64,000 bases of DNA, from assembly GCA_964626665.1 (NCBI GenBank), contig CAZVGK010000010.1, positions 22,850 through 86,849 on the forward strand. The letters run 5' to 3'. The position numbers were made by a program, and so were the translations under genes. Each line of letters begins with the position of its first letter. Within the stretch, counting starts at the first letter, position 1. The stretch is from an uncultured Gemmatimonadota bacterium (GTDB taxonomy: Bacteria; SM23-81; DAOVCL01). This document shows positions 1 through 64,000 of this stretch, in pieces. The notes beneath the pieces were generated by a model. The model was given only the letters and a program-made list of their open reading frames with translations, did not search any database and was not told the DNA's origin.

Positions 1-170
1 ATACTGGGTTAGGGAGCTTAGATAAGCTCTATAATGCCGTAACCGTTTTTACTTGCTGCCGATCCCAGAAGGCAAAGACGGTTATGGGGAGGGGAATGAG
101 CACTGAAGATACATCCTTATTAAAAAAGCAAAGGCGTAGATGATTGCACTGCAAAAAGGCTGAAGGTTGG

Positions 171-244
171 GTAGCCGCAACCTTCAGGTTGCGTAAGTAG
201 TTGGTTTATCGAGCTCCTTTTCGCAGGCTAAAGCCTGCGGCTAC
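171..244. repeat. GTAG-type REP/REPIN-like doublet
   Basis: GTAGCCGCAACCTTCAGGTTGCG ... CGCAGGCTAAAGCCTGCGGCTAC: two hairpins with inverted GTAG/CTAC ends. Related copies at 21327-21348, 52987-53039 and a deleted copy near 19965. Confidence 0.75.
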
Positions 245-309
245 CGATTTTAGTTTTTGTAGTAGAATAGATGGCATTGAAAATTGAAAAGGGAATAACC
301 TTAAAGATT

Positions 310-1140
310 ATGGAATATAAGGTAATAACTCCGAATGATTCTGAATATCCGAAAAGGCTCGTTGAAAGGTTAGGAGACAAATCTCCTGAGAAGATATATT
401 ATAGCGGCCCATTAGAATTCCTTGACCGTTTCACTATGGCAGTGATTTCTGCTGATTCGATAACTGGGCAGGCACTGAATGAGACAAATCAGGTTCTGTT
501 CACTGTAAGGGAATATGAGATGAATTATATTGGTGGTTGGCATTCGGTAATGGAAACCGAGATTTTCCGGTTGGGGCTATTCAGAAGAAATACTACGGTA
601 ACTCTCTTTACTGCAAAAGGGTTGCAGGTTGAGACATTTGAATTTTTTCTGAAGGATAGGTTTTATCCCCCCTTGCACGAATTTCCGGAAAGGGATGAGT
701 ATTTCAGACGGGTCAAAACTGGTGAATTATTGATACTTTCTCTTAGTGACCCGGATGAGACGAGGCAGTTGCGAAAGAATATAATGGAGAGAAACTGGAT
801 ATCTTGTGCTCTTGCCGATATTGTTTTTATCCCCTATGGTCCCAAAGGCTCAAAGACTTACACAATGGCGAAGAGAATTTCTTCCACGAATATACCGGCC
901 TTTACACTTGATAGTGGCGAATGCAAGGACCTTCTTCAACTTGGCATTCCTGGATTTAAGCGAAAAACAGTGAAAGCCTTCCTTGAGGGCAACGGGGCAA
1001 AATTAGCAGTTCCACCGGATGAGATAAGGAAGTCTGTTGAAGCATATAAAAATCCAACGAGTCAGCAACTATCATTTATAAAGGAGCCCACCCAGACGGA
1101 ACTAGAGTTTAAGAAAAACAGCAAGGATAGTGAGCCATAA
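310..1140 (+). CDS. DprA/Smf-like (SLOG superfamily) protein, divergent
   Basis: N-terminal 'SEYPKRL..RLG..SPEKIYYSG' and 'RNWISCALADIVFIP...GSKT' resemble DprA motifs. Start placed at ATG 310; ORF track starts at 271. Confidence 0.6.
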   Translation: MEYKVITPNDSEYPKRLVERLGDKSPEKIYYSGPLEFLDRFTMAVISADSITGQALNETNQVLFTVREYEMNYIGGWHSVMETEIFRLGLFRRNTTVTLFTAKGLQVETFEFFLKDRFYPPLHEFPERDEYFRRVKTGELLILSLSDPDETRQLRKNIMERNWISCALADIVFIPYGPKGSKTYTMAKRISSTNIPAFTLDSGECKDLLQLGIPGFKRKTVKAFLEGNGAKLAVPPDEIRKSVEAYKNPTSQQLSFIKEPTQTELEFKKNSKDSEP

Positions 1141-1221
1141 GTATTGTTAGGGCTTATTGCTCTATAACCATCCTTGCCTGCCATCGACTTCAGAAAGTAA
1201 GGACAATTAGGGGGAAGGAGA

Positions 1222-3243
1222 ATGGAAAAAGACCTCTTTGAGAAAAAAGAAGCGCAGATGGTTAGCAAACACAACATTCTCGAAAACTATCTTGAGCCGT
1301 GGATAATAATCTTTTCCTCTGCGGGACAAAAATGGGCAAAGAAACTATATTATGTGGATGCCTTTGCTGGAACGGGAAGATTTGCTACCGGAGAAGAGGG
1401 TTCTCCAGTAATTGGAGCAAGACTTTTGAGGCATTACTGGAAACCGCAAATATACTACTGTTGTATATGCATAGAAAAGGAAAGCAAACGAGTAAAGGAA
1501 CTTGAAAGTGAATTAAATCAATTTCGAGATAAAGTGGATATAAAAATTTACCCCGGTGAATTTGATGATAAAACGGATGAAGTGATTAACGAAATTGGTA
1601 ATCATCCTGCCTTTTTCTTGATTGATCCTGAAGGGTTTTCAGGGATGAGCTTTTTGTCTATTGAAAAAATTCTTGAGTTACCGCATAAAGAAGTTCTAAT
1701 TAACTTTCAATATAATGCAGTACAACGCTGGTTGAAAGCAAAAAAGGTGGGAAAAACAATTACTGATTTATTTGGAACTGACAAGTGGATAGAGATTCCC
1801 CGAAAGGGACTCCAGAAAAGCGAAAAGGAAAGAGCATTAGTCGAACTTTATAAATCCCAGTTGAGAGCAAAGGGATATTATGTCTGGTACTTCAGGAATA
1901 AAATCCCAGCAAAGAATAGAACATTCTACTATCTTGTTTACGCTACCAGGAACCTCACAGGTTTTAAGATAATGAAGGGAGTGATTTTTAAGGAAGAAAG
2001 TAGAAGATATTTTGAGCCAAATTTATTTGAGGAAGTAGATTTTACGGAGTTTCAAAACGAATTGTTAAGAAAGTATAAAGGAACTAAGGTTTTGTATAAA
2101 GAAGTTTTGGTGTATGTTTTACAGGAAACGAACTATCTGGCAGGGGACCTGGATTTAGTTATAAAAAATGTGAGAATTAAAAAGGAATATAACCCAAAAG
2201 AAAGGAATAACTTCTGGCTTGTTTTCCCTATGTCTTACGGAGCATTGAATACTCGTAAATTCCATATTCGGGAGAGTGATATTTCTTTTGTATCTCCTAA
2301 AACTATTACAAGAGGGCCAAGAATCTTATACAATGAGGAAGATTTAGTAAGGCAGGTTGCTGATGGCTCCATCATTAAACGATTTGATAAAACTCCTTAT
2401 CCAGTTAAGCCCACGGATGTTGTTTGTCCTCATTTCCTTGAGTTGAAATGGGCTTATGGGTGTCCGTTTAATTGTAGCTGGTGTTACTTGAAGGGCACTT
2501 TTCGTTTTAGGCCGGAGGGGATAAAACCTGCTTATAAACCTATGGAAAAGGTAAAATTGCATACGGAGACATTTCTTCAGAAAGTGAAGATTCCAGAGAT
2601 TCTTAATACTGGTGAGATAGCCGATTCCTTAATGAAAGAGAATGGTGATAGTCCATTCTCTAAATTCATCATCCCCATCTTTGAAACTCAGAACATGCAC
2701 AAGGTTTTGTTTGTTACCAAATCATCGAATATAAAGAACTTTTTAGAGATGCCCTCTCATAGGCAGGTTATAGTGAGTTTCAGTCTTAATGCTTTCCCGG
2801 TAGCAGAGAGGTGGGAGAAAGGGGCTCCCCCTGTTCCAAAACGAATCGAGGCGGCGAAGAAAGTCGCCGACGCAGGCTATGAAGTCAGGATAAGAATTGA
2901 CCCAATGATACCAGTGGAAAACTGGAAGGAATATTATATCCAACTGATAGACGAGATATTCACGAGATTTGTTCCTGAAAGAATTACCTTGGGTTCTTTA
3001 AGAGGGCTTCAGAGCACAATCAACGGCACTAATGACACCAGTTGGGTTAAATATCTAAAAGAAAGCTCAAACTGGGGGAGAAAAATAGATTTTACCACAA
3101 GATGTAGAATCTACAAAACCATTATTGGGTATCTGAGTGACAAATACAATTATTCCCATATAGCCTTGTGCAAGGAAACAAAGGCGATGTGGGAGAAATT
3201 AGGGATGGATTGGACCCAGATTAGATGTAATTGCGTATGGTAG
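1222..3243 (+). CDS. Fusion of three-Cys-motif partner protein (TcmP-like, methyltransferase fold) with spore photoproduct lyase-like radical SAM domain
   Basis: N-half: 'KH.IL..YL..W', 'YVDAFAGTG', 'EGSP', 'FFLIDPEG', 'EVLINF'. C-half: 'GCPFNCSWCYL' (CxxxCxxC), 'TGEIADSL', 'VTKS', 'SFSLN', 'RIDPMIP', 'LCKE'. Confidence 0.8.
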   Translation: MEKDLFEKKEAQMVSKHNILENYLEPWIIIFSSAGQKWAKKLYYVDAFAGTGRFATGEEGSPVIGARLLRHYWKPQIYYCCICIEKESKRVKELESELNQFRDKVDIKIYPGEFDDKTDEVINEIGNHPAFFLIDPEGFSGMSFLSIEKILELPHKEVLINFQYNAVQRWLKAKKVGKTITDLFGTDKWIEIPRKGLQKSEKERALVELYKSQLRAKGYYVWYFRNKIPAKNRTFYYLVYATRNLTGFKIMKGVIFKEESRRYFEPNLFEEVDFTEFQNELLRKYKGTKVLYKEVLVYVLQETNYLAGDLDLVIKNVRIKKEYNPKERNNFWLVFPMSYGALNTRKFHIRESDISFVSPKTITRGPRILYNEEDLVRQVADGSIIKRFDKTPYPVKPTDVVCPHFLELKWAYGCPFNCSWCYLKGTFRFRPEGIKPAYKPMEKVKLHTETFLQKVKIPEILNTGEIADSLMKENGDSPFSKFIIPIFETQNMHKVLFVTKSSNIKNFLEMPSHRQVIVSFSLNAFPVAERWEKGAPPVPKRIEAAKKVADAGYEVRIRIDPMIPVENWKEYYIQLIDEIFTRFVPERITLGSLRGLQSTINGTNDTSWVKYLKESSNWGRKIDFTTRCRIYKTIIGYLSDKYNYSHIALCKETKAMWEKLGMDWTQIRCNCVW

Positions 3244-3408
3244 AATAATGGAGTTTCTGAATTAAAGGATTCGTCTTATGCTAAAAAACACCGAATGACA
3301 CCGAAAAAAATAGCACTTCATTCTTGAGTGAAACTTTTGTTTTGGATTTGTTCAGTGATTTTCGGTGTTTAATGTCCAACCCGGGATTATTAGAGATGGT
3401 AAAAGCTG

Positions 3409-3747
3409 ATGGGTAAAAATACGAAAAATATACCGGATTTGGAGAGGCTGATCAATTTTATATCCTCGAAATATCTTCCAGAGAAGATCATTCTCTTTGG
3501 CTCTTACGGAACCCCATCAAGACGAGATAATTCCGATATAGACCTGCTGATCATAAAAAAGACAGATAAGAAGTTTGTAGATAGAGTAGTAGAACTGATG
3601 CAGCTCATCAGGAGTCAATTTGGGGTTGAATATCCTGTTGAGCCTCTTGTTTATACTCCAGCCGAATTTAGAGGAGCCGAAATGACAAGCAGTCTATTTA
3701 TTCGGACAGTTTTGTCGAAAGGGGTTATTTTGTATGAAAAAAAATAA
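3409..3747 (+). CDS. Minimal nucleotidyltransferase (MNT antitoxin)
   Basis: 'IILFGS......SDIDLLII' motif; overlaps the downstream HEPN gene. Confidence 0.9.
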   Translation: MGKNTKNIPDLERLINFISSKYLPEKIILFGSYGTPSRRDNSDIDLLIIKKTDKKFVDRVVELMQLIRSQFGVEYPVEPLVYTPAEFRGAEMTSSLFIRTVLSKGVILYEKK

Positions 3748-4141
3748 ACCTGCAGCGGAGATTTGGCTGAGAAAAGCTAAGGAGGATCTTGCCTTTGCGG
3801 AGGCTGGTTGGAAGGAGAGCAAGATAGCATCAGTTACCTGCGTGCTTTGCCAGCAGGCGGTAGAGAAGGCCTTGAAATCTCTTCTGGAATTAGAAAATAT
3901 CAGCATAGAAAGAACCCCGTCTCTTAAGACTCACAGATTGGTGGATATAATTGAGGAATGTAGAGGATATTATCCTCAGGTAGAGATGTTCACCGATGAT
4001 TGTGACAAATTAACGGTCTATTATTTTGATAGGTATCCAGCTGATATTCCCTTGAATTTGACCGAAGAAGATGCCGCATTTGCCCTGGAGACAGCGGAGA
4101 AGATCCTAAGTTCTGTAGAGGGGATAATATCAAAAGCCTGA
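3734..4141 (+). CDS. HEPN domain protein (MNT-HEPN pair)
   Basis: 'WLRKAKEDL..A', 'CQQAVEKALKS', 'KTHRL', 'RYP'. Confidence 0.9.
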   Translation: MKKNKPAAEIWLRKAKEDLAFAEAGWKESKIASVTCVLCQQAVEKALKSLLELENISIERTPSLKTHRLVDIIEECRGYYPQVEMFTDDCDKLTVYYFDRYPADIPLNLTEEDAAFALETAEKILSSVEGIISKA

Positions 4142-4229
4142 AGGGATTGAGGAATCCTTCGCATGATGATGACATCCCCAAAGAGCGATTGGGGATATAT
4201 CCAGAAGATTGTGATGTGAGGAGGTGTTT

Positions 4230-4772
4230 ATGAAAGTTGGCCTCTTAAGCGACAGCCACGGTGAGTTGGAGAACCTGCGTCGGGCCGCCAAAGTTCTGGC
4301 CGATCAGGTGGAACTCATCGTCCACCTGGGGGACGATTGGGATGATTGCCGGGTGCTTGAGGAGATGGGTCTGAAATTCATCAGGGTGCCCGGGGTCTTC
4401 AGCAGTTACTATCAGGCCCCTCAGATCGCCAACCGCAGGATAGAGAAGTTCAACCACTGGAAGGTTCTTCTCTCCCATACCTCTACCTCCCATAAGAACG
4501 ATCTTCCTCAGGATATGAAACCAGAGGTTGTTGTGGCCAGAAGGGAGGTAGATGTTGTCCTCTATGGCCATACCCATATCCCTAAAATTGAGAAATCACA
4601 GGGGATCTTATGGGTCAACCCCGGCCATCTGAAACCGGAGGATAGGAAGGGATACTCTCCCAGCTATGCCATCTTAGATTTTGGGCCCCAAGAGGTTTGG
4701 GTTAGAATCTTTGGCCTGGAGAAGGGGGAGATCTTGGCCGAGAGTGAAATTAGGGACACTTCCCATTTTTAA
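4230..4772 (+). CDS. Metallophosphoesterase, YfcE/MJ0936 family
   Basis: 'SDSHG', 'HLGD', 'GHTH', 'NPG' motifs; RBS GGAGGTG before ATG 4230. Confidence 0.9.
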   Translation: MKVGLLSDSHGELENLRRAAKVLADQVELIVHLGDDWDDCRVLEEMGLKFIRVPGVFSSYYQAPQIANRRIEKFNHWKVLLSHTSTSHKNDLPQDMKPEVVVARREVDVVLYGHTHIPKIEKSQGILWVNPGHLKPEDRKGYSPSYAILDFGPQEVWVRIFGLEKGEILAESEIRDTSHF

Positions 4773-4998
4773 AAATAAACTTTAGATTAAGGTTGCATAA
4801 GTGCACACCCTCTATCAGACACTGGAAATCACTGAAACAATGAGAAACTCTGAGGAAGAATGTGCATTATAATTTTTGATTGGTTCGGTGTTATTCGGTA
4901 TTTTCTTGAATAATTTGGAATAAAGGTCCTGTAAATCCTATTATCCGGTCAGAAAAGCCCGCTTGCAGGGCGCTTAGTAGAGTTTAACCCCGGTTTGG

Positions 4999-5589
4999 CT
5001 ACCAGCCGAGTTCTACCTTGAGGGCGGCCCAGCTCTTTGCCCCATTTCTTTCCACGGGTTCATCCCTCCAGAAGCTTAGCCTCCAGAGGTTATCGTCCCC
5101 TAAGCTCAGCCTGAAACAGGCCAGGCCAGAGGCGGGATGGGATAAGGGGGCATTGGCAGATCCCTCCACCACCAGATAGTAGCGTCGATATAGGGTTGCC
5201 TTCTTGGGGTAAGTCTCATCGGGGAGCAGGCTGTCTTCTTCCAGGGAGAGAAAGATGGAGACGGAATCCGGAATCACCTGGGAGAATATTCCCTGGGTGA
5301 CCTTTACCTCCTTGGTCTTGTCCCAGTCCTGAAAAAGAGATGGGGAGCGGAGAGACTCCTCTGGTGCAGAGAAGGTAAAGGATTTCGCCAAGCAGTTGGC
5401 AAAGTTGACTAAGGATTCATCTCTGTAGGCCCTGGTCAGGTTGTTTATCACCTCTTGGGGTCTGGTGGGGACCTCCCATCTACCTGCCTTTCCCTTTGGC
5501 TCTCCGCTTTTCCGTAAGGAAAAGGGGTTCTTGCAGGCTGTTCCCCAGATGAGGAGAAGTATAAAAAGTAAGAAGACCTTTTTATTCAT
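4999..5589 (-). CDS. Hypothetical lipoprotein, possibly NTF2-like fold
   Basis: Signal peptide with lipobox-like 'GTAC'; start abuts the stop of the upstream gene. Confidence 0.65.
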   Translation of the reverse strand: MNKKVFLLFILLLIWGTACKNPFSLRKSGEPKGKAGRWEVPTRPQEVINNLTRAYRDESLVNFANCLAKSFTFSAPEESLRSPSLFQDWDKTKEVKVTQGIFSQVIPDSVSIFLSLEEDSLLPDETYPKKATLYRRYYLVVEGSANAPLSHPASGLACFRLSLGDDNLWRLSFWRDEPVERNGAKSWAALKVELGW

Positions 5590-7331
5590 TAGTAGAACAG
5601 GTTAATGTTTAAATTGAGGTAATCGAAGCTCTCCCCACCAAGAATGACCCTGCGGCTGCCCCGGAACAGGATCAGACCCCCTCTGCCCAGGGAGAGGCTT
5701 CCCTCTAAGGATAAGCGTAGTCTTTTCTCCTTTGCCGAAAGACCCCACCCACCTCCTAAGGGGGAGACCTCTGGGGTCCATTCCCTCTCTACCCTGTAGC
5801 TCAGGCCTGGGGCAAACCGCAGGCCCTTGTTGGGTAGATAACCGAAGGAGAAGCCCCATTGATTGGTTGTTCTCTTCCAGCTTAACCTTTCCACCCACTC
5901 GTCCTCCCACTTTAGTTTTCCATAATCCTCCCACCTATGGAGGTAGTTTAGTTTCCCATTGAGCCTACTGCTCAGCCTCCAGGAGAGCTCGCTCTTCGCC
6001 TCCAAGCCCCGCAAGAGATTATCCATCTGTTGGCTCTGGGCCCAGTCATAAGTCTGGTATCGGGCGTTTAGCCTGAATTTCTGCCAGAGGGATAACCATT
6101 TGCCTATCCTCCAGATCGTTGCCGGAGCCAGGGAGTAGTTAGTGATGGAGTTGTTGTCTGCCGATTTCTCCCCCTGGATATAAACCTGTCTCTTTATCTC
6201 CATCTCCCCCCTGACTTTGAGGTGGAGGTAGGGAGTCAAACGGTGGAATATATGCCCTCGCAGAAACCTGTTGGCCTCATCCCGATTGTCATAGTTAGTC
6301 TGGACCAGTGGTTTTATTGACCTCAACCCGGCGAAGCCCTCAAACTTTAGGGAATCAGCAGGGGATGGAATCCAACTGACCATCCCTCCTAACTCTCCGC
6401 TCTCCAGTTTCTCATCTCTGAGATCCTCCTCGTAATCGTCCTGCCCTCGTAGGTATCTGTAGAAGAGGGAGAGCCGATAGCGATTTCCCCAGGGGTGCTC
6501 AAGAGTGAGGGAGAATCCATCCCTGAGTTCCTTTACCACCTTGGCCCATTTTTCCTTCATCCAGCGGCGATGGGTGATCGCCTGGGAACGGAAGAGGAAG
6601 AGGTCTCCCCGAAAACCCTTAATCAGGCTAATCCGGGAGTTAAACCTTGCCTCTCTTACCCTTTCCCTTCTCCCTCCGGTGGAGTCTAAATTATCCCCCA
6701 AAAAGTAGTTCCTCTCCTGGGTGGAATCCAGAAGGGAAACCCCGTTCTTGACCCCCCAGCTCTTCAGTCTTATTTGGAAGCCAAGGTTACTCCCTTTCTT
6801 GGGGACCAGGCTCAGGGCCTCTTTCCTCTGGCTAAACTTGAGGTTTGCTGTAATCTTTTGATCTAAGGGGAGTTTTATCCTTCCCTGCAAGCCATAAAGC
6901 AAACCGGATAGCGAGGACCCTTCGTCCCTTCTCAAGGAGATCCCGCCCCCTTGCAGGGAAAGAAAGAGATTGGGACCCTGTTGCAGCTCTATCCCTGACC
7001 CCACTTTGGCCTCCCTTCTTCCTTGGCCCCTCACTTCCATTTCTGTCCCGACAAAGAAGGGGTTCCAAGAGAGGTTATTCCTTAGGGGCATAAAAAGGTT
7101 AAACCCTAAGAACCGATTCCTCTCCCTCCTCTCCAAGCCAGGGAGAGAGAAGAGGGAAGAGGTAGTGAGGCCCTTGAGGTTGACCCTCAGCCCGGGTAGG
7201 CTATCTTGATAAAGGATTGTGTTTCCCCACCTTTTCGTTCGACCATTTAGGTCATAGTCGAAGCGGTACTCTAAGGCTGAGGCGGTTATGGGTAAGCTAA
7301 GCAAAAAGATGGCTATAAATTTAAGTTTCAT
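5589..7331 (-). CDS. Putative outer-membrane beta-barrel protein
   Basis: Signal peptide, alternating amphipathic strands, aromatic C-terminus 'LNINLFY'. Confidence 0.6.
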   Translation of the reverse strand: MKLKFIAIFLLSLPITASALEYRFDYDLNGRTKRWGNTILYQDSLPGLRVNLKGLTTSSLFSLPGLERRERNRFLGFNLFMPLRNNLSWNPFFVGTEMEVRGQGRREAKVGSGIELQQGPNLFLSLQGGGISLRRDEGSSLSGLLYGLQGRIKLPLDQKITANLKFSQRKEALSLVPKKGSNLGFQIRLKSWGVKNGVSLLDSTQERNYFLGDNLDSTGGRRERVREARFNSRISLIKGFRGDLFLFRSQAITHRRWMKEKWAKVVKELRDGFSLTLEHPWGNRYRLSLFYRYLRGQDDYEEDLRDEKLESGELGGMVSWIPSPADSLKFEGFAGLRSIKPLVQTNYDNRDEANRFLRGHIFHRLTPYLHLKVRGEMEIKRQVYIQGEKSADNNSITNYSLAPATIWRIGKWLSLWQKFRLNARYQTYDWAQSQQMDNLLRGLEAKSELSWRLSSRLNGKLNYLHRWEDYGKLKWEDEWVERLSWKRTTNQWGFSFGYLPNKGLRFAPGLSYRVEREWTPEVSPLGGGWGLSAKEKRLRLSLEGSLSLGRGGLILFRGSRRVILGGESFDYLNLNINLFY

Positions 7332-7356
7332 CTTTGTGGATATATATATTCCCAGA

Positions 7357-7510
7357 GTAACAGTTCACCACGGACTCTCACGGAATGGACCACCAGCAAT
7401 GGTCAATTAGCAATTAACAATTAGCAAGTTAAAATGAAATAAAGCCAGAAAATCTGAGGTGTAAAGTTCCATTGATAATTGTCAATTGTTAATTGGTCAT
7501 TTCGTATCTG
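7357..7510. repeat. Composite repeat element (AACAGTTCACCACGGA end plus inverted CAATTAR heptamer arrays), copy 1
   Basis: ~150 bp homologous to 9151-9330. Confidence 0.8.
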
Positions 7511-7520
7511 CTCAGGGTTA

Positions 7521-8354
7521 TCAGCTCTGAATTTTATGCAGATAATCCCAGAGAACCATACTCAAACGGGAGAAATCCTCCAGGCTGAGAACCTCCCCCC
7601 TCAGGGAAGGGTCAATCCCGGCCCGGGAGAAGACCTCATCCTCCTTCCCCGGGGGAAGGAGCTCCTTTAAAGCATTTTTGATAGTTTTTCTCCTCTTTCC
7701 AAATGCCCCCTTGACTAACTTCCTGAAGAAGAGCTCATCTGGAAGGGGAACGGCTGGTTTTTCCCGCACCATTAACCTTAAGACAGTAGCTTCCACTTTG
7801 GGCCTGGGCCGGAAGGAGGAAGGGGAGAGGTCAAACAGCTTAGTGGGGCGGAAGTATAGTTGGGAGATAACCGATAGGGAGCTATAGTCCTTCCCTCCCG
7901 GAGGTGAAGTAACCCTCTTGGCCACTTCCTTCTGTAGGGTTAAGACAATTTGCTTGATCCTCTCCCTCTGAGTAATCAGCTTCTCTATAACCGGAGAGGT
8001 AAGATGATAGGGTATGTTTCCCACAAGCTTCAGATTTCTCCCCCAAGGGGAGAGATCAAATTTTAAGAAGTCCTCACAGAAGATGAGAAGCTTCTCAGAC
8101 TTTAGGTATTCCTCGAGGATCTGATAGAGACGATGGTCTATCTCTACCCCGATCACCTGAGCTCCATACTTAAGGAGTTCTCTGGTGAGGAGACCACTCC
8201 CCGGTCCGATCTCCACTACCACATCCTGGGGGACAAGTTGCAGGTTTTGCGCAATTTTTTGGGCGGCTGCCCGGTTGATGAGGAAATTCTGGCCTAAACT
8301 CCTTTTGGGGAGAAACCTTAGTCCCAGTGAGGGGAGCAGAATTCCCCTCCTCAT
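7521..8354 (-). CDS. rsmA: 16S rRNA m6,6A dimethyltransferase
   Basis: 'KRSLGQNFL', 'VEIGPGSG', 'VGNIPYHLT', 'LQKEVA', 'RRKT'. Confidence 0.97.
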   Translation of the reverse strand: MRRGILLPSLGLRFLPKRSLGQNFLINRAAAQKIAQNLQLVPQDVVVEIGPGSGLLTRELLKYGAQVIGVEIDHRLYQILEEYLKSEKLLIFCEDFLKFDLSPWGRNLKLVGNIPYHLTSPVIEKLITQRERIKQIVLTLQKEVAKRVTSPPGGKDYSSLSVISQLYFRPTKLFDLSPSSFRPRPKVEATVLRLMVREKPAVPLPDELFFRKLVKGAFGKRRKTIKNALKELLPPGKEDEVFSRAGIDPSLRGEVLSLEDFSRLSMVLWDYLHKIQS

Positions 8355-9133
8355 TTGGCCTTTACCTCCGAAAGAGCAAAGAGCCTAATTGCTGCTTGGG
8401 TGGTAGTGGTGACTAAGGTCTCTAGATCCATCCCTTTAGCCAGGGCGATCCTTTCAGCCACCAGTCTTACCCATTTCGGCTCGTTCCTCTCCCCTCGATG
8501 GGGAACCGGGGCCAGGTAGGGACTGTCCGTCTCCAATAGAAGCCTCTCCAAGGGGACTGACTTGGCTACCTCCAGGGCCTGGGATTTGGGAAAGGTAATC
8601 AGTCCGGTAAAGGAGATGTGCAGACCCATAGCCAGTGCCTTTTCCGCCTGTTCTCTGGTCCCCTCAAAGCAGTGGAGAACCCCTTTCCGCCCTCTGTTCT
8701 CCTCCTGGAGAACCCTTAGGGCCTCCTCAACAGCTCCTCTGGTATGCACCACTATGGGGAGATTCAACTCCTGGGCCAATTCTACCTGGGCCCTAAATGC
8801 CACCACCTGATCTGATTTTGGGGAGAGGTTTCTGTAGAAGTCCAACCCTATCTCCCCAATGGCCTTCACTTGAGGGCTCCGGGCAAGTTCCCTCAATTTA
8901 AGCAGGTCGCCCGGCTTAAACCCTTTGGCCTCATGGGGGTGAATACCTACGGCGGCAAAGAGGCCGGCAAACTTTTGGGCAAGCTCGATAGCCATCCGGC
9001 TGGAGGGAAAGTCTATTCCAGGGACGAGGATATGGCCTATTCCCACATCCTTTGCCCTTTGGATAACCTCTTCCCTGTCGGGATCGAACTCGGGGAGGTT
9101 AAGATGGGCGTGGGTATCTATGAAGGGTATCAT
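8351..9133 (-). CDS. tatD: TatD family hydrolase
   Basis: 'IDTHAHL', 'GIHPH', 'IGEIGLD', 'HCF', 'LETDSPYLAP'. Confidence 0.96.
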   Translation of the reverse strand: MIPFIDTHAHLNLPEFDPDREEVIQRAKDVGIGHILVPGIDFPSSRMAIELAQKFAGLFAAVGIHPHEAKGFKPGDLLKLRELARSPQVKAIGEIGLDFYRNLSPKSDQVVAFRAQVELAQELNLPIVVHTRGAVEEALRVLQEENRGRKGVLHCFEGTREQAEKALAMGLHISFTGLITFPKSQALEVAKSVPLERLLLETDSPYLAPVPHRGERNEPKWVRLVAERIALAKGMDLETLVTTTTQAAIRLFALSEVKAK

Positions 9134-9150
9134 CTTTCACCTCAAAAAGA

Positions 9151-9330
9151 TAACAGTCCACCACGGAATCTCACGGAGTGGACCAACATCAATGGTCAAT
9201 TAACAATTAGCAAGTTAAAATGAAATGAAGTCAGAAAATCCTGAGGTGCATGCCATTTTTCATTGATAATTGTTCATTAATCATTGACCATTTCTTCTTC
9301 TGTCCGTGGTTATAAGTTGTGAACTATCTG
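9151..9330. repeat. Composite repeat element, copy 2
   Basis: TAACAGTCCACCACGGAATCTCACGGA ... TCCGTGGT ... GTGAACTAT; homologous to 7357-7510. Confidence 0.8.
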
Positions 9331-9555
9331 CAAAAAAAGTAAATTTGCCCCTCCTGTCAAGCTAAATAAAATGAACCGAGGGCGGGGAATAGCTGAACGG
9401 TCAGGTGCTCCAATGGTCTCCTCCCCTTTGAGTTCTATCAAATGAGGCACCAAAAAGGGGAAGCTACCGGAATCCTCCAGTGACTTCCCCTTTATGGAGT
9501 GAGGTTTTCAGATGTTTTAGATTCCAAACTTGGCCGTCTGCGGCGGGGTTTTTTT

Positions 9556-9610
9556 GACAGGATAACAGGATTTACATGATTTTTATCCCTTTCATCCTGT
9601 CAATCCTGTC
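9556..9610. repeat. GACAGGAT inverted 9-mer element
   Basis: GACAGGATAACAGGATTTACATGA...ATCCTGTCAATCCTGTC; relatives near 19388, 20117-20175 and 22160-22350. Confidence 0.75.
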
Positions 9611-9763
9611 CAAGAAGTGGGAATTCCTCTACATTCAAGCTGATAGCCGACCGCTGACCTCAATCTACGATCCACGAGCAACGAACCCTGGCTGTGGACT
9701 TCCCCATTTTCCATTTTCTTACTTCCTGAATCAGGTGTTTGCTAACCGACCTTTGCTTCCTGC

Positions 9764-9943
9764 TCAGGATCTTTTTGCTTTTACGGATTCAATTCGTTTC
9801 GCCTGAAGCAAGATGAACTTCCGACCGCTCTTAACCTCTTGATCTTTGAGATCACGGTATATGCTATCTATGTCATAATCAAATTGCTTGGCGTAGGCGT
9901 CCCGTATGGCCCGCACCTCTTCAACAATTGGGTCTCGCCACAT
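9764..9943 (-). CDS. Small 59-aa partner of the PIN protein (probable antitoxin), absent from ORF track
   Basis: Hand translation MWRDPIVEEVRAIRDAYAKQFDYDIDSIYRDLKDQEVKSGRKFILLQAKRIESVKAKRS*; RBS GGAGG inside the end of the PIN gene. Confidence 0.8.
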   Translation of the reverse strand: MWRDPIVEEVRAIRDAYAKQFDYDIDSIYRDLKDQEVKSGRKFILLQAKRIESVKAKRS

Positions 9944-9947
9944 AAGA

Positions 9948-10418
9948 TTATTCCTCCATTAGCTCTTCGGGTGTACAAATCACCGGAGGCTCGTACCCCA
10001 TTGAGCAGCAGACTGCCTCAATCATATGCCTCATCGCTGCATTAGCAATGTGCGTACAGTTCCAAGTTAGGAGATAATCCATACCGTTCACGACAGCAAT
10101 TCCGATATGAAGGGCATCCACCGCCGCTTTCTCCGGTAAGGGGCCTTGGATGATTAACTGCTTTGCAAGTGCCTGGGCTTCAGGACTCAATTCCAAGACT
10201 TGGATACCTTCCAGAGACTGTAGACGTAACGCCGCTGCTTTTGGATCACCTCCACCCGCTTCCTTGATGACAATTTGTGAGATGTACAGATCAAACCTAT
10301 TACGCCCCTGCCACCATTCTCGTGTAATTTTCTGGTGTGCAGCTACGACGAGATCACTACTCGGCCAACCAGTGAGATAGCCTGCTATGGTTGTTTCAAT
10401 ATAGACCTTCGGTTTCAT
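9948..10418 (-). CDS. PIN-domain (VapC-like) protein
   Basis: 'KVYIETT', 'DALHIG.A...GMDYLLTWNCTHIAN', 'ICTPEEL'. Confidence 0.9.
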   Translation of the reverse strand: MKPKVYIETTIAGYLTGWPSSDLVVAAHQKITREWWQGRNRFDLYISQIVIKEAGGGDPKAAALRLQSLEGIQVLELSPEAQALAKQLIIQGPLPEKAAVDALHIGIAVVNGMDYLLTWNCTHIANAAMRHMIEAVCCSMGYEPPVICTPEELMEE

Positions 10419-10977
10419 ATCCTATAGCCCAAGATAAAAATATGAGGTATCGATTTACCAACCTCTACTATCCGATCTAACTGCATTCTAAAATCAGTAT
10501 AAGGAAACATCTCGATGCCTGTCAAGCTATTTTTGTCCCTTTACCATATTATTTGCCAGCTTAACAAAAACCGCCGAGGCTTTGGCCCCGGCGGTCCCAG
10601 AGCGATTAGACCCCTTAACAGCTTCCTCCCCTTGACGGGGGAGGACAGGAATAACTCGCATATGCAAATGGCTCAAATCTCAATCAACGATTCTTGTAAC
10701 AGTCACTAGGGATTAGTTTTTAGGGATGAAGAAAAAAAACATGAAACCGACCCCTGACTACTGATCCCTGACTTCCAGCTCCGGCCCTGAAAGGAAGAAA
10801 CAAGTAGGCAGAACCCTGCTCTGCCACCCACTGTCTACGTATCGGAAATTCTAAAATTTCCGATACGGTCATCAGGGGGGTTGGGGGAAAGGATGTGTTT
10901 TCCCCCATAGGGGCGATAGCCCCTTGGAAGTTAGTGAACGAATGAGCTAACTTTCATCTCAAGGCAAATTTGAGGCA

Positions 10978-11235
10978 CTATGGTTTCTCTAAAACCTGGT
11001 GTGTCCCCACCCTTCTCAGGATATATATGTCTTCTACCTTTTGAAAGGTGAAACGATAGCTCCTTGTGACTTTGGCTTCCCAAATTTCTCTGGGGTCCTT
11101 CATTTTTTTACAACCTAATGAGGGATAGGAGGGATCTCTTAACAAAAACCCCAACTGCTTATCCACTCGTTTTTGGATTGGTTGGGGTAGTTTCTGGTAA
11201 TCTCTTTTAAAAGAGGCAGTAAAATAGAATTTCAT
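10978..11235 (-). CDS. RelE/ParE-like toxin
   Basis: 'FTASFKRDYQKL', 'YRFTF', 'RRVGTH'; 4-bp overlap with the AbrB gene. Confidence 0.85.
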   Translation of the reverse strand: MKFYFTASFKRDYQKLPQPIQKRVDKQLGFLLRDPSYPSLGCKKMKDPREIWEAKVTRSYRFTFQKVEDIYILRRVGTHQVLEKP

Positions 11236-11513
11236 GCTTGGCTCTTAAGGTCTTTAAGTAAATCCTTGATGCTATCATAGGGGCCACTTATCCGGCCTTC
11301 TTTAATATCCTTGTCTGCCTCTCTCTCCTTTGCCTGCCACTCTTTAGAGAAAAACCATGTTTGCTCTCTGGGAACCAATTTTTGCGGTAGCAAAAAGATC
11401 CCATCCCCCTTTTCCTCTACTCGGAGAATATCCCCTACATTTAAGTTGAGTTTCCGATAGATTTCCAAGGGGATGGTGACCTGATGTTTTGGTCCAAGCT
11501 TAACTATTGGCAT
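11232..11513 (-). CDS. AbrB/MazE family antitoxin
   Basis: 'KLGPKHQVTIP.EI..KLNL.VGD', C-terminal 'QTWFFSKEWQAKEREAD'. Confidence 0.88.
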   Translation of the reverse strand: MPIVKLGPKHQVTIPLEIYRKLNLNVGDILRVEEKGDGIFLLPQKLVPREQTWFFSKEWQAKEREADKDIKEGRISGPYDSIKDLLKDLKSQA

Positions 11514-11542
11514 GACTTGCCTCCTTAAGGTGAAATTATTTC

Positions 11543-11580
11543 CTTACTGTAAGAATAATATGAGAAATTAAGGTTGTCAA
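11543..11580 (-). promoter_or_regulatory. Sigma70 promoter with palindromic operator for the AbrB-RelE operon
   Basis: TTGACA-17-TATTCT on minus strand; palindrome CTTACAGTAAG overlaps the -10. Confidence 0.7.
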
Positions 11581-12363
11581 GTGAAATATGGAAGACGGAG
11601 TGGCCTCGGTGATGTAATTGGACATTACGCAATTCCTTGGAAAATCCGGTGACCCCCCTTTCCTCATCAATGGAGGTAGACTCCTTATTCCATGCTGACA
11701 GGGCTCCTGCCCTGACAGCCTTCTATCATGATACACGAACCACGCCCCACGGCTCTGGGCTTCCCCAGTTTCTGATTTTCCAGTTTCTGATTTTCGTCTC
11801 TCGTCTCTCGTCTCTCGTCTCTCATTTCTATTTGAGCAGCATCGTCCTCTTGGGATAGGGCAAGCTTAAAATTTTATGAATGCCCCCTCTTTCCCGCCCT
11901 CCGCTTTGCCTTCGAGAGAGACTCCCATTGGTCGGTGTAAGTGAAAGCATATTGGGTTGCAACAGAAAAATAGGAAGTGTCCCGAATTTAAAATGGATTG
12001 AGAGCGATCTCAGGGGATCGCTACAAATAAGAAGGGAGTTAGAGGCCCTAAAAACGAGAATATTGAGCAAGGGCTAAATTAGTAATTAGAGGTTTGACCC
12101 CAATCTTTGACTATGCTAAAATATCCCCCTTTTTCGAGGAGGGTGTCAACAAAAAACTTCCCACTTATCCCAAAGTAGGAGGTCCCGTAAAGTAGACAAT
12201 TGAAACTGTATTTATTTGGCGAAGACGAAGTGGGTTTCCCTTAAAGCCTATGATGGCGCCACAATTATGCAAGTCCTTATGCCTCGGGAATTAGTATAGG
12301 GCCTAACCTTATTTTATAGCTCGCTTCCATACATCTCAATACAATCCCTATATTCCTCCGTAA

Positions 12364-13881
12364 TCACTTTTCCTTAACCCAGTTTACTCCTCCATCTTTA
12401 GTGATAAAAAGCCCTTGTGAAGTTCCAACATAAACCTCGTTGCCGCTTTCTGGGTTGATAGCTAAGCAGAAAATCTGACCCCAGTTCAGGCCATCTATTA
12501 TAACATTTGACCAGTTCATCCCATTATCGGTCGTTTTGTAAAGTTCTTCCTCTGTCGCAAGCCATAATGTCGTTGCCAATTTTGGGTCAATTACAAAATC
12601 TTGAACATTTTTGTTCAGGTTGGATAACAGAGTGAAATTGCGACCGTTGTCTATGCTAATATAAATTCCTCCCAGCAGAGTCACTGCTATTATCGCCTTG
12701 TCTGCTGTGGGCGAGATCCTGAGGTATTTCACCCTTGCTGGACTACCGTCGATTTTCTCAGACTTTTGGCTGTTCAAGAGAAACCGATATACCGCCTTGT
12801 CGGTCGAGAAAAATGCACTATTGCCCTTGGACACTGCGTCATACACAACTTTGTCCTGAATCTTCACTTCCGGCCAGGTAATCCCACCATCCAGACTTGC
12901 CACAAAGACTCCCTTGCCCTCTCCAACTTCTCCTGCGGGGACTCCTGTGGCAGCGATAACTATCCTATCAGGATCGTTAACATCGAATTTAACCGCATTA
13001 AAATGAAGAGTATAAGAACACCCAGCCCAATCTTGAACACGTAAGCCCATTAACTCCGTTTCTTCCCAAGTCATACCCCCGGAATTTGAAAAAAGCAAGA
13101 ACTTCTTATTTCTCATAGATGCAAAAGATACAAAAAGTTCTTGTGTGTCATTAGGGTTAACCACTAAAAGAGAAATATTGTCCTTTGTCTGTCTGATAGG
13201 AATTCTTACATACTCTTCGGCAAGTTTTTTATATATACAACCTGTTGAGCCTAAAAAATATAGTTTTGGATTCCTAATGGAAAAATGTATCGCATAAATA
13301 GTCACTCCTTCGATTGAAGCCTTTTCAACTGCTTTCTCGAGCGCTCCACCCACAGCAATAGGGTAAACTTGCGCATCAGTCTTTCCCACATAGGTTAATG
13401 GTTCAAGGTTGTGAAAATGTAGTACATACCCCCCTTTAGCAAGCGGCGCTAAAGGTTTAAGGATGAAAGCGTTGGGCATGTTTTCGATAATGCTGATAGT
13501 AAATTGGACCGCTGTATCCGGCAGCCACATATCAACTCTGAAGGGGTCCTTCCTTATCATTACATCCTGAAACCTATCGACATACTTGAGACAGCTTATT
13601 CTCCACTGGGTTGGAGGTTGGGGCTGCCCATAGATTATAAAATAGGCACTATCTGAAACTATCACCGATTCGTTGACTTCTTTCAACCCAATAAGGCCTA
13701 TGGTCATATAGCCAACTAGGTTTTTTTGGACAACCTCTTGTACTTTCAGCTCCCTTAGCTTTCCCCCATCAACCAAAAAAACACCAAAGTGGTCTGGCTT
13801 GGGCATGTCTGCATAAGATTGTGCGAAATAGAGCCACAGAAGTATTGTAAATGTTATTAAGCGCCACAAATTTTTATACAT
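12364..13881 (-). CDS. Secreted protein with C-terminal BNR/Asp-box beta-propeller
   Basis: Signal peptide; repeats SNSGGMTW, SLDGGITW, SIDNGRNF, TTDNGMNW, TKDGGVNW. Confidence 0.75.
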   Translation of the reverse strand: MYKNLWRLITFTILLWLYFAQSYADMPKPDHFGVFLVDGGKLRELKVQEVVQKNLVGYMTIGLIGLKEVNESVIVSDSAYFIIYGQPQPPTQWRISCLKYVDRFQDVMIRKDPFRVDMWLPDTAVQFTISIIENMPNAFILKPLAPLAKGGYVLHFHNLEPLTYVGKTDAQVYPIAVGGALEKAVEKASIEGVTIYAIHFSIRNPKLYFLGSTGCIYKKLAEEYVRIPIRQTKDNISLLVVNPNDTQELFVSFASMRNKKFLLFSNSGGMTWEETELMGLRVQDWAGCSYTLHFNAVKFDVNDPDRIVIAATGVPAGEVGEGKGVFVASLDGGITWPEVKIQDKVVYDAVSKGNSAFFSTDKAVYRFLLNSQKSEKIDGSPARVKYLRISPTADKAIIAVTLLGGIYISIDNGRNFTLLSNLNKNVQDFVIDPKLATTLWLATEEELYKTTDNGMNWSNVIIDGLNWGQIFCLAINPESGNEVYVGTSQGLFITKDGGVNWVKEK

Positions 13882-13941
13882 AGTAAATCCTGGGGCGGAG
13901 CAACCTATCGGGAAACTCCGCCCCTTTGCTATGAGCCTCGC

Positions 13942-14622
13942 TTACTCTGTTTTGGTCTGGAGTTTCTTCCTGAAGTTGAACTCAAAACGAGATTTCTCCG
14001 TTGGGTTTCCAGCCGCATCGGTCTTCGTAGTGAGGTCGTAGATTGCAATCTTGAAGATCTCGGCTACCTCCTCCATTTTCATATTGAATGCAATATATCC
14101 AGTCCATGTCATATCAGGAAGCACTTCAGTGTTGGGAGTAAGGTACCTGAGTCTCCTCATATAGCGATGTAATGCTTCACTCTGACCAGCTATTACCTCT
14201 TGTTTAGTAAGTGCATTATACACATTTCCCATATCATCCATAAGTTTGATTACACTCCCTGTGAATCTCAGAACGTGCCCAGTCCGATTAGTCACAGTAA
14301 CTCTGGCCTGAACGTAAGGTACACCTCCTTCTGGGGTGGACTCCTGCAAGAGATATACTGGTACCTCTTTTTCCGTCGGGCCGAAAAGCCCTTTCTCCGT
14401 CACTTTAATCTTGGGACGAAGTTCAGGGAATTTGTTCAGGGTCGTTTCATCAAGCGGATTAACCTCAAACTTGACCCCACTCTTTTCCTGCACATTGCCA
14501 TACTCACCAGCAGGAACAAACTGCATTAACTGCACTGTTTTGGTGGTAGATGCACATCCTACAATACCCACCAGAGCAAGTAGGCAGCAAACAGCGGCGA
14601 TCTTAAATATACTCCTGTCCAC
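13942..14622 (-). CDS. Hypothetical lipoprotein
   Basis: GTG start after AGGAGGT; lipobox 'IVGC'. Confidence 0.7.
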   Translation of the reverse strand: MDRSIFKIAAVCCLLALVGIVGCASTTKTVQLMQFVPAGEYGNVQEKSGVKFEVNPLDETTLNKFPELRPKIKVTEKGLFGPTEKEVPVYLLQESTPEGGVPYVQARVTVTNRTGHVLRFTGSVIKLMDDMGNVYNALTKQEVIAGQSEALHRYMRRLRYLTPNTEVLPDMTWTGYIAFNMKMEEVAEIFKIAIYDLTTKTDAAGNPTEKSRFEFNFRKKLQTKTE

Positions 14623-14967
14623 TTTACCTCCTTCAGACGTTCTTAGGTTCTTCATTATGTGAAGTGTTCCCGGGCACACCTCAAAGCCCATATCCGCCAT
14701 TCCCAAAATCTATCTTATTTCACACCTCCTTGGTTAGGGATTTATCGGTTACTGTCACACTTAGAAATGGCAAAAGGTGTTCGATTCACCTCCTTTCTAC
14801 AAGAATAACCCCCAGGCATTTTTCGCTAACAAAAACAAGTTCATACACACTTTTCAATTACAAATAAGTATGATACGAGGCGTCTGTCAAGCAAAAAATT
14901 TCGACTTTCTGATTGGCAGAAACTCTAGAAAATTACCCCTCCAGCAGTCTGAAAACTGCAGGTAAGA

Positions 14968-17900
14968 TTATCTCAGCAAGATCATCTTCCTTGTAGCAGT
15001 AAAATCCCCTGCCTTTAATCTGCAAAAGTAGATCCCACTGACCACAGCATTGCCTGATTGGCTACTTGAGTCCCAGCGGACCATCTTATATCCCGCCGTC
15101 TGTTTCTCATCCACCAAGGTAATCACCCTTTGGCCGAGGATGTTATAGATGGTAAGCTCCACATAGTAATCCTTGGGAAGAGCATATCTGATCGTCGTCA
15201 CCGGATTAAAGGGGTTGGGGTAGTTTTGACTCAGAGAGAAGGTTAGTGGTAATCCAGACAAATGTGCGGAAGGCACCGCAACAGGAGGATCCAGCACAAT
15301 TGTGCTATCTATGCTGCCATCATTACCCACATCAATCTCAAGGACAACCTGACTACCACTTAAAGAGTCCCAATTCTGTGGGGTGAACTTATGAGTGGTG
15401 CTTTCACCAAGAGAGAAATTAAAATAGAAAGTGGAGTCAACATGAGCCCCTATTTTTTGTTCGATCTTAAGATCATAGGTTTTGGGTCCACCCCAATTGA
15501 TGTAAGAGAAAGAGGCAAGGTCAGGACTGACCACAAAGTTCACGCTATCGCCAATCGAGATGGAAGTATTGAGCACACTAAAAATGCGCTCACCAGATGT
15601 GTCGGGTAATGCCTTAATTAAGCAGGAAGAGTAACTTTTTATCGAATCAGAGGTAGTGTAACTTGCTGTGCTGATGCTGTCAATATAGGAAACGTAGTCA
15701 ACCGTAGTGGTATCAACGGATGCCTCCTTGATTTGGAACAGACTCTGATTGGTAAACTTGCCATACTCATAGTGGCCCGCTGTATCAACGCCAGTTATCT
15801 TGGTCGTATAATCAATATCTGATGGCAGCCAAAAGCATTTTGCATAGGTGTGAACCTCTACAATAGAATCCTGACTCACAAAAGGTACAGCGCTTGCACC
15901 AGGAATTTCTTCTACAATCTCGCCATCTCCAAATCCAAGGTGTCTTCCCAATTCATCCGTAAAGAGAATATGGGAAGGACCCAAAATATACGCAGTTACA
16001 TGATCTGGCGAATCTAAATTCAAATCATCAGACTTATCCGCCGCTTTCACTTTAGAATAGGGTATAAGTTTCAAGGTCTTGCCGTGCCAGTCGAGATCCC
16101 CAGGCTTTGCGTAGTCCCATTCGTTGTCTGTAAGGTTTATGATGACTTTTTGCTCAGACCCATTTGGATATGGATAATTAGGGTCATATACAGATATTTC
16201 GCCCGTGTTGCCATTCTGTGTCGCCGCCAAAACGATTACTGCGTGCCCCGCACTTAGTACTTTTCCAGTTTTATCAAACCACCAAACGAAGCCTTTATAC
16301 TTGAAGTCAAACATCTCTAAAATGAAGGGGTCGTAATTGCCATAATTCAATTCTTCTTTCACAAAATCGAATACACTAGCAGGTCCTGGCAGGCCTTCCT
16401 GCCAGAACCGTCCTACTTGGTACCAGTGATATTTCTCGATTAGATGGTCTAATTCTGGAATAAGATCTAGCTCATAGGTGGAATTAGCTTCTTGCCCGAC
16501 CAAGGACTCATCAGTGACATCAAGATATTCTGTAAAGAAGAAAACACTAGTCAGACACATGCCAAAGCAGTTACCCAGCGCGTTATTATCCTTAAATTTC
16601 TCGAAGAATTCCTGAATTCTCCTTGGAGCTTCCTCTTTGGTAGAATATGGAAAACCAAAGGCATCCTTAAATTGATCCCAATCATCATCAGGGTTTGGAT
16701 CACTGTAATTCTCGAAGCTATACCCGTCTCGATTCAGCACAAACTCGCCAAATCCCAGAGTGAACATGTGTTCATCCGAGTCCCAAATATAGTCATCGAT
16801 AGCTTCAGCATAAGCTCGAGCCACAACGGTTCGACAGCCTATCCGAGGTGTTTCCCAAGAGAACGATCCATCATCAGGAGTACCCTCAGTAATTGACATC
16901 CAGTTAGAGCCGTCAGTTGTGTAGTCCAGTCTTATATGGTCTATACCGGTACCTTCAGTAGTCCAGGTGATGAAGTAAGTATAGCCACCAACCCAGACTT
17001 CTCCACTTTCGGGCGAGATAAGGGTAATGTTGGCCGTTGGTAACTGAAAATCCACAGTCGTGGTTTCGTCCTCTACAACAATAACGTCTGCCTCAGTCTC
17101 CGTTACATAACCCAACTTTGATGCCCGAACACTGTAAGTTCCTGTGTTGACCTCAAGGCTATAGGTTCCCTCTTCTGAGGTTGTTGTAGTATCAACGAGT
17201 GTCTCGCCTTGCAGAACTTCAATCAACACATCTGGTATAGGAGGTGCTGGAGGGAGACGAACTTCTGTAACAGTGCCAGCGATAGTACCTAAACCTAATC
17301 CTACTCTATCAAAATAGATTTCCCAATTTCCATCCCTGTTGTCCTGCCACACGATGAGCCATCCCTTTTCACCAATAATCGAGATGTCTGGGCTCTTGGA
17401 GTCTTCCAGGCCATCGGTTATGGGGATATTTTCCCCAACCACAATATCAGGGTCATCTACCTCCTGCAGGTAAATGTCCCAGTTGCCATTACGGTTGTCC
17501 TGCCAGACGGTAAAGCTATGTGAGCTGGTATCCACTACAATTTTGGGATAGTAGGAGTGACCTGCCGATCCGATCGAGATTGCATCGTTGACGTCCCTGA
17601 GCCATTTAATCTGAGCGTTCTCCTGGAAGGCAACCCAGAAGGCTGTGGTGTCGGCATAAATAGACGGCCATACGGCATCATCGGAATCATAGATATAACC
17701 GTGATGAGTTATGCTTCCAGTGGTGTCTATTCTGCACCAAGTTAACCGGTAATCAAACCAGCCAGCATCCCGGCGATAGACCACATTGCTAAATCCATAA
17801 TTATCGACACAAACATCGGCCTCTATATCTATGGGGTAAACGGTGTCCCAGATGTCTAAATTCCCACCTATCTTCTCCCCACTGCTGTCCATTCGGCAGA

Positions 17901-18384
17901 AGTAAAGAGTTCGTGTGCTTATTTGAAGTTTCTTCCAAACAATGCTGCTGATCCCAATTGGTGAGGTTGAAATTGCTGGAGCCTCTTCGGTGCTTCCAAC
18001 CGATTTTGGGCCTGCCACAACATTGCCAGATTGATTTAGCTTACAGAAGTATACAGAGCCCCCTTCACGCCAGGTAAGGTAGCTGTTGCCCAATGAGTCA
18101 ATGGAAATGTCGGGATTAGTAGAGGAACCAGAGGTGTTGGAAACATTTGTGTCATCAACAAGTTTGTTTCCATTATTGTCCGCCTTACAGAAATAAATTT
18201 CCCAGTTTCCATCCCTATTATCCTGCCAGGCAACATAAGAGATACCGTTTTCGTCGGTGGCAATGGTCGGATTTTCTGAGCTGGCAGAGTTGTCTGTCAG
18301 GCGGATATTGGTAGCCTGAACCACTTGATAGCAAAAAACTACAAAAAGAAAGGAAAGAAATAGAGCAAAACCTTTTTTGAACAT
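14968..18384 (-). CDS. Large secreted multidomain protein: WQDNRDGNWEIY repeats, carboxypeptidase-regulatory-like domain, Ig-like domain, putative papain-like domain, C-terminal FlgD/T9SS-A-like domain
   Basis: Signal peptide; three 'WQDNR.GNW.IY' repeats; 'GNCFGMC', 'GHAVIV', 'VYDPN'; 'LSQNYPNPFNP...GIYFCRL'. Confidence 0.8.
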   Translation of the reverse strand: MFKKGFALFLSFLFVVFCYQVVQATNIRLTDNSASSENPTIATDENGISYVAWQDNRDGNWEIYFCKADNNGNKLVDDTNVSNTSGSSTNPDISIDSLGNSYLTWREGGSVYFCKLNQSGNVVAGPKSVGSTEEAPAISTSPIGISSIVWKKLQISTRTLYFCRMDSSGEKIGGNLDIWDTVYPIDIEADVCVDNYGFSNVVYRRDAGWFDYRLTWCRIDTTGSITHHGYIYDSDDAVWPSIYADTTAFWVAFQENAQIKWLRDVNDAISIGSAGHSYYPKIVVDTSSHSFTVWQDNRNGNWDIYLQEVDDPDIVVGENIPITDGLEDSKSPDISIIGEKGWLIVWQDNRDGNWEIYFDRVGLGLGTIAGTVTEVRLPPAPPIPDVLIEVLQGETLVDTTTTSEEGTYSLEVNTGTYSVRASKLGYVTETEADVIVVEDETTTVDFQLPTANITLISPESGEVWVGGYTYFITWTTEGTGIDHIRLDYTTDGSNWMSITEGTPDDGSFSWETPRIGCRTVVARAYAEAIDDYIWDSDEHMFTLGFGEFVLNRDGYSFENYSDPNPDDDWDQFKDAFGFPYSTKEEAPRRIQEFFEKFKDNNALGNCFGMCLTSVFFFTEYLDVTDESLVGQEANSTYELDLIPELDHLIEKYHWYQVGRFWQEGLPGPASVFDFVKEELNYGNYDPFILEMFDFKYKGFVWWFDKTGKVLSAGHAVIVLAATQNGNTGEISVYDPNYPYPNGSEQKVIINLTDNEWDYAKPGDLDWHGKTLKLIPYSKVKAADKSDDLNLDSPDHVTAYILGPSHILFTDELGRHLGFGDGEIVEEIPGASAVPFVSQDSIVEVHTYAKCFWLPSDIDYTTKITGVDTAGHYEYGKFTNQSLFQIKEASVDTTTVDYVSYIDSISTASYTTSDSIKSYSSCLIKALPDTSGERIFSVLNTSISIGDSVNFVVSPDLASFSYINWGGPKTYDLKIEQKIGAHVDSTFYFNFSLGESTTHKFTPQNWDSLSGSQVVLEIDVGNDGSIDSTIVLDPPVAVPSAHLSGLPLTFSLSQNYPNPFNPVTTIRYALPKDYYVELTIYNILGQRVITLVDEKQTAGYKMVRWDSSSQSGNAVVSGIYFCRLKAGDFTATRKMILLR

Positions 18385-18601
18385 GTTAACCTCCCAGTTT
18401 GAAGGTTAGAAACCAATTTTCTGCCTAACTATCTTCCACAATAAGCCTCACCTCCTTTATCCTGGGAAAATCTACCCCATCTCCCTGATCGAGCTTGCCC
18501 AGCATAATCCTGCCCTGCTGGATCTTGAGACCCTGAGCCTCTATACCCAGAGCGGGAATGAAGATGCTCGGCCTCTCTTTGCTTTGGGAATTTGAGATTT
18601 T

Positions 18602-19027
18602 CTATCTTTGTTTCACCAGTTTTAAAATCTCTTCCGTCTGCCAAACCTTGACCACTTTCTGTTGTTGAAAGTGCTTATCATTTGTCCAAACGCCATCGTT
18701 AGGAATGGCTAAAGCCAAAGCCAAAGCGATAAAGGGGACATCATTTTCATCTATATGCCCGATTATCCTATGAGCTTCTTTTAGGAAGGGTTGGATCTTT
18801 TCCGCTGTGACAATACTTATGTTTTCAACAAGCAGATTCAACAAAACATTAATCTCAGCTCTACTGAGACCGCTTTTCTCCACTATTGTAGGGATGTGTT
18901 TACGAATCTCCTCCAGGGAATATTCGGGAAGAAAGAACTCAAACAAGGGGTGTAGAAGTAAACTCCTTGTAGACGAATCTTTAATTAGAGAGGCCACCAG
19001 AATATTTGTATCTAACACAAGCCGCAT
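18602..19027 (-). CDS. PIN-domain toxin (VapC-like)
   Basis: 'LVLDTNIL', 'DENDVPFIALAL', 'WTNDKHF'. Confidence 0.9.
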   Translation of the reverse strand: MRLVLDTNILVASLIKDSSTRSLLLHPLFEFFLPEYSLEEIRKHIPTIVEKSGLSRAEINVLLNLLVENISIVTAEKIQPFLKEAHRIIGHIDENDVPFIALALALAIPNDGVWTNDKHFQQQKVVKVWQTEEILKLVKQR

Positions 19028-19251
19028 CAGAGCTCCTTGTACTTTTTAGCAATTCCCTCTTTTATTCTGGTGCCAATGTCCTCAGCGGTGCTCTCGGTGA
19101 GTTCGCTTTTCGTAGCGATCTCTTCGGATAGTTCTATCTTCTTTGCATATTCCCAGATTGACCTACGAGCTATCTCATCCCAACTGACTTCACTATGAAG
19201 CCTCATAACCCTTTTTAACTCCTCTGGCACCGATATTACAAGCTTTGGCAT
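19027..19251 (-). CDS. Ribbon-helix-helix antitoxin (VapB-like)
   Basis: 'ISVPEELKR.M..HSEVSWDEIAR'; TGATG overlap with the PIN gene; TTGACA-17-TAATTT upstream (19313-19341). Confidence 0.8.
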   Translation of the reverse strand: MPKLVISVPEELKRVMRLHSEVSWDEIARRSIWEYAKKIELSEEIATKSELTESTAEDIGTRIKEGIAKKYKEL

Positions 19252-19379
19252 TTCAGGTCACTCCTTGTTTAACCCCTTAGATAGCCTTTTATCATTTCGT
19301 GGAGTCCATCTTAAATTAACCATAATGATTAGAGATGTCAAGGCCTTTAGGTTTGGTAGCTTGATAATATAGAAATCCC

Positions 19380-20383
19380 AATTTTTAGACAGGACTGACA
19401 GGATAGATAAAAATCCTGTTATTCCATCAGAGAAGCCCGGCAGCAGGCGGCTAAGGTTTTGGCTCCGATTTTTTAGTCTGGTGGGTTTTCAGTCCTCCGC
19501 ACAAAGCCACGGGAGAAAAACGGAAGCTTACTCACCCACCACAAAACTTCAATTAAGAATTAAGAATGTAGAATTAAGAATGAAAAAGGTCTTGAACACG
19601 AATCCCCCGAATAAACGAATCTACACGAATAGATTTATTTACCACGGAACTACAAAGCTTACCACGGAAACTCACGGGAAAAAGCAATTAAGAATTAAGA
19701 ATGGAGAATTAAGAATGAACAAGGTATTCTGCTATCTCAATTGAATTTAACCGCAGATGAACGCAGATTTTCACAGATTATACAAGAATCTTCAAGAATA
19801 TAGGCTTTCACCTTTTAGGTGAAAGAGGGGCTAAACTCAATTTTTATGAGTTTTTTATTTTGACTATCTTGTGATAATCTTGTGAAATCTCGTGGTTTCC
19901 TAACGCATAATTCGGGTTCAATAGTTCTGTTGAGAATAGAGCAGTGCTGATTTATCAAGCAACTTTTCGCAGGCTACCGATTCTAGAGTGTTTGCAGTAG
20001 ATTCATTTGTGGCTTTGTGCAGAGAACTTTTCATTCGTCCTTCTCGTGGCTTCCAAATAATATAATTGAAGATGGGGCCTCAATCTTACCTGAGAAATTT
20101 TATTTTTTCCATTTTAGACAGGATTGACGGGATGAACAGGATAAATAAAAATCATGTAAGTCCTGTTATCCCGTCAGGGAAGTTCAGCCATAGGCGACTA
20201 AGTCCATCAAATTTCGGATCATCATGTCAACTAATTTTAGAATAGTGCAGGTTAAAAACAAAACCCCCTTGCCGTTGAGGCAAGAGGGTAACTGTCAGGA
20301 TTAGGCGGGACTATAAGAGGGTGGCAGAATCAGGGTTTTGCCACCTCAGTTTTCCCGTCAGGGCAGGAGCCCTACCAGCACGA
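19380..20383. repeat. ~1-kb non-coding patchwork of short repeat elements
   Basis: AGAATTA heptamer arrays (19550, 19685); CACGAAT, CACGGAA and CGCAGAT 9-mers; GACAGGAT elements; GTGGCAGAA and CGTCAGGGCAGGAG hairpins. Confidence 0.75.
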
Positions 20384-21244
20384 CTACCGGATAATGTCAT
20401 GAACAATCGTCAAGAGGGAATCGGCTTGGGTGGCATATGTCCTTCTCTGATCTCTGATCCCTTCCAGTAGGGGGACAGCCCTATCCGCATCCCCCTGTAA
20501 TAGATATGCTTGGGCCAGATACCAGCGGCTTTTGGCATTGAGAGAGTATTGGGTCAAGCCATCTGCTTTGGTCAATGCTTCGATTGCCCGTTCGGCTTGG
20601 CGATCAAGATAATAGCATATCCCCAGGTATAACCACCACGATCCGTTATCCGGAGCTTTTTCCACCGCATTTTTCAGATTGGCAATGGCGTCTTTGTAAT
20701 CCTCTACTAAGTAATCATTCATCCCCTCGTGGAATAGATGCTCCGCCTCGGTTACCATTTCACCTCGCAGTTTTTGAGGTCGGTAGGGCAGCTTTTCAAA
20801 GGAGAGATAGGTTAGGTAGGGGTTATCAGGATGGTGGAAAAGGGGCAGTATTGCGAATAGAAGTAACGCAGTTACCACTACTACGGCAGGTGCCAAAATC
20901 CGGGGTTTACTGAATGCCTTAAGCCCTTGTAGAATCTTCTCCCAAACGTTTTTTGGGGAAGTCTTTTGAATCCGGTCGGGTCGAGACAGAGCCAACAGCC
21001 GTTCCCTGAGGGACTCAAGACTGATTCCCTCGACGTGTAATCCTTGGGCGATCTCTGCCTTATGTCTTCGCATAGTGGAAATAGTTGGAAGCATCTCTTC
21101 AAGCTCGTGACGGCAGAAATCGCACTCCATAAGGTGTTCCTCAAAGCGATCACGTTCCTCATCCCCCAATTGTCCCATCTCATACTGGGTAATGAACGCT
21201 CCCACTTGGGGATCTATACATTCGTTCATTTTGTTACTTTTCAT
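20384..21244 (-). CDS. Anti-sigma factor: zf-HC2 domain, TM helix, periplasmic TPR domain
   Basis: 'FEEHLMECDFC' (HxxxCxxC), hydrophobic 'ILAPAVVVVTALLLFAILPLF', C-terminal TPRs. Confidence 0.85.
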   Translation of the reverse strand: MKSNKMNECIDPQVGAFITQYEMGQLGDEERDRFEEHLMECDFCRHELEEMLPTISTMRRHKAEIAQGLHVEGISLESLRERLLALSRPDRIQKTSPKNVWEKILQGLKAFSKPRILAPAVVVVTALLLFAILPLFHHPDNPYLTYLSFEKLPYRPQKLRGEMVTEAEHLFHEGMNDYLVEDYKDAIANLKNAVEKAPDNGSWWLYLGICYYLDRQAERAIEALTKADGLTQYSLNAKSRWYLAQAYLLQGDADRAVPLLEGIRDQRRTYATQADSLLTIVHDIIR

Positions 21245-21493
21245 CCTTAAAATGCGTCTATGTTTTTCTTTGCTCCAAGCGCTAAAGGATTCCGTCAGGG
21301 CAGGAGCCCTGACGGCACAGGGCGCTGCAGGCTAAAGCCTGCGGCTACCTACTGGAACCGGTTTGAGGGAAGCAGACCTAAGAGTCCTTCCTTACGGAAT
21401 GTTTTTCCTCTCTTGTCGTCAGGTGAGGACACCTGACGGCTCGTGGAGGGTACTTTGTGCCTTAGTGCCTTCGTGGCATATGAATTATTCAGG

Positions 21494-22126
21494 TTAGATC
21501 TGATCTTTTACTAATTTTCTCAGTCTCCGGCGACAATCGAATACCCTTTTGTCAAAAGTCGATCGGTGTAAGTCTGGTTCCACCTCCCGGGAAAGATGCC
21601 ACACCTCTCCAATGGTTTGGTCTTCCAAAATGGCGAGAAAGAAAGTCTGGCAAAAGAGTGAGAGTTTCTTTATAACCTTACGGATATAATCTGCTAAGTC
21701 TTTGGTTTCCAAATCATCGGTGAAGTTTCCCCCCGCTTGGGCTATGTTGCCACCCGTCTCTTCTCCAGATACCTCTTCAATGGGAACCTGCCCTTCGCTT
21801 GATCCTACTGCTATCACTCTTTTATGGGTCCTCAGCGCGTCCCCGATCTTGTGTCGCAGGACCTCCAGGGTGTAGAGGTGGGGATTGGACTTGATCTGAT
21901 CCAGCTTTTGTAGGAACACAACCAGCGTATCCTGTAGGATATCTTCAAGCTCCTCGGAAGACCATCCCCATAATCTATATTGCAGAATGGGACCTAATCT
22001 TACCTTGATTTTTCCACAGAGATCATTTCGAGACCCCCGATCTCCATCTTGTGCCCTCTTCAAGAGCCCATCCCAGTCAATGAGTTCCACATCAGCCAAT
22101 GGTTTTTCTTCACTAGCCGTCTTCAT
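21494..22126 (-). CDS. ECF-type RNA polymerase sigma factor
   Basis: 'EDILQDTLV' region 2 motif; 'RVFDCRRRLRKL' region 4; adjacent anti-sigma. Confidence 0.8.
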   Translation of the reverse strand: MKTASEEKPLADVELIDWDGLLKRAQDGDRGSRNDLCGKIKVRLGPILQYRLWGWSSEELEDILQDTLVVFLQKLDQIKSNPHLYTLEVLRHKIGDALRTHKRVIAVGSSEGQVPIEEVSGEETGGNIAQAGGNFTDDLETKDLADYIRKVIKKLSLFCQTFFLAILEDQTIGEVWHLSREVEPDLHRSTFDKRVFDCRRRLRKLVKDQI

Positions 22127-22366
22127 AACGCAAGGACTTAAAATTTATGTGACTTCTTTGACAGGATAACAGGATTTTCACGATTTAAACTACTCAAGAA
22201 AACGCCGAATGACACCGAAACCACCGAGTAAAGAACACAAACCCAATTTAACAGGCATTTTTAGGTGGGATTCCCCTTTTGATTTCTTGTCATACTGGTG
22301 ATTAATGCATAGTGTAGCTTATTTATCCTGTTTATCCTGTCAATCCTGTCCAAATTTGCCTCTCCG

Positions 22367-25300
22367 TTACTCAATCCTCCAATCCCCTAAGGCGATGAAG
22401 GCTCCCCAGCTATAGGGATGGTCGGATTGACCCTTCTTTCTCAGCTCTTTTATTCGATCCACTGCCATCTTTTGCATTAGCTGCGATATGTTCCCCCTCT
22501 TGGCACCGTAGAGCTTCCCCATCAACTCAGCGGTGGCCTGGTCCGATACGGGCCAAAGTGCACTGATCACCGTGCGTGTACCGGCCATCTGGAAGGCACG
22601 TCTCAATCCATACACACCCTCTCCTGATTTTACCTCCCCCAAACCAGTCTCGCAGGCGGAAAGCACCACCAGCTCGGTTCCCTCCAGGTTCATCCCAGCT
22701 ACCTCTTCTGCAGTCAATACCCCATCCTCACAACCGAGGCTGTCTGCTCCCTTCCCATGAAGGTTAGAACCGGCCAAAAACAGACCAGAGTGAAGCAGGG
22801 GGTTCTCCCCCACAAAGGTTTCCAATGGATCGATACTTCTCCGCTGGGGCCTCTGTAAATACTCCGGAGAGATGAAATAACCATGGGTGGCCAGATGGAT
22901 TATCCTTGAGCCAGGAGCATCGGCCTTGAAGGTTTCCTCACTGGCTTGTGCACCCAGATAGACCTTCTCTGATTCTTTGCTTTCTTCTTTCCATTTCTTC
23001 GCTATCAATTCAACCTCTTGTCGGGTTTGGGGCAGACGGGAAACTCTCGTATCGCTCAGTTTTTTACAGCCGGAGCGGACATTGCGAACAATGGGGAAAA
23101 CGGAGGCAAGGAGGGTATCAGCAGGAGCTTGTATCGGTTTTGTTGATAGGCGTGCCGAAGCCGGGGCATCGTAATCCGGGTCACCCAATGCCAACAGCCC
23201 AAATCCACGGGGAGGCCTCTCCTTCAGTCTGAGCAGATCACGTCCCGAGGAAAGATAGTGGATAGGATATTTCTCGATTAAGTATTTCCCTGTAGCATCC
23301 ATTAAACCGGCAAAGGAGACCAGATTCAAGGCGCCATCCGGGGCGATGAAAACGATCTTTGCCCCACTCAGCCTCCCTTCGATGGGCTTCCAAACCAGAC
23401 TGTATATCTCATCTGATATTCTCTTAAAGTCCCTTTCATCGATCATCTTCGGGAACTGGAAGTGGGATCGATACCAAGAAACAGATGAATCTATCTTTGC
23501 TGCCTGCCCCAGGTCAAGGGTGAATACTTCATTCTCGCTGTTCAGCACTACGGCAAGGTAATGGGACTCCGTCTTTCCTCTGGGCTTGCTGTAGCTGTAT
23601 TTCATATATTCAACCAAGGCAGAGCCGGTTGGAAGACATCGGGAGACTTTTCTGGAATCTACCTCCCAGACCTCCAGTTCCCTTCTAAAGCTGGCGCTCC
23701 TCCGGGCCAACTCCGACTCCAACCGCTCCTTCTCTGCATTTGCTTGGGCAAGTTTATCTTTATAACCTTCGGGATGTTCCTCGTCTGGACCCTTAACCCA
23801 CAGCTTCGCTAAAGTGAAGCGGGCAAGCCTCAGCGAATCTGCCAATGACATAAGGCTGCTATCCGTCTCTTGGAAAAGGGCCCTTTGACGGGCGAAGATC
23901 CCATCTGAGACCTGTCCCTTGGAGGAGAGGGCTACATTAGCTATCTCCCTCGAACAGCTTGAGCCCGTATCAGGGGAATCACACAGGATGGATAGGTAAG
24001 TTCCGGCCTCATCCCTCATAAATTTTGAGTAGAGGAGGACGTTTTTTTCGGAGAGGACCTCAAAGCCGTCCCGGAAATTTTTGCGGCGGATACCATAGGC
24101 TCTCTTTGCCAATCTTCTCGCATCAAACCATCTTCTCTGATCCTTGTAAAGAACTGTCGATCCACTCAGACACGCTGCCACCTCTGGGTGATCAGGACCG
24201 AAGGTTTTCTCAAGGATCCCCAGCGCCCGGTTGCAAAGCGTGTCAGCCTCGGCGTATTTGCTCTGATTGACATATAGAACTGCCAAGTTGGTTAGACCCC
24301 TAGCTACTCTCAGATGATCAGGGCCAAGGGCTTTCTCCCAGATCTTCAGCGCCCGTTTATAAAGCACCTCAGCCTCGGCGTATCTACCTTGATCGTTATA
24401 TAGAGTCCCCAGGCTGAATAGGCTTCCAGCCACTAACGGGTGATCAGCCCCGTGGGTCTCCTCCCGAATCTTCAGCGCCCGCTTATAAAGCGGCTCAGCC
24501 TCGGCGTATCTGTCCTGATTGACATATAAATTCCCCAGGTTGTTTAGGCTTATAGCCACGCTCGGATGATCAGGGCCGTCGGACTTCTCCTTAATCGCAA
24601 GTGCCTGCTTGTAAAGCAACTCAGCAGCAGCATATCTACCCCAGCTGTGATATAGTCTCCCTAAGTCACTTAGGCTTCCACCCACGTACGGATGATCAGG
24701 GCCAAGGGCCTTCTCCCAAATCTTCAGCGCCCGCTTATAAAGCGGCTCAGCCTCGGCGTATCTACCCTCATTGACATATAGAGCCCCCAGGTTGTGTAGG
24801 CTTACAGCCACCTTCGGATGATCAGGGCCAAGGGCTTTCTCCCAGATCTTCAGCGCCCGTTTATGAATCGGTTCAATATCGGCATATCTGCCCTGATCGC
24901 TATATAGAAGCGCCAAGTTGTTCAGACCCACAGCCACCTTCGGATGATCAGGGCCAAGGGCCTTTTCCCAAATCTTCAGCCCCCGTTTGTAAAGCGGCTC
25001 AGCCTCGGCGTATCTGCCCTGCTTAGCCTGTAGAATCGCCAGACTGTTCAAACTCCCAGCCAGATATGGGTGGTTAGGGTCGAGAGTTTTCTCCCGAATA
25101 TCTAGCGCTCCTTCATGAAGCGATTCAGCCTCGGCGTATCTACCCTGATCCTCATATAGATTCGCCAGGTTGTATAGGATTATAGCCACCTCCGGGTGAT
25201 TAGTGCTGAAGGTTTTCTCCCGAATATCTAGTGCTCGTTTATAAAGCGGTTCAGCCTCGGCGTATCTACCTTGCGTTCTGAACAATATCCCCAGGCCGTT

Positions 25301-25648
25301 CAGGACTGTAGCCACCTTAGGGTGATCAGGACCCAGGGCTTTCTCACAGATCTCCAGCGCTCGTCTCCAAAACGACTCGGCATCGGCGTACCCGGCCTGA
25401 TAGTAATGGAGTTTTCCCAAGCTGTGCAACACAGATGCCACAGTCGTATCTGACTTCCCAAATTGTACTTCGGCCTTTTGGAGGGCAGCTTCAGCTATCA
25501 CAACCGCTGAGTCCAGATTCCCAGCTTCCGAAAGCGAGTCCGCCTGGCCCATCAAATCCTTCCAGGTCTGCCCAGAAGCAGAATAGCCGGATAAAAGGAG
25601 AATGAGAACGCCCAAGCCGAATATGACGACCAACAATCTCTTCATCAT
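22367..25648 (-). CDS. Secreted TPR-CHAT (caspase-like) protease
   Basis: Signal peptide; about 10 42-aa TPRs ('GRYAEAEPLYKRAL.I.EKALGPDHP'); catalytic 'IHLATHG' and 'VVLSACETG'; 'HPYSWGAF'. Confidence 0.95.
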   Translation of the reverse strand: MMKRLLVVIFGLGVLILLLSGYSASGQTWKDLMGQADSLSEAGNLDSAVVIAEAALQKAEVQFGKSDTTVASVLHSLGKLHYYQAGYADAESFWRRALEICEKALGPDHPKVATVLNGLGILFRTQGRYAEAEPLYKRALDIREKTFSTNHPEVAIILYNLANLYEDQGRYAEAESLHEGALDIREKTLDPNHPYLAGSLNSLAILQAKQGRYAEAEPLYKRGLKIWEKALGPDHPKVAVGLNNLALLYSDQGRYADIEPIHKRALKIWEKALGPDHPKVAVSLHNLGALYVNEGRYAEAEPLYKRALKIWEKALGPDHPYVGGSLSDLGRLYHSWGRYAAAELLYKQALAIKEKSDGPDHPSVAISLNNLGNLYVNQDRYAEAEPLYKRALKIREETHGADHPLVAGSLFSLGTLYNDQGRYAEAEVLYKRALKIWEKALGPDHLRVARGLTNLAVLYVNQSKYAEADTLCNRALGILEKTFGPDHPEVAACLSGSTVLYKDQRRWFDARRLAKRAYGIRRKNFRDGFEVLSEKNVLLYSKFMRDEAGTYLSILCDSPDTGSSCSREIANVALSSKGQVSDGIFARQRALFQETDSSLMSLADSLRLARFTLAKLWVKGPDEEHPEGYKDKLAQANAEKERLESELARRSASFRRELEVWEVDSRKVSRCLPTGSALVEYMKYSYSKPRGKTESHYLAVVLNSENEVFTLDLGQAAKIDSSVSWYRSHFQFPKMIDERDFKRISDEIYSLVWKPIEGRLSGAKIVFIAPDGALNLVSFAGLMDATGKYLIEKYPIHYLSSGRDLLRLKERPPRGFGLLALGDPDYDAPASARLSTKPIQAPADTLLASVFPIVRNVRSGCKKLSDTRVSRLPQTRQEVELIAKKWKEESKESEKVYLGAQASEETFKADAPGSRIIHLATHGYFISPEYLQRPQRRSIDPLETFVGENPLLHSGLFLAGSNLHGKGADSLGCEDGVLTAEEVAGMNLEGTELVVLSACETGLGEVKSGEGVYGLRRAFQMAGTRTVISALWPVSDQATAELMGKLYGAKRGNISQLMQKMAVDRIKELRKKGQSDHPYSWGAFIALGDWRIE

Positions 25649-25714
25649 ATTCCCTCCTTCTCAAGGAAACATTTACTGATCACAACTTATACCTGCTGAT
25701 TAATATGGTGACAC

Positions 25715-25887
25715 TTCACCACGGAATCTCACGGAATTACATAGCGCGGCAAAGCCGCAACCAAACAAGGGCCACAGATTACACGGATTTCACTGAATTT
25801 CTGGAACACGAATGACACGAATAAACGAATCTACACGAATAGATAAGAAAATCATAACGATTCACCACGGAATCTCACGGAATTACA
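25715..25887. repeat. Nested repeat cluster bounded by a perfect 27-bp direct repeat
   Basis: TTCACCACGGAATCTCACGGAATTACA at 25715-25741 and 25861-25887, enclosing GCGGCAAAGCCGCAACC and CACAGATTACACGGAT / CACGAAT arrays. Confidence 0.85.
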
Positions 25888-26309
25888 CTGAGATCCTTTG
25901 TCAATGAATTCTTTGTGAAGCAACTTGCTTGGTTCTAATCCCCCGCTCGTGTGCATGTTATCATCTACAAAATGATTTCTCTCGTCAGGGCAGGAGCCCT
26001 GACGGCACAGGAAATTTTATGGCTTCATACTTTCTTCCTGTGTATAGGGGAAATATAACTTGGTTGGGATGGGGAGTCAAGCTTCAAATTTCCTTCGAAG
26101 CATGGAAACAAGACCACTGATGTATGCTGAGGAGATCGGACAGACCTGAAGGTCTGTCCCTACAGAACTATATCAATTGAGCGGTCAGATCCCCTGATCT
26201 GATCAGAGGGAGGGTGGCAGAACAGGGTTCTACCACCTCGGTATCAACTATGCTTAGCTTTGGAATGATTAAAAGAAATAGGAGATGTTCCAAAGAGCCA
26301 TCTTTCCCC

Positions 26310-26338
26310 TTGACAGGTGAGGGTAGCTTCATTAAATT
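26310..26338 (+). promoter_or_regulatory. Sigma70 promoter
   Basis: TTGACA-17-TAAATT upstream of the 66-aa gene and the vor operon. Confidence 0.7.
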
Positions 26339-26395
26339 AAGTAGGCAAATTAGTTATGTGGATAGTGAAAAATCTTTTTGAAGTGAGGTAGAGGA

Positions 26396-26596
26396 ATGGC
26401 CAAGAAAGATAGAAGTTTTGCTGCCAAGATGGCCAGGAGCACAGCGGTAAAGGGGGAGATCTGTCCGGTGTGTGGAGGGGCAATTCAGCCCGTGATTTAC
26501 ATCAAATCTGAGAGGTCACCTCTAACAGGGGCGTGGAGGTTCAAACGGAGCACGGTGAAGGTTTGTAAATGTAACCATAAGGAGATATATGGATAG
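26396..26596 (+). CDS. Small basic zinc-ribbon protein resembling DUF4295 / ribosomal protein bL38
   Basis: 'MAKK' start, 'KSERSPLTGAWRFK' motif, CPVC and CKC cysteines; RBS GAGG. Confidence 0.6.
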   Translation: MAKKDRSFAAKMARSTAVKGEICPVCGGAIQPVIYIKSERSPLTGAWRFKRSTVKVCKCNHKEIYG

Positions 26597-26805
26597 AAAA
26601 TGAAGAATTAAGAATGGAGAATTAAGAATTAAAAATGAGGGAAACTGTTGGTCTTGGGTGGTTTGGGCGAGGGGGGTGGAGTTGAGCTAAGGGAGATTAG
26701 GTTTGAACTCAACCAAGGTTTGTGCCTTGGTTTTTTTTGTGAAAAAAATAACTTGCCAACCCCAAAATTTTCTTTAGATTGATAGGGAAATGGAAAGGAG
26801 CCTCT

Positions 26806-27069
26806 ATGGTAGAGCAGGTTATTGAGGGGACGCTTCCTCGGATAGAGATTTTGGAGGAGGAGTGTAAGGGTTGTGGGCTGTGTATCCAAGATTGTCCCGT
26901 AAAAGTGATTGAGGTCTCTCCCTCCCTGAACAGTCACGGGTATCATCCGGCTCGTTACAAGGGGGAAGGGTGTATTGGGTGTGGTATCTGTTTTTATGTC
27001 TGTCCTGAACCAGGGGCGATAACGGTTTATATGAAGGGGTATAAACCGCCAAAGAAAGAGGAGGAATAG
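26806..27069 (+). CDS. 2x[4Fe-4S] ferredoxin, delta subunit of 2-oxoacid:ferredoxin oxidoreductase
   Basis: Two CxxCxxCxxxCP motifs; AAGGAG before ATG 26806. Confidence 0.92.
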
Positions 27070-28137
27070 ATGGCCAGGGAGTTGATCAAGGGGAACGAGG
27101 CAGTGGTAAAGGGGGCCATCTTAGCCGGGTGCCGGGCCTATTTCGGTTATCCAATTACCCCGGCCAGTGAGATCGCCCATGCTGCTGCTCGGTATCTCCC
27201 CTTGGTGGGGGGGACATTTATTCAGGGAGAAAGTGAGGTGGCCTCCATTCAGATGGTCTATGGAGCAGCCTCGGCAGGCCAAAGGGCGTTGACGGCATCC
27301 TCCGGCCCGGGAATCAGCTTGAAACAGGAGGGGGTCTCCTATATGGCTGGCTCTGAGCTTCCCTGTGTGATTGTTGATGTGATGAGGGGAGGGCCCGGTT
27401 TGGGGAATATTGCCCCTGAACAGGGTGATTATCATCAAGTGGTCAAAGGCGGTGGCCATGGGAACTACAAGACAATCGTCTTGGCCCCAAACTCCGCTCA
27501 GGAGATGTGTGATCTCACTATGTTGGCCTTCGATCTTGCTGACAAATATAGAAATCCGGCTGTTGTTTTGGCAGATGGCTTTGTGGGACAGATGATGGAG
27601 CCTGTGGAGTTTCCCAAGCCAAAACCGATCAAAGGGGAGAAACCTTGGGTTGTCAATGGGACTAAAGAGATGAGCAAGAACCTGATCACCTCCATCTATC
27701 TTTCCCCTGAGGAGTTAGAGGAGCATGTAATGAAGTTGGCCCGCAAATATGCGGAGGTGGAGGAAAAGGAGCAGCGGTTTGAGGCCTACCAATTAGAGGG
27801 GGCAGAGATTGTCACCATAGGCTATGGCATAGTCTCTCGGATACTCCATACTGTTGTGGATAGGGCAAGGAAGGAAGGGATGAAGATAGGGTTACTGCGG
27901 CCGATTACCCTTTGGCCTTTTCCCAGGAAGAAGATGAAGGAACTAGCCGAGAGCGTGAAGAGTTTCCTGGTGGTGGAGATGAGCACTGGCCAAATGGTTG
28001 ACGATGTGAGGTTGGCCACCGAGGAAAGGAAGCCCGTGCACTTTTATGGAAGGAGTGGGGGAATGGTTCCCTCCGTGGATGAGATTTGGCAAAAGATTAA
28101 AGAGATCACAAATGTAACCGCAGATGAATCTGGATAG
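27070..28137 (+). CDS. vorB: 2-oxoisovalerate:ferredoxin oxidoreductase alpha-type subunit
   Basis: 'KGNEA', 'FGYPITP.SE', '[12 protein letters not shown]', 'RGGPGLGNI', 'KGGGHG'. Confidence 0.9.
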
Positions 28138-28408
28138 GCAAAGCCGCAACCGAATAATTCACCGCAGAGTCGCAAAGAACGCAAAGTTTAAAGATTATTA
28201 ACCAATCGTTTTATTTCATTTCTCTTTTGCTTTTTATCTCCTCTGCGCTTTTTGCGGTAAAAAAACTTTGCCCAAAAAACAAGATCTTGCAAAATTGTAG
28301 CACAGAAAAACAGGGTTCAGTCTTCAGGGATTGGGAATAGCCAGCATAGGTTTCATTCTAAATTCTAAATTCTAAATTCTTAATTGCTTTTTTCCGTGGT
28401 GAACCATT
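28117..28408. repeat. Nested repeat element inside the vor operon
   Basis: CCGCAGATGAA, GGCAAAGCCGCAACC, CGCAGAG/CGCAAAG 9-mers with an inverted copy, TTCTAAA heptamers, TCCGTGGTGAAC end. 28261-28404 is a reverse-complement homolog of 38606-38730. Confidence 0.8.
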
Positions 28409-28429
28409 AAAAGATGAGAGAAAACTGAG

Positions 28430-29857
28430 ATGAGTGGGAGAATACTAAAGAAGGCGGATTCTTTTTACGATGTTTATGAAAGGAAACCAGGGGCAGACAA
28501 GCTTACAACGCATTACTGCCCTGGTTGTGGCCATGGCACCCTGCACAAGATCATTGCCGAGGCCATAGACGATTTTGGCATAAGGGATAGGACTATCATC
28601 ATCAGCCCTGTCGGCTGTAGCGTCTTCGCTTATTATTACTTTGACTGTGGCAATGTGCAGGTGGCTCATGGGAGGGCACCGGCGGTGGCCACCGGTTTGA
28701 AGAGGGCCAATCCAGAGAGCATTGTGATCAGCTACCAAGGGGATGGGGATATCGCCGCCATCGGGGGGAACAACATCCTCCAGGCGGCCAACCGGGGGGA
28801 GAATATAACAGTCATCTTTGTGAACAATGCCATCTACGGAATGACAGGTGGGCAGATGGCCCCCACTACTCTGGTGGGGCAGAGGACTATGACCACCCCC
28901 AGAGGCCGCGATCCCCACAACGAGGGTTATCCCTTAAGGCTTTCTGAGCTACTTGCCACCCTGGAGTCACCGGTCTATATTGAGAGGGTAGCCCTCACCG
29001 ATGCTAAGAATGTGATGAAGGCCAGGAAGGCAGTGCGCAAGGCCATTCAGTGTCAGATGGAGAACAAGGGTTTCTCTATGGTGGAGGCCCTCTCCCCCTG
29101 TCCCAGTGGCTGGAGGGTCACTCCTGTAGAGGCCAGGGATTGGATAAAGGAGAGGATGTTGCCCTATTTTAAGCTTGGCATCTACAAGGATATCATCCAG
29201 GAGAGGGAATCCTATGTCCCTTCCAAGGAGGAGTTCACTCCCAGTCAGATAGAGGAGATATTGGGAAGAGCTGAGGCAGGAGTGAAAGAGGAGGGGTGGG
29301 TGGAACGGCCCGAGCCCAAGTATCGCAACCCGAGGATCAAGATAGCCGGCTTTGGAGGGCAGGGGGTCTTGCTCTTGGGGGAGGCCTTGGCCGAAAGTGG
29401 CATGAAGGCTGGCTATCAAGTGACTTGGCTACCATCTTATGGCCCGGAGATGAGGGGAGGGACAGCTAATTGTCAGGTGATTATCAATGATGATCGCATA
29501 GGCTCCCCCCTGGTTTCCACCCCTGATGTGTTGATCGCGATGAACAGGCCTTCCTTGGAGAGGTTTGAGCCAGAGGTGCGGGAAGGGGGACTGATCATCT
29601 ACAATAGCTCCCTCATAGACATCGAGCCACGAAGGGAAGATGTGGAGGTTATCGCTATCCCGGCCACGGAGATCGCCGATAAATTGGGAAATACCAGGGT
29701 GGCCAATATGGTAATCCTGGGAAGCTATGTGGCCAAGACAGGGATTCTCACCAAGGAGGCCATAACCTCTGCCTTCCCCGTTTTCATTAAGAGGAGTGAC
29801 CTTATTCCTTTAAATGAGGAGGCTTTGCAGAAGGGGATGGACTGGGTGAAGGGTTAA
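28430..29857 (+). CDS. vorA: 2-oxoacid:ferredoxin oxidoreductase beta-gamma fusion subunit
   Basis: 'HYCPGCGHG', TPP motif 'YQGDGD...NN', 'YGMTGGQ', gamma domain 'AGFGGQG', 'SYGPEMRGGT'. Confidence 0.9.
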   Translation: MSGRILKKADSFYDVYERKPGADKLTTHYCPGCGHGTLHKIIAEAIDDFGIRDRTIIISPVGCSVFAYYYFDCGNVQVAHGRAPAVATGLKRANPESIVISYQGDGDIAAIGGNNILQAANRGENITVIFVNNAIYGMTGGQMAPTTLVGQRTMTTPRGRDPHNEGYPLRLSELLATLESPVYIERVALTDAKNVMKARKAVRKAIQCQMENKGFSMVEALSPCPSGWRVTPVEARDWIKERMLPYFKLGIYKDIIQERESYVPSKEEFTPSQIEEILGRAEAGVKEEGWVERPEPKYRNPRIKIAGFGGQGVLLLGEALAESGMKAGYQVTWLPSYGPEMRGGTANCQVIINDDRIGSPLVSTPDVLIAMNRPSLERFEPEVREGGLIIYNSSLIDIEPRREDVEVIAIPATEIADKLGNTRVANMVILGSYVAKTGILTKEAITSAFPVFIKRSDLIPLNEEALQKGMDWVKG

Positions 29858-29863
29858 CTTTTT

Positions 29864-29896
29864 GGGGCGATGCCCGCAGGCATCGCCCCCTTTTTG
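29864..29896 (+). terminator. Intrinsic terminator after the vor operon
   Basis: GGGGCGATGCC-CGCA-GGCATCGCCCC followed by a T run. Confidence 0.85.
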
Positions 29897-30592
29897 TTAT
29901 AGTAGCCCCAACCAAAACCTGACAGAATTGTTGCTATCTCGGTGATAGGCTTCCTATAGCACGAAAATTGGGACCTTTCCTTATTTGACATTTATCTTCT
30001 CTACTTTTTCTTTAGAAGAAAAAGTAGCAAAAAGAAGCGTGCTTTTCGCCAATCTTTTCCCAGGCCTCTTGCAAACTTAGTGGGTAGGGAAACTCCCTTC
30101 TCCTTCGCTCTCCGATCCCCATAAATGGGGAGCGAAGAATTGCCCACCCCTTGATAGGCTCTGGATACTCTTTTGCCAAATCCTGCGGCGAAAAGCACAA
30201 TCCCCCCACCTGGAGAGAGTATCCCTGATAGGTCGGGATGCCAAACATAGATTATACGAGCAATGGATGGTTGCTCCGCATGTTAAAGTCCAGAAGCGGA
30301 TCACTTTTTTTCCCAAAAGTGAAGGTGGGCCTTCAGCCTCCACACAAAGCCACGGGAGAAATGCGGAAACATCCAGCCCACCAGAAAAGTCAATTAAGAA
30401 TTGAGAATTGAGAATGAAAGAAACTCCCCTAAGTGGCAGAATCGGGGTTCTGCCACCTCTTCTTTGCAATAATTTCCTCTCCCTTCGATGGCGAGGGGGA
30501 AAACCAAAAAATTACTCACCCTCTCCTTAGTCCTCCCCCATCAAGGGGGGAGGAAATCGTTTATGCGCGTCGCTCGCCGGGGATTATCCCCG

Positions 30593-31744
30593 CTAATCCA
30601 TCTGTTTTCTTAAGAAGGTAGGAACCTCCAGATCGTCGAGGCTGAATGAGCCGAAGGACTCCTTTTTTAACTCTTTCCCTTCCTGCGGGGGTTTTCTCCT
30701 TAAGAAGGTGGGCCTCTCTAAGTAGTTGAGCTTGGAGCTATGGAAATCCACTACCTTAGGCTCTGGTTTGGCAGGGAAGTGGGCCTGGTTCAAACCGGTG
30801 GCGATGACCGTTACCCTGACCTCCTCGGTGACATCCTCCTCAATGACGGCCCCAAATATTATGTTGGCCTCGGGGCCAGCCGCTTCATGAATGACCGAGG
30901 TGGCCTCGCTCACCTCATTTAGAGAGAGATCCAGGCCTCCGGTTATGTTTATAAGCAACCCTTTGGCCCCGGAGATGGAGGCCTCATCCAGGAGAGGGCA
31001 GGAGATGGCCGCCTGGGCTGCCTCCCTTGATCTTCCCTCCCCGCTGCCCGAGCCTGTTCCCATCAGGGCGTCCCCCATCTCGGCCATAACCATCTTTACA
31101 TCGGCAAAGTCAAGGTTAATCAGGCCAGGAACGGTGATCAAATCGGAGATCCCTTTGGTAGCCCGCAGGAGGACCTCATCGGCTAACTTGAAGGCATCCA
31201 AAAGGGAGGTCTCCTTGGATACCAAGGTGATCAACCTCTGATTAGGGATGACGATCAGGGTGTCTACCTTTTCCTTTAGCTCCTCAATCCCCCTCTCCGC
31301 CCTCTCCATTCTCTTCTTCCCCTCGAATTGGAACGGTTTGGTGACTACCCCTACCGTGAGGGAACCCAACTGTTTGGAGATTTCGGCGATAACCGGACTG
31401 GCCCCGGTTCCCGTTCCTCCCCCTATACCGGCGGTGATGAATACCATATCCGCCCCGGAGAGGGCTTCCTCCACCAGCTCCCGTTCCTCCTCGATGGCCT
31501 TCCTCCCTATCTCCGGATCTGAACCAGCCCCTAAGCCCTTGGTTAGCTTGGCCCCGAGTTGAATCCTATGCGGGGCCTTTGTCCTCTCCAAGACCTGGAG
31601 ATCTGTGTTTGCAGTGATGAATTCTACCCCTTGCAGATCGGAGTCTATCATCCTGTTTACGGCATTTCCTCCCGCTCCTCCTACCCCAATCACCTTCATC
31701 TTGGCTCCGCCGCTGCTTACTTCTTCATCAAATTGGAAATTCAT
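30593..31744 (-). CDS. ftsZ: Cell division protein FtsZ
   Basis: '[10 protein letters not shown]', 'GGGTGTG', 'NLDFADV', C-terminal 'LEVPTFLRK'. Confidence 0.99.
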
Positions 31745-31935
31745 CTTTTCTTCTCCCCTCCTTTAAGATGTTTTGGCTTTCAATTTAAATATGTTATACT
31801 ATCGGTGTTGATCCCTTCACCAAGGATGGGATCTGTCTTCATCTGGTTTCTCACTCCAGAGCTGGGAGCGAGGAATCGCCTTCCCCTGGTTGTCTCCGGA
31901 TACTATTTTGTTAAACCTTGCTTAGGATCTTGAGC

Positions 31936-33171
31936 TCAGAAGAAGTCCTTAAACCAGCCCTTCATAACCTTCAGGATCTTTTCGAAGATACCGTTATTGG
32001 CCAGGGATAACTTTTTCTTTCCCTGAGGGGGTTGGAGGGCATATTTTATCAATCCCAGCCCGGTGGCATGGATGGGGCTGGAGACCAAATCGGTCAACCC
32101 TCCGGGAGTGATGGGGATCCCCACCTTTGCCGGCATATCAAAGACCTGTTCGGCCAGTTCGGCCATTCCCTCCATCATTGAGGCCCCTCCGGTGAGGACC
32201 ACCCCGGCAGCAAGGAGGTCAGCGAAATCGCTTCTTTTCATCTCCCTCAAGGCCATCATGAAAATCTCCTCCACCCGAGGCTCTATTATCTGGGCCAGGA
32301 TCCTCCTGGAGACCGGCCTTGGTTCCCTTCCCCCTACTCCGGGCACCTTTATCTGTTCATCTGGCTCCACCATTGAGGGAAGGGCACAGCCATAATTTAC
32401 CTTTATCCTCTCCGCCTCTTTTAGGGGGCTCCTCAGCCCTATGGCTATATCCTTGGTGATGTTCTCTCCTCCCCAGCCAACTACTGCCGTGTGCCTGATG
32501 CTGCCGTCATAGAACATAGCTATGTCCGTCGTGCCGCCGCCAATGTCCAGGAGGACAACTCCCAACTTCTTTTCGTCCGGGGTGAGAACTGTATAGCTGG
32601 AGGCCAGGGGCTGCAGGACTAAATCATTGACCTTCAGATCTGCCCTTCTTATGCTGCGGCAGATGTTCTGTGCGGAGGTTACCGCCCCGGTTACTATGTG
32701 CACCTCCACTTCTAATCTTACTCCCATCATCCCCACCGGGTCCTTTATCCCCGGTTGATCATCAACCCAGAACTCCAGGGGAAGGACATGGAGGACCTCC
32801 CTGTCCATAGGGATGGCCACCGCCTTGGCGGCCTCTATTACCCTATCCACATCCCTTTTAGTTACCTCCTTGTGGGGCTCGGAGATGGCGATGACCCCCT
32901 TGCTGTTCAGGCTCCTGATGTGATCTCCGGCAATTCCAGCATACACCGCACTTGCCTTGAGCCCAGCCATAAGCTCGGCATCCTGCACCGCCCTTTTAAT
33001 GGACTCTACAGTTTTCTCCAAATTGACCACCACCCCCTTCTTCAACCCCTCCGAAGGGGAGGTGCCCACCCCAATTACATTAAACTCCCCTTGCCCAAGA
33101 TCCTTGGCTATAATTGCTTCTACCTTTGTTGTTCCAATGTCCAGGCCGACAACCGTTTCCTCTTCTTCCAT
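31936..33171 (-). CDS. ftsA: Cell division protein FtsA
   Basis: 'GLDIGTTK', 'DIGGGTTD', 'VLTGG', C-terminal amphipathic 'WFKDFF'. Confidence 0.98.
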   Translation of the reverse strand: MEEEETVVGLDIGTTKVEAIIAKDLGQGEFNVIGVGTSPSEGLKKGVVVNLEKTVESIKRAVQDAELMAGLKASAVYAGIAGDHIRSLNSKGVIAISEPHKEVTKRDVDRVIEAAKAVAIPMDREVLHVLPLEFWVDDQPGIKDPVGMMGVRLEVEVHIVTGAVTSAQNICRSIRRADLKVNDLVLQPLASSYTVLTPDEKKLGVVLLDIGGGTTDIAMFYDGSIRHTAVVGWGGENITKDIAIGLRSPLKEAERIKVNYGCALPSMVEPDEQIKVPGVGGREPRPVSRRILAQIIEPRVEEIFMMALREMKRSDFADLLAAGVVLTGGASMMEGMAELAEQVFDMPAKVGIPITPGGLTDLVSSPIHATGLGLIKYALQPPQGKKKLSLANNGIFEKILKVMKGWFKDFF

Positions 33172-33861
33172 CTATAGTTTTCTCCCTTTGCTGACCACCG
33201 CCTGATCTCTAAACTGGAGATCTATGAACCCTGGGTTATCCCCAGCCTCCTTTAAAAGGGGTAAAAGTTCCCGCAGATGGGAGACCTTTTCCCTGAAGTT
33301 TCCTTCCCCAAATGCAACCTGGCATCCGTTCTGCAGCCAGAGGGTAATCCCCTTCTCCCACTTTATCTGGGAGACCATATCCAAGAGGGTGGGATCCTCC
33401 CTCTTCATCTGGAGGACAAGCTCCTCAGCGTATCTTTTCCCTATTTCATCCCCCCCGCTGAAGATGGGAAGATCAAGCGGAGAAGGGGGATCAACTATGA
33501 AACCATTCCCTTGCACCAAAAGGTTTCCCTCCCTGTTTACCAAGAAGAGAGGTTGTTTCTCCTCTATTCTGATCTCTATCAGGTGAGGGAGCCTCTTTAT
33601 CACCTTCGCCCCCTGCACGATGGGGTTGGCCTCCAACTCCTTTATAAGCTGGCAGCCATTAAACCTGAAGATGTTCACCCCTTTGGCTGGTTGGGCAAGC
33701 TGCAGGACCTCCTTCTGGTCTAAAAGTCTGTTCCCCTTCACCCTGATTCGCTCGATGCAAAAGTAGGGGGAACACCAGGCCCAATCCCTAAGCAGCCAAC
33801 CAAGAAGAAGGATGAAACCAAGGCTGAGAATGCCTTTTATCATTAATCCCCCTCTGCTCAT
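33172..33861 (-). CDS. ftsQ: Cell division protein FtsQ/DivIB
   Basis: TM helix, POTRA domain, 'IDLQFRDQAVV'; dcw position. Confidence 0.9.
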   Translation of the reverse strand: MSRGGLMIKGILSLGFILLLGWLLRDWAWCSPYFCIERIRVKGNRLLDQKEVLQLAQPAKGVNIFRFNGCQLIKELEANPIVQGAKVIKRLPHLIEIRIEEKQPLFLVNREGNLLVQGNGFIVDPPSPLDLPIFSGGDEIGKRYAEELVLQMKREDPTLLDMVSQIKWEKGITLWLQNGCQVAFGEGNFREKVSHLRELLPLLKEAGDNPGFIDLQFRDQAVVSKGRKL

Positions 33862-34757
33862 TCTTCCTCTCCCACGATCTCCACCTCCAACTCCAAGGTT
33901 ACCCCGAAGGCCCGGCTCACCTTCTCCTTGATCTGGTCAATAAGCCTGAGAACCTGAGAGGCGGTGGCCCCTCCCAAGTTTACGATGAAATTGGCATGGA
34001 TAGGGGAGACCATAGCTTCTCCCACCCTCATCCCCTTTCCTCCAGCCTTCTCGATGAGCTCCCCGGCCGGGGCTAAGGGTGGGTTCTTGAAGATGCAGCC
34101 AGCGCTTTTTTGGGAGAGGGGTTGGGTCCTGGCCTTGGTCTTTAGGTTCTTGGAGATTAACCTCTTGATCTCCTCCCTATTCCCTTTCTGTAATTTAAGC
34201 CAGACCTGGGTGATCAGGAACCCAGCAGGTAGGTGGGATGATCTGTAGCCAAAGCCGAGTCCACCCCCCTTCAATTCCCGCCACTTTTTGTTTAGGTTTA
34301 TCCCTCTGATTTTAAGCACCAGGTCTCCTATTCTTCCACCAAAGGCCCCGGCATTAGTCTTGATCATTCCCCCGATGCTTCCCGGGATGCCCGCGGCAAA
34401 TTCCATTCCACTGAGGCCTTGCTCGAGACAGTAGTCCAGGAGATCCTTTCCCCCTGTCCCGGCAACGACCTCTATCCCCTCTGGGGTAGGGTGGATACCC
34501 GTAAACCTGTCGGTTAACCTGATCACCACCCCGGGGAAACCCCCATCCTTCACTAAGAGGTTTGTCCCCTTTCCCAGCACCAGAACCTCTTTTCCCTCCT
34601 GGCGGACAAATTCAAGGATATTCTCCACATCCTCCTCATCGGCCGGTTCGATTAGGGTGTCTATCCACCCTCCCAGGCCGAAGGAAGTGTAGGAGGAGAG
34701 GGAGGCCCCGCTGATGATGCTTCCCCTTAATCGCTCGCTCAGTTCCCCTAATTCCAT
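33858..34757 (-). CDS. murB: UDP-N-acetylenolpyruvoylglucosamine reductase
   Basis: 'LGKGTNLLV', 'GIPGSIGG..TNAGA', 'SAGCIFKNP', 'HANFIVN'. Confidence 0.97.
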   Translation of the reverse strand: MELGELSERLRGSIISGASLSSYTSFGLGGWIDTLIEPADEEDVENILEFVRQEGKEVLVLGKGTNLLVKDGGFPGVVIRLTDRFTGIHPTPEGIEVVAGTGGKDLLDYCLEQGLSGMEFAAGIPGSIGGMIKTNAGAFGGRIGDLVLKIRGINLNKKWRELKGGGLGFGYRSSHLPAGFLITQVWLKLQKGNREEIKRLISKNLKTKARTQPLSQKSAGCIFKNPPLAPAGELIEKAGGKGMRVGEAMVSPIHANFIVNLGGATASQVLRLIDQIKEKVSRAFGVTLELEVEIVGEEE

Positions 34758-34844
34758 CGTTTACAGTGATAAATACTTGGACCGTCTATGCCTTGCTCCG
34801 TGCAGAGGGGGTAATACCTGACCCCTGCTCCCCGGAGGCTGATC

Positions 34845-36224
34845 TTACTTGAGCAACGTCAGAAGCTTCTCTCCCACAGTCCAGATGTCCCCGGCCCCCA
34901 TAGTGACGACCATATCCCCCTGGCGGACAAGTTTGCTGAGGAAAAGGGGGAGGTCCTCCTTCCGCGGGACCCAGTGGACGGCGGGATGGCCATATTCCTC
35001 TGCGGCCTGGGCCACCAACTCCCCGGACACCCCGGGGATCGGTTCCTCCCGGGCCGGATAGATCTCGGTGACCACCAGCAGGTCCGAGGAACTTAGAGCC
35101 TTCCCAAAGTGGCGGCAGAAGTCCCTGGTGCGGGTGTAGAGATGGGGTTGGAAAACAGCCACTATCCTCCTCTCCCATCCCGCTCTGGCTGCCTGCAGGG
35201 TGGCTTCTATCTCCGTGGGATGGTGGGCGTAGTCGTCAACTACCATTACCCCCTGGTTCTCCCCCTTGATCTCAAACCTGCGGTGCACCCCCCGAAATCC
35301 CTGCAGGGAGGAAGCTATCTGCGGGAAGGGGATCTCCAGCTCCAGGCCCAGGGTAATGGCAGCCAAGGCGTTCTTTACATTGTGTTCCCCGGGGACCTGT
35401 AGCTTCACCTCCCCCAAGGTCTCTTCCCCCCTGAGGACCACAAAGCGGCTCTCCGTCCCCTGGAAGCGGAGGCCATCCCCGCGGATGTCCGCCCCCTTCG
35501 TCAGGCCATAGGTGATGAGTTCCCTCTCCACCTGGGGGATGATGGCCTGGAGGCTGGGTTCATCCAGGCAGAGGATCACCGAACCATAGAAGGGGACCTT
35601 GTTGGCAAATTCCACGAAGGCGGATTTCAGATCACCCAAACTGGTGTAACAGTCCATATGTTCCGCCTCTAAGGTGGTGATGATGGCAATTGTAGGGATG
35701 AGCCTGAGGAAGGAGCGGTCGAACTCGTCGGCCTCAGCCACCAGGTAATTCCCCTTGCCTAAGAGAGCGTTCGTGCCCAAGGCTATCACCCTTCCCCCTA
35801 CCACGATGGTGGGATCGAAGCCCCCGCTGGTCATCACCTCACCGATCATCGAGGTGGTCGTTGTCTTGCCATGGGTGCCAGCGATGGCAATGCCAAACTT
35901 CATTCTCATCAGCTCCCCTAACATCTCCGCCCTTCTAATCAGGGGTATCCTTAGGGAGCGGGCTGCCGCCGCCTCGGGGTTTGACTCCTTGATGGCCGAG
36001 GAAATGACGACCACATCTGCCCCCTCTACATTCTGTCCCCGATGCTCATAGTCTATCTTTGCCCCTAAACGAGAGAGCCTCTGGGTAAGGGGGGAGGTCC
36101 TTAGGTCGGAACCCGTTACCTGGTATCCCATATCAAGCAGAATCTCGGCAATTCCGCTCATCCCAATCCCCCCGATTCCCACTAAGTGAAGCCTCTTAAC
36201 CTTTCTGAATGGCCTATTTAACAT
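34845..36224 (-). CDS. murC: UDP-N-acetylmuramate-L-alanine ligase
   Basis: 'GIGGIGMSG', 'GTHGKTTT', 'EADE', 'DDYAHHPTE', 'FQPH'. Confidence 0.98.
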   Translation of the reverse strand: MLNRPFRKVKRLHLVGIGGIGMSGIAEILLDMGYQVTGSDLRTSPLTQRLSRLGAKIDYEHRGQNVEGADVVVISSAIKESNPEAAAARSLRIPLIRRAEMLGELMRMKFGIAIAGTHGKTTTTSMIGEVMTSGGFDPTIVVGGRVIALGTNALLGKGNYLVAEADEFDRSFLRLIPTIAIITTLEAEHMDCYTSLGDLKSAFVEFANKVPFYGSVILCLDEPSLQAIIPQVERELITYGLTKGADIRGDGLRFQGTESRFVVLRGEETLGEVKLQVPGEHNVKNALAAITLGLELEIPFPQIASSLQGFRGVHRRFEIKGENQGVMVVDDYAHHPTEIEATLQAARAGWERRIVAVFQPHLYTRTRDFCRHFGKALSSSDLLVVTEIYPAREEPIPGVSGELVAQAAEEYGHPAVHWVPRKEDLPLFLSKLVRQGDMVVTMGAGDIWTVGEKLLTLLK

Positions 36225-37290
36225 GGGCCAACCTTATAATGGAGGTTGTGAGGGCCTCAGCGGCTTGGGGTTGGCCGAGCCGAGCTGAGGCGGTGGCCAT
36301 CCTTTGTAACCTCTCCCCATCCCGCAGAAGGGGGATGGCCGCAGCTATGAGGGATTTGCCGTTTAGGTCAGCATCGGCTATGACCAAAGCTGCTCCCCTC
36401 TGCTGGAAGGCTTGCGCATTCAACCTCTGATGGCCCCCGGTGGCAAAAGGATAGGGGATGAGAATTGAAGGCTTTCCCAGGAGGGTGAGCTCGGCGATGG
36501 TGGAGCCACCTGCCCTGCTGATCACCAGGTCCGCAGCGGAATAGACCAGGCCCATATCCTCAAAGAATGAGGCCACCTTTACCCCTGGTTGGGCCATTTT
36601 GCTCGCCCATTGCTGATCCCCTTTGCCCGTCTGCCAGATAAGATTTATTCCTTCCTGGAGAAGGGTTTTTAGGCCGTCCCTCAGGGCCAGGTTCAGGGAG
36701 TGGGCCCCCTGACTTCCCCCCAAAAGGAGGATTACCTTTCCCTTTTCCACCAAACCCAGCATCTTGCGAGCCGTGGCCTTCTCCCATCTCCGCAACCTGC
36801 GCACCGGGTTCCCCGGCACAGTAACCAGCTTCCCCCTCAAATAGGCCTTGGATGCGGGGAAGCTCAGGCAGACCTCCACAGCAAGAGGAGCCAGCAACCT
36901 GTTGGCCAATCCAGGTAAGAGGTTCTGCTCCTGGAGGAGGATGGGGATCCCCTTGGCTTTGGCTGCCAGGACAACGGGGAGACTAACATATCCGCCAGTC
37001 CCCACCACCACCTGGGGGTGGAACCTCCGAAAGAGGAGGAAGGACTCCCACACTCCCTTCGCCACGATAAGGGGAAGGATAAAGTTGGCCAAGGAGAAAC
37101 CTCTTTTAAAGCCCGCTGAGCTAATTTCCTCCACTGCAAACCCCTTTTCCCTTAAAATCTTGGCCTCCATTCCGCCCTTTCTTCCAGCGAAGAGGATCTT
37201 CACTCCCTTCTCCCGCAGCTTCTCTGCCAGGGCCAGGGCAGGGAAGAGGTGGCCACCTGTCCCCCCGGCGGCGATTATCGTCCTCACCAC
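36214..37290 (-). CDS. murG: Lipid II GlcNAc transferase
   Basis: 'GGTGGH', 'GTGGYVS', 'GGSQGA', 'SRAGG', 'HQRLNA'. Confidence 0.98.
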   Translation of the reverse strand: MVRTIIAAGGTGGHLFPALALAEKLREKGVKILFAGRKGGMEAKILREKGFAVEEISSAGFKRGFSLANFILPLIVAKGVWESFLLFRRFHPQVVVGTGGYVSLPVVLAAKAKGIPILLQEQNLLPGLANRLLAPLAVEVCLSFPASKAYLRGKLVTVPGNPVRRLRRWEKATARKMLGLVEKGKVILLLGGSQGAHSLNLALRDGLKTLLQEGINLIWQTGKGDQQWASKMAQPGVKVASFFEDMGLVYSAADLVISRAGGSTIAELTLLGKPSILIPYPFATGGHQRLNAQAFQQRGAALVIADADLNGKSLIAAAIPLLRDGERLQRMATASARLGQPQAAEALTTSIIRLAHVK

Positions 37291-37300
37291 GCCTCCCTGA

Positions 37301-37474
37301 GTAACAGCTCACCACGGAATCTCACGGAATGACACACCTCTTTTCTCTACCGTTAGAACTCCTCTCCTGACGGCTTGAAAATAGAAATTGGAAAATTGCA
37401 ATTCCCTCTGCCATCATCTGACGGCAGATCGATGTCCGAAGGCATCTCCTGCAACCCTCCCTGGTGAACTATTG
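37301..37474. mobile_element. MITE-like element between ftsW and murG
   Basis: Left end TAACAGCTCACCAC, right end GGTGAACTATTG (inverted); the right end contains the ftsW stop. Confidence 0.65.
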
Positions 37475-38581
37475 CTCCCCCTTAAACCGGGGGAACCCTC
37501 CCCTTCCTTCCCTTTTGGAAAGTTGCAGGAGGATCCCACTCCCCAACAGGTAGAAGAGGAGGGAGGAACCGCCATAGCTGATAAAGGGAAGGGGAAGACC
37601 CGTGGTAGGCAAGCGACCACAGGCTACCCCCACATTGAGAAGGAACCCCAGGCCGATCATGGCCAACAGCCCCAGCCCCAGGAATGAACCGTACAGATCT
37701 GGGGCCTGGAGGGAAGAACGTATCCCCCGCAACAGGAAGAAGAGAAAGAGGAGGAAAATGGTCACAATCCCCAAGAAGCCCAACTCCTCCCCCAGAGAGG
37801 AGAGGATAAAATCTGTGTGGGGTTGGGGAAGGAAGAAAAGCTTCTCCCTTCCCTCTCCTATCCCCGTCCCCAAGAGTCCACCAGAGCCCAGGGAGATGAG
37901 GGATTGATGTAGCTGATAGCCCAACTTTTTTGTGTCCTCCAAGGGGTGGAGAAATGCCCAGATCCTGTCTGTTCTGTAATGGACCTTCTGGATGAAGAAG
38001 AAGAGGATGGGTAGGGAGGAGAGGCCAATGAACAGAAGATGGCGCATCCTCACCCCACCCAAGAACAGCATTATCCCGGCCAGGCAGAGGATGACAAAGG
38101 CTGTGCTGAAATCCGGTTCTAAGGCCACAAGGACAAATGTTATACTTACCACTAGGAGGGGGGGGAGCAGTCCCCGGTTGAACTTCTTTATTACCTCCCT
38201 CTTTCTCTCCAGGAAATCTGCCAGGTAGAGGATAATGGAGAACTTAGCCAACTCAGAGGGTTGAAAGGAGATAAACCCCAACCTCAGCCACCTCCCTTTT
38301 TTGAGAATTATCATTAAGGCCAAGAGGGTGAAGCTAACCAACAGAAACCAAGGGGTGGGCTTCCTGAGCCAACGGTAGTCCAGGCGCAAGGTGAACATCA
38401 GGGCGCAGAGGCCGATAAATAGCTTGAAGATGTGACGCCGGAGGAAGTAAGTGGAGTCATAACCAAACCTCTTCTGTTGAGTGAGGGGGGAACTGGAACT
38501 GTAGACGACGATGGTCCCGATGGCCAAGAGCAGGGCCAAGGAGATAACCAATCCCAGATCAACTTTCCCCTCCTTGAACAT
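37469..38581 (-). CDS. ftsW: Peptidoglycan glycosyltransferase FtsW
   Basis: 'RW....SFQPSELAK', 'LEPDF', 'LPQPHTDFI', 'PTTGLPLPFISYGGS'. Confidence 0.97.
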   Translation of the reverse strand: MFKEGKVDLGLVISLALLLAIGTIVVYSSSSPLTQQKRFGYDSTYFLRRHIFKLFIGLCALMFTLRLDYRWLRKPTPWFLLVSFTLLALMIILKKGRWLRLGFISFQPSELAKFSIILYLADFLERKREVIKKFNRGLLPPLLVVSITFVLVALEPDFSTAFVILCLAGIMLFLGGVRMRHLLFIGLSSLPILFFFIQKVHYRTDRIWAFLHPLEDTKKLGYQLHQSLISLGSGGLLGTGIGEGREKLFFLPQPHTDFILSSLGEELGFLGIVTIFLLFLFFLLRGIRSSLQAPDLYGSFLGLGLLAMIGLGFLLNVGVACGRLPTTGLPLPFISYGGSSLLFYLLGSGILLQLSKREGRGGFPRFKGEQ

Positions 38582-38600
38582 TTAGGTCTCCTTACATTAT

Positions 38601-38929
38601 TAACAGTTCACCACGGAATCTCACGGAGAAAAGCAATTATGAATTGAGAATTAAGAATGAGGTTCATGCTGATCCCCGTTTTTCTGTACTATAATTTTGC
38701 AAGCCCTCATTTTTTTTAACAAAGTTTTTCAGGCTACCTTAAGTGGATAACTTCTACCGCACTTTAGTGCGGGTTCAGGGCCTTTAGACCCCTTGGGTTT
38801 GAGTCCAGTCAACGGGCTAAAGCCCTGTCAACCCTCGGCTAAAGCCGGGTAGAAGAACACTTGACGTTAAGTAGTTTTTTTCTGTCTATGAAATCCGTGT
38901 AATCCGTGGTTATCTGTGGTGAACTATTG
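38601..38929. mobile_element. MITE-like element between murD and ftsW with a nested CTTCTAC...GTAGAAG REP-like unit
   Basis: Ends TAACAGTTCACCACGGA / TCTGTGGTGAACTATTG; inner hairpin unit at 38751-38855. Confidence 0.7.
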
Positions 38930-40297
38930 GTTTAGTCTCACATCTTGAATTTGCAGCTTTCTTACCTCTTCCTTGAATACCCTTCCCCTCTCCTCGAAGT
39001 CCGTGAACATATCGTAACTAGCACAGGCAGGGGAGAGGAGAACGGTTTCCCCTGGTTTGGCCAGTTTGTAAGCAGCCTTTACCGCCTGGGAGAGTGTAGC
39101 CACTTTGGTGATCGGGGCCAGGCCTTGCCAGCTGGTGGCCAGCTTTTCCTGGGTTTCCCCTAAAAGAATTAGACCCCTCACCCTTTCCTTGATCAGCTCT
39201 CCCAAGCTGTGGAAGTCAGAGCCTTTGTCCCTTCCCCCGGCAATAAGGATAATGGAGGAAGGGAAGCTCAGGAGCGCATAGCGGGTGGCATCAACATTGG
39301 TCCCCTTGGAGTCGTTGATGAACCTCACCCCTCCAATGGTGTCCACCACCTCCAGCCTATGCTCCAGGCCTGGAAATGAGATTAGATGGGGAACGATCTT
39401 CTCCTTTTTTAGGCCCCAACCAAGGCAGGCGGCCACTGTGGCTAAGTAGTTGGAGAGGTTGTGCGGGCCGGGAAGGGGGAGCTCCCTGAGGCTAACAACC
39501 TTCTCCTGATGGCCGGAGAGCGAACTCACCACCCAGCCATCCTTCACCCCTACCTCTGAACCAATCCCCTCCTGCCGGGAGAAGGTAATCACTCTGGGTT
39601 TTAACCCCTTGCTGAGAGGGGAGACTAAGGGGTCATCCCGGTTGAGGATGGCCAGATCATCCTCCCCTTGCTGGGCGAATATCCTTTGCTTTGCTTGGGC
39701 ATACTCCGCAAAACTTGCGTATCTGTCCAAATGATCTGGGGTGATGTTCAGGAGGATGGCCAACTGAGGGGAGAAATCCCTTACGGTATCCAATTGAAAG
39801 CTGGATATCTCCGCCACTATGATCCCCTTCTCCGAGACCCCCCTCACCACCCCGGAGAGTGGCTGCCCAATGTTCCCAGCGACCTCTGCCTCATGGCCGG
39901 AGGATCTGAGGATGTGGCCCAAAAGCGATGTGGTGGTTGACTTTCCGTTGGATCCGGTAACCGCCCAGAGGGGGGCTCTGGCGAACCACCAGGCCACCTC
40001 CACCTCAGATAGGATTTCAATGTCCCTCCTGCGCGCTTCCTGTAGTAGTGGCAGGGAGAGAGGGACACCAGGGGAGAGAACGATGAGCTCCGTCCCTTTC
40101 AGGGCCCTTTCAGTATGTCCTTCAGTCTCCAGTTCAATTCCTTGCAACCTCTCGACGCCTGGGGGGGAATTTATGTCTGAGCCAAACACCTGGGCTCCGG
40201 TCTCCTTTAGAAGCCTGGCCACAGCCTGGCCACTGCGAGAAAGCCCCACTATGGTGACCCTTTTCCCTTTAAGTCCCTTTATCCTCTGGCCCTGCAA
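38924..40297 (-). CDS. murD: UDP-N-acetylmuramoyl-L-alanine-D-glutamate ligase
   Basis: 'VTGSNGKSTT', 'SSFQL', 'DHLDRY', 'NDSKGTN', 'LLSPACAS'; TTG start after AAGGAG. Confidence 0.98.
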   Translation of the reverse strand: MQGQRIKGLKGKRVTIVGLSRSGQAVARLLKETGAQVFGSDINSPPGVERLQGIELETEGHTERALKGTELIVLSPGVPLSLPLLQEARRRDIEILSEVEVAWWFARAPLWAVTGSNGKSTTTSLLGHILRSSGHEAEVAGNIGQPLSGVVRGVSEKGIIVAEISSFQLDTVRDFSPQLAILLNITPDHLDRYASFAEYAQAKQRIFAQQGEDDLAILNRDDPLVSPLSKGLKPRVITFSRQEGIGSEVGVKDGWVVSSLSGHQEKVVSLRELPLPGPHNLSNYLATVAACLGWGLKKEKIVPHLISFPGLEHRLEVVDTIGGVRFINDSKGTNVDATRYALLSFPSSIILIAGGRDKGSDFHSLGELIKERVRGLILLGETQEKLATSWQGLAPITKVATLSQAVKAAYKLAKPGETVLLSPACASYDMFTDFEERGRVFKEEVRKLQIQDVRLNQ

Positions 40298-40366
40298 CTT
40301 GCTCCTTGTGCTGGCAGGTTCCCTGCCCTAAAGGTGAATATGGAAATTCGGATTCTCCCACTGTCC

Positions 40367-41995
40367 CTATTCCTTCCGGATGATCACATCTTTTCCTTTG
40401 AGGATCAATGGTTTGCCGATTGTTAGTGTGGGAGCAGAGAAGGTGTTGTCAGACCCAGCCTTGAATATCAGTGTCGCATTATCAGGAACCTCGGCGATTG
40501 CCTCTTCAATATCTTCATACGGATCATCCGGACTGCCATCGCCGGGATTGGAGTCGCCGACAAACTTCACCACATTTAACGGAGCTATACGGGTGACATG
40601 GTGCTGTTTTAGGTTAAAAAATTCTGGGACATTGTCACAGGAGTACCAGCCATCCCAAAATCCGCCCCACCCTAAGTTCATCTTGAACTGCCTGTCCGGA
40701 TCGGTTGTCTTATTATAACCGAATACAACCCAGGCGTGTCCTCCCCCACCCAAGGTGTCCGCCCGATAACCAGAGAACTCCATAGGCCGCAGCCATTGAA
40801 TTTCCTCGGTCATCGTATTTATGTTCCTTGTTCCATAGGTGGCATCGTAGTCGTACCTGAAGTGATCCTCGAGAGCATCGTCGACATCTGATGGATATGC
40901 CCCAGAACTCTTAATCCCATAATTCATTCCAACGGCAATACCGGCGTGATAGCACAGCTTGGCCACCTCGGCATCTCCATTATCAGGTGGATCTGAATGC
41001 GTATCCTCTATGATACTCCAGTTGTAGTTTGTGGCCCCAAAATTGGCATTACAGTTAGTTGAAGCTTGCGTGAGCCTGTTCCAGAGGGTTTCGAGGGCAT
41101 TTAAATAATCCGCATCGTCACTTATATTTTGTGCCCCCCCATAGAGGGAATTATCCCAGTAGCCGTTCATCCGCAGTTTGTCCCCACCCGCCGCGGTCCA
41201 TTCGAGCCGTCCCCCGCCGGCCCAATTTGGTGGAATTTTTGGGTCCTTTGCCAGCGGTTCCTCATCCCAGTTGTTTCTCCATCGGTAATAATAGACCGTG
41301 CCACCAGTGCTTTGTCCAGTGTTCGGCCATTTCCAGTAGTACATTATCTGGGACATAGCCGTGGCGACGCAGCCGACCACGCAGTGTTCATCGACTCCAG
41401 GGGTAAGTTCGGGGCATTGGTCATTGTATGGCGAGCCCTGGGACCATTGGGAGGTTAGATCGAGCTCCATCATTATAGGTTCAGCCTTGGCCTTGTTTTC
41501 CTCTATTCTTAGTGGAATGCGACCGGCAATAAGATCCTGCCAGGATGAGGCCCTCTCAGCCAAAGCTTTTTGATACTGGAGCAGCTTAGGGTCCCCTCCC
41601 ATCAATCCCTCACGCAGATGTTTTAGCCTGGTCTCGATCTCCCAGAGGATATATTGATAGTCTGGATTCTGAGGGTCATATCTCCCGTAGGGACTGTAGA
41701 AGTAGACAGGGAGAACCAGATTATCAGGGCCACAAAGACAGAAACCACCACCGGAGAGATGAGCGATGTAAGCAATGGTTTCTCCTTTAACTTTATGGGG
41801 TTCCATCCTCTCGATGACGGCATCAGGTCTCGCATCAGCAGTGACATAACGCACCCAGGTTTGGACGGCAGCTCGGACTTCTTCTGGCGACAACTGTTTT
41901 GCCTGGAGTAACCCAGGTAATAAGATCAAGGAGGCAAGCAGCAGAGATACCAAAGGCCAGGCCCTCTTGCAGGCTTTGTCTTTAATCGGCTTCAT
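40367..41995 (-). CDS. Secreted C10 (streptopain-like) cysteine peptidase with pro-domain
   Basis: 'WSQGSPYN..CP', 'VGCVATAMSQIMYYWKWP', 'GHAWVVFGY', 'MNLGWGG'. Confidence 0.93.
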   Translation of the reverse strand: MKPIKDKACKRAWPLVSLLLASLILLPGLLQAKQLSPEEVRAAVQTWVRYVTADARPDAVIERMEPHKVKGETIAYIAHLSGGGFCLCGPDNLVLPVYFYSPYGRYDPQNPDYQYILWEIETRLKHLREGLMGGDPKLLQYQKALAERASSWQDLIAGRIPLRIEENKAKAEPIMMELDLTSQWSQGSPYNDQCPELTPGVDEHCVVGCVATAMSQIMYYWKWPNTGQSTGGTVYYYRWRNNWDEEPLAKDPKIPPNWAGGGRLEWTAAGGDKLRMNGYWDNSLYGGAQNISDDADYLNALETLWNRLTQASTNCNANFGATNYNWSIIEDTHSDPPDNGDAEVAKLCYHAGIAVGMNYGIKSSGAYPSDVDDALEDHFRYDYDATYGTRNINTMTEEIQWLRPMEFSGYRADTLGGGGHAWVVFGYNKTTDPDRQFKMNLGWGGFWDGWYSCDNVPEFFNLKQHHVTRIAPLNVVKFVGDSNPGDGSPDDPYEDIEEAIAEVPDNATLIFKAGSDNTFSAPTLTIGKPLILKGKDVIIRKE

Positions 41996-42010
41996 CAGAA
42001 GGCCTCCTTT

Positions 42011-43756
42011 CTATTGCAGGCTGACCAGAACAAGAACCAGGCCTTGCCCTTGATCAAGTGAATTCATTGCCTTGCCAAGGATGGCACCTTGAGCCTGGGC
42101 ATAGTCAGTGACCTTCATAGCGTGGCCCGGAGTTGCTGATGTGGTCAGCAAATCTCCAGGTTGAATGGAGCCATTTGAAACATCGGTCCAACAATAGACC
42201 CGCCCGGTCAGTGCTACTGGGTGTGCTCCATCAGCTTTGGAACCTCTCTGTCCCATTAGCATTCCAGGTTCAATGCCTCCCGCGCCACTAATCACACCCG
42301 CTACCTTGCGATCATAGGCTTTTTTGCTGACTATCAATTTCCCCGGGTGTTCAGGATCAATGCACACCACCATTCCAGGTTTGGCATCTACCTTATCTTG
42401 CTTGATATCGAACTGCTCGGATAAATCGCTTCCTCCAGTAAGTTGGAGCACGGAGCACACAATCTTCCCATCGTTTTCTACCTTGAAGACGGGATCCCAA
42501 CCGCCGGTCCAGCTATCGCAGCGGAGTATGTCACCACCGCCATGTTGTCTTAAAAGTAGAGTTAGGTCACTTGAGGTGTTGTCCACACTCAGGCCAATGC
42601 CATCAGGATCGTCATTTTCTATCCTCGCAGTAGCACCGGATACGCCACTGCCTGAAGACTTCACATAGAGTCTGTGGCTTCCTGTACTTGAAGTTCCGAT
42701 GCCGACCTTGCCCTGCACCAACATCCCATTGCTCGGAGCAGTGGATGAGCCTGAATATGTTGATCCGACTACCATTGCTCCTTCTACATCGAGCCTATTT
42801 TTAGGGTTTGTCGTCCCAAGGCCGATGTTGCCGGTATCTTTTACATAAAGCCTTGTTGACCCTTCATCAGTTTTTAATGCCAATCCACCGCTGTCCCTTG
42901 CTCGGATGTAATCATCTACCCGAAGGCCACCAACAACTTCCAATTTATCGTTCGGCGAGTTTGTCCCGATGCCGACTTTGCCATCAAAGTAACCAGCTAT
43001 TGCCTCCTCCGAAAGGCTAGTGTCGGCCTCTGCAGAAATTCCAATATAACCCTTTCCAGATATTCCAACTGACCCTTCACCGTATACGCCACAGAGCAAG
43101 CCAGTTCCCCAGACTCCAGTGCCAAATCCTCCATGACCTTTGATTGTCCCGTTAACTTCCAACTTAGCCTCCGGGCTCGTCGTCCCGATGCCTACATTGC
43201 CGCTCTTGGAGAAGTAACAATCATTCCCAGAGCAAATCCAGCAACCGGAGCCTTCACCTCCACTTGAGCGAAAAGAATAGGGGACACTTGCTAATTTCTT
43301 CCTCGGTAAGAGCACTCCCCGTCCAATGGCCGTCCCCAACCAAAGTCCCTGGCCAGTAAAGATCGTATCGGGAAGGGAATTGACACTTCCCAAAAACAGG
43401 TTGAAAAAACCGCCTATTACTGGCACCTGGGAGTGGGTTTCACTCCAGAGGAGATTTCCACCGTTGGCTTGGTCGTAGATGGCGAAACCTATCTCCAGGG
43501 TATCGGTGACCGCTGAACTATCGCTGGAGTTTGCCAAGTAACCCTGGTAATTTATTTGTTGGGGAACACTTTTGGTGCCAAGAGGGGGGCTGACCGAATA
43601 TCTATCACCTTCCGGTGACTGAACCCCGTTTTTCGGAGTCCTCAAACCTGTGCCTGTTGCGGCTATCCTCTCCTTGCTTCCACCTAATACTGAGACTGCT
43701 ACAAAAGCAAGGAGACCAACTATTGCCAAAATGGCAATTATTCCCTTAACCTTCAT
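42011..43756 (-). CDS. Secreted fibre-like protein with GxVGIGT repeats and putative C-terminal intramolecular-chaperone domain
   Basis: Signal peptide, 'PQQINYQGYL', four G(N/K)(V/I)G(I/L)GT repeats, 'GGSDLSEQF...GVISG...VALTGRV...GDLL'. Confidence 0.75.
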   Translation of the reverse strand: MKVKGIIAILAIVGLLAFVAVSVLGGSKERIAATGTGLRTPKNGVQSPEGDRYSVSPPLGTKSVPQQINYQGYLANSSDSSAVTDTLEIGFAIYDQANGGNLLWSETHSQVPVIGGFFNLFLGSVNSLPDTIFTGQGLWLGTAIGRGVLLPRKKLASVPYSFRSSGGEGSGCWICSGNDCYFSKSGNVGIGTTSPEAKLEVNGTIKGHGGFGTGVWGTGLLCGVYGEGSVGISGKGYIGISAEADTSLSEEAIAGYFDGKVGIGTNSPNDKLEVVGGLRVDDYIRARDSGGLALKTDEGSTRLYVKDTGNIGLGTTNPKNRLDVEGAMVVGSTYSGSSTAPSNGMLVQGKVGIGTSSTGSHRLYVKSSGSGVSGATARIENDDPDGIGLSVDNTSSDLTLLLRQHGGGDILRCDSWTGGWDPVFKVENDGKIVCSVLQLTGGSDLSEQFDIKQDKVDAKPGMVVCIDPEHPGKLIVSKKAYDRKVAGVISGAGGIEPGMLMGQRGSKADGAHPVALTGRVYCWTDVSNGSIQPGDLLTTSATPGHAMKVTDYAQAQGAILGKAMNSLDQGQGLVLVLVSLQ

Positions 43757-43810
43757 TGTGTGTGACCTCCTTTGGATTGGAAAATCGTGCGAAATAAAGG
43801 TCTCCTCTCT

Positions 43811-44389
43811 CTATTTCAGCAACAATAGTTTCTTGCTCGAAGAATACTTGCCCACTTCGAGCCGATAAAGGTAGACTCCACTTGCCAACTCCCTTCCATA
43901 ATCATCCCTTGCATCCCAGACCACTGAATAATACCCAGGAGCTTGTTCTTTATCCACCAGGGTTCTTACCAACTGTCCCAGCACATTGTAAACCTTTAAG
44001 GTGACAGCCATCCGCGGACCTTCTTCTGCCGACAATTGGTAGCGAACGATGGTGGTTGGGTTAAACGGATTTGGATAATTCTGGGATAAACCATACTCCT
44101 TGGGTAAAGGTATTTCTGGGTGCGAACCGCTGCTTACTCCACTTGACCGCCAAGGCGGCACCCCCGGATGCCAAAACCCAACAGCCTCGATGTAAGTAGC
44201 ATTAGAGCTTATTCCTATGACTGTCTGTCCGAGAGTGGTTCCAAGTAGATATTTACTATTCTCGGCTTCTCCGCCAGATGAGGATAGAGCATCCGAAAAG
44301 ATAATATAACCAGCCTCAGAGGTAACACCAAAAATGCAAAGAAGCAAAGCAGCAAAGAGTATAAAAGCGACCTTGAATGGTTGCATCAA
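43811..44389 (-). CDS. Small secreted protein with FlgD/T9SS-A-like C-terminal domain
   Basis: Signal peptide, 'TLGQ..IG', 'GFW', 'LSQNYPNPFNP...SGVYLYRL'. Confidence 0.85.
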   Translation of the reverse strand: MMQPFKVAFILFAALLLCIFGVTSEAGYIIFSDALSSSGGEAENSKYLLGTTLGQTVIGISSNATYIEAVGFWHPGVPPWRSSGVSSGSHPEIPLPKEYGLSQNYPNPFNPTTIVRYQLSAEEGPRMAVTLKVYNVLGQLVRTLVDKEQAPGYYSVVWDARDDYGRELASGVYLYRLEVGKYSSSKKLLLLK

Positions 44390-44512
44390 TTACCCCCTTT
44401 ATTTGGTTTGTTTCCCAAATACGCCCTAAAAACTAATCATTTTTAACTGTGGCAACACCTCCTCCCTATATTAGGCAATGGGATCGGACCATCTACTCTG
44501 AAGATTCATTTA

Positions 44513-45598
44513 TTACCTCATTTTCAGGGTGCTCAAGCTCAAAAGGGCTAAGATTATGCCAATTATCCAGAGCCTGACCACGACCTTTGGTTCCTTCCAA
44601 CCCAAAAGCTCGAAATGATGATGGAGGGGGGCCATCTTGAATATTCTGCGGCCACGGGTCCTGAAGGAGGCAACCTGCAGGATCACCGAGGCGGCCTCCG
44701 CAACAAAGATGCCCCCCAAGATAAAAAGCAAGATCTCCTGTTTGGCCAGGACGGAGATGGTTCCTAAGGCTCCCCCTAAGGCCAGGGCTCCCGTGTCGCC
44801 CATAAAGACCTGAGCGGGGAAGGCATTAAACCAGAGAAAGCCTAAGGATGCACCCACCATTGCCCCGGAGTAGACGGCCAACTCCCCGCAACCGGGGAGG
44901 TAGAAGATCTTCAGGTAGCTGGAGAAGTCCACCCTTCCCGTAACATAGGTAACTATGGCCAGGGTAAGGGCACATATCCCCACCAGTCCAATGGCCAGGC
45001 CATCCAATCCATCCGTGAGGTTTATGGCATTTGATGCCCCCACCACAACGACAGTTACAAAGGGGATGTAGAAGAGGCCGAAGTTAATGACCACATCCTT
45101 AAAGAAGGGAAGGCTGGTAGAGGTGGCATAACCAGGGTGAGGGGGAAGGAGGAAGAGGAGAACCCCCAAACCCAGGCCCCATATCGTCTGTCCCGCCAGT
45201 TTGTACCTTCCCACCAAGCCCTTTTCCTTTCCTCTCTTTGCCTTTAGGTAGTCGTCAAAGAGCCCGATCCCCCCCATCCAGAGGGTAGTAAGGATCAAGA
45301 GTATGGTGTATTCGTTGTTGAGCCGGGCCCAAAGGATGGTGGAGAAGAGGAGCGAGGTCAGGATCATAATCCCGCCCATAGTGGGCGTTCCCTCCTTGAC
45401 CAGATGGGAGCTTGGCCCATCTTCACTGATCTTCTCCATAATCTCCCTTCTCTTGAGCCAGCGGATGATGTCTGGGCCCAGGAGGAAGCTAATCAGCAGG
45501 GCGGTGAAGGCGGCCCCTGCCGTGCGAAATGTTATGTAACGAAACAGGTTAAAGCCGATGAAGTATTTGCTTAAAGGGACTAAGAGATGGTAGAGCAT
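44513..45598 (-). CDS. mraY: Phospho-MurNAc-pentapeptide transferase
   Basis: 'KEGTPTMGG', 'NAINLTDGLDGLA', 'FMGDTG', 'MAPLHHHFE'. Confidence 0.99.
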   Translation of the reverse strand: MLYHLLVPLSKYFIGFNLFRYITFRTAGAAFTALLISFLLGPDIIRWLKRREIMEKISEDGPSSHLVKEGTPTMGGIMILTSLLFSTILWARLNNEYTILLILTTLWMGGIGLFDDYLKAKRGKEKGLVGRYKLAGQTIWGLGLGVLLFLLPPHPGYATSTSLPFFKDVVINFGLFYIPFVTVVVVGASNAINLTDGLDGLAIGLVGICALTLAIVTYVTGRVDFSSYLKIFYLPGCGELAVYSGAMVGASLGFLWFNAFPAQVFMGDTGALALGGALGTISVLAKQEILLFILGGIFVAEAASVILQVASFRTRGRRIFKMAPLHHHFELLGWKEPKVVVRLWIIGIILALLSLSTLKMR

Positions 45599-45783
45599 TG
45601 GCTTCCTCTGTTCTACAATTTGGCAAGAGCTTGTTTTTTAATACGGTTTTTCAGGTTACCTCTTTCCGTTTTGAATGAAGAAATTAGAAAATGGAAAATA
45701 GAAAAAGAACTACACTCTGAGCGACTCAGTGGTGACTATTCACCGTCAGTTTTTGCTTTTTCGCCTTCTCGGCTTTTGGCTTT

Positions 45784-47172
45784 TTACTCCTGCCGAACGG
45801 TGCGGAAGTCCTTTATCCCCTCCACCACCGTCTCCATCTTCATCTTTCGGGAGCCCTTTACCAGAACCGTGTCACCGTAAAGAATCATCTCCCGCAGATA
45901 CCTTAACGCCTCCTCTTTGGTGGCCGCACCATAGGTCCATTTCTCGGGGTAACCCATCCTCTTTGCCCCCTCGATGATCTTTTGTGCCCTTTCCCCCACG
46001 GTAACTAGATAGTCTATGTCCAGTCCGGCCAGGTGTTTTCCCACATCAGTGTGATACTGGTCACTCTCCTCACCCAGCTCCAACATATCCCCTAAAACAG
46101 CGAATTTCCTCCCCTTCTCCCCCTCTAAGGCAGTCAGCGCGCTTTTCATCGATGCGGGGTTGGCATTGTAGGCATCGTTGATGATGGTCACCCCGTTTAT
46201 TATATTTCTCTCCATTCTCAGGGGAGGAAGCTGAAACGATTCGAGAACCTCTTTCATCTCCTTCCAATCCAAACCTAAGGTCCGGCCAACCGATATGGCG
46301 GCTAATGCGTTGTAAACATTGTAAGTTCCCATAAGGTTTAACTTAAAGGTTTCCCCGCGCACCTCAAATTCTATCCCCCCTTCCACCTTCCTTACCCTCT
46401 GGCCCCAGAAGTCAGAGCTGCGTTCTAAACTAAAGGTGACCGTTCTCTCCGCGGGAAGGGAGCTCTGGAAACGCAGGTAGAGGTCGTCGGTGTTGAGGAA
46501 GCCAATTCCAGTGGGGGGGAGGCTTTCGAAGAGCTCCAGCTTGGCCTGGGCCACCTGGCTGAGGGTGCCCAGGTTTTTTAGATGGGTGGGTCCTATGTTG
46601 GTAATCAATCCTAAATTGGGGAGACAGATCTGAGAGAGGGCCTTTATCTCGCCCAAACCAGAGGTGCCCATCTCTATTACCGCCATCCTGTGTTGGGCCC
46701 TCAGGTGGAGAAGGGTTAGAGGTAAACCAATTAGGTTGTTGAAGCTCCTCTCTGACCTGAGGGTTGGGTAATAATGGGAGAAGAGATCGGCTACCATCTC
46801 CTTGGTGGTCGTCTTGCCGTTTGAACCGGTGATGGCCAGAATCGTTGGGGAGAACCTCTTCCTATAGTTTAGGGCCAATCTCCCCAGGGCGCTCAGTGTA
46901 TCCTCCACCACTAAGAGTGGCCCGGAGACCTCGTTCCCCCCTCCTGGCCAGCGGGAGCGGGAGACAACCGCCGCCGCCCCTCCCTTTTTAAGGGCTTCCC
47001 GGACAAAGGAGTGGCTATCGAAATTTGGCCCGGGAAGGGCAAAGAAGAGCGCACCAGGAGAGATGGTGCGGGAGTCCGTGGAGACCTCTATATCCCTAAT
47101 TTTGCTGCTCAGGTCTCCCACCACCTCTGCCCCCATCCATGCGGCGATGTTTAGGAGGGAGACTTTTTCCAT
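45784..47172 (-). CDS. murF: UDP-MurNAc-tripeptide D-Ala-D-Ala ligase
   Basis: 'ITGSNGKTTTKE', 'NNLIGLP', 'NDAYNANP', 'GDMLELG', 'VKGSR'. Confidence 0.98.
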   Translation of the reverse strand: MEKVSLLNIAAWMGAEVVGDLSSKIRDIEVSTDSRTISPGALFFALPGPNFDSHSFVREALKKGGAAAVVSRSRWPGGGNEVSGPLLVVEDTLSALGRLALNYRKRFSPTILAITGSNGKTTTKEMVADLFSHYYPTLRSERSFNNLIGLPLTLLHLRAQHRMAVIEMGTSGLGEIKALSQICLPNLGLITNIGPTHLKNLGTLSQVAQAKLELFESLPPTGIGFLNTDDLYLRFQSSLPAERTVTFSLERSSDFWGQRVRKVEGGIEFEVRGETFKLNLMGTYNVYNALAAISVGRTLGLDWKEMKEVLESFQLPPLRMERNIINGVTIINDAYNANPASMKSALTALEGEKGRKFAVLGDMLELGEESDQYHTDVGKHLAGLDIDYLVTVGERAQKIIEGAKRMGYPEKWTYGAATKEEALRYLREMILYGDTVLVKGSRKMKMETVVEGIKDFRTVRQE

Positions 47173-48602
47173 AAGCGAGTAAGTTCCTCCTCTACCACTT
47201 GACGATCATCAAAGGGAATGATTTTATCCCCAATAAATTGCCTAGTTTCATGTCCTTTTCCGGCCACAATCACCCAGTCCCCCTTTTTGGCCAATCTCAG
47301 GGCCCTTCTTATGGCCTCCCTCCTCTCTTCGATGATCTCAAACTCACCTTGCACCCCCTGGGCAATCTCCCCGATAATCTGCTGGGGGTCCTCCCCGCGC
47401 GGATTGTCTGAGGTAAGGATAAGCCTATCGGCTAATCTTGATCCTACCTGGCCCATCAGAGGCCTCTTCCCCCGATCCCTGTCACCACCACAGCCAAAGG
47501 TAAGGATAAGCCTTCCTGCGGCTATCTCCCTTAAGGAGCCCAGGAGTGATTGTAGGGCATCCGGGGTGTGGGCATAGTCTATCAGGACTTTAAATCCATT
47601 TCCCTCCACCACTTCCGTTCTTCCCTTTACCCCTGAAAGTTCCTCCACCCCCTCCCTGATGGCCTCCGGTTCGCTTCCCCCAGCCAGGGTGGCTCCCACT
47701 GCGGCCAAGATATTGGAGAGGTTTGCCCTCCCCAATAGCCTGCTTCTTATGGGGAGCTCTCCCTGAGGGGTGGAGAGCAGCGCTTCCGTTCCCGTGGGCA
47801 AAAGCTTATAGCTTTTGGCCCAGATATCCGCCTTTCTCTTTAGAGAGTAAGTGAGAACCTGCGCCTTGGTCTGCTTTTTGATGAGATCAGATTTGGGATC
47901 ATCGCGGTTTAGGAGGGCAATTGCCTCGGGCTTCAATCCCTGAAACAGGGTTAGCTTGGCCTGGAAATAGGAGTCCATATCCTTATGGAAATCAAGGTGG
48001 TCCCGCGAGAGATTGGTGAAAACCGCTAAGTCATAGTCCGTTTCCAAGATCCTCTTCAAGGAGAGGGCATGGGAGGAAACCTCCATTACCACCTTCTCTG
48101 TTCCCCCTTCCACCATCTGCCGCAGCATCCTCTGCAGATCAAGGGATTGCGGGGTGGTGAGCTCACCACGCTTGAACTCCCCATCTATCTGATAGCCAAT
48201 GGTTCCCAGCAGTCCGCTGGGTTTGCCCTCCTGCTCCCAGATGGACCTGATCAGATAGGAGGTAGTCGTCTTCCCGTTGGTGCCGGTAATCCCCACCAGC
48301 CAAAGGTCTTGGGAAGGGTATCCATACCACTTACTGGCCAATAAGGCCAAGGCCTCCCGGGTGTTCGGCACTATGATTTGGGGGAAATCTCCCACTTTCC
48401 TCTCCACAACAGCCCCTAGTGCCCCTTTCTCCATAGCCTTCCCCACCCAGAGATGGCCATCGGATTTTGTCCCGCTCAGGGCCACAAATAGGTCCCCTGG
48501 TTTAAGGAGATGGGAATTATAGGAAAGGCCCCGGCACTCTTTTTGGAACTGGCCGAGGACTTCCCTCTGGGGCAGAGCCTCTATGAGCTTCTGGGTTCTC
48601 AT
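47151..48602 (-). CDS. murE: UDP-MurNAc-dipeptide meso-DAP ligase
   Basis: 'GITGTNGKTT', 'MEVSSH', 'DYAHTPD', DAP-type 'DNPR'; ATGA overlap with the ftsI stop. Confidence 0.98.
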   Translation of the reverse strand: MRTQKLIEALPQREVLGQFQKECRGLSYNSHLLKPGDLFVALSGTKSDGHLWVGKAMEKGALGAVVERKVGDFPQIIVPNTREALALLASKWYGYPSQDLWLVGITGTNGKTTTSYLIRSIWEQEGKPSGLLGTIGYQIDGEFKRGELTTPQSLDLQRMLRQMVEGGTEKVVMEVSSHALSLKRILETDYDLAVFTNLSRDHLDFHKDMDSYFQAKLTLFQGLKPEAIALLNRDDPKSDLIKKQTKAQVLTYSLKRKADIWAKSYKLLPTGTEALLSTPQGELPIRSRLLGRANLSNILAAVGATLAGGSEPEAIREGVEELSGVKGRTEVVEGNGFKVLIDYAHTPDALQSLLGSLREIAAGRLILTFGCGGDRDRGKRPLMGQVGSRLADRLILTSDNPRGEDPQQIIGEIAQGVQGEFEIIEERREAIRRALRLAKKGDWVIVAGKGHETRQFIGDKIIPFDDRQVVEEELTRLWKKSPS

Positions 48603-50455
48603 TGGGACGAACAGAGTAGATGACATCTCAACCCTTGAGCCAGGAGTTTGCCTGGCCGGGGTTCCTGTGCAGTTATTATCCCCTCTCCCTTTACCTCTAT
48701 CCGCAGATTGTGGCCAGAGAGCAGGGAGAGTGCCCTCCTTAAACTCATCCCTCGGAGATCAGGCATCAGCCTAGAGGGGGTGGGGGAGAGGGTCAGCTTA
48801 ACCTTTGTCCCCTTGTGAACCAGACTACCCGGAGCCGGGGTTTGGGAGGTGATGGTTTGGCCTGTTCCCTCTTTCTTCCCTATAAGTACCCTCCTCCCAA
48901 GGATCTCCCTACCCTGAGAGATGCTTAAGTTCTGCAGGTTGGGGACTACCACATAGGAGTAGGTTTTGTCCTCCCCTTGGATGATGTGCCTCTCTGGTAG
49001 CCCTTCCCGGGAGAGTATCCTCTCCATTATCCGGCGGAAGACCGGCGCTGCTCCCTTGCTGCCTGGGCGATCCCGTTTGGGTTCATCCAAAACCACCAGG
49101 CCGGCCCATTTGGGCTTTGCCGCGGGAAGATAACCGACAAAGGAGGAAATTAAATTGCCCTGTGAATATCCTCCCTTATCCGGGTCAGGCTTCTGAGCGG
49201 TCCCTGTCTTCCCTGCCACTCTTATCCCCTCTATCTTAGCCCCTTTTCCGGTTCCCCTCTCCACCACGCCAACAAGGAGGTTGGTGATCAGATGGGCAGT
49301 AGAGGGGGAGATGGCCCGCCGAATGGGGGAGGGGGGATACTCCCTGATTGGCTTTCCCTCTTGGTTGAGGATAGCCTTAAGGAAGTGGGGTTGCATAAGG
49401 AGGCCGTCGTTGGCCACACAAGAATAAGCGTTGAGCAACTGCAGGGGGGTGACAGAGACCTCCTGCCCTATGGATATTGAGGCCAAGGAGAGGCCAGACC
49501 ACTCCTCTGGAGGTTTCAAGGTTCCTTTAGGTTCTCCAGGGAAGTCAACTCCTGTGGGCGAGCCGAAGCCCAAAGAACGGGCATATCTGTAAAGATTGTC
49601 CCTACCCACCTTCTTGGCCACCTTTATCACCCCTACATTGCTTGATTTCTCGATTACCTTTCTGAAGGTCAGCCAGCCGAATTTTCCGTTATCCCTAATA
49701 GGAATGCCGAAAATCTTTATGGATCCGTTTTCGCACCAAATCGAATCCGTGGGTGATATTATCCTCTCCTCCAAGGCCGCTGCCATCATGATTAACTTAA
49801 AGGTGGATCCTGGCTCAAATTGATCGGTTATCGCCCTGTTTCGTCTCTGTGGAGGTTTGGATCTTCGAGGGAGGTTGGGGTCATATGAGGGGAGGTTGGC
49901 AATAGCCAATATATCGCCTGTGGCCGGAGAGATGATGATGGCCGATCCCCCTTTGGCCCCTGTCCTCTCCACTCCCCTCTCCAATTCCTCCTGACAGATG
50001 CGTTGGTAGTCCGCATCAATGGTTAAGCAAAGGTTTTCTCCTCCCTGGGAAGGGGTGGGCAGGCCAGGGGGGGAGAATCTGTTCCCTTTCGCATCGGTGA
50101 GCAAGACCAGCCCAGGGCCATCCCCTCTCAGGTATTGGTCATAATAGAGCTCCTCTCCCTCCATTCCCTCATCGTCGAGGTTGGAAAAGCCTACCACATG
50201 GCAGAGGGAGGGCCCTAAGGGATACCATCTTCCCTGATCAAGGTTGGTGGCCAGGAGGTGAAAGTTCCTGTCGAATATCTTTCCCCTTTCCCCTCCTTCC
50301 CTCAGCCTGATTACCTGCTGACAGAGGGCCTTACTTAGATATTTGTGATGATGCAGGATCTGGATGGAAAAGAGGGTAGAGAGGAGGAATAGCCATAATG
50401 CCCCCCCCATTGCTCCCAAGATGATCAACCTTTTTTTATGCTGTTTGCCGAGCAT
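48599..50455 (-). CDS. ftsI: Division penicillin-binding protein (PBP3) with two PASTA domains
   Basis: STFK, SSN and KTG motifs; 'VPNL' and 'MPDL' PASTA repeats; start at ATG 50455. Confidence 0.95.
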   Translation of the reverse strand: MLGKQHKKRLIILGAMGGALWLFLLSTLFSIQILHHHKYLSKALCQQVIRLREGGERGKIFDRNFHLLATNLDQGRWYPLGPSLCHVVGFSNLDDEGMEGEELYYDQYLRGDGPGLVLLTDAKGNRFSPPGLPTPSQGGENLCLTIDADYQRICQEELERGVERTGAKGGSAIIISPATGDILAIANLPSYDPNLPRRSKPPQRRNRAITDQFEPGSTFKLIMMAAALEERIISPTDSIWCENGSIKIFGIPIRDNGKFGWLTFRKVIEKSSNVGVIKVAKKVGRDNLYRYARSLGFGSPTGVDFPGEPKGTLKPPEEWSGLSLASISIGQEVSVTPLQLLNAYSCVANDGLLMQPHFLKAILNQEGKPIREYPPSPIRRAISPSTAHLITNLLVGVVERGTGKGAKIEGIRVAGKTGTAQKPDPDKGGYSQGNLISSFVGYLPAAKPKWAGLVVLDEPKRDRPGSKGAAPVFRRIMERILSREGLPERHIIQGEDKTYSYVVVPNLQNLSISQGREILGRRVLIGKKEGTGQTITSQTPAPGSLVHKGTKVKLTLSPTPSRLMPDLRGMSLRRALSLLSGHNLRIEVKGEGIITAQEPRPGKLLAQGLRCHLLCSSQ

Positions 50456-50520
50456 CTTCCTTCTTGGACATTGTGCCCCCTTAAAATGGTATGATTGAGG
50501 GGCCTTCCACAATCTTTGCT

Positions 50521-50811
50521 AACATAGTGCAGCAAAGCCGCAACCAAAGAATCATCGTGTCGTTATCGTAGCTCGTTACTCGTTCCCCCTGAACCCTACG
50601 CTTCTACCCCCGCTAAAGCGGGGGGTAACTTCTTCTGGGCTTTAGCCCGTTAACCGCGCTGAAGTAAGGTAGAAATGTTTTACTCATCACCCCCCGAAAA
50701 AACTTTGCACAAAACTCGTTACTCATGAAGTCCTCGATGTTTAGGCTTTTTCGTCATTTGAAATTAGGATTTCGTCATTAACTTAAGACCCGCGCTAAAG
50801 TGCGGTAGAAG
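50521..50811. repeat. Nested repeat cluster between ftsL and ftsI
   Basis: GCAAAGCCGCAACCAAA...AAAACTTTGC frame with CTTCTAC/GTAGAA hairpin units and TCGT heptamers. Confidence 0.7.
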
Positions 50812-50907
50812 TCTGTTCCTCAAGGTGGCCCGAGAATTTTTGTAAAAGAGCAAAAGCAGTGGAGGGACGGAATCTATCCCCTGCAAGCCATAGATGACCT
50901 TTAAGAC

Positions 50908-51228
50908 TTATCTGCTTTTCTTGTTGGCCGTTCCCCTTTGCCCCTCCTTTGAGGGAGAGCTGATCAAGAAGGTGACATTTTTTGGGGGGGGATAGGAAAA
51001 CCCCCACCCTTGAGCTATTTTCTCCAACCTTTGTGGATGGGATAGTTGAACCCATCTAATCAAGAGCTGTTTGTTCTTCTCCTCTATTTGTTTCCTGGTC
51101 TCTTTCAAAGAGTGAATCCTTTGGCTGAGCTGGGTGATGTAAAGCTTCTGCCAGAGATGGGCTAGGACCAGAAGAGTTATGATGAAAAGGGCGAAAATAA
51201 ACCCCCTTCCTCCTTTGCTCCCCTTCAT
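50908..51228 (-). CDS. ftsL: Cell division protein FtsL
   Basis: TM helix, coiled coil, 'LSHPQRLEKIA'; position between rsmH and ftsI. Confidence 0.9.
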   Translation of the reverse strand: MKGSKGGRGFIFALFIITLLVLAHLWQKLYITQLSQRIHSLKETRKQIEEKNKQLLIRWVQLSHPQRLEKIAQGWGFSYPPPKNVTFLISSPSKEGQRGTANKKSR

Positions 51229-52115
51229 AATTTGTTCGGTGGGTTTTTCTCTATCCCCCTTAGCTTCGCTCCCCTGGCCCGGGGGTTAGCCTTGATCTCC
51301 TCGGGAGAGGGGCGGATTACCTTTCTGGTCAGTATCTTTCCCTGTGGTAATCCTTTGAAGGTTTCCTTTACCATTCTGTCTTCCAGAGAATGATAGGAGA
51401 TGGCACAGATCCTTCCCTCTACTTTAAGGATCTTCCAAGCCTTTTTTAGGCCATTCCTTAACTGATTGAGCTCGTCATTGACCTCTATTCTTATTGCCTG
51501 GAAGCTGCGGGAGAGTCCTTTTATCCTGTGGGGGGGAGGGAAAATAGGCGCTATAATGCTGGCCAATTGCCTGGTTGAGGAAATCCTCTTTCTCCTTCTC
51601 TCTTGGTCTATCCTCCGAGCTATCCTTTTGGCCCTTGGTTCCTCCCCATATTCCCTGAGGAGGAGGGCAAGTTTTTCCTGGGAATATTCGTTGATCACTT
51701 CTTCGGCGGTTACCCCTGCTGTTTGGTCTATTCTCATATCCAGAGGGCCATCAATTAGGTAGCTAAATCCCCTATGAGGAGAGTTGATCTGGTGCCAGGA
51801 AAGGCCTAAGTCAAAGAGAAATCCCTGGAAGCTTACTTCCTTAACCATTTGGGGAAGCCTCTCCAGTTGCCCAAACCTAAGCTGCAGAAGGGTTAGCCTG
51901 GAGGAGTATCCTCGTAACGCCTGATGGGAGTAATTGAGGGCCTCTTGGTCGGCGTCAATTCCGATTAGCCTCCCTTTGGTTTGCTTCAAAATCCCTCGGG
52001 CATGGCCGCCACCACCTATGGTGCAATCTACATAGGTTCCTCTCTTATCGGTTAAGAGGAGATCCAGAACCTCATCCTGGAGAACAGGCTGGTGATAAGT
52101 GGCGGTTTCATCCAC
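51225..52115 (-). CDS. rsmH: 16S rRNA m4C1402 methyltransferase
   Basis: 'HQPVL', 'DCTIGGGGH', 'GPLDMR', 'FQAIRIEVN', 'SYHSLEDR'; GTG start overlaps the mraZ stop. Confidence 0.98.
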   Translation of the reverse strand: MDETATYHQPVLQDEVLDLLLTDKRGTYVDCTIGGGGHARGILKQTKGRLIGIDADQEALNYSHQALRGYSSRLTLLQLRFGQLERLPQMVKEVSFQGFLFDLGLSWHQINSPHRGFSYLIDGPLDMRIDQTAGVTAEEVINEYSQEKLALLLREYGEEPRAKRIARRIDQERRRKRISSTRQLASIIAPIFPPPHRIKGLSRSFQAIRIEVNDELNQLRNGLKKAWKILKVEGRICAISYHSLEDRMVKETFKGLPQGKILTRKVIRPSPEEIKANPRARGAKLRGIEKNPPNKL

Positions 52116-52590
52116 CTTGAGCAGGGTTTTTAGCAATATTTATGGCTTGAAAGAATGTATGGTCCATCTCCTTTTCCACCTGGTTCCTGTTGTCCGTCTT
52201 ATTTCTTGCATCTTTTCTCACCTCAGGATCCCATATCTCAATCCTTGCTCCCACCCCTATCAAGAGGACATCTTTGTTAAGTTTACCCATCTCAATGAGT
52301 CCCTTGCTCAGGCTTGTTCTTCCCTGCCTATCATACTTTGATTCGATCATGAACTCGTTTAGGTAGCTTTTCAGTTCGCTATTTTCTAAATTCTCTGGTA
52401 TGGCTTCAAAGCTTTCCTCAATTTTTATCCACTCGTCTAAGGGGTAGGCATACAGACATCCCCTGGTTCCGCGGGTAATAACAAATGTTTCCTCTGCCTC
52501 TGGGGAAATGTTCCTTCTGAATTTGGCCGGAATGATTATCCTTCCCTTCTCGTCAAGTTTGGATTCGCTTCTTCCTCTAAATCTGGACAT
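52108..52590 (-). CDS. mraZ: Transcriptional regulator MraZ
   Basis: 'LDEKGRIIIPAKFR', 'DRQGR', 'IEIWD'; start at ATG 52590. Confidence 0.96.
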   Translation of the reverse strand: MSRFRGRSESKLDEKGRIIIPAKFRRNISPEAEETFVITRGTRGCLYAYPLDEWIKIEESFEAIPENLENSELKSYLNEFMIESKYDRQGRTSLSKGLIEMGKLNKDVLLIGVGARIEIWDPEVRKDARNKTDNRNQVEKEMDHTFFQAINIAKNPAQGG

Positions 52591-52597
52591 AAAAAAT

Positions 52598-52668
52598 TCC
52601 CCCTTTTTTTCCACAATACACCACTCTTCACCACAGGCTATATTACAACTACCATTCTCCCCTGTCAA
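52598..52668 (-). promoter_or_regulatory. dcw promoter and MraZ operator
   Basis: TTGACA-17-TAATAT, followed by GTGG boxes at 10-bp spacing (52611, 52621, 52631). Confidence 0.85.
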
Positions 52669-53574
52669 GGGGAAAATCAGATTTTTTTCAGAAATTTCCC
52701 TTTATGCCCGATCCATTCATAAACTAATAGTAACCTGCTGAAATTTAGTATCTTATGGATAATCCTGTAGGGACAAACCAAACGCTCCTTGTGGATGTTA
52801 TCATCCACAAGGAGCTGGGAGGCATCTCCCCTGGGCGGAGCCTCGGGCAAGCCTGATGCCAATCATTATCGAGGTCCGGAGACCTCTCCCACATTTAACC
52901 CCAAATTCAAAAAGGCCAGCTCCCCTCTCGAGGATACTGGCCTTTATTAGGTATTCCTTACACTTCCTCCCTTCCCTGGCAGGAGGGTAGTTGCAACCTC
53001 GTAGGTTGCGAAAACACGCAGACTGAAGTCTGCGGCTACCTCAAAAGTACCATCTTACGGATAGCGGTGAACTCCTTGGCCTCAAGGACTTTTGTATGGT
53101 CGGATTCATCCGGCCCGCTTTACGAGTTTGATAGGTCGAATCCATACATTAGTTTTATCTGAGAGGTTAGTCTTAGCCTAGACCATACCAGGTTTAAGGG
53201 GAGAGCCGGGTTGCAAAGAATCGTTGGGTGCGATCAAAGGTAAGCCAGTTTTTTTGTTTAAGGACCATCACATACAAGGATTGAGAAGGAACAACAGGGA
53301 TTGAAAGGCAACTTAAGAGAGGGGTGGTTCTCCCTCCTTATGGCTTTCTGTGTGAGTTTAAGGTCCACTGGGCTGAAAAATCAGGGCCAAAGACCCGTTG
53401 GGGGAAAGGGATAAATCCTAATGATAACCCAACATTGGCTTTTTAGATAGATTAGGTAGAGAGGAAGGGGCACGATATCACTGGTCATATCAATGAGGTC
53501 AGGCTGAAAAGTAGAAAGTAAGGACACAGATTAAGGCAAGCCCAAAATGCTTGACACTTTCTGCCCCACCGTAC

Positions 53575-53811
53575 CTTATTTCCGAGATGGCAGTTGGCCG
53601 TTGGCGTTCATGGCTCAGGTCTCCAACATCTCCGGAGGGTTGGTGAAGACCTTGGTGGATGAGGACTAACCGCCTGGGTTATATGCTGTTAGGTGGGATG
53701 GTAAGAGCTCGCACGGCAAAATGTGGGGAGCGGGTTCTATTTTTGTAGGTTACAAGTGATAGGTGACAGGTTAGAGGTAAAGAAGCGAAGGAAGTAGTGC
53801 TGTTGAGATAG
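53575..53811 (+). pseudogene. Degenerate FlgD/T9SS-A-like C-terminal domain
   Basis: DNA similarity to 56700-56899 (TGGGATGGTAAG...TCTATTTTTGTAGGTTA...GTGATAGGTGA) with stops and an indel. Confidence 0.75.
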
Positions 53812-54202
53812 AATTCGCTTTATTCCTAGGTCGTTTTATGCGGCCTTCAGTGGGTTTGTAAATTGGTGTCTCCATTTTCTGAGCGACTGAGCCGTATGTC
53901 GGGGACCAACCTTTGGTTCATTGGCTCAAGAGCAGAATTGAGCACCCCGGGCAGCGAAACTGGCCGTACGGGGTGCAATCATATTTGGAGGGATATTGAA
54001 CTTGACATCTGGGCAAGAAAATGGTAGATTTGAAGATAAAGAAGGGCAAAATTTTTCATAAGAGCCAATATCCAGCTCACCAAGGGAGGTGTTTAAAATA
54101 AAAAAGTTTCGAAGCGTCCCAAAAAGTTGACATATCTTGGGGGGGGACCGTTCCGAGGTTGTGTGATTCTCATTTTTGATGCAAAGCATCAGTAGTAGTG
54201 CT

Positions 54203-54288
54203 TGTGGGAATGTGGATAACTGCTTTGCAGTTATCCAAGTGGTTGTGGGAAAGTACGATACTTTTCCACAACCACGGCATTTCCACAA
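54203..54288. repeat. Palindromic GTGGGAATGTGGATAAC...CATTTCCAC element
   Basis: Nested stems GGATAACTGC/GCAGTTATCC and GTGGTTGTGG.AAAG/CTTT.CCACAACCAC. Confidence 0.6.
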
Positions 54289-54457
54289 GGTGAAGATCTT
54301 CAGGATCAGCGGCCATAGTCCCATTATCCAACTTTGCGACAAACTCTAGAGTGGTATGTCAACTTTCTGGGACGCTTCCAAAAGTTTAATAGCTTCGTGA
54401 CCGTTTCCCTCTTTTTTTTTAGGGATCTTTTTCTTCACCAGCCTTGTCGTAGCCCAG

Positions 54458-56899
54458 ATGATCGCCGATATCACCGAGGATGTGGAGACGGAGTTCGGCA
54501 CCTATCATCCCCAGATAGTGGAGGTCACGCCTGTGGCCCACCACTATGTCATAGAACCGGGGTTTGCCAATGTAGTGAATTTTGCCGATTTCAGCTTTTC
54601 AGCGGTCGAGGAATCTCTTCTGCTGAAGAATGCCTTCGTGGCTAAACCCTCAAGCTATATGGAAGTCTATGACATCTACAATGAGTGCACTGAAATGGGA
54701 ACCCCTATCTTTGTTACCACCGATGCCTTGCTTCATATCTACCACCGGTTTTACGACCGCCTCCTAAGGACTGCCGAGGAGCGCCAGTTTTACGGCGATT
54801 TGACAGAGCTTACCGAGGCACTTTACGAGAATTCGGACTCCCTCTATCAGGCCGCCGGGGATTCTGTGGTCAGAGATGCCTTGCGGCTGAACGTGGCCTA
54901 CCTGGGGGTGGCCCGCGCCCTCATAGATAGCCAATATCAACCACCGGCCTACATACAGGACTTGGTCAGTGCCGAATCCGACCTGATTGAAACCCACGAG
55001 GGTTTCTCCTATTCACCCATCTTTTGCTACTCGGAAGACTATAGCCAATATCTGCCCAGAGGTCATTACACTCGATCGGATTCGCTCAGATCATACTTCC
55101 AGGCGATGATGTGGCTGGGGAGGATGACCTTCATTATCGAAAGTCCACCCTTTCCGATCCCCTGTGACGTGGACAGCCTCATTCATGAATCCACCAGGAA
55201 GGCCATCCTGTTGGTTTATTCCCTGCAGAACACAACCGTGGGGGGTGAACCTGCCCTGGATGTTTGGGAGAGAATCTACCTTCCGACTGTATTTTTTGTG
55301 GGGAGGACAGATGACCTAAACATCTACCAATACCTCCCGATTATGAAGCAAATATACGGTGAGGGCTTTGCCTCCCTCCCGGTAGATACCTTTGCCGACG
55401 ACTCCTTGGTAAACCAGTTTCTGGACTCTGCCAGGGAGCTTCCTGACCCAAGGATCCCCACAAGGGCGGCAAAGGGGTTTAGGCTTATGGGACAGAGGTT
55501 CATTCCCGATTCCTATATCCTCTCTCAGTTGACCACAAAAGTGGACCGACCTATGCCTAAGGGGTTGGATGTGATGTCTGTCCTGGGATCGGAAAGGGCC
55601 TACGGGATTATGGATAGTATATACCATGAGCCCGATTGTTATCCGCTCTATGCCCCGGTAATGGATTCGCTCAAGGCCGAGTTCGCTGCCCTTCCGGACG
55701 CAACTTGGGCGCAGGATCTCTACTACAACTGGCTATATTCCCTTATGCCCCTGCTCTTTGCCAAAGGCGGTGGTTATCCCACCTTTATGCGGAATCAGGC
55801 CTGGACCGACAGGGAGCTCTATGCGGCCCTTGGTTCATGGACTGAACTGAGGCATGACACCATCCTCTACGGCAAGCAGAGCCTTTACGAGGGGGCGTAC
55901 CGGAGGTATGAGTTTAACTGTTATGTTGAGCCGAACCCCTATCTCTTTGCCAGACTGGCCTCTCTGGTGAATCTGATGGGACAGGGATTAGATGAACTTG
56001 GTTTGCTATTTGATGACTTTGGAGAGAGGCTCTCAGACTTAGAGCTTCTTCTTCTTTGCCTGAAAGCAATGGCCGAAAAGGAGTTGGTCAATCAGACCCT
56101 GACCACCGAGGAGTATGAACTCTTGGCCAATATAGGGGTAATTCTGGAGAGCTTGGTCGATTTCGGTCAACCCTATCCAATGCGCATCACAGCAGGGCCA
56201 CACTACTCGGATGATGATCAGATGCCTCTGGTGGCCGATGTGCACACCTATGGAGAAGGGGAACAATGCCTGGAAGAAGGCATTGGATATCCGTTCAACC
56301 TCTTTGTGATCGTGGAGATCAATGGAGAGCTCAAGGTCACCAGGGGAGCTGGATTCTCCTATTTCGAGTTCATCCAGCCTATCTCCGAGAGGTTGACCGA
56401 TGAGGCCTGGAGGGAGATTCTCCAAACGGATTCTCCAGATCCACTGGTTTGGTCGGCAAGTTTTGTCGATTTAGACCAGGGTTTCACCGTCCCCTCCCCC
56501 ATCCACTACCCCTTGTCTGACAACCATCTCATCCCTGACATCGATACCACTGGTATAGTGGAAGATAACGGCCAAGGATCAACGCTTCCCCTTAGCTTTG
56601 AGATATACCAGAACTACCCCAACCCATTTAATGCTAATACCGTTATTCGTTATTCGATTCCAGATAGGGATAGAGAAATGAGCCTGCACCACACCACCCT
56701 CAAGATCTACAACATAACAGGCCAGGAGGTGAGGACCCTGGTTGCTGGGAATCAACTACCGGGACTGCATACAGTTATCTGGGATGGTAAGGGTGCGCAC
56801 GGCCAAGATGTGGGGAACGGGGTCTATTTTTGTAGGTTAGAGGTGATAGGTGATGGGTTGAAGGTTGAAAGAACAAGGAAGATGGTCTTGTTGCGGTAA
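54458..56899 (+). CDS. DUF3160-family protein with FlgD/T9SS-A-like C-terminal domain; N-terminus apparently disrupted
   Basis: 'PIFVTTD..LH.YH', 'DYSQY.PRGHYT', 'YFQAMMW.GR', 'FRLMGQRF..DS', 'SWTELRHDTILY.KQS', 'YVEPNP'. Confidence 0.88.
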   Translation: MIADITEDVETEFGTYHPQIVEVTPVAHHYVIEPGFANVVNFADFSFSAVEESLLLKNAFVAKPSSYMEVYDIYNECTEMGTPIFVTTDALLHIYHRFYDRLLRTAEERQFYGDLTELTEALYENSDSLYQAAGDSVVRDALRLNVAYLGVARALIDSQYQPPAYIQDLVSAESDLIETHEGFSYSPIFCYSEDYSQYLPRGHYTRSDSLRSYFQAMMWLGRMTFIIESPPFPIPCDVDSLIHESTRKAILLVYSLQNTTVGGEPALDVWERIYLPTVFFVGRTDDLNIYQYLPIMKQIYGEGFASLPVDTFADDSLVNQFLDSARELPDPRIPTRAAKGFRLMGQRFIPDSYILSQLTTKVDRPMPKGLDVMSVLGSERAYGIMDSIYHEPDCYPLYAPVMDSLKAEFAALPDATWAQDLYYNWLYSLMPLLFAKGGGYPTFMRNQAWTDRELYAALGSWTELRHDTILYGKQSLYEGAYRRYEFNCYVEPNPYLFARLASLVNLMGQGLDELGLLFDDFGERLSDLELLLLCLKAMAEKELVNQTLTTEEYELLANIGVILESLVDFGQPYPMRITAGPHYSDDDQMPLVADVHTYGEGEQCLEEGIGYPFNLFVIVEINGELKVTRGAGFSYFEFIQPISERLTDEAWREILQTDSPDPLVWSASFVDLDQGFTVPSPIHYPLSDNHLIPDIDTTGIVEDNGQGSTLPLSFEIYQNYPNPFNANTVIRYSIPDRDREMSLHHTTLKIYNITGQEVRTLVAGNQLPGLHTVIWDGKGAHGQDVGNGVYFCRLEVIGDGLKVERTRKMVLLR

Positions 56900-56926
56900 G
56901 GACAACAGCGGATCTCTGATTATAGG

Positions 56927-56968
56927 CAAAAGAGGGGAGGCGAAAACAAGTTTCACCTCCCCTCTTTG
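56927..56968. terminator. Bidirectional intrinsic terminator
   Basis: AAAAGAGGGGAGGCGAAA-ACAAG-TTTCACCTCCCCTCTTT between convergent genes. Confidence 0.8.
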
Positions 56969-57024
56969 TATCTTTGGAGAGTGGGCGATATCCCCATTCC
57001 CTCAGGATGACCTAAACGTTCAAG

Positions 57025-57285
57025 CTAAAGGGAAGCTTTCCTTATCAGATTTTCGATGAAGAGGCGACTTTTCTTTGCTTTGATTTCCCTTTCCCTTTTT
57101 ACTGCTTCTTTCCGGCTACTATATTCCTCCAGATAAACTAAATGCCATGGACCTTGACCCTTTGTGAACTTAGAGCGGTTCTGGTTATGCCACCTCAAGC
57201 GGTCTTCAGGGTGGGAGATCTGCCCTACGTAGAATCTAGCGGTCTTTTCACTCTGGAGGATATAAAGATAAAAGCTTGTGCCCAT
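57025..57285 (-). CDS. Stand-alone GIY-YIG nuclease
   Basis: 'FYLYIL......FYVG', 'RLRWHN', 'EAVKREREIK'; ATG lies 8 nt after tRNA-Val. Confidence 0.9.
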   Translation of the reverse strand: MGTSFYLYILQSEKTARFYVGQISHPEDRLRWHNQNRSKFTKGQGPWHLVYLEEYSSRKEAVKREREIKAKKSRLFIENLIRKASL

Positions 57286-57293
57286 TAGGGAAG

Positions 57294-57367
57294 TGGGCGA
57301 TACTGGATTTGAACCAGTGACCTCTTGCATGTCAAGCAAGCACTCTAACCATCTGAGCTAATCGCCC
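57294..57367 (-). tRNA. tRNA-Val(GAC)
   Basis: GGGCGATTAGCTCAG...CTTGC-TTGACAT-GCAAG...GGTTCAAATCC...ATCGCCCA; CCA not encoded. Confidence 0.97.
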
Positions 57368-57842
57368 TCTTGGAACAGCCTCCAGTGGTCAGTTTCCAGA
57401 GGTCAGGGAAAATCCGTGACAACCGACAAACATCTAACTGCTGATCCCTGACTGTCATGAGAGGGAAGAGCAATGGAGCTGAGGCCCAGACTCCGCCGCC
57501 CTCGGTCAATAGCCTCCTACATTCTTAATTTTACATTCGAGCTTCGCTCGTCTCTCAATATGCAAGGATTTTGCTAAAAACGGCAACGAGCTTCAACCAT
57601 TGGAGGAGATTAAGATCTAGGTTGACAGTTTGGATGTTTGTAACTTGTTTAAAATCAACGATTTTGCTGGGCGATATGAAAAGCCGCGCCTTTGGCATAA
57701 TAATTGCAAATTGTCTATCTTTGAAGACGGCCTCCGCACAAAGCTTACCACCCCCAGATTCCCTGCTGCATCAGGCGCTACTGTGGACTAGCCCCTATCG
57801 TTTGAGTCCAAACTACGCCTGGTCACCAGCAGGGAATTTTTT

Positions 57843-57929
57843 TGCCGAGGGCCGGGCTCGAACCGGCACGTCCAAAAATGGACAGCGGATTTTAAGTCCG
57901 CTGCGTCTACCAAATTCCGCCACCCCGGC
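57843..57929 (-). tRNA. tRNA-Leu(TAA)
   Basis: GCCGGGGTGGCGGAA...GCGGA-CTTAAAA-TCCGC, long variable arm, GGTTCGAGCCC; CCA not encoded. Confidence 0.97.
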
Positions 57930-58004
57930 CTATTATAATTTCAACGATTTAGTCCATCTCTTCTTCACTATCAGAATTGCTACTGCCCATTTTCTGCCCA
58001 TAAA

Positions 58005-58244
58005 TTAGGTCTCCATTGTCGCCCTTTTAAATCTCTTCTCAAACTTCCGCACTGCTTCTGCCTTGTGACTGTGACTGAGGTGAGCGTATCTTAGCGTCAT
58101 CCTATAGGTCTGGTGTCTCATAAATTCCCTCACATTGGCAAGACCTACCTCGGACATAATCAGATGGCGGTTGAAGGTATGTCACAAGGAATGAAAAGTG
58201 CAGTGCTTAGTACCCCTTTTCTCAAGAGCCTTAGCAAGATTTTT
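58005..58244 (-). pseudogene. Tyrosine recombinase (phage-integrase type) C-terminal remnant
   Basis: Hand translation ...TFHSL*HTFNRHLIMSEVGLANVREFMRHQTYRMTLRYAHLS...; the HxLR Arg codon is TGA at 58182-58184. Confidence 0.85.
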
Positions 58245-58454
58245 GGGGACACCATACTAATTTATGTTTTTGGCTTTCTGCCCGGTTTTTTGTAGCTGCA
58301 TAGTCTTCATCTAAGAAGAGGGTTTGCTGCCTTCTGTTGCCCCGTTGCGTAATATGGCGGGGTAAGCCCGGCGCAAGGCCCCTTGCTATTCTTGCCATAT
58401 GGGTTAATTTAGTTGTGTGCCATGTTTATGTCAAGAAATAAGTATGGTGTCCCC
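58245..58454 (-). mobile_element. Internally deleted RAYT (Y1 HUH transposase) element with terminal inverted repeats
   Basis: GGGGACACCATACTAATTT / AAATAAGTATGGTGTCCCC ends. Interior reads MARIAR..APGLPRHITQR/GNRRQQTLFLDEDY (two frameshifts), then KKPGRKPKT*. Confidence 0.8.
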
Positions 58455-58527
58455 GGAATTCCCCCGGAATTCTCCCCCATCATTATATTCGTGTTCAATT
58501 CAAATTGTCCATATCCGCTCCTTTCGA

Positions 58528-59967
58528 TCACGCAACCAAAAGGAAATACCGCACGGGTATTAAAAGAATATCATCTTCTAAGCTTATGTCGTGCTCGCGA
58601 GTCAATATGACTCCGAGCGGACTCCCGGATTTCTTCATAAAGTGCTTTAGTCCTCTTTTCTGGAGATTCTTTTGGCGATACTTGACTTCGATTGGTAGAT
58701 ACTTGCTGGCAGCATGTGTAACAATGAAGTCAACCTCGACCTGCCGTTTCCGGTAATAAGCCACCTCAAGAGCTCCTGGCCAGCTAACGAGATGGTTCGC
58801 AACGATATTCTCGATATACAATCCCAAAAGACCATGATCAGTAGCAAAATCGTCCCATGTTTTCATGACCGCGTTGCGTAGGGCCAAATCTATGAGATAA
58901 CATTTTACGTTTCCCTGCCGCGGGCGGATTGGATCACGTCTGAACTTCTGCACACGCATAATCAAATCGGTCATCTCAAGAAGGGGAAAGTTGTCAGAGA
59001 CCATCTTGCGACTGACACCAGCCTCCGATGCAATCTTTTGGGCATTGATCTCTATACCCGGATGTGCCAGCAAGTACACAAAGAATCTCAGTACGTTCTC
59101 CGGCTTGCGATATTCTGTCGCCAGCGCCAAATCCTCGTAAAGGACCTTTCTTACCTGATTGTCCCACAGATACTCTTGCTTCAGAATTACATCTTCGAAT
59201 TGCCACGTTTCTGGGAATCCGCCCTCACGGCAGAAGTTAAGCACAGCCTTGTCCAATCCCTGCTTAAAATCGCGTATATCTCGGTCGAACCTTTTCATCC
59301 GATTGCAAACAGCATTGCCGTTGCTATCCAGTAGCAGCGTGCGGATATCCATATAGTTCCTCAATACGTCCGAGAAAGTTGGCTCATTTAGAAATTGATA
59401 CAGACAAAACTCACGAAACGAAAAGGGCAGCAAATGGTAATCTTTGATTCGTCCAAGAAGGCTCTCCTGCGTTTTTCGGAAAATCGGTGACGAAGCGCTT
59501 CCAGAAATGAGAAACCGGATCGGATATTTCAGGTCGTAGTACTTCTTGAGGAAAAGCTCCCACCGTGGAAGCTTCTGGATTTCGTCCAACAGAAAGAAGC
59601 GTTCTTGGGCCTTGAGCGGATCGCCGCTCACCGCCTCTACCATCCGGTCTAATATCCGCTCTTGGAGTTCCGGCGAGGAGACAACCGCAGGATCATCAAA
59701 GGAAAAATATGTGATCTGCTTTGGTGATACTCTTTCCTCGTCGATCAGGTGGCAAACCAACTGGTGAAGGAGAGTGGTTTTACCGACGCGACGCGGGCCG
59801 GTGATCGATATAATCTGGGGAACCAATTCAAGGTCCGACCGGAGCTGTTTTAGGATAGGACGCTCGAACGCAGGCAACTTACTGCGCCAAGTTCCTTCTG
59901 GCTCCGAATGCCAGGGATTGTATGGATTCAGTAGCCTTGCCAGGTCTAAATCATCTATGTTCATCAC
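58528..59967 (-). CDS. AAA ATPase with DUF4143 / PD-(D/E)xK C-terminal domain
   Basis: 'NPW', Walker A 'GPRRVGKTT', Walker B 'LLDEIQ', 'GGFPE', 'EVDFI....PIEVKY'. Confidence 0.92.
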   Translation of the reverse strand: MMNIDDLDLARLLNPYNPWHSEPEGTWRSKLPAFERPILKQLRSDLELVPQIISITGPRRVGKTTLLHQLVCHLIDEERVSPKQITYFSFDDPAVVSSPELQERILDRMVEAVSGDPLKAQERFFLLDEIQKLPRWELFLKKYYDLKYPIRFLISGSASSPIFRKTQESLLGRIKDYHLLPFSFREFCLYQFLNEPTFSDVLRNYMDIRTLLLDSNGNAVCNRMKRFDRDIRDFKQGLDKAVLNFCREGGFPETWQFEDVILKQEYLWDNQVRKVLYEDLALATEYRKPENVLRFFVYLLAHPGIEINAQKIASEAGVSRKMVSDNFPLLEMTDLIMRVQKFRRDPIRPRQGNVKCYLIDLALRNAVMKTWDDFATDHGLLGLYIENIVANHLVSWPGALEVAYYRKRQVEVDFIVTHAASKYLPIEVKYRQKNLQKRGLKHFMKKSGSPLGVILTREHDISLEDDILLIPVRYFLLVA

Positions 59968-60220
59968 AAGTTCTTATCACGCAGGACAATACAATTAAAT
60001 TCCAGATATGGTCATTATGAGTACCATATTTTGAGAAATGTCATAATTAACGATATTCATCCGACTTATCCCTGTTCAAACAATGTTCCTTCATCCTTCA
60101 CAACTACCCCCCCCAAATGCCTATCCCCTCCCCCGCCTGCGGATGGTGGGCGGGTTTTGGACAAGGTGGTTATGGGGTCGGGTTAGTTCAAGGATGAAGG
60201 TATCTATGCATTTTGGTGTA

Positions 60221-60293
60221 GCCTAATGCTCCACATAACCGGCTGGCAATGGAGCGCAGCTGAATCCCCGTCCAGTGCAGCGCGTTGTTAAGC
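60221..60293 (-). other. Integron attC site (degenerate R')
   Basis: GCTTAAC-AACGCGCTGCACTGGACGGGGATTC...-ATTAGGC; R'' overlaps the TIGR02391 stop codon. Confidence 0.75.
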
Positions 60294-61100
60294 ACCTGTT
60301 TTCACTGCCTCGTCAAGTCTTCGATGCAACAGAGACGCAACGGTCATCATGTCGAGAGCGTCGTGCTCGGTTATATTCCATGCAATCCGTGGTGCGTGTG
60401 CTGGTGGATTGCGGAAGGTACCGAAGAAGCCTTTCATTAAGTTCATGAGTCTCTTGTGTTCGCTTCGCTCGGAGTCTGTCGAGAGTGGGTTGAAAGCAAG
60501 AACTGGATATTGCTTCTTGCCGATTCCGAAGGCTTCATCAACAAGGTTACCTCCATCGGATGTAAACCCTGTCTTGTCTCTTATCTTTTGAGCAACGCTC
60601 TTAGCTGCCTCGAGCACGGCATGGAAGTAGTTGCCCTCAACAAGCTCAGCACGGCAGAACTTAAGAACATCAGGGTGAACGCCACGGTCGAAGAGCTTGC
60701 GACGGAGCTGATCCGCTGCAGCCTTAGCGTCTGATATCGTCCGTGCTTGTTTGCACCGCTCAAGTTTCCCTTCGTCATTCAGTTTGAACGCTTCGAAGGC
60801 GAGAACACGGTTTAGTTCAGCTTGCTTGCCTTCAAAGTATCCGGGCGACTGAACATGCAGAACAGGGTTCATGACACGCTGTATGAAACCACAGACGTTA
60901 TTAGCACAACCGTCCGCACGTTGCCTTGTGACGAGTGCTTCGTACAACCGGATGCGCTTTGTCATTCCGGGATTCGGATCATCAATCCCACATTCCCGCA
61001 GATATCTGCCGATCTCACTTCCCGTCAATCCGGTGTTCGTGTCTCCCAAGACATTGCACACCTGTTCAAGATTAGCTTCGTTGAACAATGGTATCTTCAT
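60288..61100 (-). CDS. TIGR02391-family protein, cassette-borne
   Basis: 'GLTGSEI', 'VHPDVLKFCRAEL...NYFHAVLEAAKS', 'FRNPPAH'; ATG follows GTTAGGC by 7 nt. Confidence 0.88.
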   Translation of the reverse strand: MKIPLFNEANLEQVCNVLGDTNTGLTGSEIGRYLRECGIDDPNPGMTKRIRLYEALVTRQRADGCANNVCGFIQRVMNPVLHVQSPGYFEGKQAELNRVLAFEAFKLNDEGKLERCKQARTISDAKAAADQLRRKLFDRGVHPDVLKFCRAELVEGNYFHAVLEAAKSVAQKIRDKTGFTSDGGNLVDEAFGIGKKQYPVLAFNPLSTDSERSEHKRLMNLMKGFFGTFRNPPAHAPRIAWNITEHDALDMMTVASLLHRRLDEAVKTGA

Positions 61101-61107
61101 TTATCTC

Positions 61108-61181
61108 GCCTAACGGTGCTGGTGAGAGGCTGGCATGGAGCGCCAGCGTAATGCCAGTCCTACTCCACCAGCTGGTTATCT
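61108..61181 (-). other. Integron attC site
   Basis: AGATAAC-CAGCTGGTGGAGTAGGACTGGCAT...ATGCCAGCCTCTCACCAGCACC-GTTAGGC, imperfect palindrome. Confidence 0.88.
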
Positions 61182-61210
61182 GCTAATTTTCATGGCCAAT
61201 AATTCGCCAC

Positions 61211-62155
61211 TTAATTCTCATCCTCGAATATTCTAGGATACAAGGAAAGCCACAATTCATTAGGGTTTGGCTCAATCAAACGAAGAACCTTTCGTTCTCT
61301 GAGTGCGTTTGATTCTTTTATCTTGGCTCGCCATACAACTGGTCTGTCAAGCAATGCAGAGAGAAAACTCTTTTCATTTGATTTTAATGTTCCTTGGAAC
61401 CACTGAAAGGCTTGCGACCAGTCCTCAATTAATTCTCTTAGTTCGTCGTTGCTCAATCTAAAGAGATAAAGAAATTGGTCTATCAATCCAGATTCATCAA
61501 GAGAATCCCGAAATTCCTCCATTGTTTGATTGGGCGACTTTCCGCGAAGAACCGGCTCTGGAAATGGGTTACATGACCGTCTGACTGGTTCATAGGATTG
61601 AAAAAAGGCTTTCCAGATTTTTGACAATGTAACGGTCGATGTTGTAAAGATAACAGAGGCAATAATGCTTGCGGCTATCGCATCAAAATTCGAACTAAAC
61701 CACTCGAAAGGCCACCAAGCTTTGACCCCTCCTCCGTCAACTAATGAACCATCAATTCTTCTGCCTTCCGCATACCAATTAATCAATGATGCCTTTGCTT
61801 TATATATTCTGTTATCATTGTCAGAACCGAGACATAGCAAAAGACAATAAACAAACAGAGCTGATTTTCCACCAAACTTTATATAATGCTCTTCAAATCT
61901 TGAGATTGCTGATTCAATTTTGTCTTCAATTGTAGCTCTAAATCTATGATCTTCCTCTAAAAGTGACATAATCTTAGAATAAGCATCTTCTTGAGAAAGA
62001 TTACTAATGTGTGGAGCTATACTTAAGATTAATCGATTTGCAGCACCTCTTCTTGCACTATGATCAACTTCTACTGGAGGCGAAGAGCTATTCCAAAAAT
62101 AATCAACAACTCCGTCCGCTAAAACCGAAATATCTAAATCCGCCTTTTTGCTCAT
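61211..62155 (-). CDS. Hypothetical cassette protein, AT-rich, possible TM segment
   Basis: 314-aa ORF bounded by GTTATCT (62194) and AGATAAC (61181). Confidence 0.75.
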   Translation of the reverse strand: MSKKADLDISVLADGVVDYFWNSSSPPVEVDHSARRGAANRLILSIAPHISNLSQEDAYSKIMSLLEEDHRFRATIEDKIESAISRFEEHYIKFGGKSALFVYCLLLCLGSDNDNRIYKAKASLINWYAEGRRIDGSLVDGGGVKAWWPFEWFSSNFDAIAASIIASVIFTTSTVTLSKIWKAFFQSYEPVRRSCNPFPEPVLRGKSPNQTMEEFRDSLDESGLIDQFLYLFRLSNDELRELIEDWSQAFQWFQGTLKSNEKSFLSALLDRPVVWRAKIKESNALRERKVLRLIEPNPNELWLSLYPRIFEDEN

Positions 62156-62466
62156 ATCTCTTAGCCTCGATGTTTATTTGAAACTACAGATAACTATCGC
62201 TTATGTTAGTCGCATAAGGACCTTATCGATGACGACATTTGTTGCATAACGGGGAGCGGGATAACCCCTCCCTCGGTTGGCTCTGCCATAGGCGGCCCGA
62301 CTTATGATTAGCCTACCTAGAGACCGTATAAATCAGCAGAATATCCAATATCTTAAGTCAAACCCCCTCGGCAAATGCGTCCCCCCTCACTCGCCTGCGG
62401 AAGGTGGGCGAGGTGGTTATGGGTTCGGGTTAGTTTAAGAAAGAAATTGCTAATTCATTCTATGAG

Positions 62467-62538
62467 GCGTAACAACAGGATTACTTGCGGCTATGAAGCG
62501 GCAGCGGGATAGCCGTCCACTGCATCCATTTGTTGGGA
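62467..62538 (-). other. Integron attC site
   Basis: TCCCAAC-AAATGGATGCAGTGGACGGCTAT...ATAGCCGCAAGTAATCCTGTT-GTTACGC. Confidence 0.85.
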
Positions 62539-62574
62539 GATCGATTCATCGGCATCGATGACACATAGAGGTGG

Positions 62575-63054
62575 TCAAGAGAAATACCGTCGGTGGAGTT
62601 CCTCACCGTCAAGTAGTTCCTTGAACTTCGCGAAATCGCTGTTGCACATATCCAAGACGATACACCAGTCCGCCCTCGGCGTCCACTTCGAGCTTCCCAT
62701 TCTCTGCTCGACAAAGAATCTGATTGCCTCAGCCATGCTTTGCCCTGTTGTCTCGCTGTCGCTCCTACGCCACCGCTCCTCGAAACCGTGGCCAACCTCG
62801 TGAGCGATGGCTCTGGCCTGGTGAAGATCAGGGTTCATGTCAACATGACCTTGGGACTCGCTCTCTCCAGTCCACACAGTGAACTCCCCTTTTCCGAGCA
62901 CAACCCGACTTATGCGCTTGTAGGGATGTCCCGCTTTTTCAAGGTCGTCGAGGACTTGATACGAGGTTTTGATCGCGCGGTGGAGTTCCTGAAGCCACTG
63001 GGCCGGGACCTCTTTCCCGCTCTCGTTGACGATGTCGGGCCTATTGATGGTCAT
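62575..63054 (-). CDS. Cassette protein with HEXXH zincin-like motif
   Basis: 'AIAHEVGHGFEE' and downstream 'SMAEAI'; ATG 63054 after GAGGAG. Confidence 0.7.
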   Translation of the reverse strand: MTINRPDIVNESGKEVPAQWLQELHRAIKTSYQVLDDLEKAGHPYKRISRVVLGKGEFTVWTGESESQGHVDMNPDLHQARAIAHEVGHGFEERWRRSDSETTGQSMAEAIRFFVEQRMGSSKWTPRADWCIVLDMCNSDFAKFKELLDGEELHRRYFS

Positions 63055-63076
63055 CTTCTCCTCTCGCAACTCTCCC

Positions 63077-63958
63077 CTATATTAGTCGCATAAGAACCTT
63101 ATAGCCATGTTCTCGATTTACCTCTTTTACGGTTTTGATATTTTTGCTCCACATTGAAAAGCCGCTAAAAAAGATTTTTATTTGGTTTGAAAAAGGTAAT
63201 GTCGAAAGCGATTCTAAATTTAATAGCGAGCTGTAAGGATTATAGTCTACCAAAATCAATATGAATTGGAATAGGTTAAGATCATTAGAAACTTTTAAAG
63301 TCTTCATAGCCTCAAGGCGATTTGGGTCTTGCATGTAAATCCCTAATTGCAGTTTTTGTCGGAACATTGTTTCGAGTTCCTGAGATAGCCTTGCCATATT
63401 TTTCTGAATTTGCTCATAATACCTTAATAACTGCTTGTGTGCTTCTCTTATATCTGTATTAAGAGCAAACTTTACTTCCATTAAACACGGCATTATTGTT
63501 TGGTTCTTTCTTCTTAGATTTCTGTCCCAGTAGACACCCAATAAATCAAATCGTTCATTATCTATAGCATATTGTCTGTCCACAATAAAATATTCGCTAT
63601 TATTTCTTTTCTCTTGGTTATTTGCTCGGATAATCAATTGCTCATATTCCACTTCTAAAGAAGATTTTTTATTTTTGAGAATGTTATCTTTGATAATAGG
63701 AACAGCCTTCAGAAATAGATCAGTATCAACCCTATTCTTAATGAAATTAGGAATATTAGTACCCAATAGGAATTTTTGATGGATATCTACTTTGTATTGA
63801 AAATTTGGAGCTTCGGAAAGTTTTAAAAGGGAATTCCCTTTGAAATATATGTTCAGATAATTATCTCGAATCTGTAAATCGAGATCCTTATCATTGATGA
63901 CTTCCTGAGTTATGGGGGACAAAAATCCATTCTTGAGACTATCTACAGACCTCGTCAA
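63077..63958 (-). CDS. Hypothetical PD-(D/E)xK-like nuclease
   Basis: 'LQIRDNYLNIYFKG', 'EYEQ', 'RFDLLG', 'LMEVKF', 'HKQL..Y'; start uncertain. Confidence 0.65.
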   Translation of the reverse strand: MTRSVDSLKNGFLSPITQEVINDKDLDLQIRDNYLNIYFKGNSLLKLSEAPNFQYKVDIHQKFLLGTNIPNFIKNRVDTDLFLKAVPIIKDNILKNKKSSLEVEYEQLIIRANNQEKRNNSEYFIVDRQYAIDNERFDLLGVYWDRNLRRKNQTIMPCLMEVKFALNTDIREAHKQLLRYYEQIQKNMARLSQELETMFRQKLQLGIYMQDPNRLEAMKTLKVSNDLNLFQFILILVDYNPYSSLLNLESLSTLPFSNQIKIFFSGFSMWSKNIKTVKEVNREHGYKVLMRLI

Positions 63959-64000
63959 ATTAGCTCAAAATTGTGCCACTTTTTTGGACACTTTGCTGAT

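Follow-up and report, generated by a model that had tools for sequence, protein, structure and literature searches.

In the textbook integron there is a single attI, and capture and expression of cassettes take place at the head of the array only; the array adjoins a gene for the integron integrase, a tyrosine recombinase distinguished by an additional IntI-specific segment. Co-oriented chromosomal integrons (the "inverted integrase" layout) exist, e.g., in Treponema denticola, and as a rule have one attI per integron. A CALIN comprises two or more closely spaced attC sites and lacks an integron integrase in its vicinity; the definition rests on attC alone, and internal attI sites or a module such as the E + P module of this study are not known to be part of its description. 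Internal attI and delta-attI sites have been described in mobile integrons of classes 1 and 2, as delta-attI-type cassettes (Gonzales Machuca et al., Sci Rep 2026, PMC12901181). Such cassettes are rare (110 in 1,742 integrons), lie beside a working IntI with recombination shown, and retain 14 to 244 nt upstream of an unchanged GTTRRRY crossover (PMC12901181). Cassettes that have no ORF and carry a promoter are known in Treponema (PMC8876359). A full-text literature search, judged on titles and abstract openings, listed no publication that describes attI sites recurring along a chromosomal array.

Organization of the array

The window, i.e., the whole 64-kb stretch of DNA that was analyzed, probably carries at 60107-63102 on the minus strand the distal part or tail of an integron-type array of cassettes on the chromosome. 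The docking site, normally single and beside the integrase gene, is likely to recur within this array on a conserved non-coding module. The features, in the order in which the minus strand is read, are as follows:

63077-63958, minus strand: ORF of 293 aa (ORF list), which stops within the short attI copy and is without its own attC
63068-63102, minus strand: putative short attI stump, 35 nt (repeat family, core search, alignment), with G at 63070 and the crossover taken as G|TT
62575-63054, minus strand: cassette 1 gene, 159 aa from ATG (ORF list)
62467-62538, minus strand: predicted attC of cassette 1, R'' TCCCAAC, R' GTTACGC, G at 62473 (covariance model R1)
62363-62472, minus strand: element E1, from the TT of the attC R' to a G-run (repeat families D1 and D2; nhmmer profile E 2.5e-24)
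62251-62362, minus strand: pre-attI stretch P, type B, which opens TTTGACTTAAGATATTGGATATTCTGCTGA and is common to contig C16 and metagenome loci
62192-62250, minus strand: putative full attI-type site, 59 nt, GTTATGCAAC...CTTATGCGACTAACATAAGCGATAG|TT (alignment with the C2 and C16 copies, conservation profile)
61211-62155, minus strand: cassette 2 gene, 314 aa (ORF list)
61108-61181, minus strand: predicted attC of cassette 2, with a long hairpin of the canonical kind, R'' AGATAAC, R' GTTAGGC (model R1)
60288-61100, minus strand: cassette 3 gene, 270 aa, Hypoth_Ymh family (PF09509, 136.4 bits)
60221-60293, minus strand: predicted attC of cassette 3, its 3' end ambiguous (model R1)
60107-60226, minus strand: element E2, the terminal copy (nhmmer E 9e-31)

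As the contig end at 64000 cuts the array off, two units are a minimum count; no intI adjoins the array within the window, and since the window stops at the contig end an intI past 64000 is possible at this locus. The ORF at 63958-63077 has its TAG stop (63079-63077) within the motif and its 3' site would be a truncated attI, the 35-nt stump, in which the crossover core is kept; this, and the lack of its own attC, fits a delta-attI-type cassette. No Pfam family was matched at E<=0.01 by this ORF or by the genes of cassettes 1 and 2. An HExxH-like AHEVGH motif was spotted by eye in the cassette 1 product.

attC sites and cassette ends

A covariance model (R1) built on 11 attC sites from related arrays was used in an unfiltered search of window positions 40000-64000. 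Its three best minus-strand matches were the three places at which attC sites had been predicted in the initial annotation: 61108-61181 (45.7 bits, the site itself being among the model seeds), 62467-62538 (17.4 bits, E 0.037), and 60221-60293 (15 bits, E 0.14), the R' of the last being either GTTATGT (60239-60233) or ATTAGGC (60227-60221). The attC of cassette 2 folds as DNA at -18 kcal/mol (z -3.59; 0 of 200 shuffles equal it); in the DNA fold of the cassette 1 attC, AAC is paired with GTT, weakly (z -1.41), and the fold of the cassette 3 attC is also weak (z -0.40). A fold-based attC scan without forced end pairs found nothing, and with forced end pairs it recovered attC_b alone in the window. 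In all 33 R1 matches, from 25 sources, attC has the orientation of the attI of its locus.

The complementarity of cassette ends that had been noted was present as well, with one mismatch in cassette 1 (GTTGCGAGA, 63070-63062, vs. TCTCCCAAC, 62540-62532) and perfectly in unit 2 (GTTATCT, 62194-62188, vs. AGATAAC, 61181-61175). Both motif copies terminate in GTT, and the bases that follow match the far end of the ensuing cassette. The array has the imperfect R'' ..AAC/R' GTT.. palindrome of attC, with the cassette start complementary to its own R''.

The attI-type motif and the integrase stubs

The two copies of the 35-nt motif were located on the minus strand at 63102-63068 and 62226-62192, where they had been annotated, and are identical at 30 of 35 positions (86%; repeat family D4). 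A search for their 17-nt core, CTTATGCGACTAAYATA, with <=2 mismatches allowed gave exactly two occurrences in the 64-kb window, against 0 expected from 100 shuffles. In unit 1 the last 35 nt alone align with other copies, and this stump has two changes in the hairpin arm and does not fold. In unit 2 the likeness to other copies extends upstream to 62250, which gives a 59-nt site made up of two direct TTATGCGAC boxes, a CTTATG/CATAAG hairpin, 5 nt, and then G|TT.

The initial annotation had pointed to a search of the genome for an intI whose attI matches the motif, and BLAST with the motif against the genome (G000) indeed found the same site ~140 nt downstream of two IntI C-terminal stubs on contig C2 (C2:182793-182836 and C2:187649-187692). 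The stub at C2:187319-187507 matches TIGR02249 positions 252-315 with 64.9 bits, and the C2 copies retain ~400 nt including the intI 3' end. In the genus-mate G001 a diverged homologous site (...ATAAGGTTCATTTATGGAAACCATATAAGCCGTAG|TT) follows intI stubs on contigs C75 and C201, and the sequences beyond GTT differ between the two. All stubs in both genomes are co-oriented with cassettes, attI being 3' of intI. Within G000, intI stubs lie on contigs C2, C4, C5, C28, C47, and C59, and decayed integron pieces are represented by 27 attC matches on 18 contigs. Stubs consisting of an integrase 3' end and attI occur in G000, a sister genome, and a Chlorobiaceae MAG; among 80 loci sampled, only the locus of this MAG (L110) has a second intI-stub + attI copy within the array. 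The taxa that the search returned fit the co-oriented-integron group.

Neither the genome nor the two others of its genus (G001 and G002) gave a TIGR02249 match above the cut-off of 265 bits, so that the capture of cassettes in trans that had been envisaged is unsupported here; the sole match in the 64-kb window is a 21.7-bit remnant beside a tRNA-Leu. Upstream of the intI-linked ("type A") metagenome copies no IntI-like ORF was found (0 of 9), and attI beside an intact intI was seen in none of these three genomes and nine copies. The C2 stub was rejected as a guide to the cognate full-length IntI, the 42-aa C-terminus being 81-93% identical across the best 120 of 7,998 matches (E<=1e-5). Because the cognate integrases in the genome are all broken, we regard the locus as a probable fossil, barring the supply of an integrase from elsewhere.

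Three observations support the reading of the site as an attI-type site and not an ordinary attC: integrase 3' stubs precede it elsewhere in the genome, its conservation ends at G|TT with variable sequence after that point, and the attC model leaves it unscored. We consider it likely, from the alignments, that the motif represents the crossover-proximal part of the attI of a co-oriented integron family. The earlier reading of the motif as a solo attI therefore appears largely right in light of the stubs and the break at G|TT, although no matching intact integrase was found.

The non-coding module and its contexts

The shared ~110-nt element that had been described after the final attC of each unit was recovered as repeat families D1 and D2, its copies in the window (~62363-62472 and ~60107-60226) being 80-85% identical. 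Together, E and P form a module of ~240-290 nt whose start coincides exactly with G|TT in the attC before it. An attI-like core lies <=230 nt after E in 18 of 26 non-redundant E copies, an R1-detected attC ends <=5 nt from the E start in 12 of 24, and E is always coupled to P; in the flank comparison, the sequence after E2 (TAGTTGTGAAGG...) resembles the start of P. Pairwise identity between module copies never exceeds 86%, and copies within an array are as diverged as those from different contigs. P has a weak likeness to intI-flanking DNA (z 2.2, 20 of 500 shuffles equal; z 3.5, 4 of 500).

Several identities for the module were considered. A structured RNA or DNA was rejected for E, as single-sequence folds gave z -0.11 to -0.58 and the consensus fold (-1.7 kcal/mol) has negligible covariation (1 of 11 pairs). 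The fold-based scan flagged two E copies as attC, and R1 gave no match. E1 is short by 16 alignment columns relative to other E copies, a gap which argues against E being coding. A group II intron or other RNA family was also rejected: Rfam returned for 50000-64000, at E<=1, merely two tRNAs and two chance-level matches, with none over E, P, or the motif. Promoter prediction gave no sigma-70-like site for the minus strand of the E and P copies in the window. A putative TTGGAT-17-TAGTAT promoter match was read by eye in the type C form of P.

When redundant instances are merged, the 40 exact-pattern motif instances (from the genome and 29 metagenome loci) leave 30 distinct contexts, which have 30 different downstream sequences. 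Information after GTT+RRRY falls from ~2 bits to ~0.2 bits, and positions -58 to -28 are conserved though they lie outside the search pattern. Related contigs repeat the order element, pre-attI, attI, 1-3 cassettes, attC, in that E and attI are followed by 604-2990 nt and then by E and attI once more. Both the flanks of module copies and the cassettes between copies are unrelated in the window and the 30 contexts. The motif had 0 matches in the genome_contigs reference set and, among 40 relatives, was absent from the two same-genus and the four same-phylum genomes; a 1-mismatch match in G008 is at chance level by our estimate.

Interpretation of the array

We propose that the array is a member of a family whose intI and cassettes point one way. 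Internal attI sites would take one of three forms: a stump on its own (unit 1), a site that follows an intI stub (contig C2), or, in what seems the commonest form, a site at the end of an E + P module (unit 2). Each may mark the place of a former cassette insertion by attI x attC recombination, as suggested by the sharp loss of likeness at G|TT and the differing cassettes after it, and the array would therefore be a chain of attI-headed sub-arrays. The anatomy, the tie to intI stubs, and the variety of contexts are matters of observation; we infer that IntI made the junctions, that the internal sites are or once were recombination-competent, and a route of spread for the modules. This explanation, attI-headed sub-arrays with internal attI on conserved modules, is the one we favor, and we regard it as probable.

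A more speculative reading, which we hold only tentatively, is that E-P-attI is a non-autonomous mobile unit which IntI would excise in trans and re-insert at attC by attI x attC recombination. The platform would then have shrunk to a promoter-sized, integrase-less, cassette-like unit with attI as its site, seeding many capture-competent positions, and perhaps promoters and expression, along arrays. Its attI is built as an attC that lacks R'' (hairpin, 5 nt, then G|TT), a design common to all four platform kinds in the genome, and this hints that these attI sites may be derived from attC or recognized like attC. Consistent with a mobile module, G|TT bounds it on both sides, its left boundary falls at the R' of different attC sites, and it is found in many unrelated contexts. 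In line with this and with the favored explanation, the modules reach a high copy number in the source habitat: in salt-marsh run X20 the attI/P bin had a summed contig depth of 249.5 vs. 6.55 beside it, and in run X21 of 143.7 vs. 4.1, and eight contigs in X20 and five in X21 diverge from the window at 62191, i.e., at the crossover. In class 1 and 2 integrons, IntI1 mediates both excision and insertion of cassettes that end in attI or delta-attI (PMC12901181). However, E always occurs with P, and the left boundary could thus be ancestral and not a crossover; no intact cognate IntI was found in the genome, the two same-genus genomes, or the type A copies; and neither an empty site, a circular junction, nor near-identical copies were found. 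The empty motif + element junctions for which a search had been suggested were absent from the attI-to-next-E intervals (0 of 15) and no downstream context opens with E (0 of 30), while joints in metagenome contigs, including possible empty attI|E units, have short sides and, at 90% likeness, are indistinguishable from copies of other organisms. There is no sign of recent module movement, because no two copies are >86% identical. The suggestion that the units may be mobile thus retains the varied contexts in its favor, but neither an empty unit nor a near-identical copy at two places.

It is improbable that the motif is instead a miniature attC, one highly conserved short family among ordinary variable attC sites. 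Hairpin, 5 nt, and G|TT would be the counterparts of the attC L box, spacer, and R', and in three metagenome copies (L019, L027, L030) covarying flanks complete an attC-like fold by pairing of the sequence 5' of AAGGTT with that 3' of AGTT (CCGCCCAA/TTGGGCGG, CGCCTAA/TTAGGCA, and GCGGCCTAA/TTAGGCGC), the L019 fold being stable (-12.4 kcal/mol, z -4.23; 0 of 200 shuffles equal it). In most copies, however, the place of R'' is taken by the conserved upstream part with the second TTATGCGAC box, and the site comes after intI stubs. Furthermore, R1 gives no score to the motif on the cassette strand (its closest match nearby, 9.7 bits, E 2.4, is on the opposite strand), and attC-type R''/R' pairing around the motif is absent in unit 1 and amounts to just 5 bp (z -1.59) in unit 2. 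The statement that the motif is "not attC-like" hence agrees with the R1 result, but needs qualification in view of the hairpin, 5 nt, G|TT design and the three folds.

Lastly, an origin without any site-specific history, in which a homologous or slipped event duplicated an integron segment that later decayed, is disfavored and highly improbable: the units are adjacent with E (80-85% identical) and motif in common, in a genome rich in decayed integron pieces, but breakpoints at G|TT are sharp, unrelated cassettes lie between copies, same-array copies are no more alike than those from different contigs, and a family in 30 distinct, differently filled contexts with copies <=86% alike is no simple local duplication.

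If the favored explanation of attI-headed sub-arrays is correct, an attI every few cassettes would alter models of capture, expression, and array growth, and such arrays would be an abundant natural parallel to delta-attI cassettes, which are rare in clinical integrons. The many stubs that keep merely the integrase 3' end and attI suggest a regular route of decay or multiplication of co-oriented integrons, and the hairpin, 5 nt, G|TT design is relevant to how attI relates to attC.

Comparison with known systems

With three attC sites inside 2.4 kb and no IntI in the 64-kb window, the locus fits the description of a CALIN, as it also does in having broken integrases elsewhere in the genome; it differs in its internal attI copies and E + P module besides attC. 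It shares with co-oriented integrons the single orientation of intI and cassettes and the position of attI 3' of intI, but has repeated attI sites in contrast to the single attI there. Like the ORF-less Treponema cassettes, E is short, non-coding, and begins at an attC crossover; unlike them, it lacks a supported attC and invariably leads into P, and in the window E and P are without a predicted sigma-70-like promoter.

A close parallel is with delta-attI cassettes. In both, an attI or truncated attI within the array replaces attC, and a variable length of attI is kept before GTTRRRY (here 35, 59, or ~400 nt). Rare there, such sites recur here at intervals of ~1-3 cassettes in arrays on the chromosome of an uncultured lineage, are usually joined to the conserved E + P, and their cognate integrases are all broken in this genome. 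The idea of an internal attI is therefore not wholly new, being partly known from class 1 and 2 integrons (PMC12901181). What looks new in this locus is an attI per ~1-3 cassettes, the attached ~240-nt module, and the construction of attI as hairpin, 5 nt, G|TT.

Organization of the cassette array

The array runs on the minus strand to the end of the window, which is also the end of contig C10, so that the array is cut there. Its features are as follows.

63958-63077 (-): open reading frame (ORF) of 293 aa, read from the sequence
63102-63068 (-): 35-nt motif ending in G|TT, read from the sequence
63054-62575 and 62538-62467 (-): ORF and attC (attC_a) of cassette 1
62472-62363 (-): conserved non-coding element E, first copy (E1)
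62362-62251 (-): pre-attI stretch P
62250-62192 (-): 59-nt site ending in G|TT
62155-61211 and 61181-61108 (-): ORF and attC (attC_b) of cassette 2
61100-60288 and 60293-60221 (-): ORF and attC (attC_c) of cassette 3
60226-60107 (-): element E, second copy (E2)
After E2: unrelated genes (AAA_14/DUF4143 ATPase, transposase-like fragment, integrase C-terminal remnant, tRNA-Leu)

The two motif copies reported in the initial annotation are identical at 30 of 35 positions, as it had stated, and the complementary cassette ends that it quoted are present in the sequence. With up to two mismatches allowed, the window contains a 17-nt core twice, against zero occurrences expected (100 shuffles).

Beyond E2, a short transposase-like ORF (58231-58476, MARIARGL...HITQRGNRRQ) is surrounded by a 26-nt inverted repeat (58238-58263/58436-58461), and copies with ~87-90% similarity occur in two metagenome loci (L025 and L026). 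The remnant of a tyrosine integrase of phage type, from its C-terminus, and tRNA-Leu(taa) adjoin each other (58005-58157 and 57843-57929, both minus strand). Another metagenome locus, L041, has a three-unit E/attI array at whose end lie a full-length integrase and a tRNA-Leu with 81% identity to that of the window.

The motif as a probable attI site

A search of the whole source genome, G000, gave no match to the integron-integrase family TIGR02249 over its cut-off, but many fragments. BLAST with the motif identified three further copies in G000, two on C2 and one on C16; each C2 copy follows an integrase stub, at a distance of ~140 nt from its 3′ end (one stub ends ...TTMIYTHVLNRGAKGIRSPADSL). 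About 60 nt are common to four of the five G000 copies, with the unit 1 copy matching over the last 35 nt only. As the stubs, sites and following cassettes all have the same direction, the layout is that of a co-oriented ("inverted") integron, with attI 3′ of intI.

Integrase stubs also occur on three contigs of the same-genus genome G001, each with a homologous though diverged region behind it that ends ...ATAAGGTTCATTTATGGAAACCATATAAGCCGTAG|TT; two copies of this region differ in sequence past GTT. Its hairpin arms are TTATGG/CCATAA, in place of the CTTATG/CATAAG of the G000 motif. G000 itself has dead platforms of the G001 kind (beta; C5, C4, and C28) and of the kinds gamma (C59 and C47) and delta (adjoining a XerA-like recombinase). 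All four platform kinds, read by eye, have a last inverted repeat, exactly 5 nt, and GTT. Short forms of the beta platform occur at C4:42347-42502 (-) and C28:42374-42487 (+), in which two hairpin boxes of the ~190-nt intI-attI spacer are fused into one (..GTTATACGGAAACCATATAA..TAGTT), as if recombined between the boxes.

An exact-pattern scan of metagenome contigs identified 36 motif instances at 29 loci, five of which are the same DNA as G000 contigs. With those of G000 the total is 40 instances, which represent 30 distinct contexts; no two of these contexts share a downstream sequence. Information content is high back to approximately -58, well beyond the search pattern, and falls to background within 4-5 nt past GTT. 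When the 29 loci were compared with window positions 54001-64000 by BLAST (E-value ≤1e-8), two (L024 and L043) were identical to the window and were set aside; the others matched mainly at E, P, the attI site and attC regions, and also at the tRNA-Leu, at a repeat around 58.3 kb and at a short segment around 54.35 kb, with no match inside the cassette genes. Among contigs of four salt-marsh sequencing runs, eight (run X20) and five (X21) depart from the window at 62191, immediately past G|TT. The attI/P bin has ~35-38x the summed depth of the adjoining cassette bin. These contigs come from whole communities and were recruited at 90% likeness; they show family abundance, not copy number per cell. 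The attI-box 9-mer TTATGCGAC also lies, perhaps by coincidence, in the palindrome of a dispersed repeat, TAGGGGTCGCATTTATGCGACCCGAAC...GGGCTTGATAAATCAAGCC, at ~30 places on many G000 contigs (e.g., C3:146012, C6:13828, C25:35375).

The initial observation is confirmed and its interpretation supported in part: an attI identity for the motif agrees with the position after integrase stubs and with the breaks at G|TT, and capture in trans is unsupported in G000, where no TIGR02249 match passed the cut-off. The best-supported reading of the array junctions attributes them to attI x attC recombination of the integron type, with the crossover at G|TT.

attC sites and short copies of the motif

Hairpins bounded by YAAC...GTTR were gathered from related contigs, and 11 of these were aligned to build a covariance model, R1. 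In an unfiltered search of window positions 40000-64000, the three predicted attC sites were the three best minus-strand matches, at 45.7 bits (a seed), 17.4 bits (E-value 0.037), and 15 bits (E-value 0.14), while neither the motif nor E received a score as attC. Throughout G000 there are 27 matches at E-value ≤0.01, spread over 18 contigs, and in 25 related sources all 33 matches, 11 of them seeds, are co-oriented with the motif of their own locus. Folded as single-stranded DNA, attC_b was strong (z -3.59), attC_a moderate (z -1.41), and attC_c weak (z -0.40). At C2:190469-191141 in G000, a truncated gene for a XerA-like recombinase (199 aa) starts 5 nt past the end of an attC detected by the model (36.3 bits). 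The gene occupies the usual position of a cassette gene and is interrupted by a transposase gene (191176-192162).

The claim that the motif is not attC-like needs a qualification: the window copies have no convincing attC-like fold, but three metagenome copies do differ. These keep just AAGGTT and the hairpin, and the bases on either side pair and covary, from which we infer that the motif is able to form the center of an attC-like site. One of them (L019) folds into an R box, a 6x6 internal loop, an L box and a 5-nt loop (z -4.23). The three short copies may be attC sites in miniature, or else palindromic simple sites that a 27-nt insert has split.

The E-P-attI module

A profile search identified 33 copies of E, 26 of them non-redundant. 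E starts directly past the GTTA of the attC R′, and for 12 of 24 copies a model-detected attC ends within 5 nt of that start. Of the 26, 18 are followed by P and an attI-like core; in the other copies, including E2 of the window, the flank is similar to P at first and diverges further on. Contig maps alternate between E, attI, 604-2990 nt, E, and attI, and none of their 15 attI-to-next-E intervals is an empty unit. No two copies of the whole module exceed 86% identity, and their flanks are unrelated. Neither single-sequence nor consensus folding produced a supported fold for E. That E and P together represent a platform that lost its intI by deletion is a suggestion, as P resembles the DNA around the integrase stubs only weakly (z 2.2 and 3.5).

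Recombinases and intI-attI copies elsewhere

The only intact IntI-related recombinase of G000, at C52:470-1558 (-), is XerA-like: it scores 238.6 bits with NF040815 (cut-off 220) and 230.6 bits, below cut-off, with TIGR02249, the middle of the IntI model being unmatched. The locus takes in ~130 nt downstream, and the gene is followed by three inverted repeats, then ...CTGCGGATATAAACGAGTT|AGGC and an ORF. A recombinase remnant on C25 (13709-13858) is likewise followed by ...CTGCGGATATAAACGAGTT|AGGC. The C52 locus may represent an atypical integron that is still live and might act on attC sites of the G|TTAGGC type.

A protein search with a 42-aa IntI C-terminus returned 7,998 matches at E-value ≤1e-5; among the best 120, 76 were shorter than 200 aa and several were on contigs of 12-46 kb, so that C-terminal integrase stubs look common in public metagenomes. 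We also sampled 80 IntI loci from reference genomes with 4-kb flanks, 61 having an ORF ≥290 aa. At seven loci, a portion of the 300 nt that follows intI recurs elsewhere in the locus. One locus (L110, positions 4234-4410 and 7341-7640; a Chlorobiaceae MAG) has an intact intI (360-aa frame) with its downstream site and, 3.2 kb downstream, a diverged second intI-stub and attI copy (77% identical); the sequence past ...ATATTGTT differs between the two. In a Spirochaetota MAG (L082:5380-6638), four tandem units spaced ~391 nt apart each hold an 85-nt stretch that is also present 216-300 nt after intI (97.6-100% identical).

Comparison with known delta-attI cassettes

The best-supported reading of the internal attI copies is that they are the local form of delta-attI-type cassettes. 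Such cassettes are documented in class 1 and 2 integrons (PMC12901181), whose arrays include attI1 in eight truncated types and in its complete 65-bp form, together with an attI2 segment of 244 nt; the constructs tested there excise and insert with IntI1. Window-type arrays differ from these in frequency, in lacking a live integrase, and in the conserved E and P partner of the attI copies. What stands out in them is the E-P-attI module, regular and high-copy, together with an attI design of hairpin, 5 nt, and G|TT.
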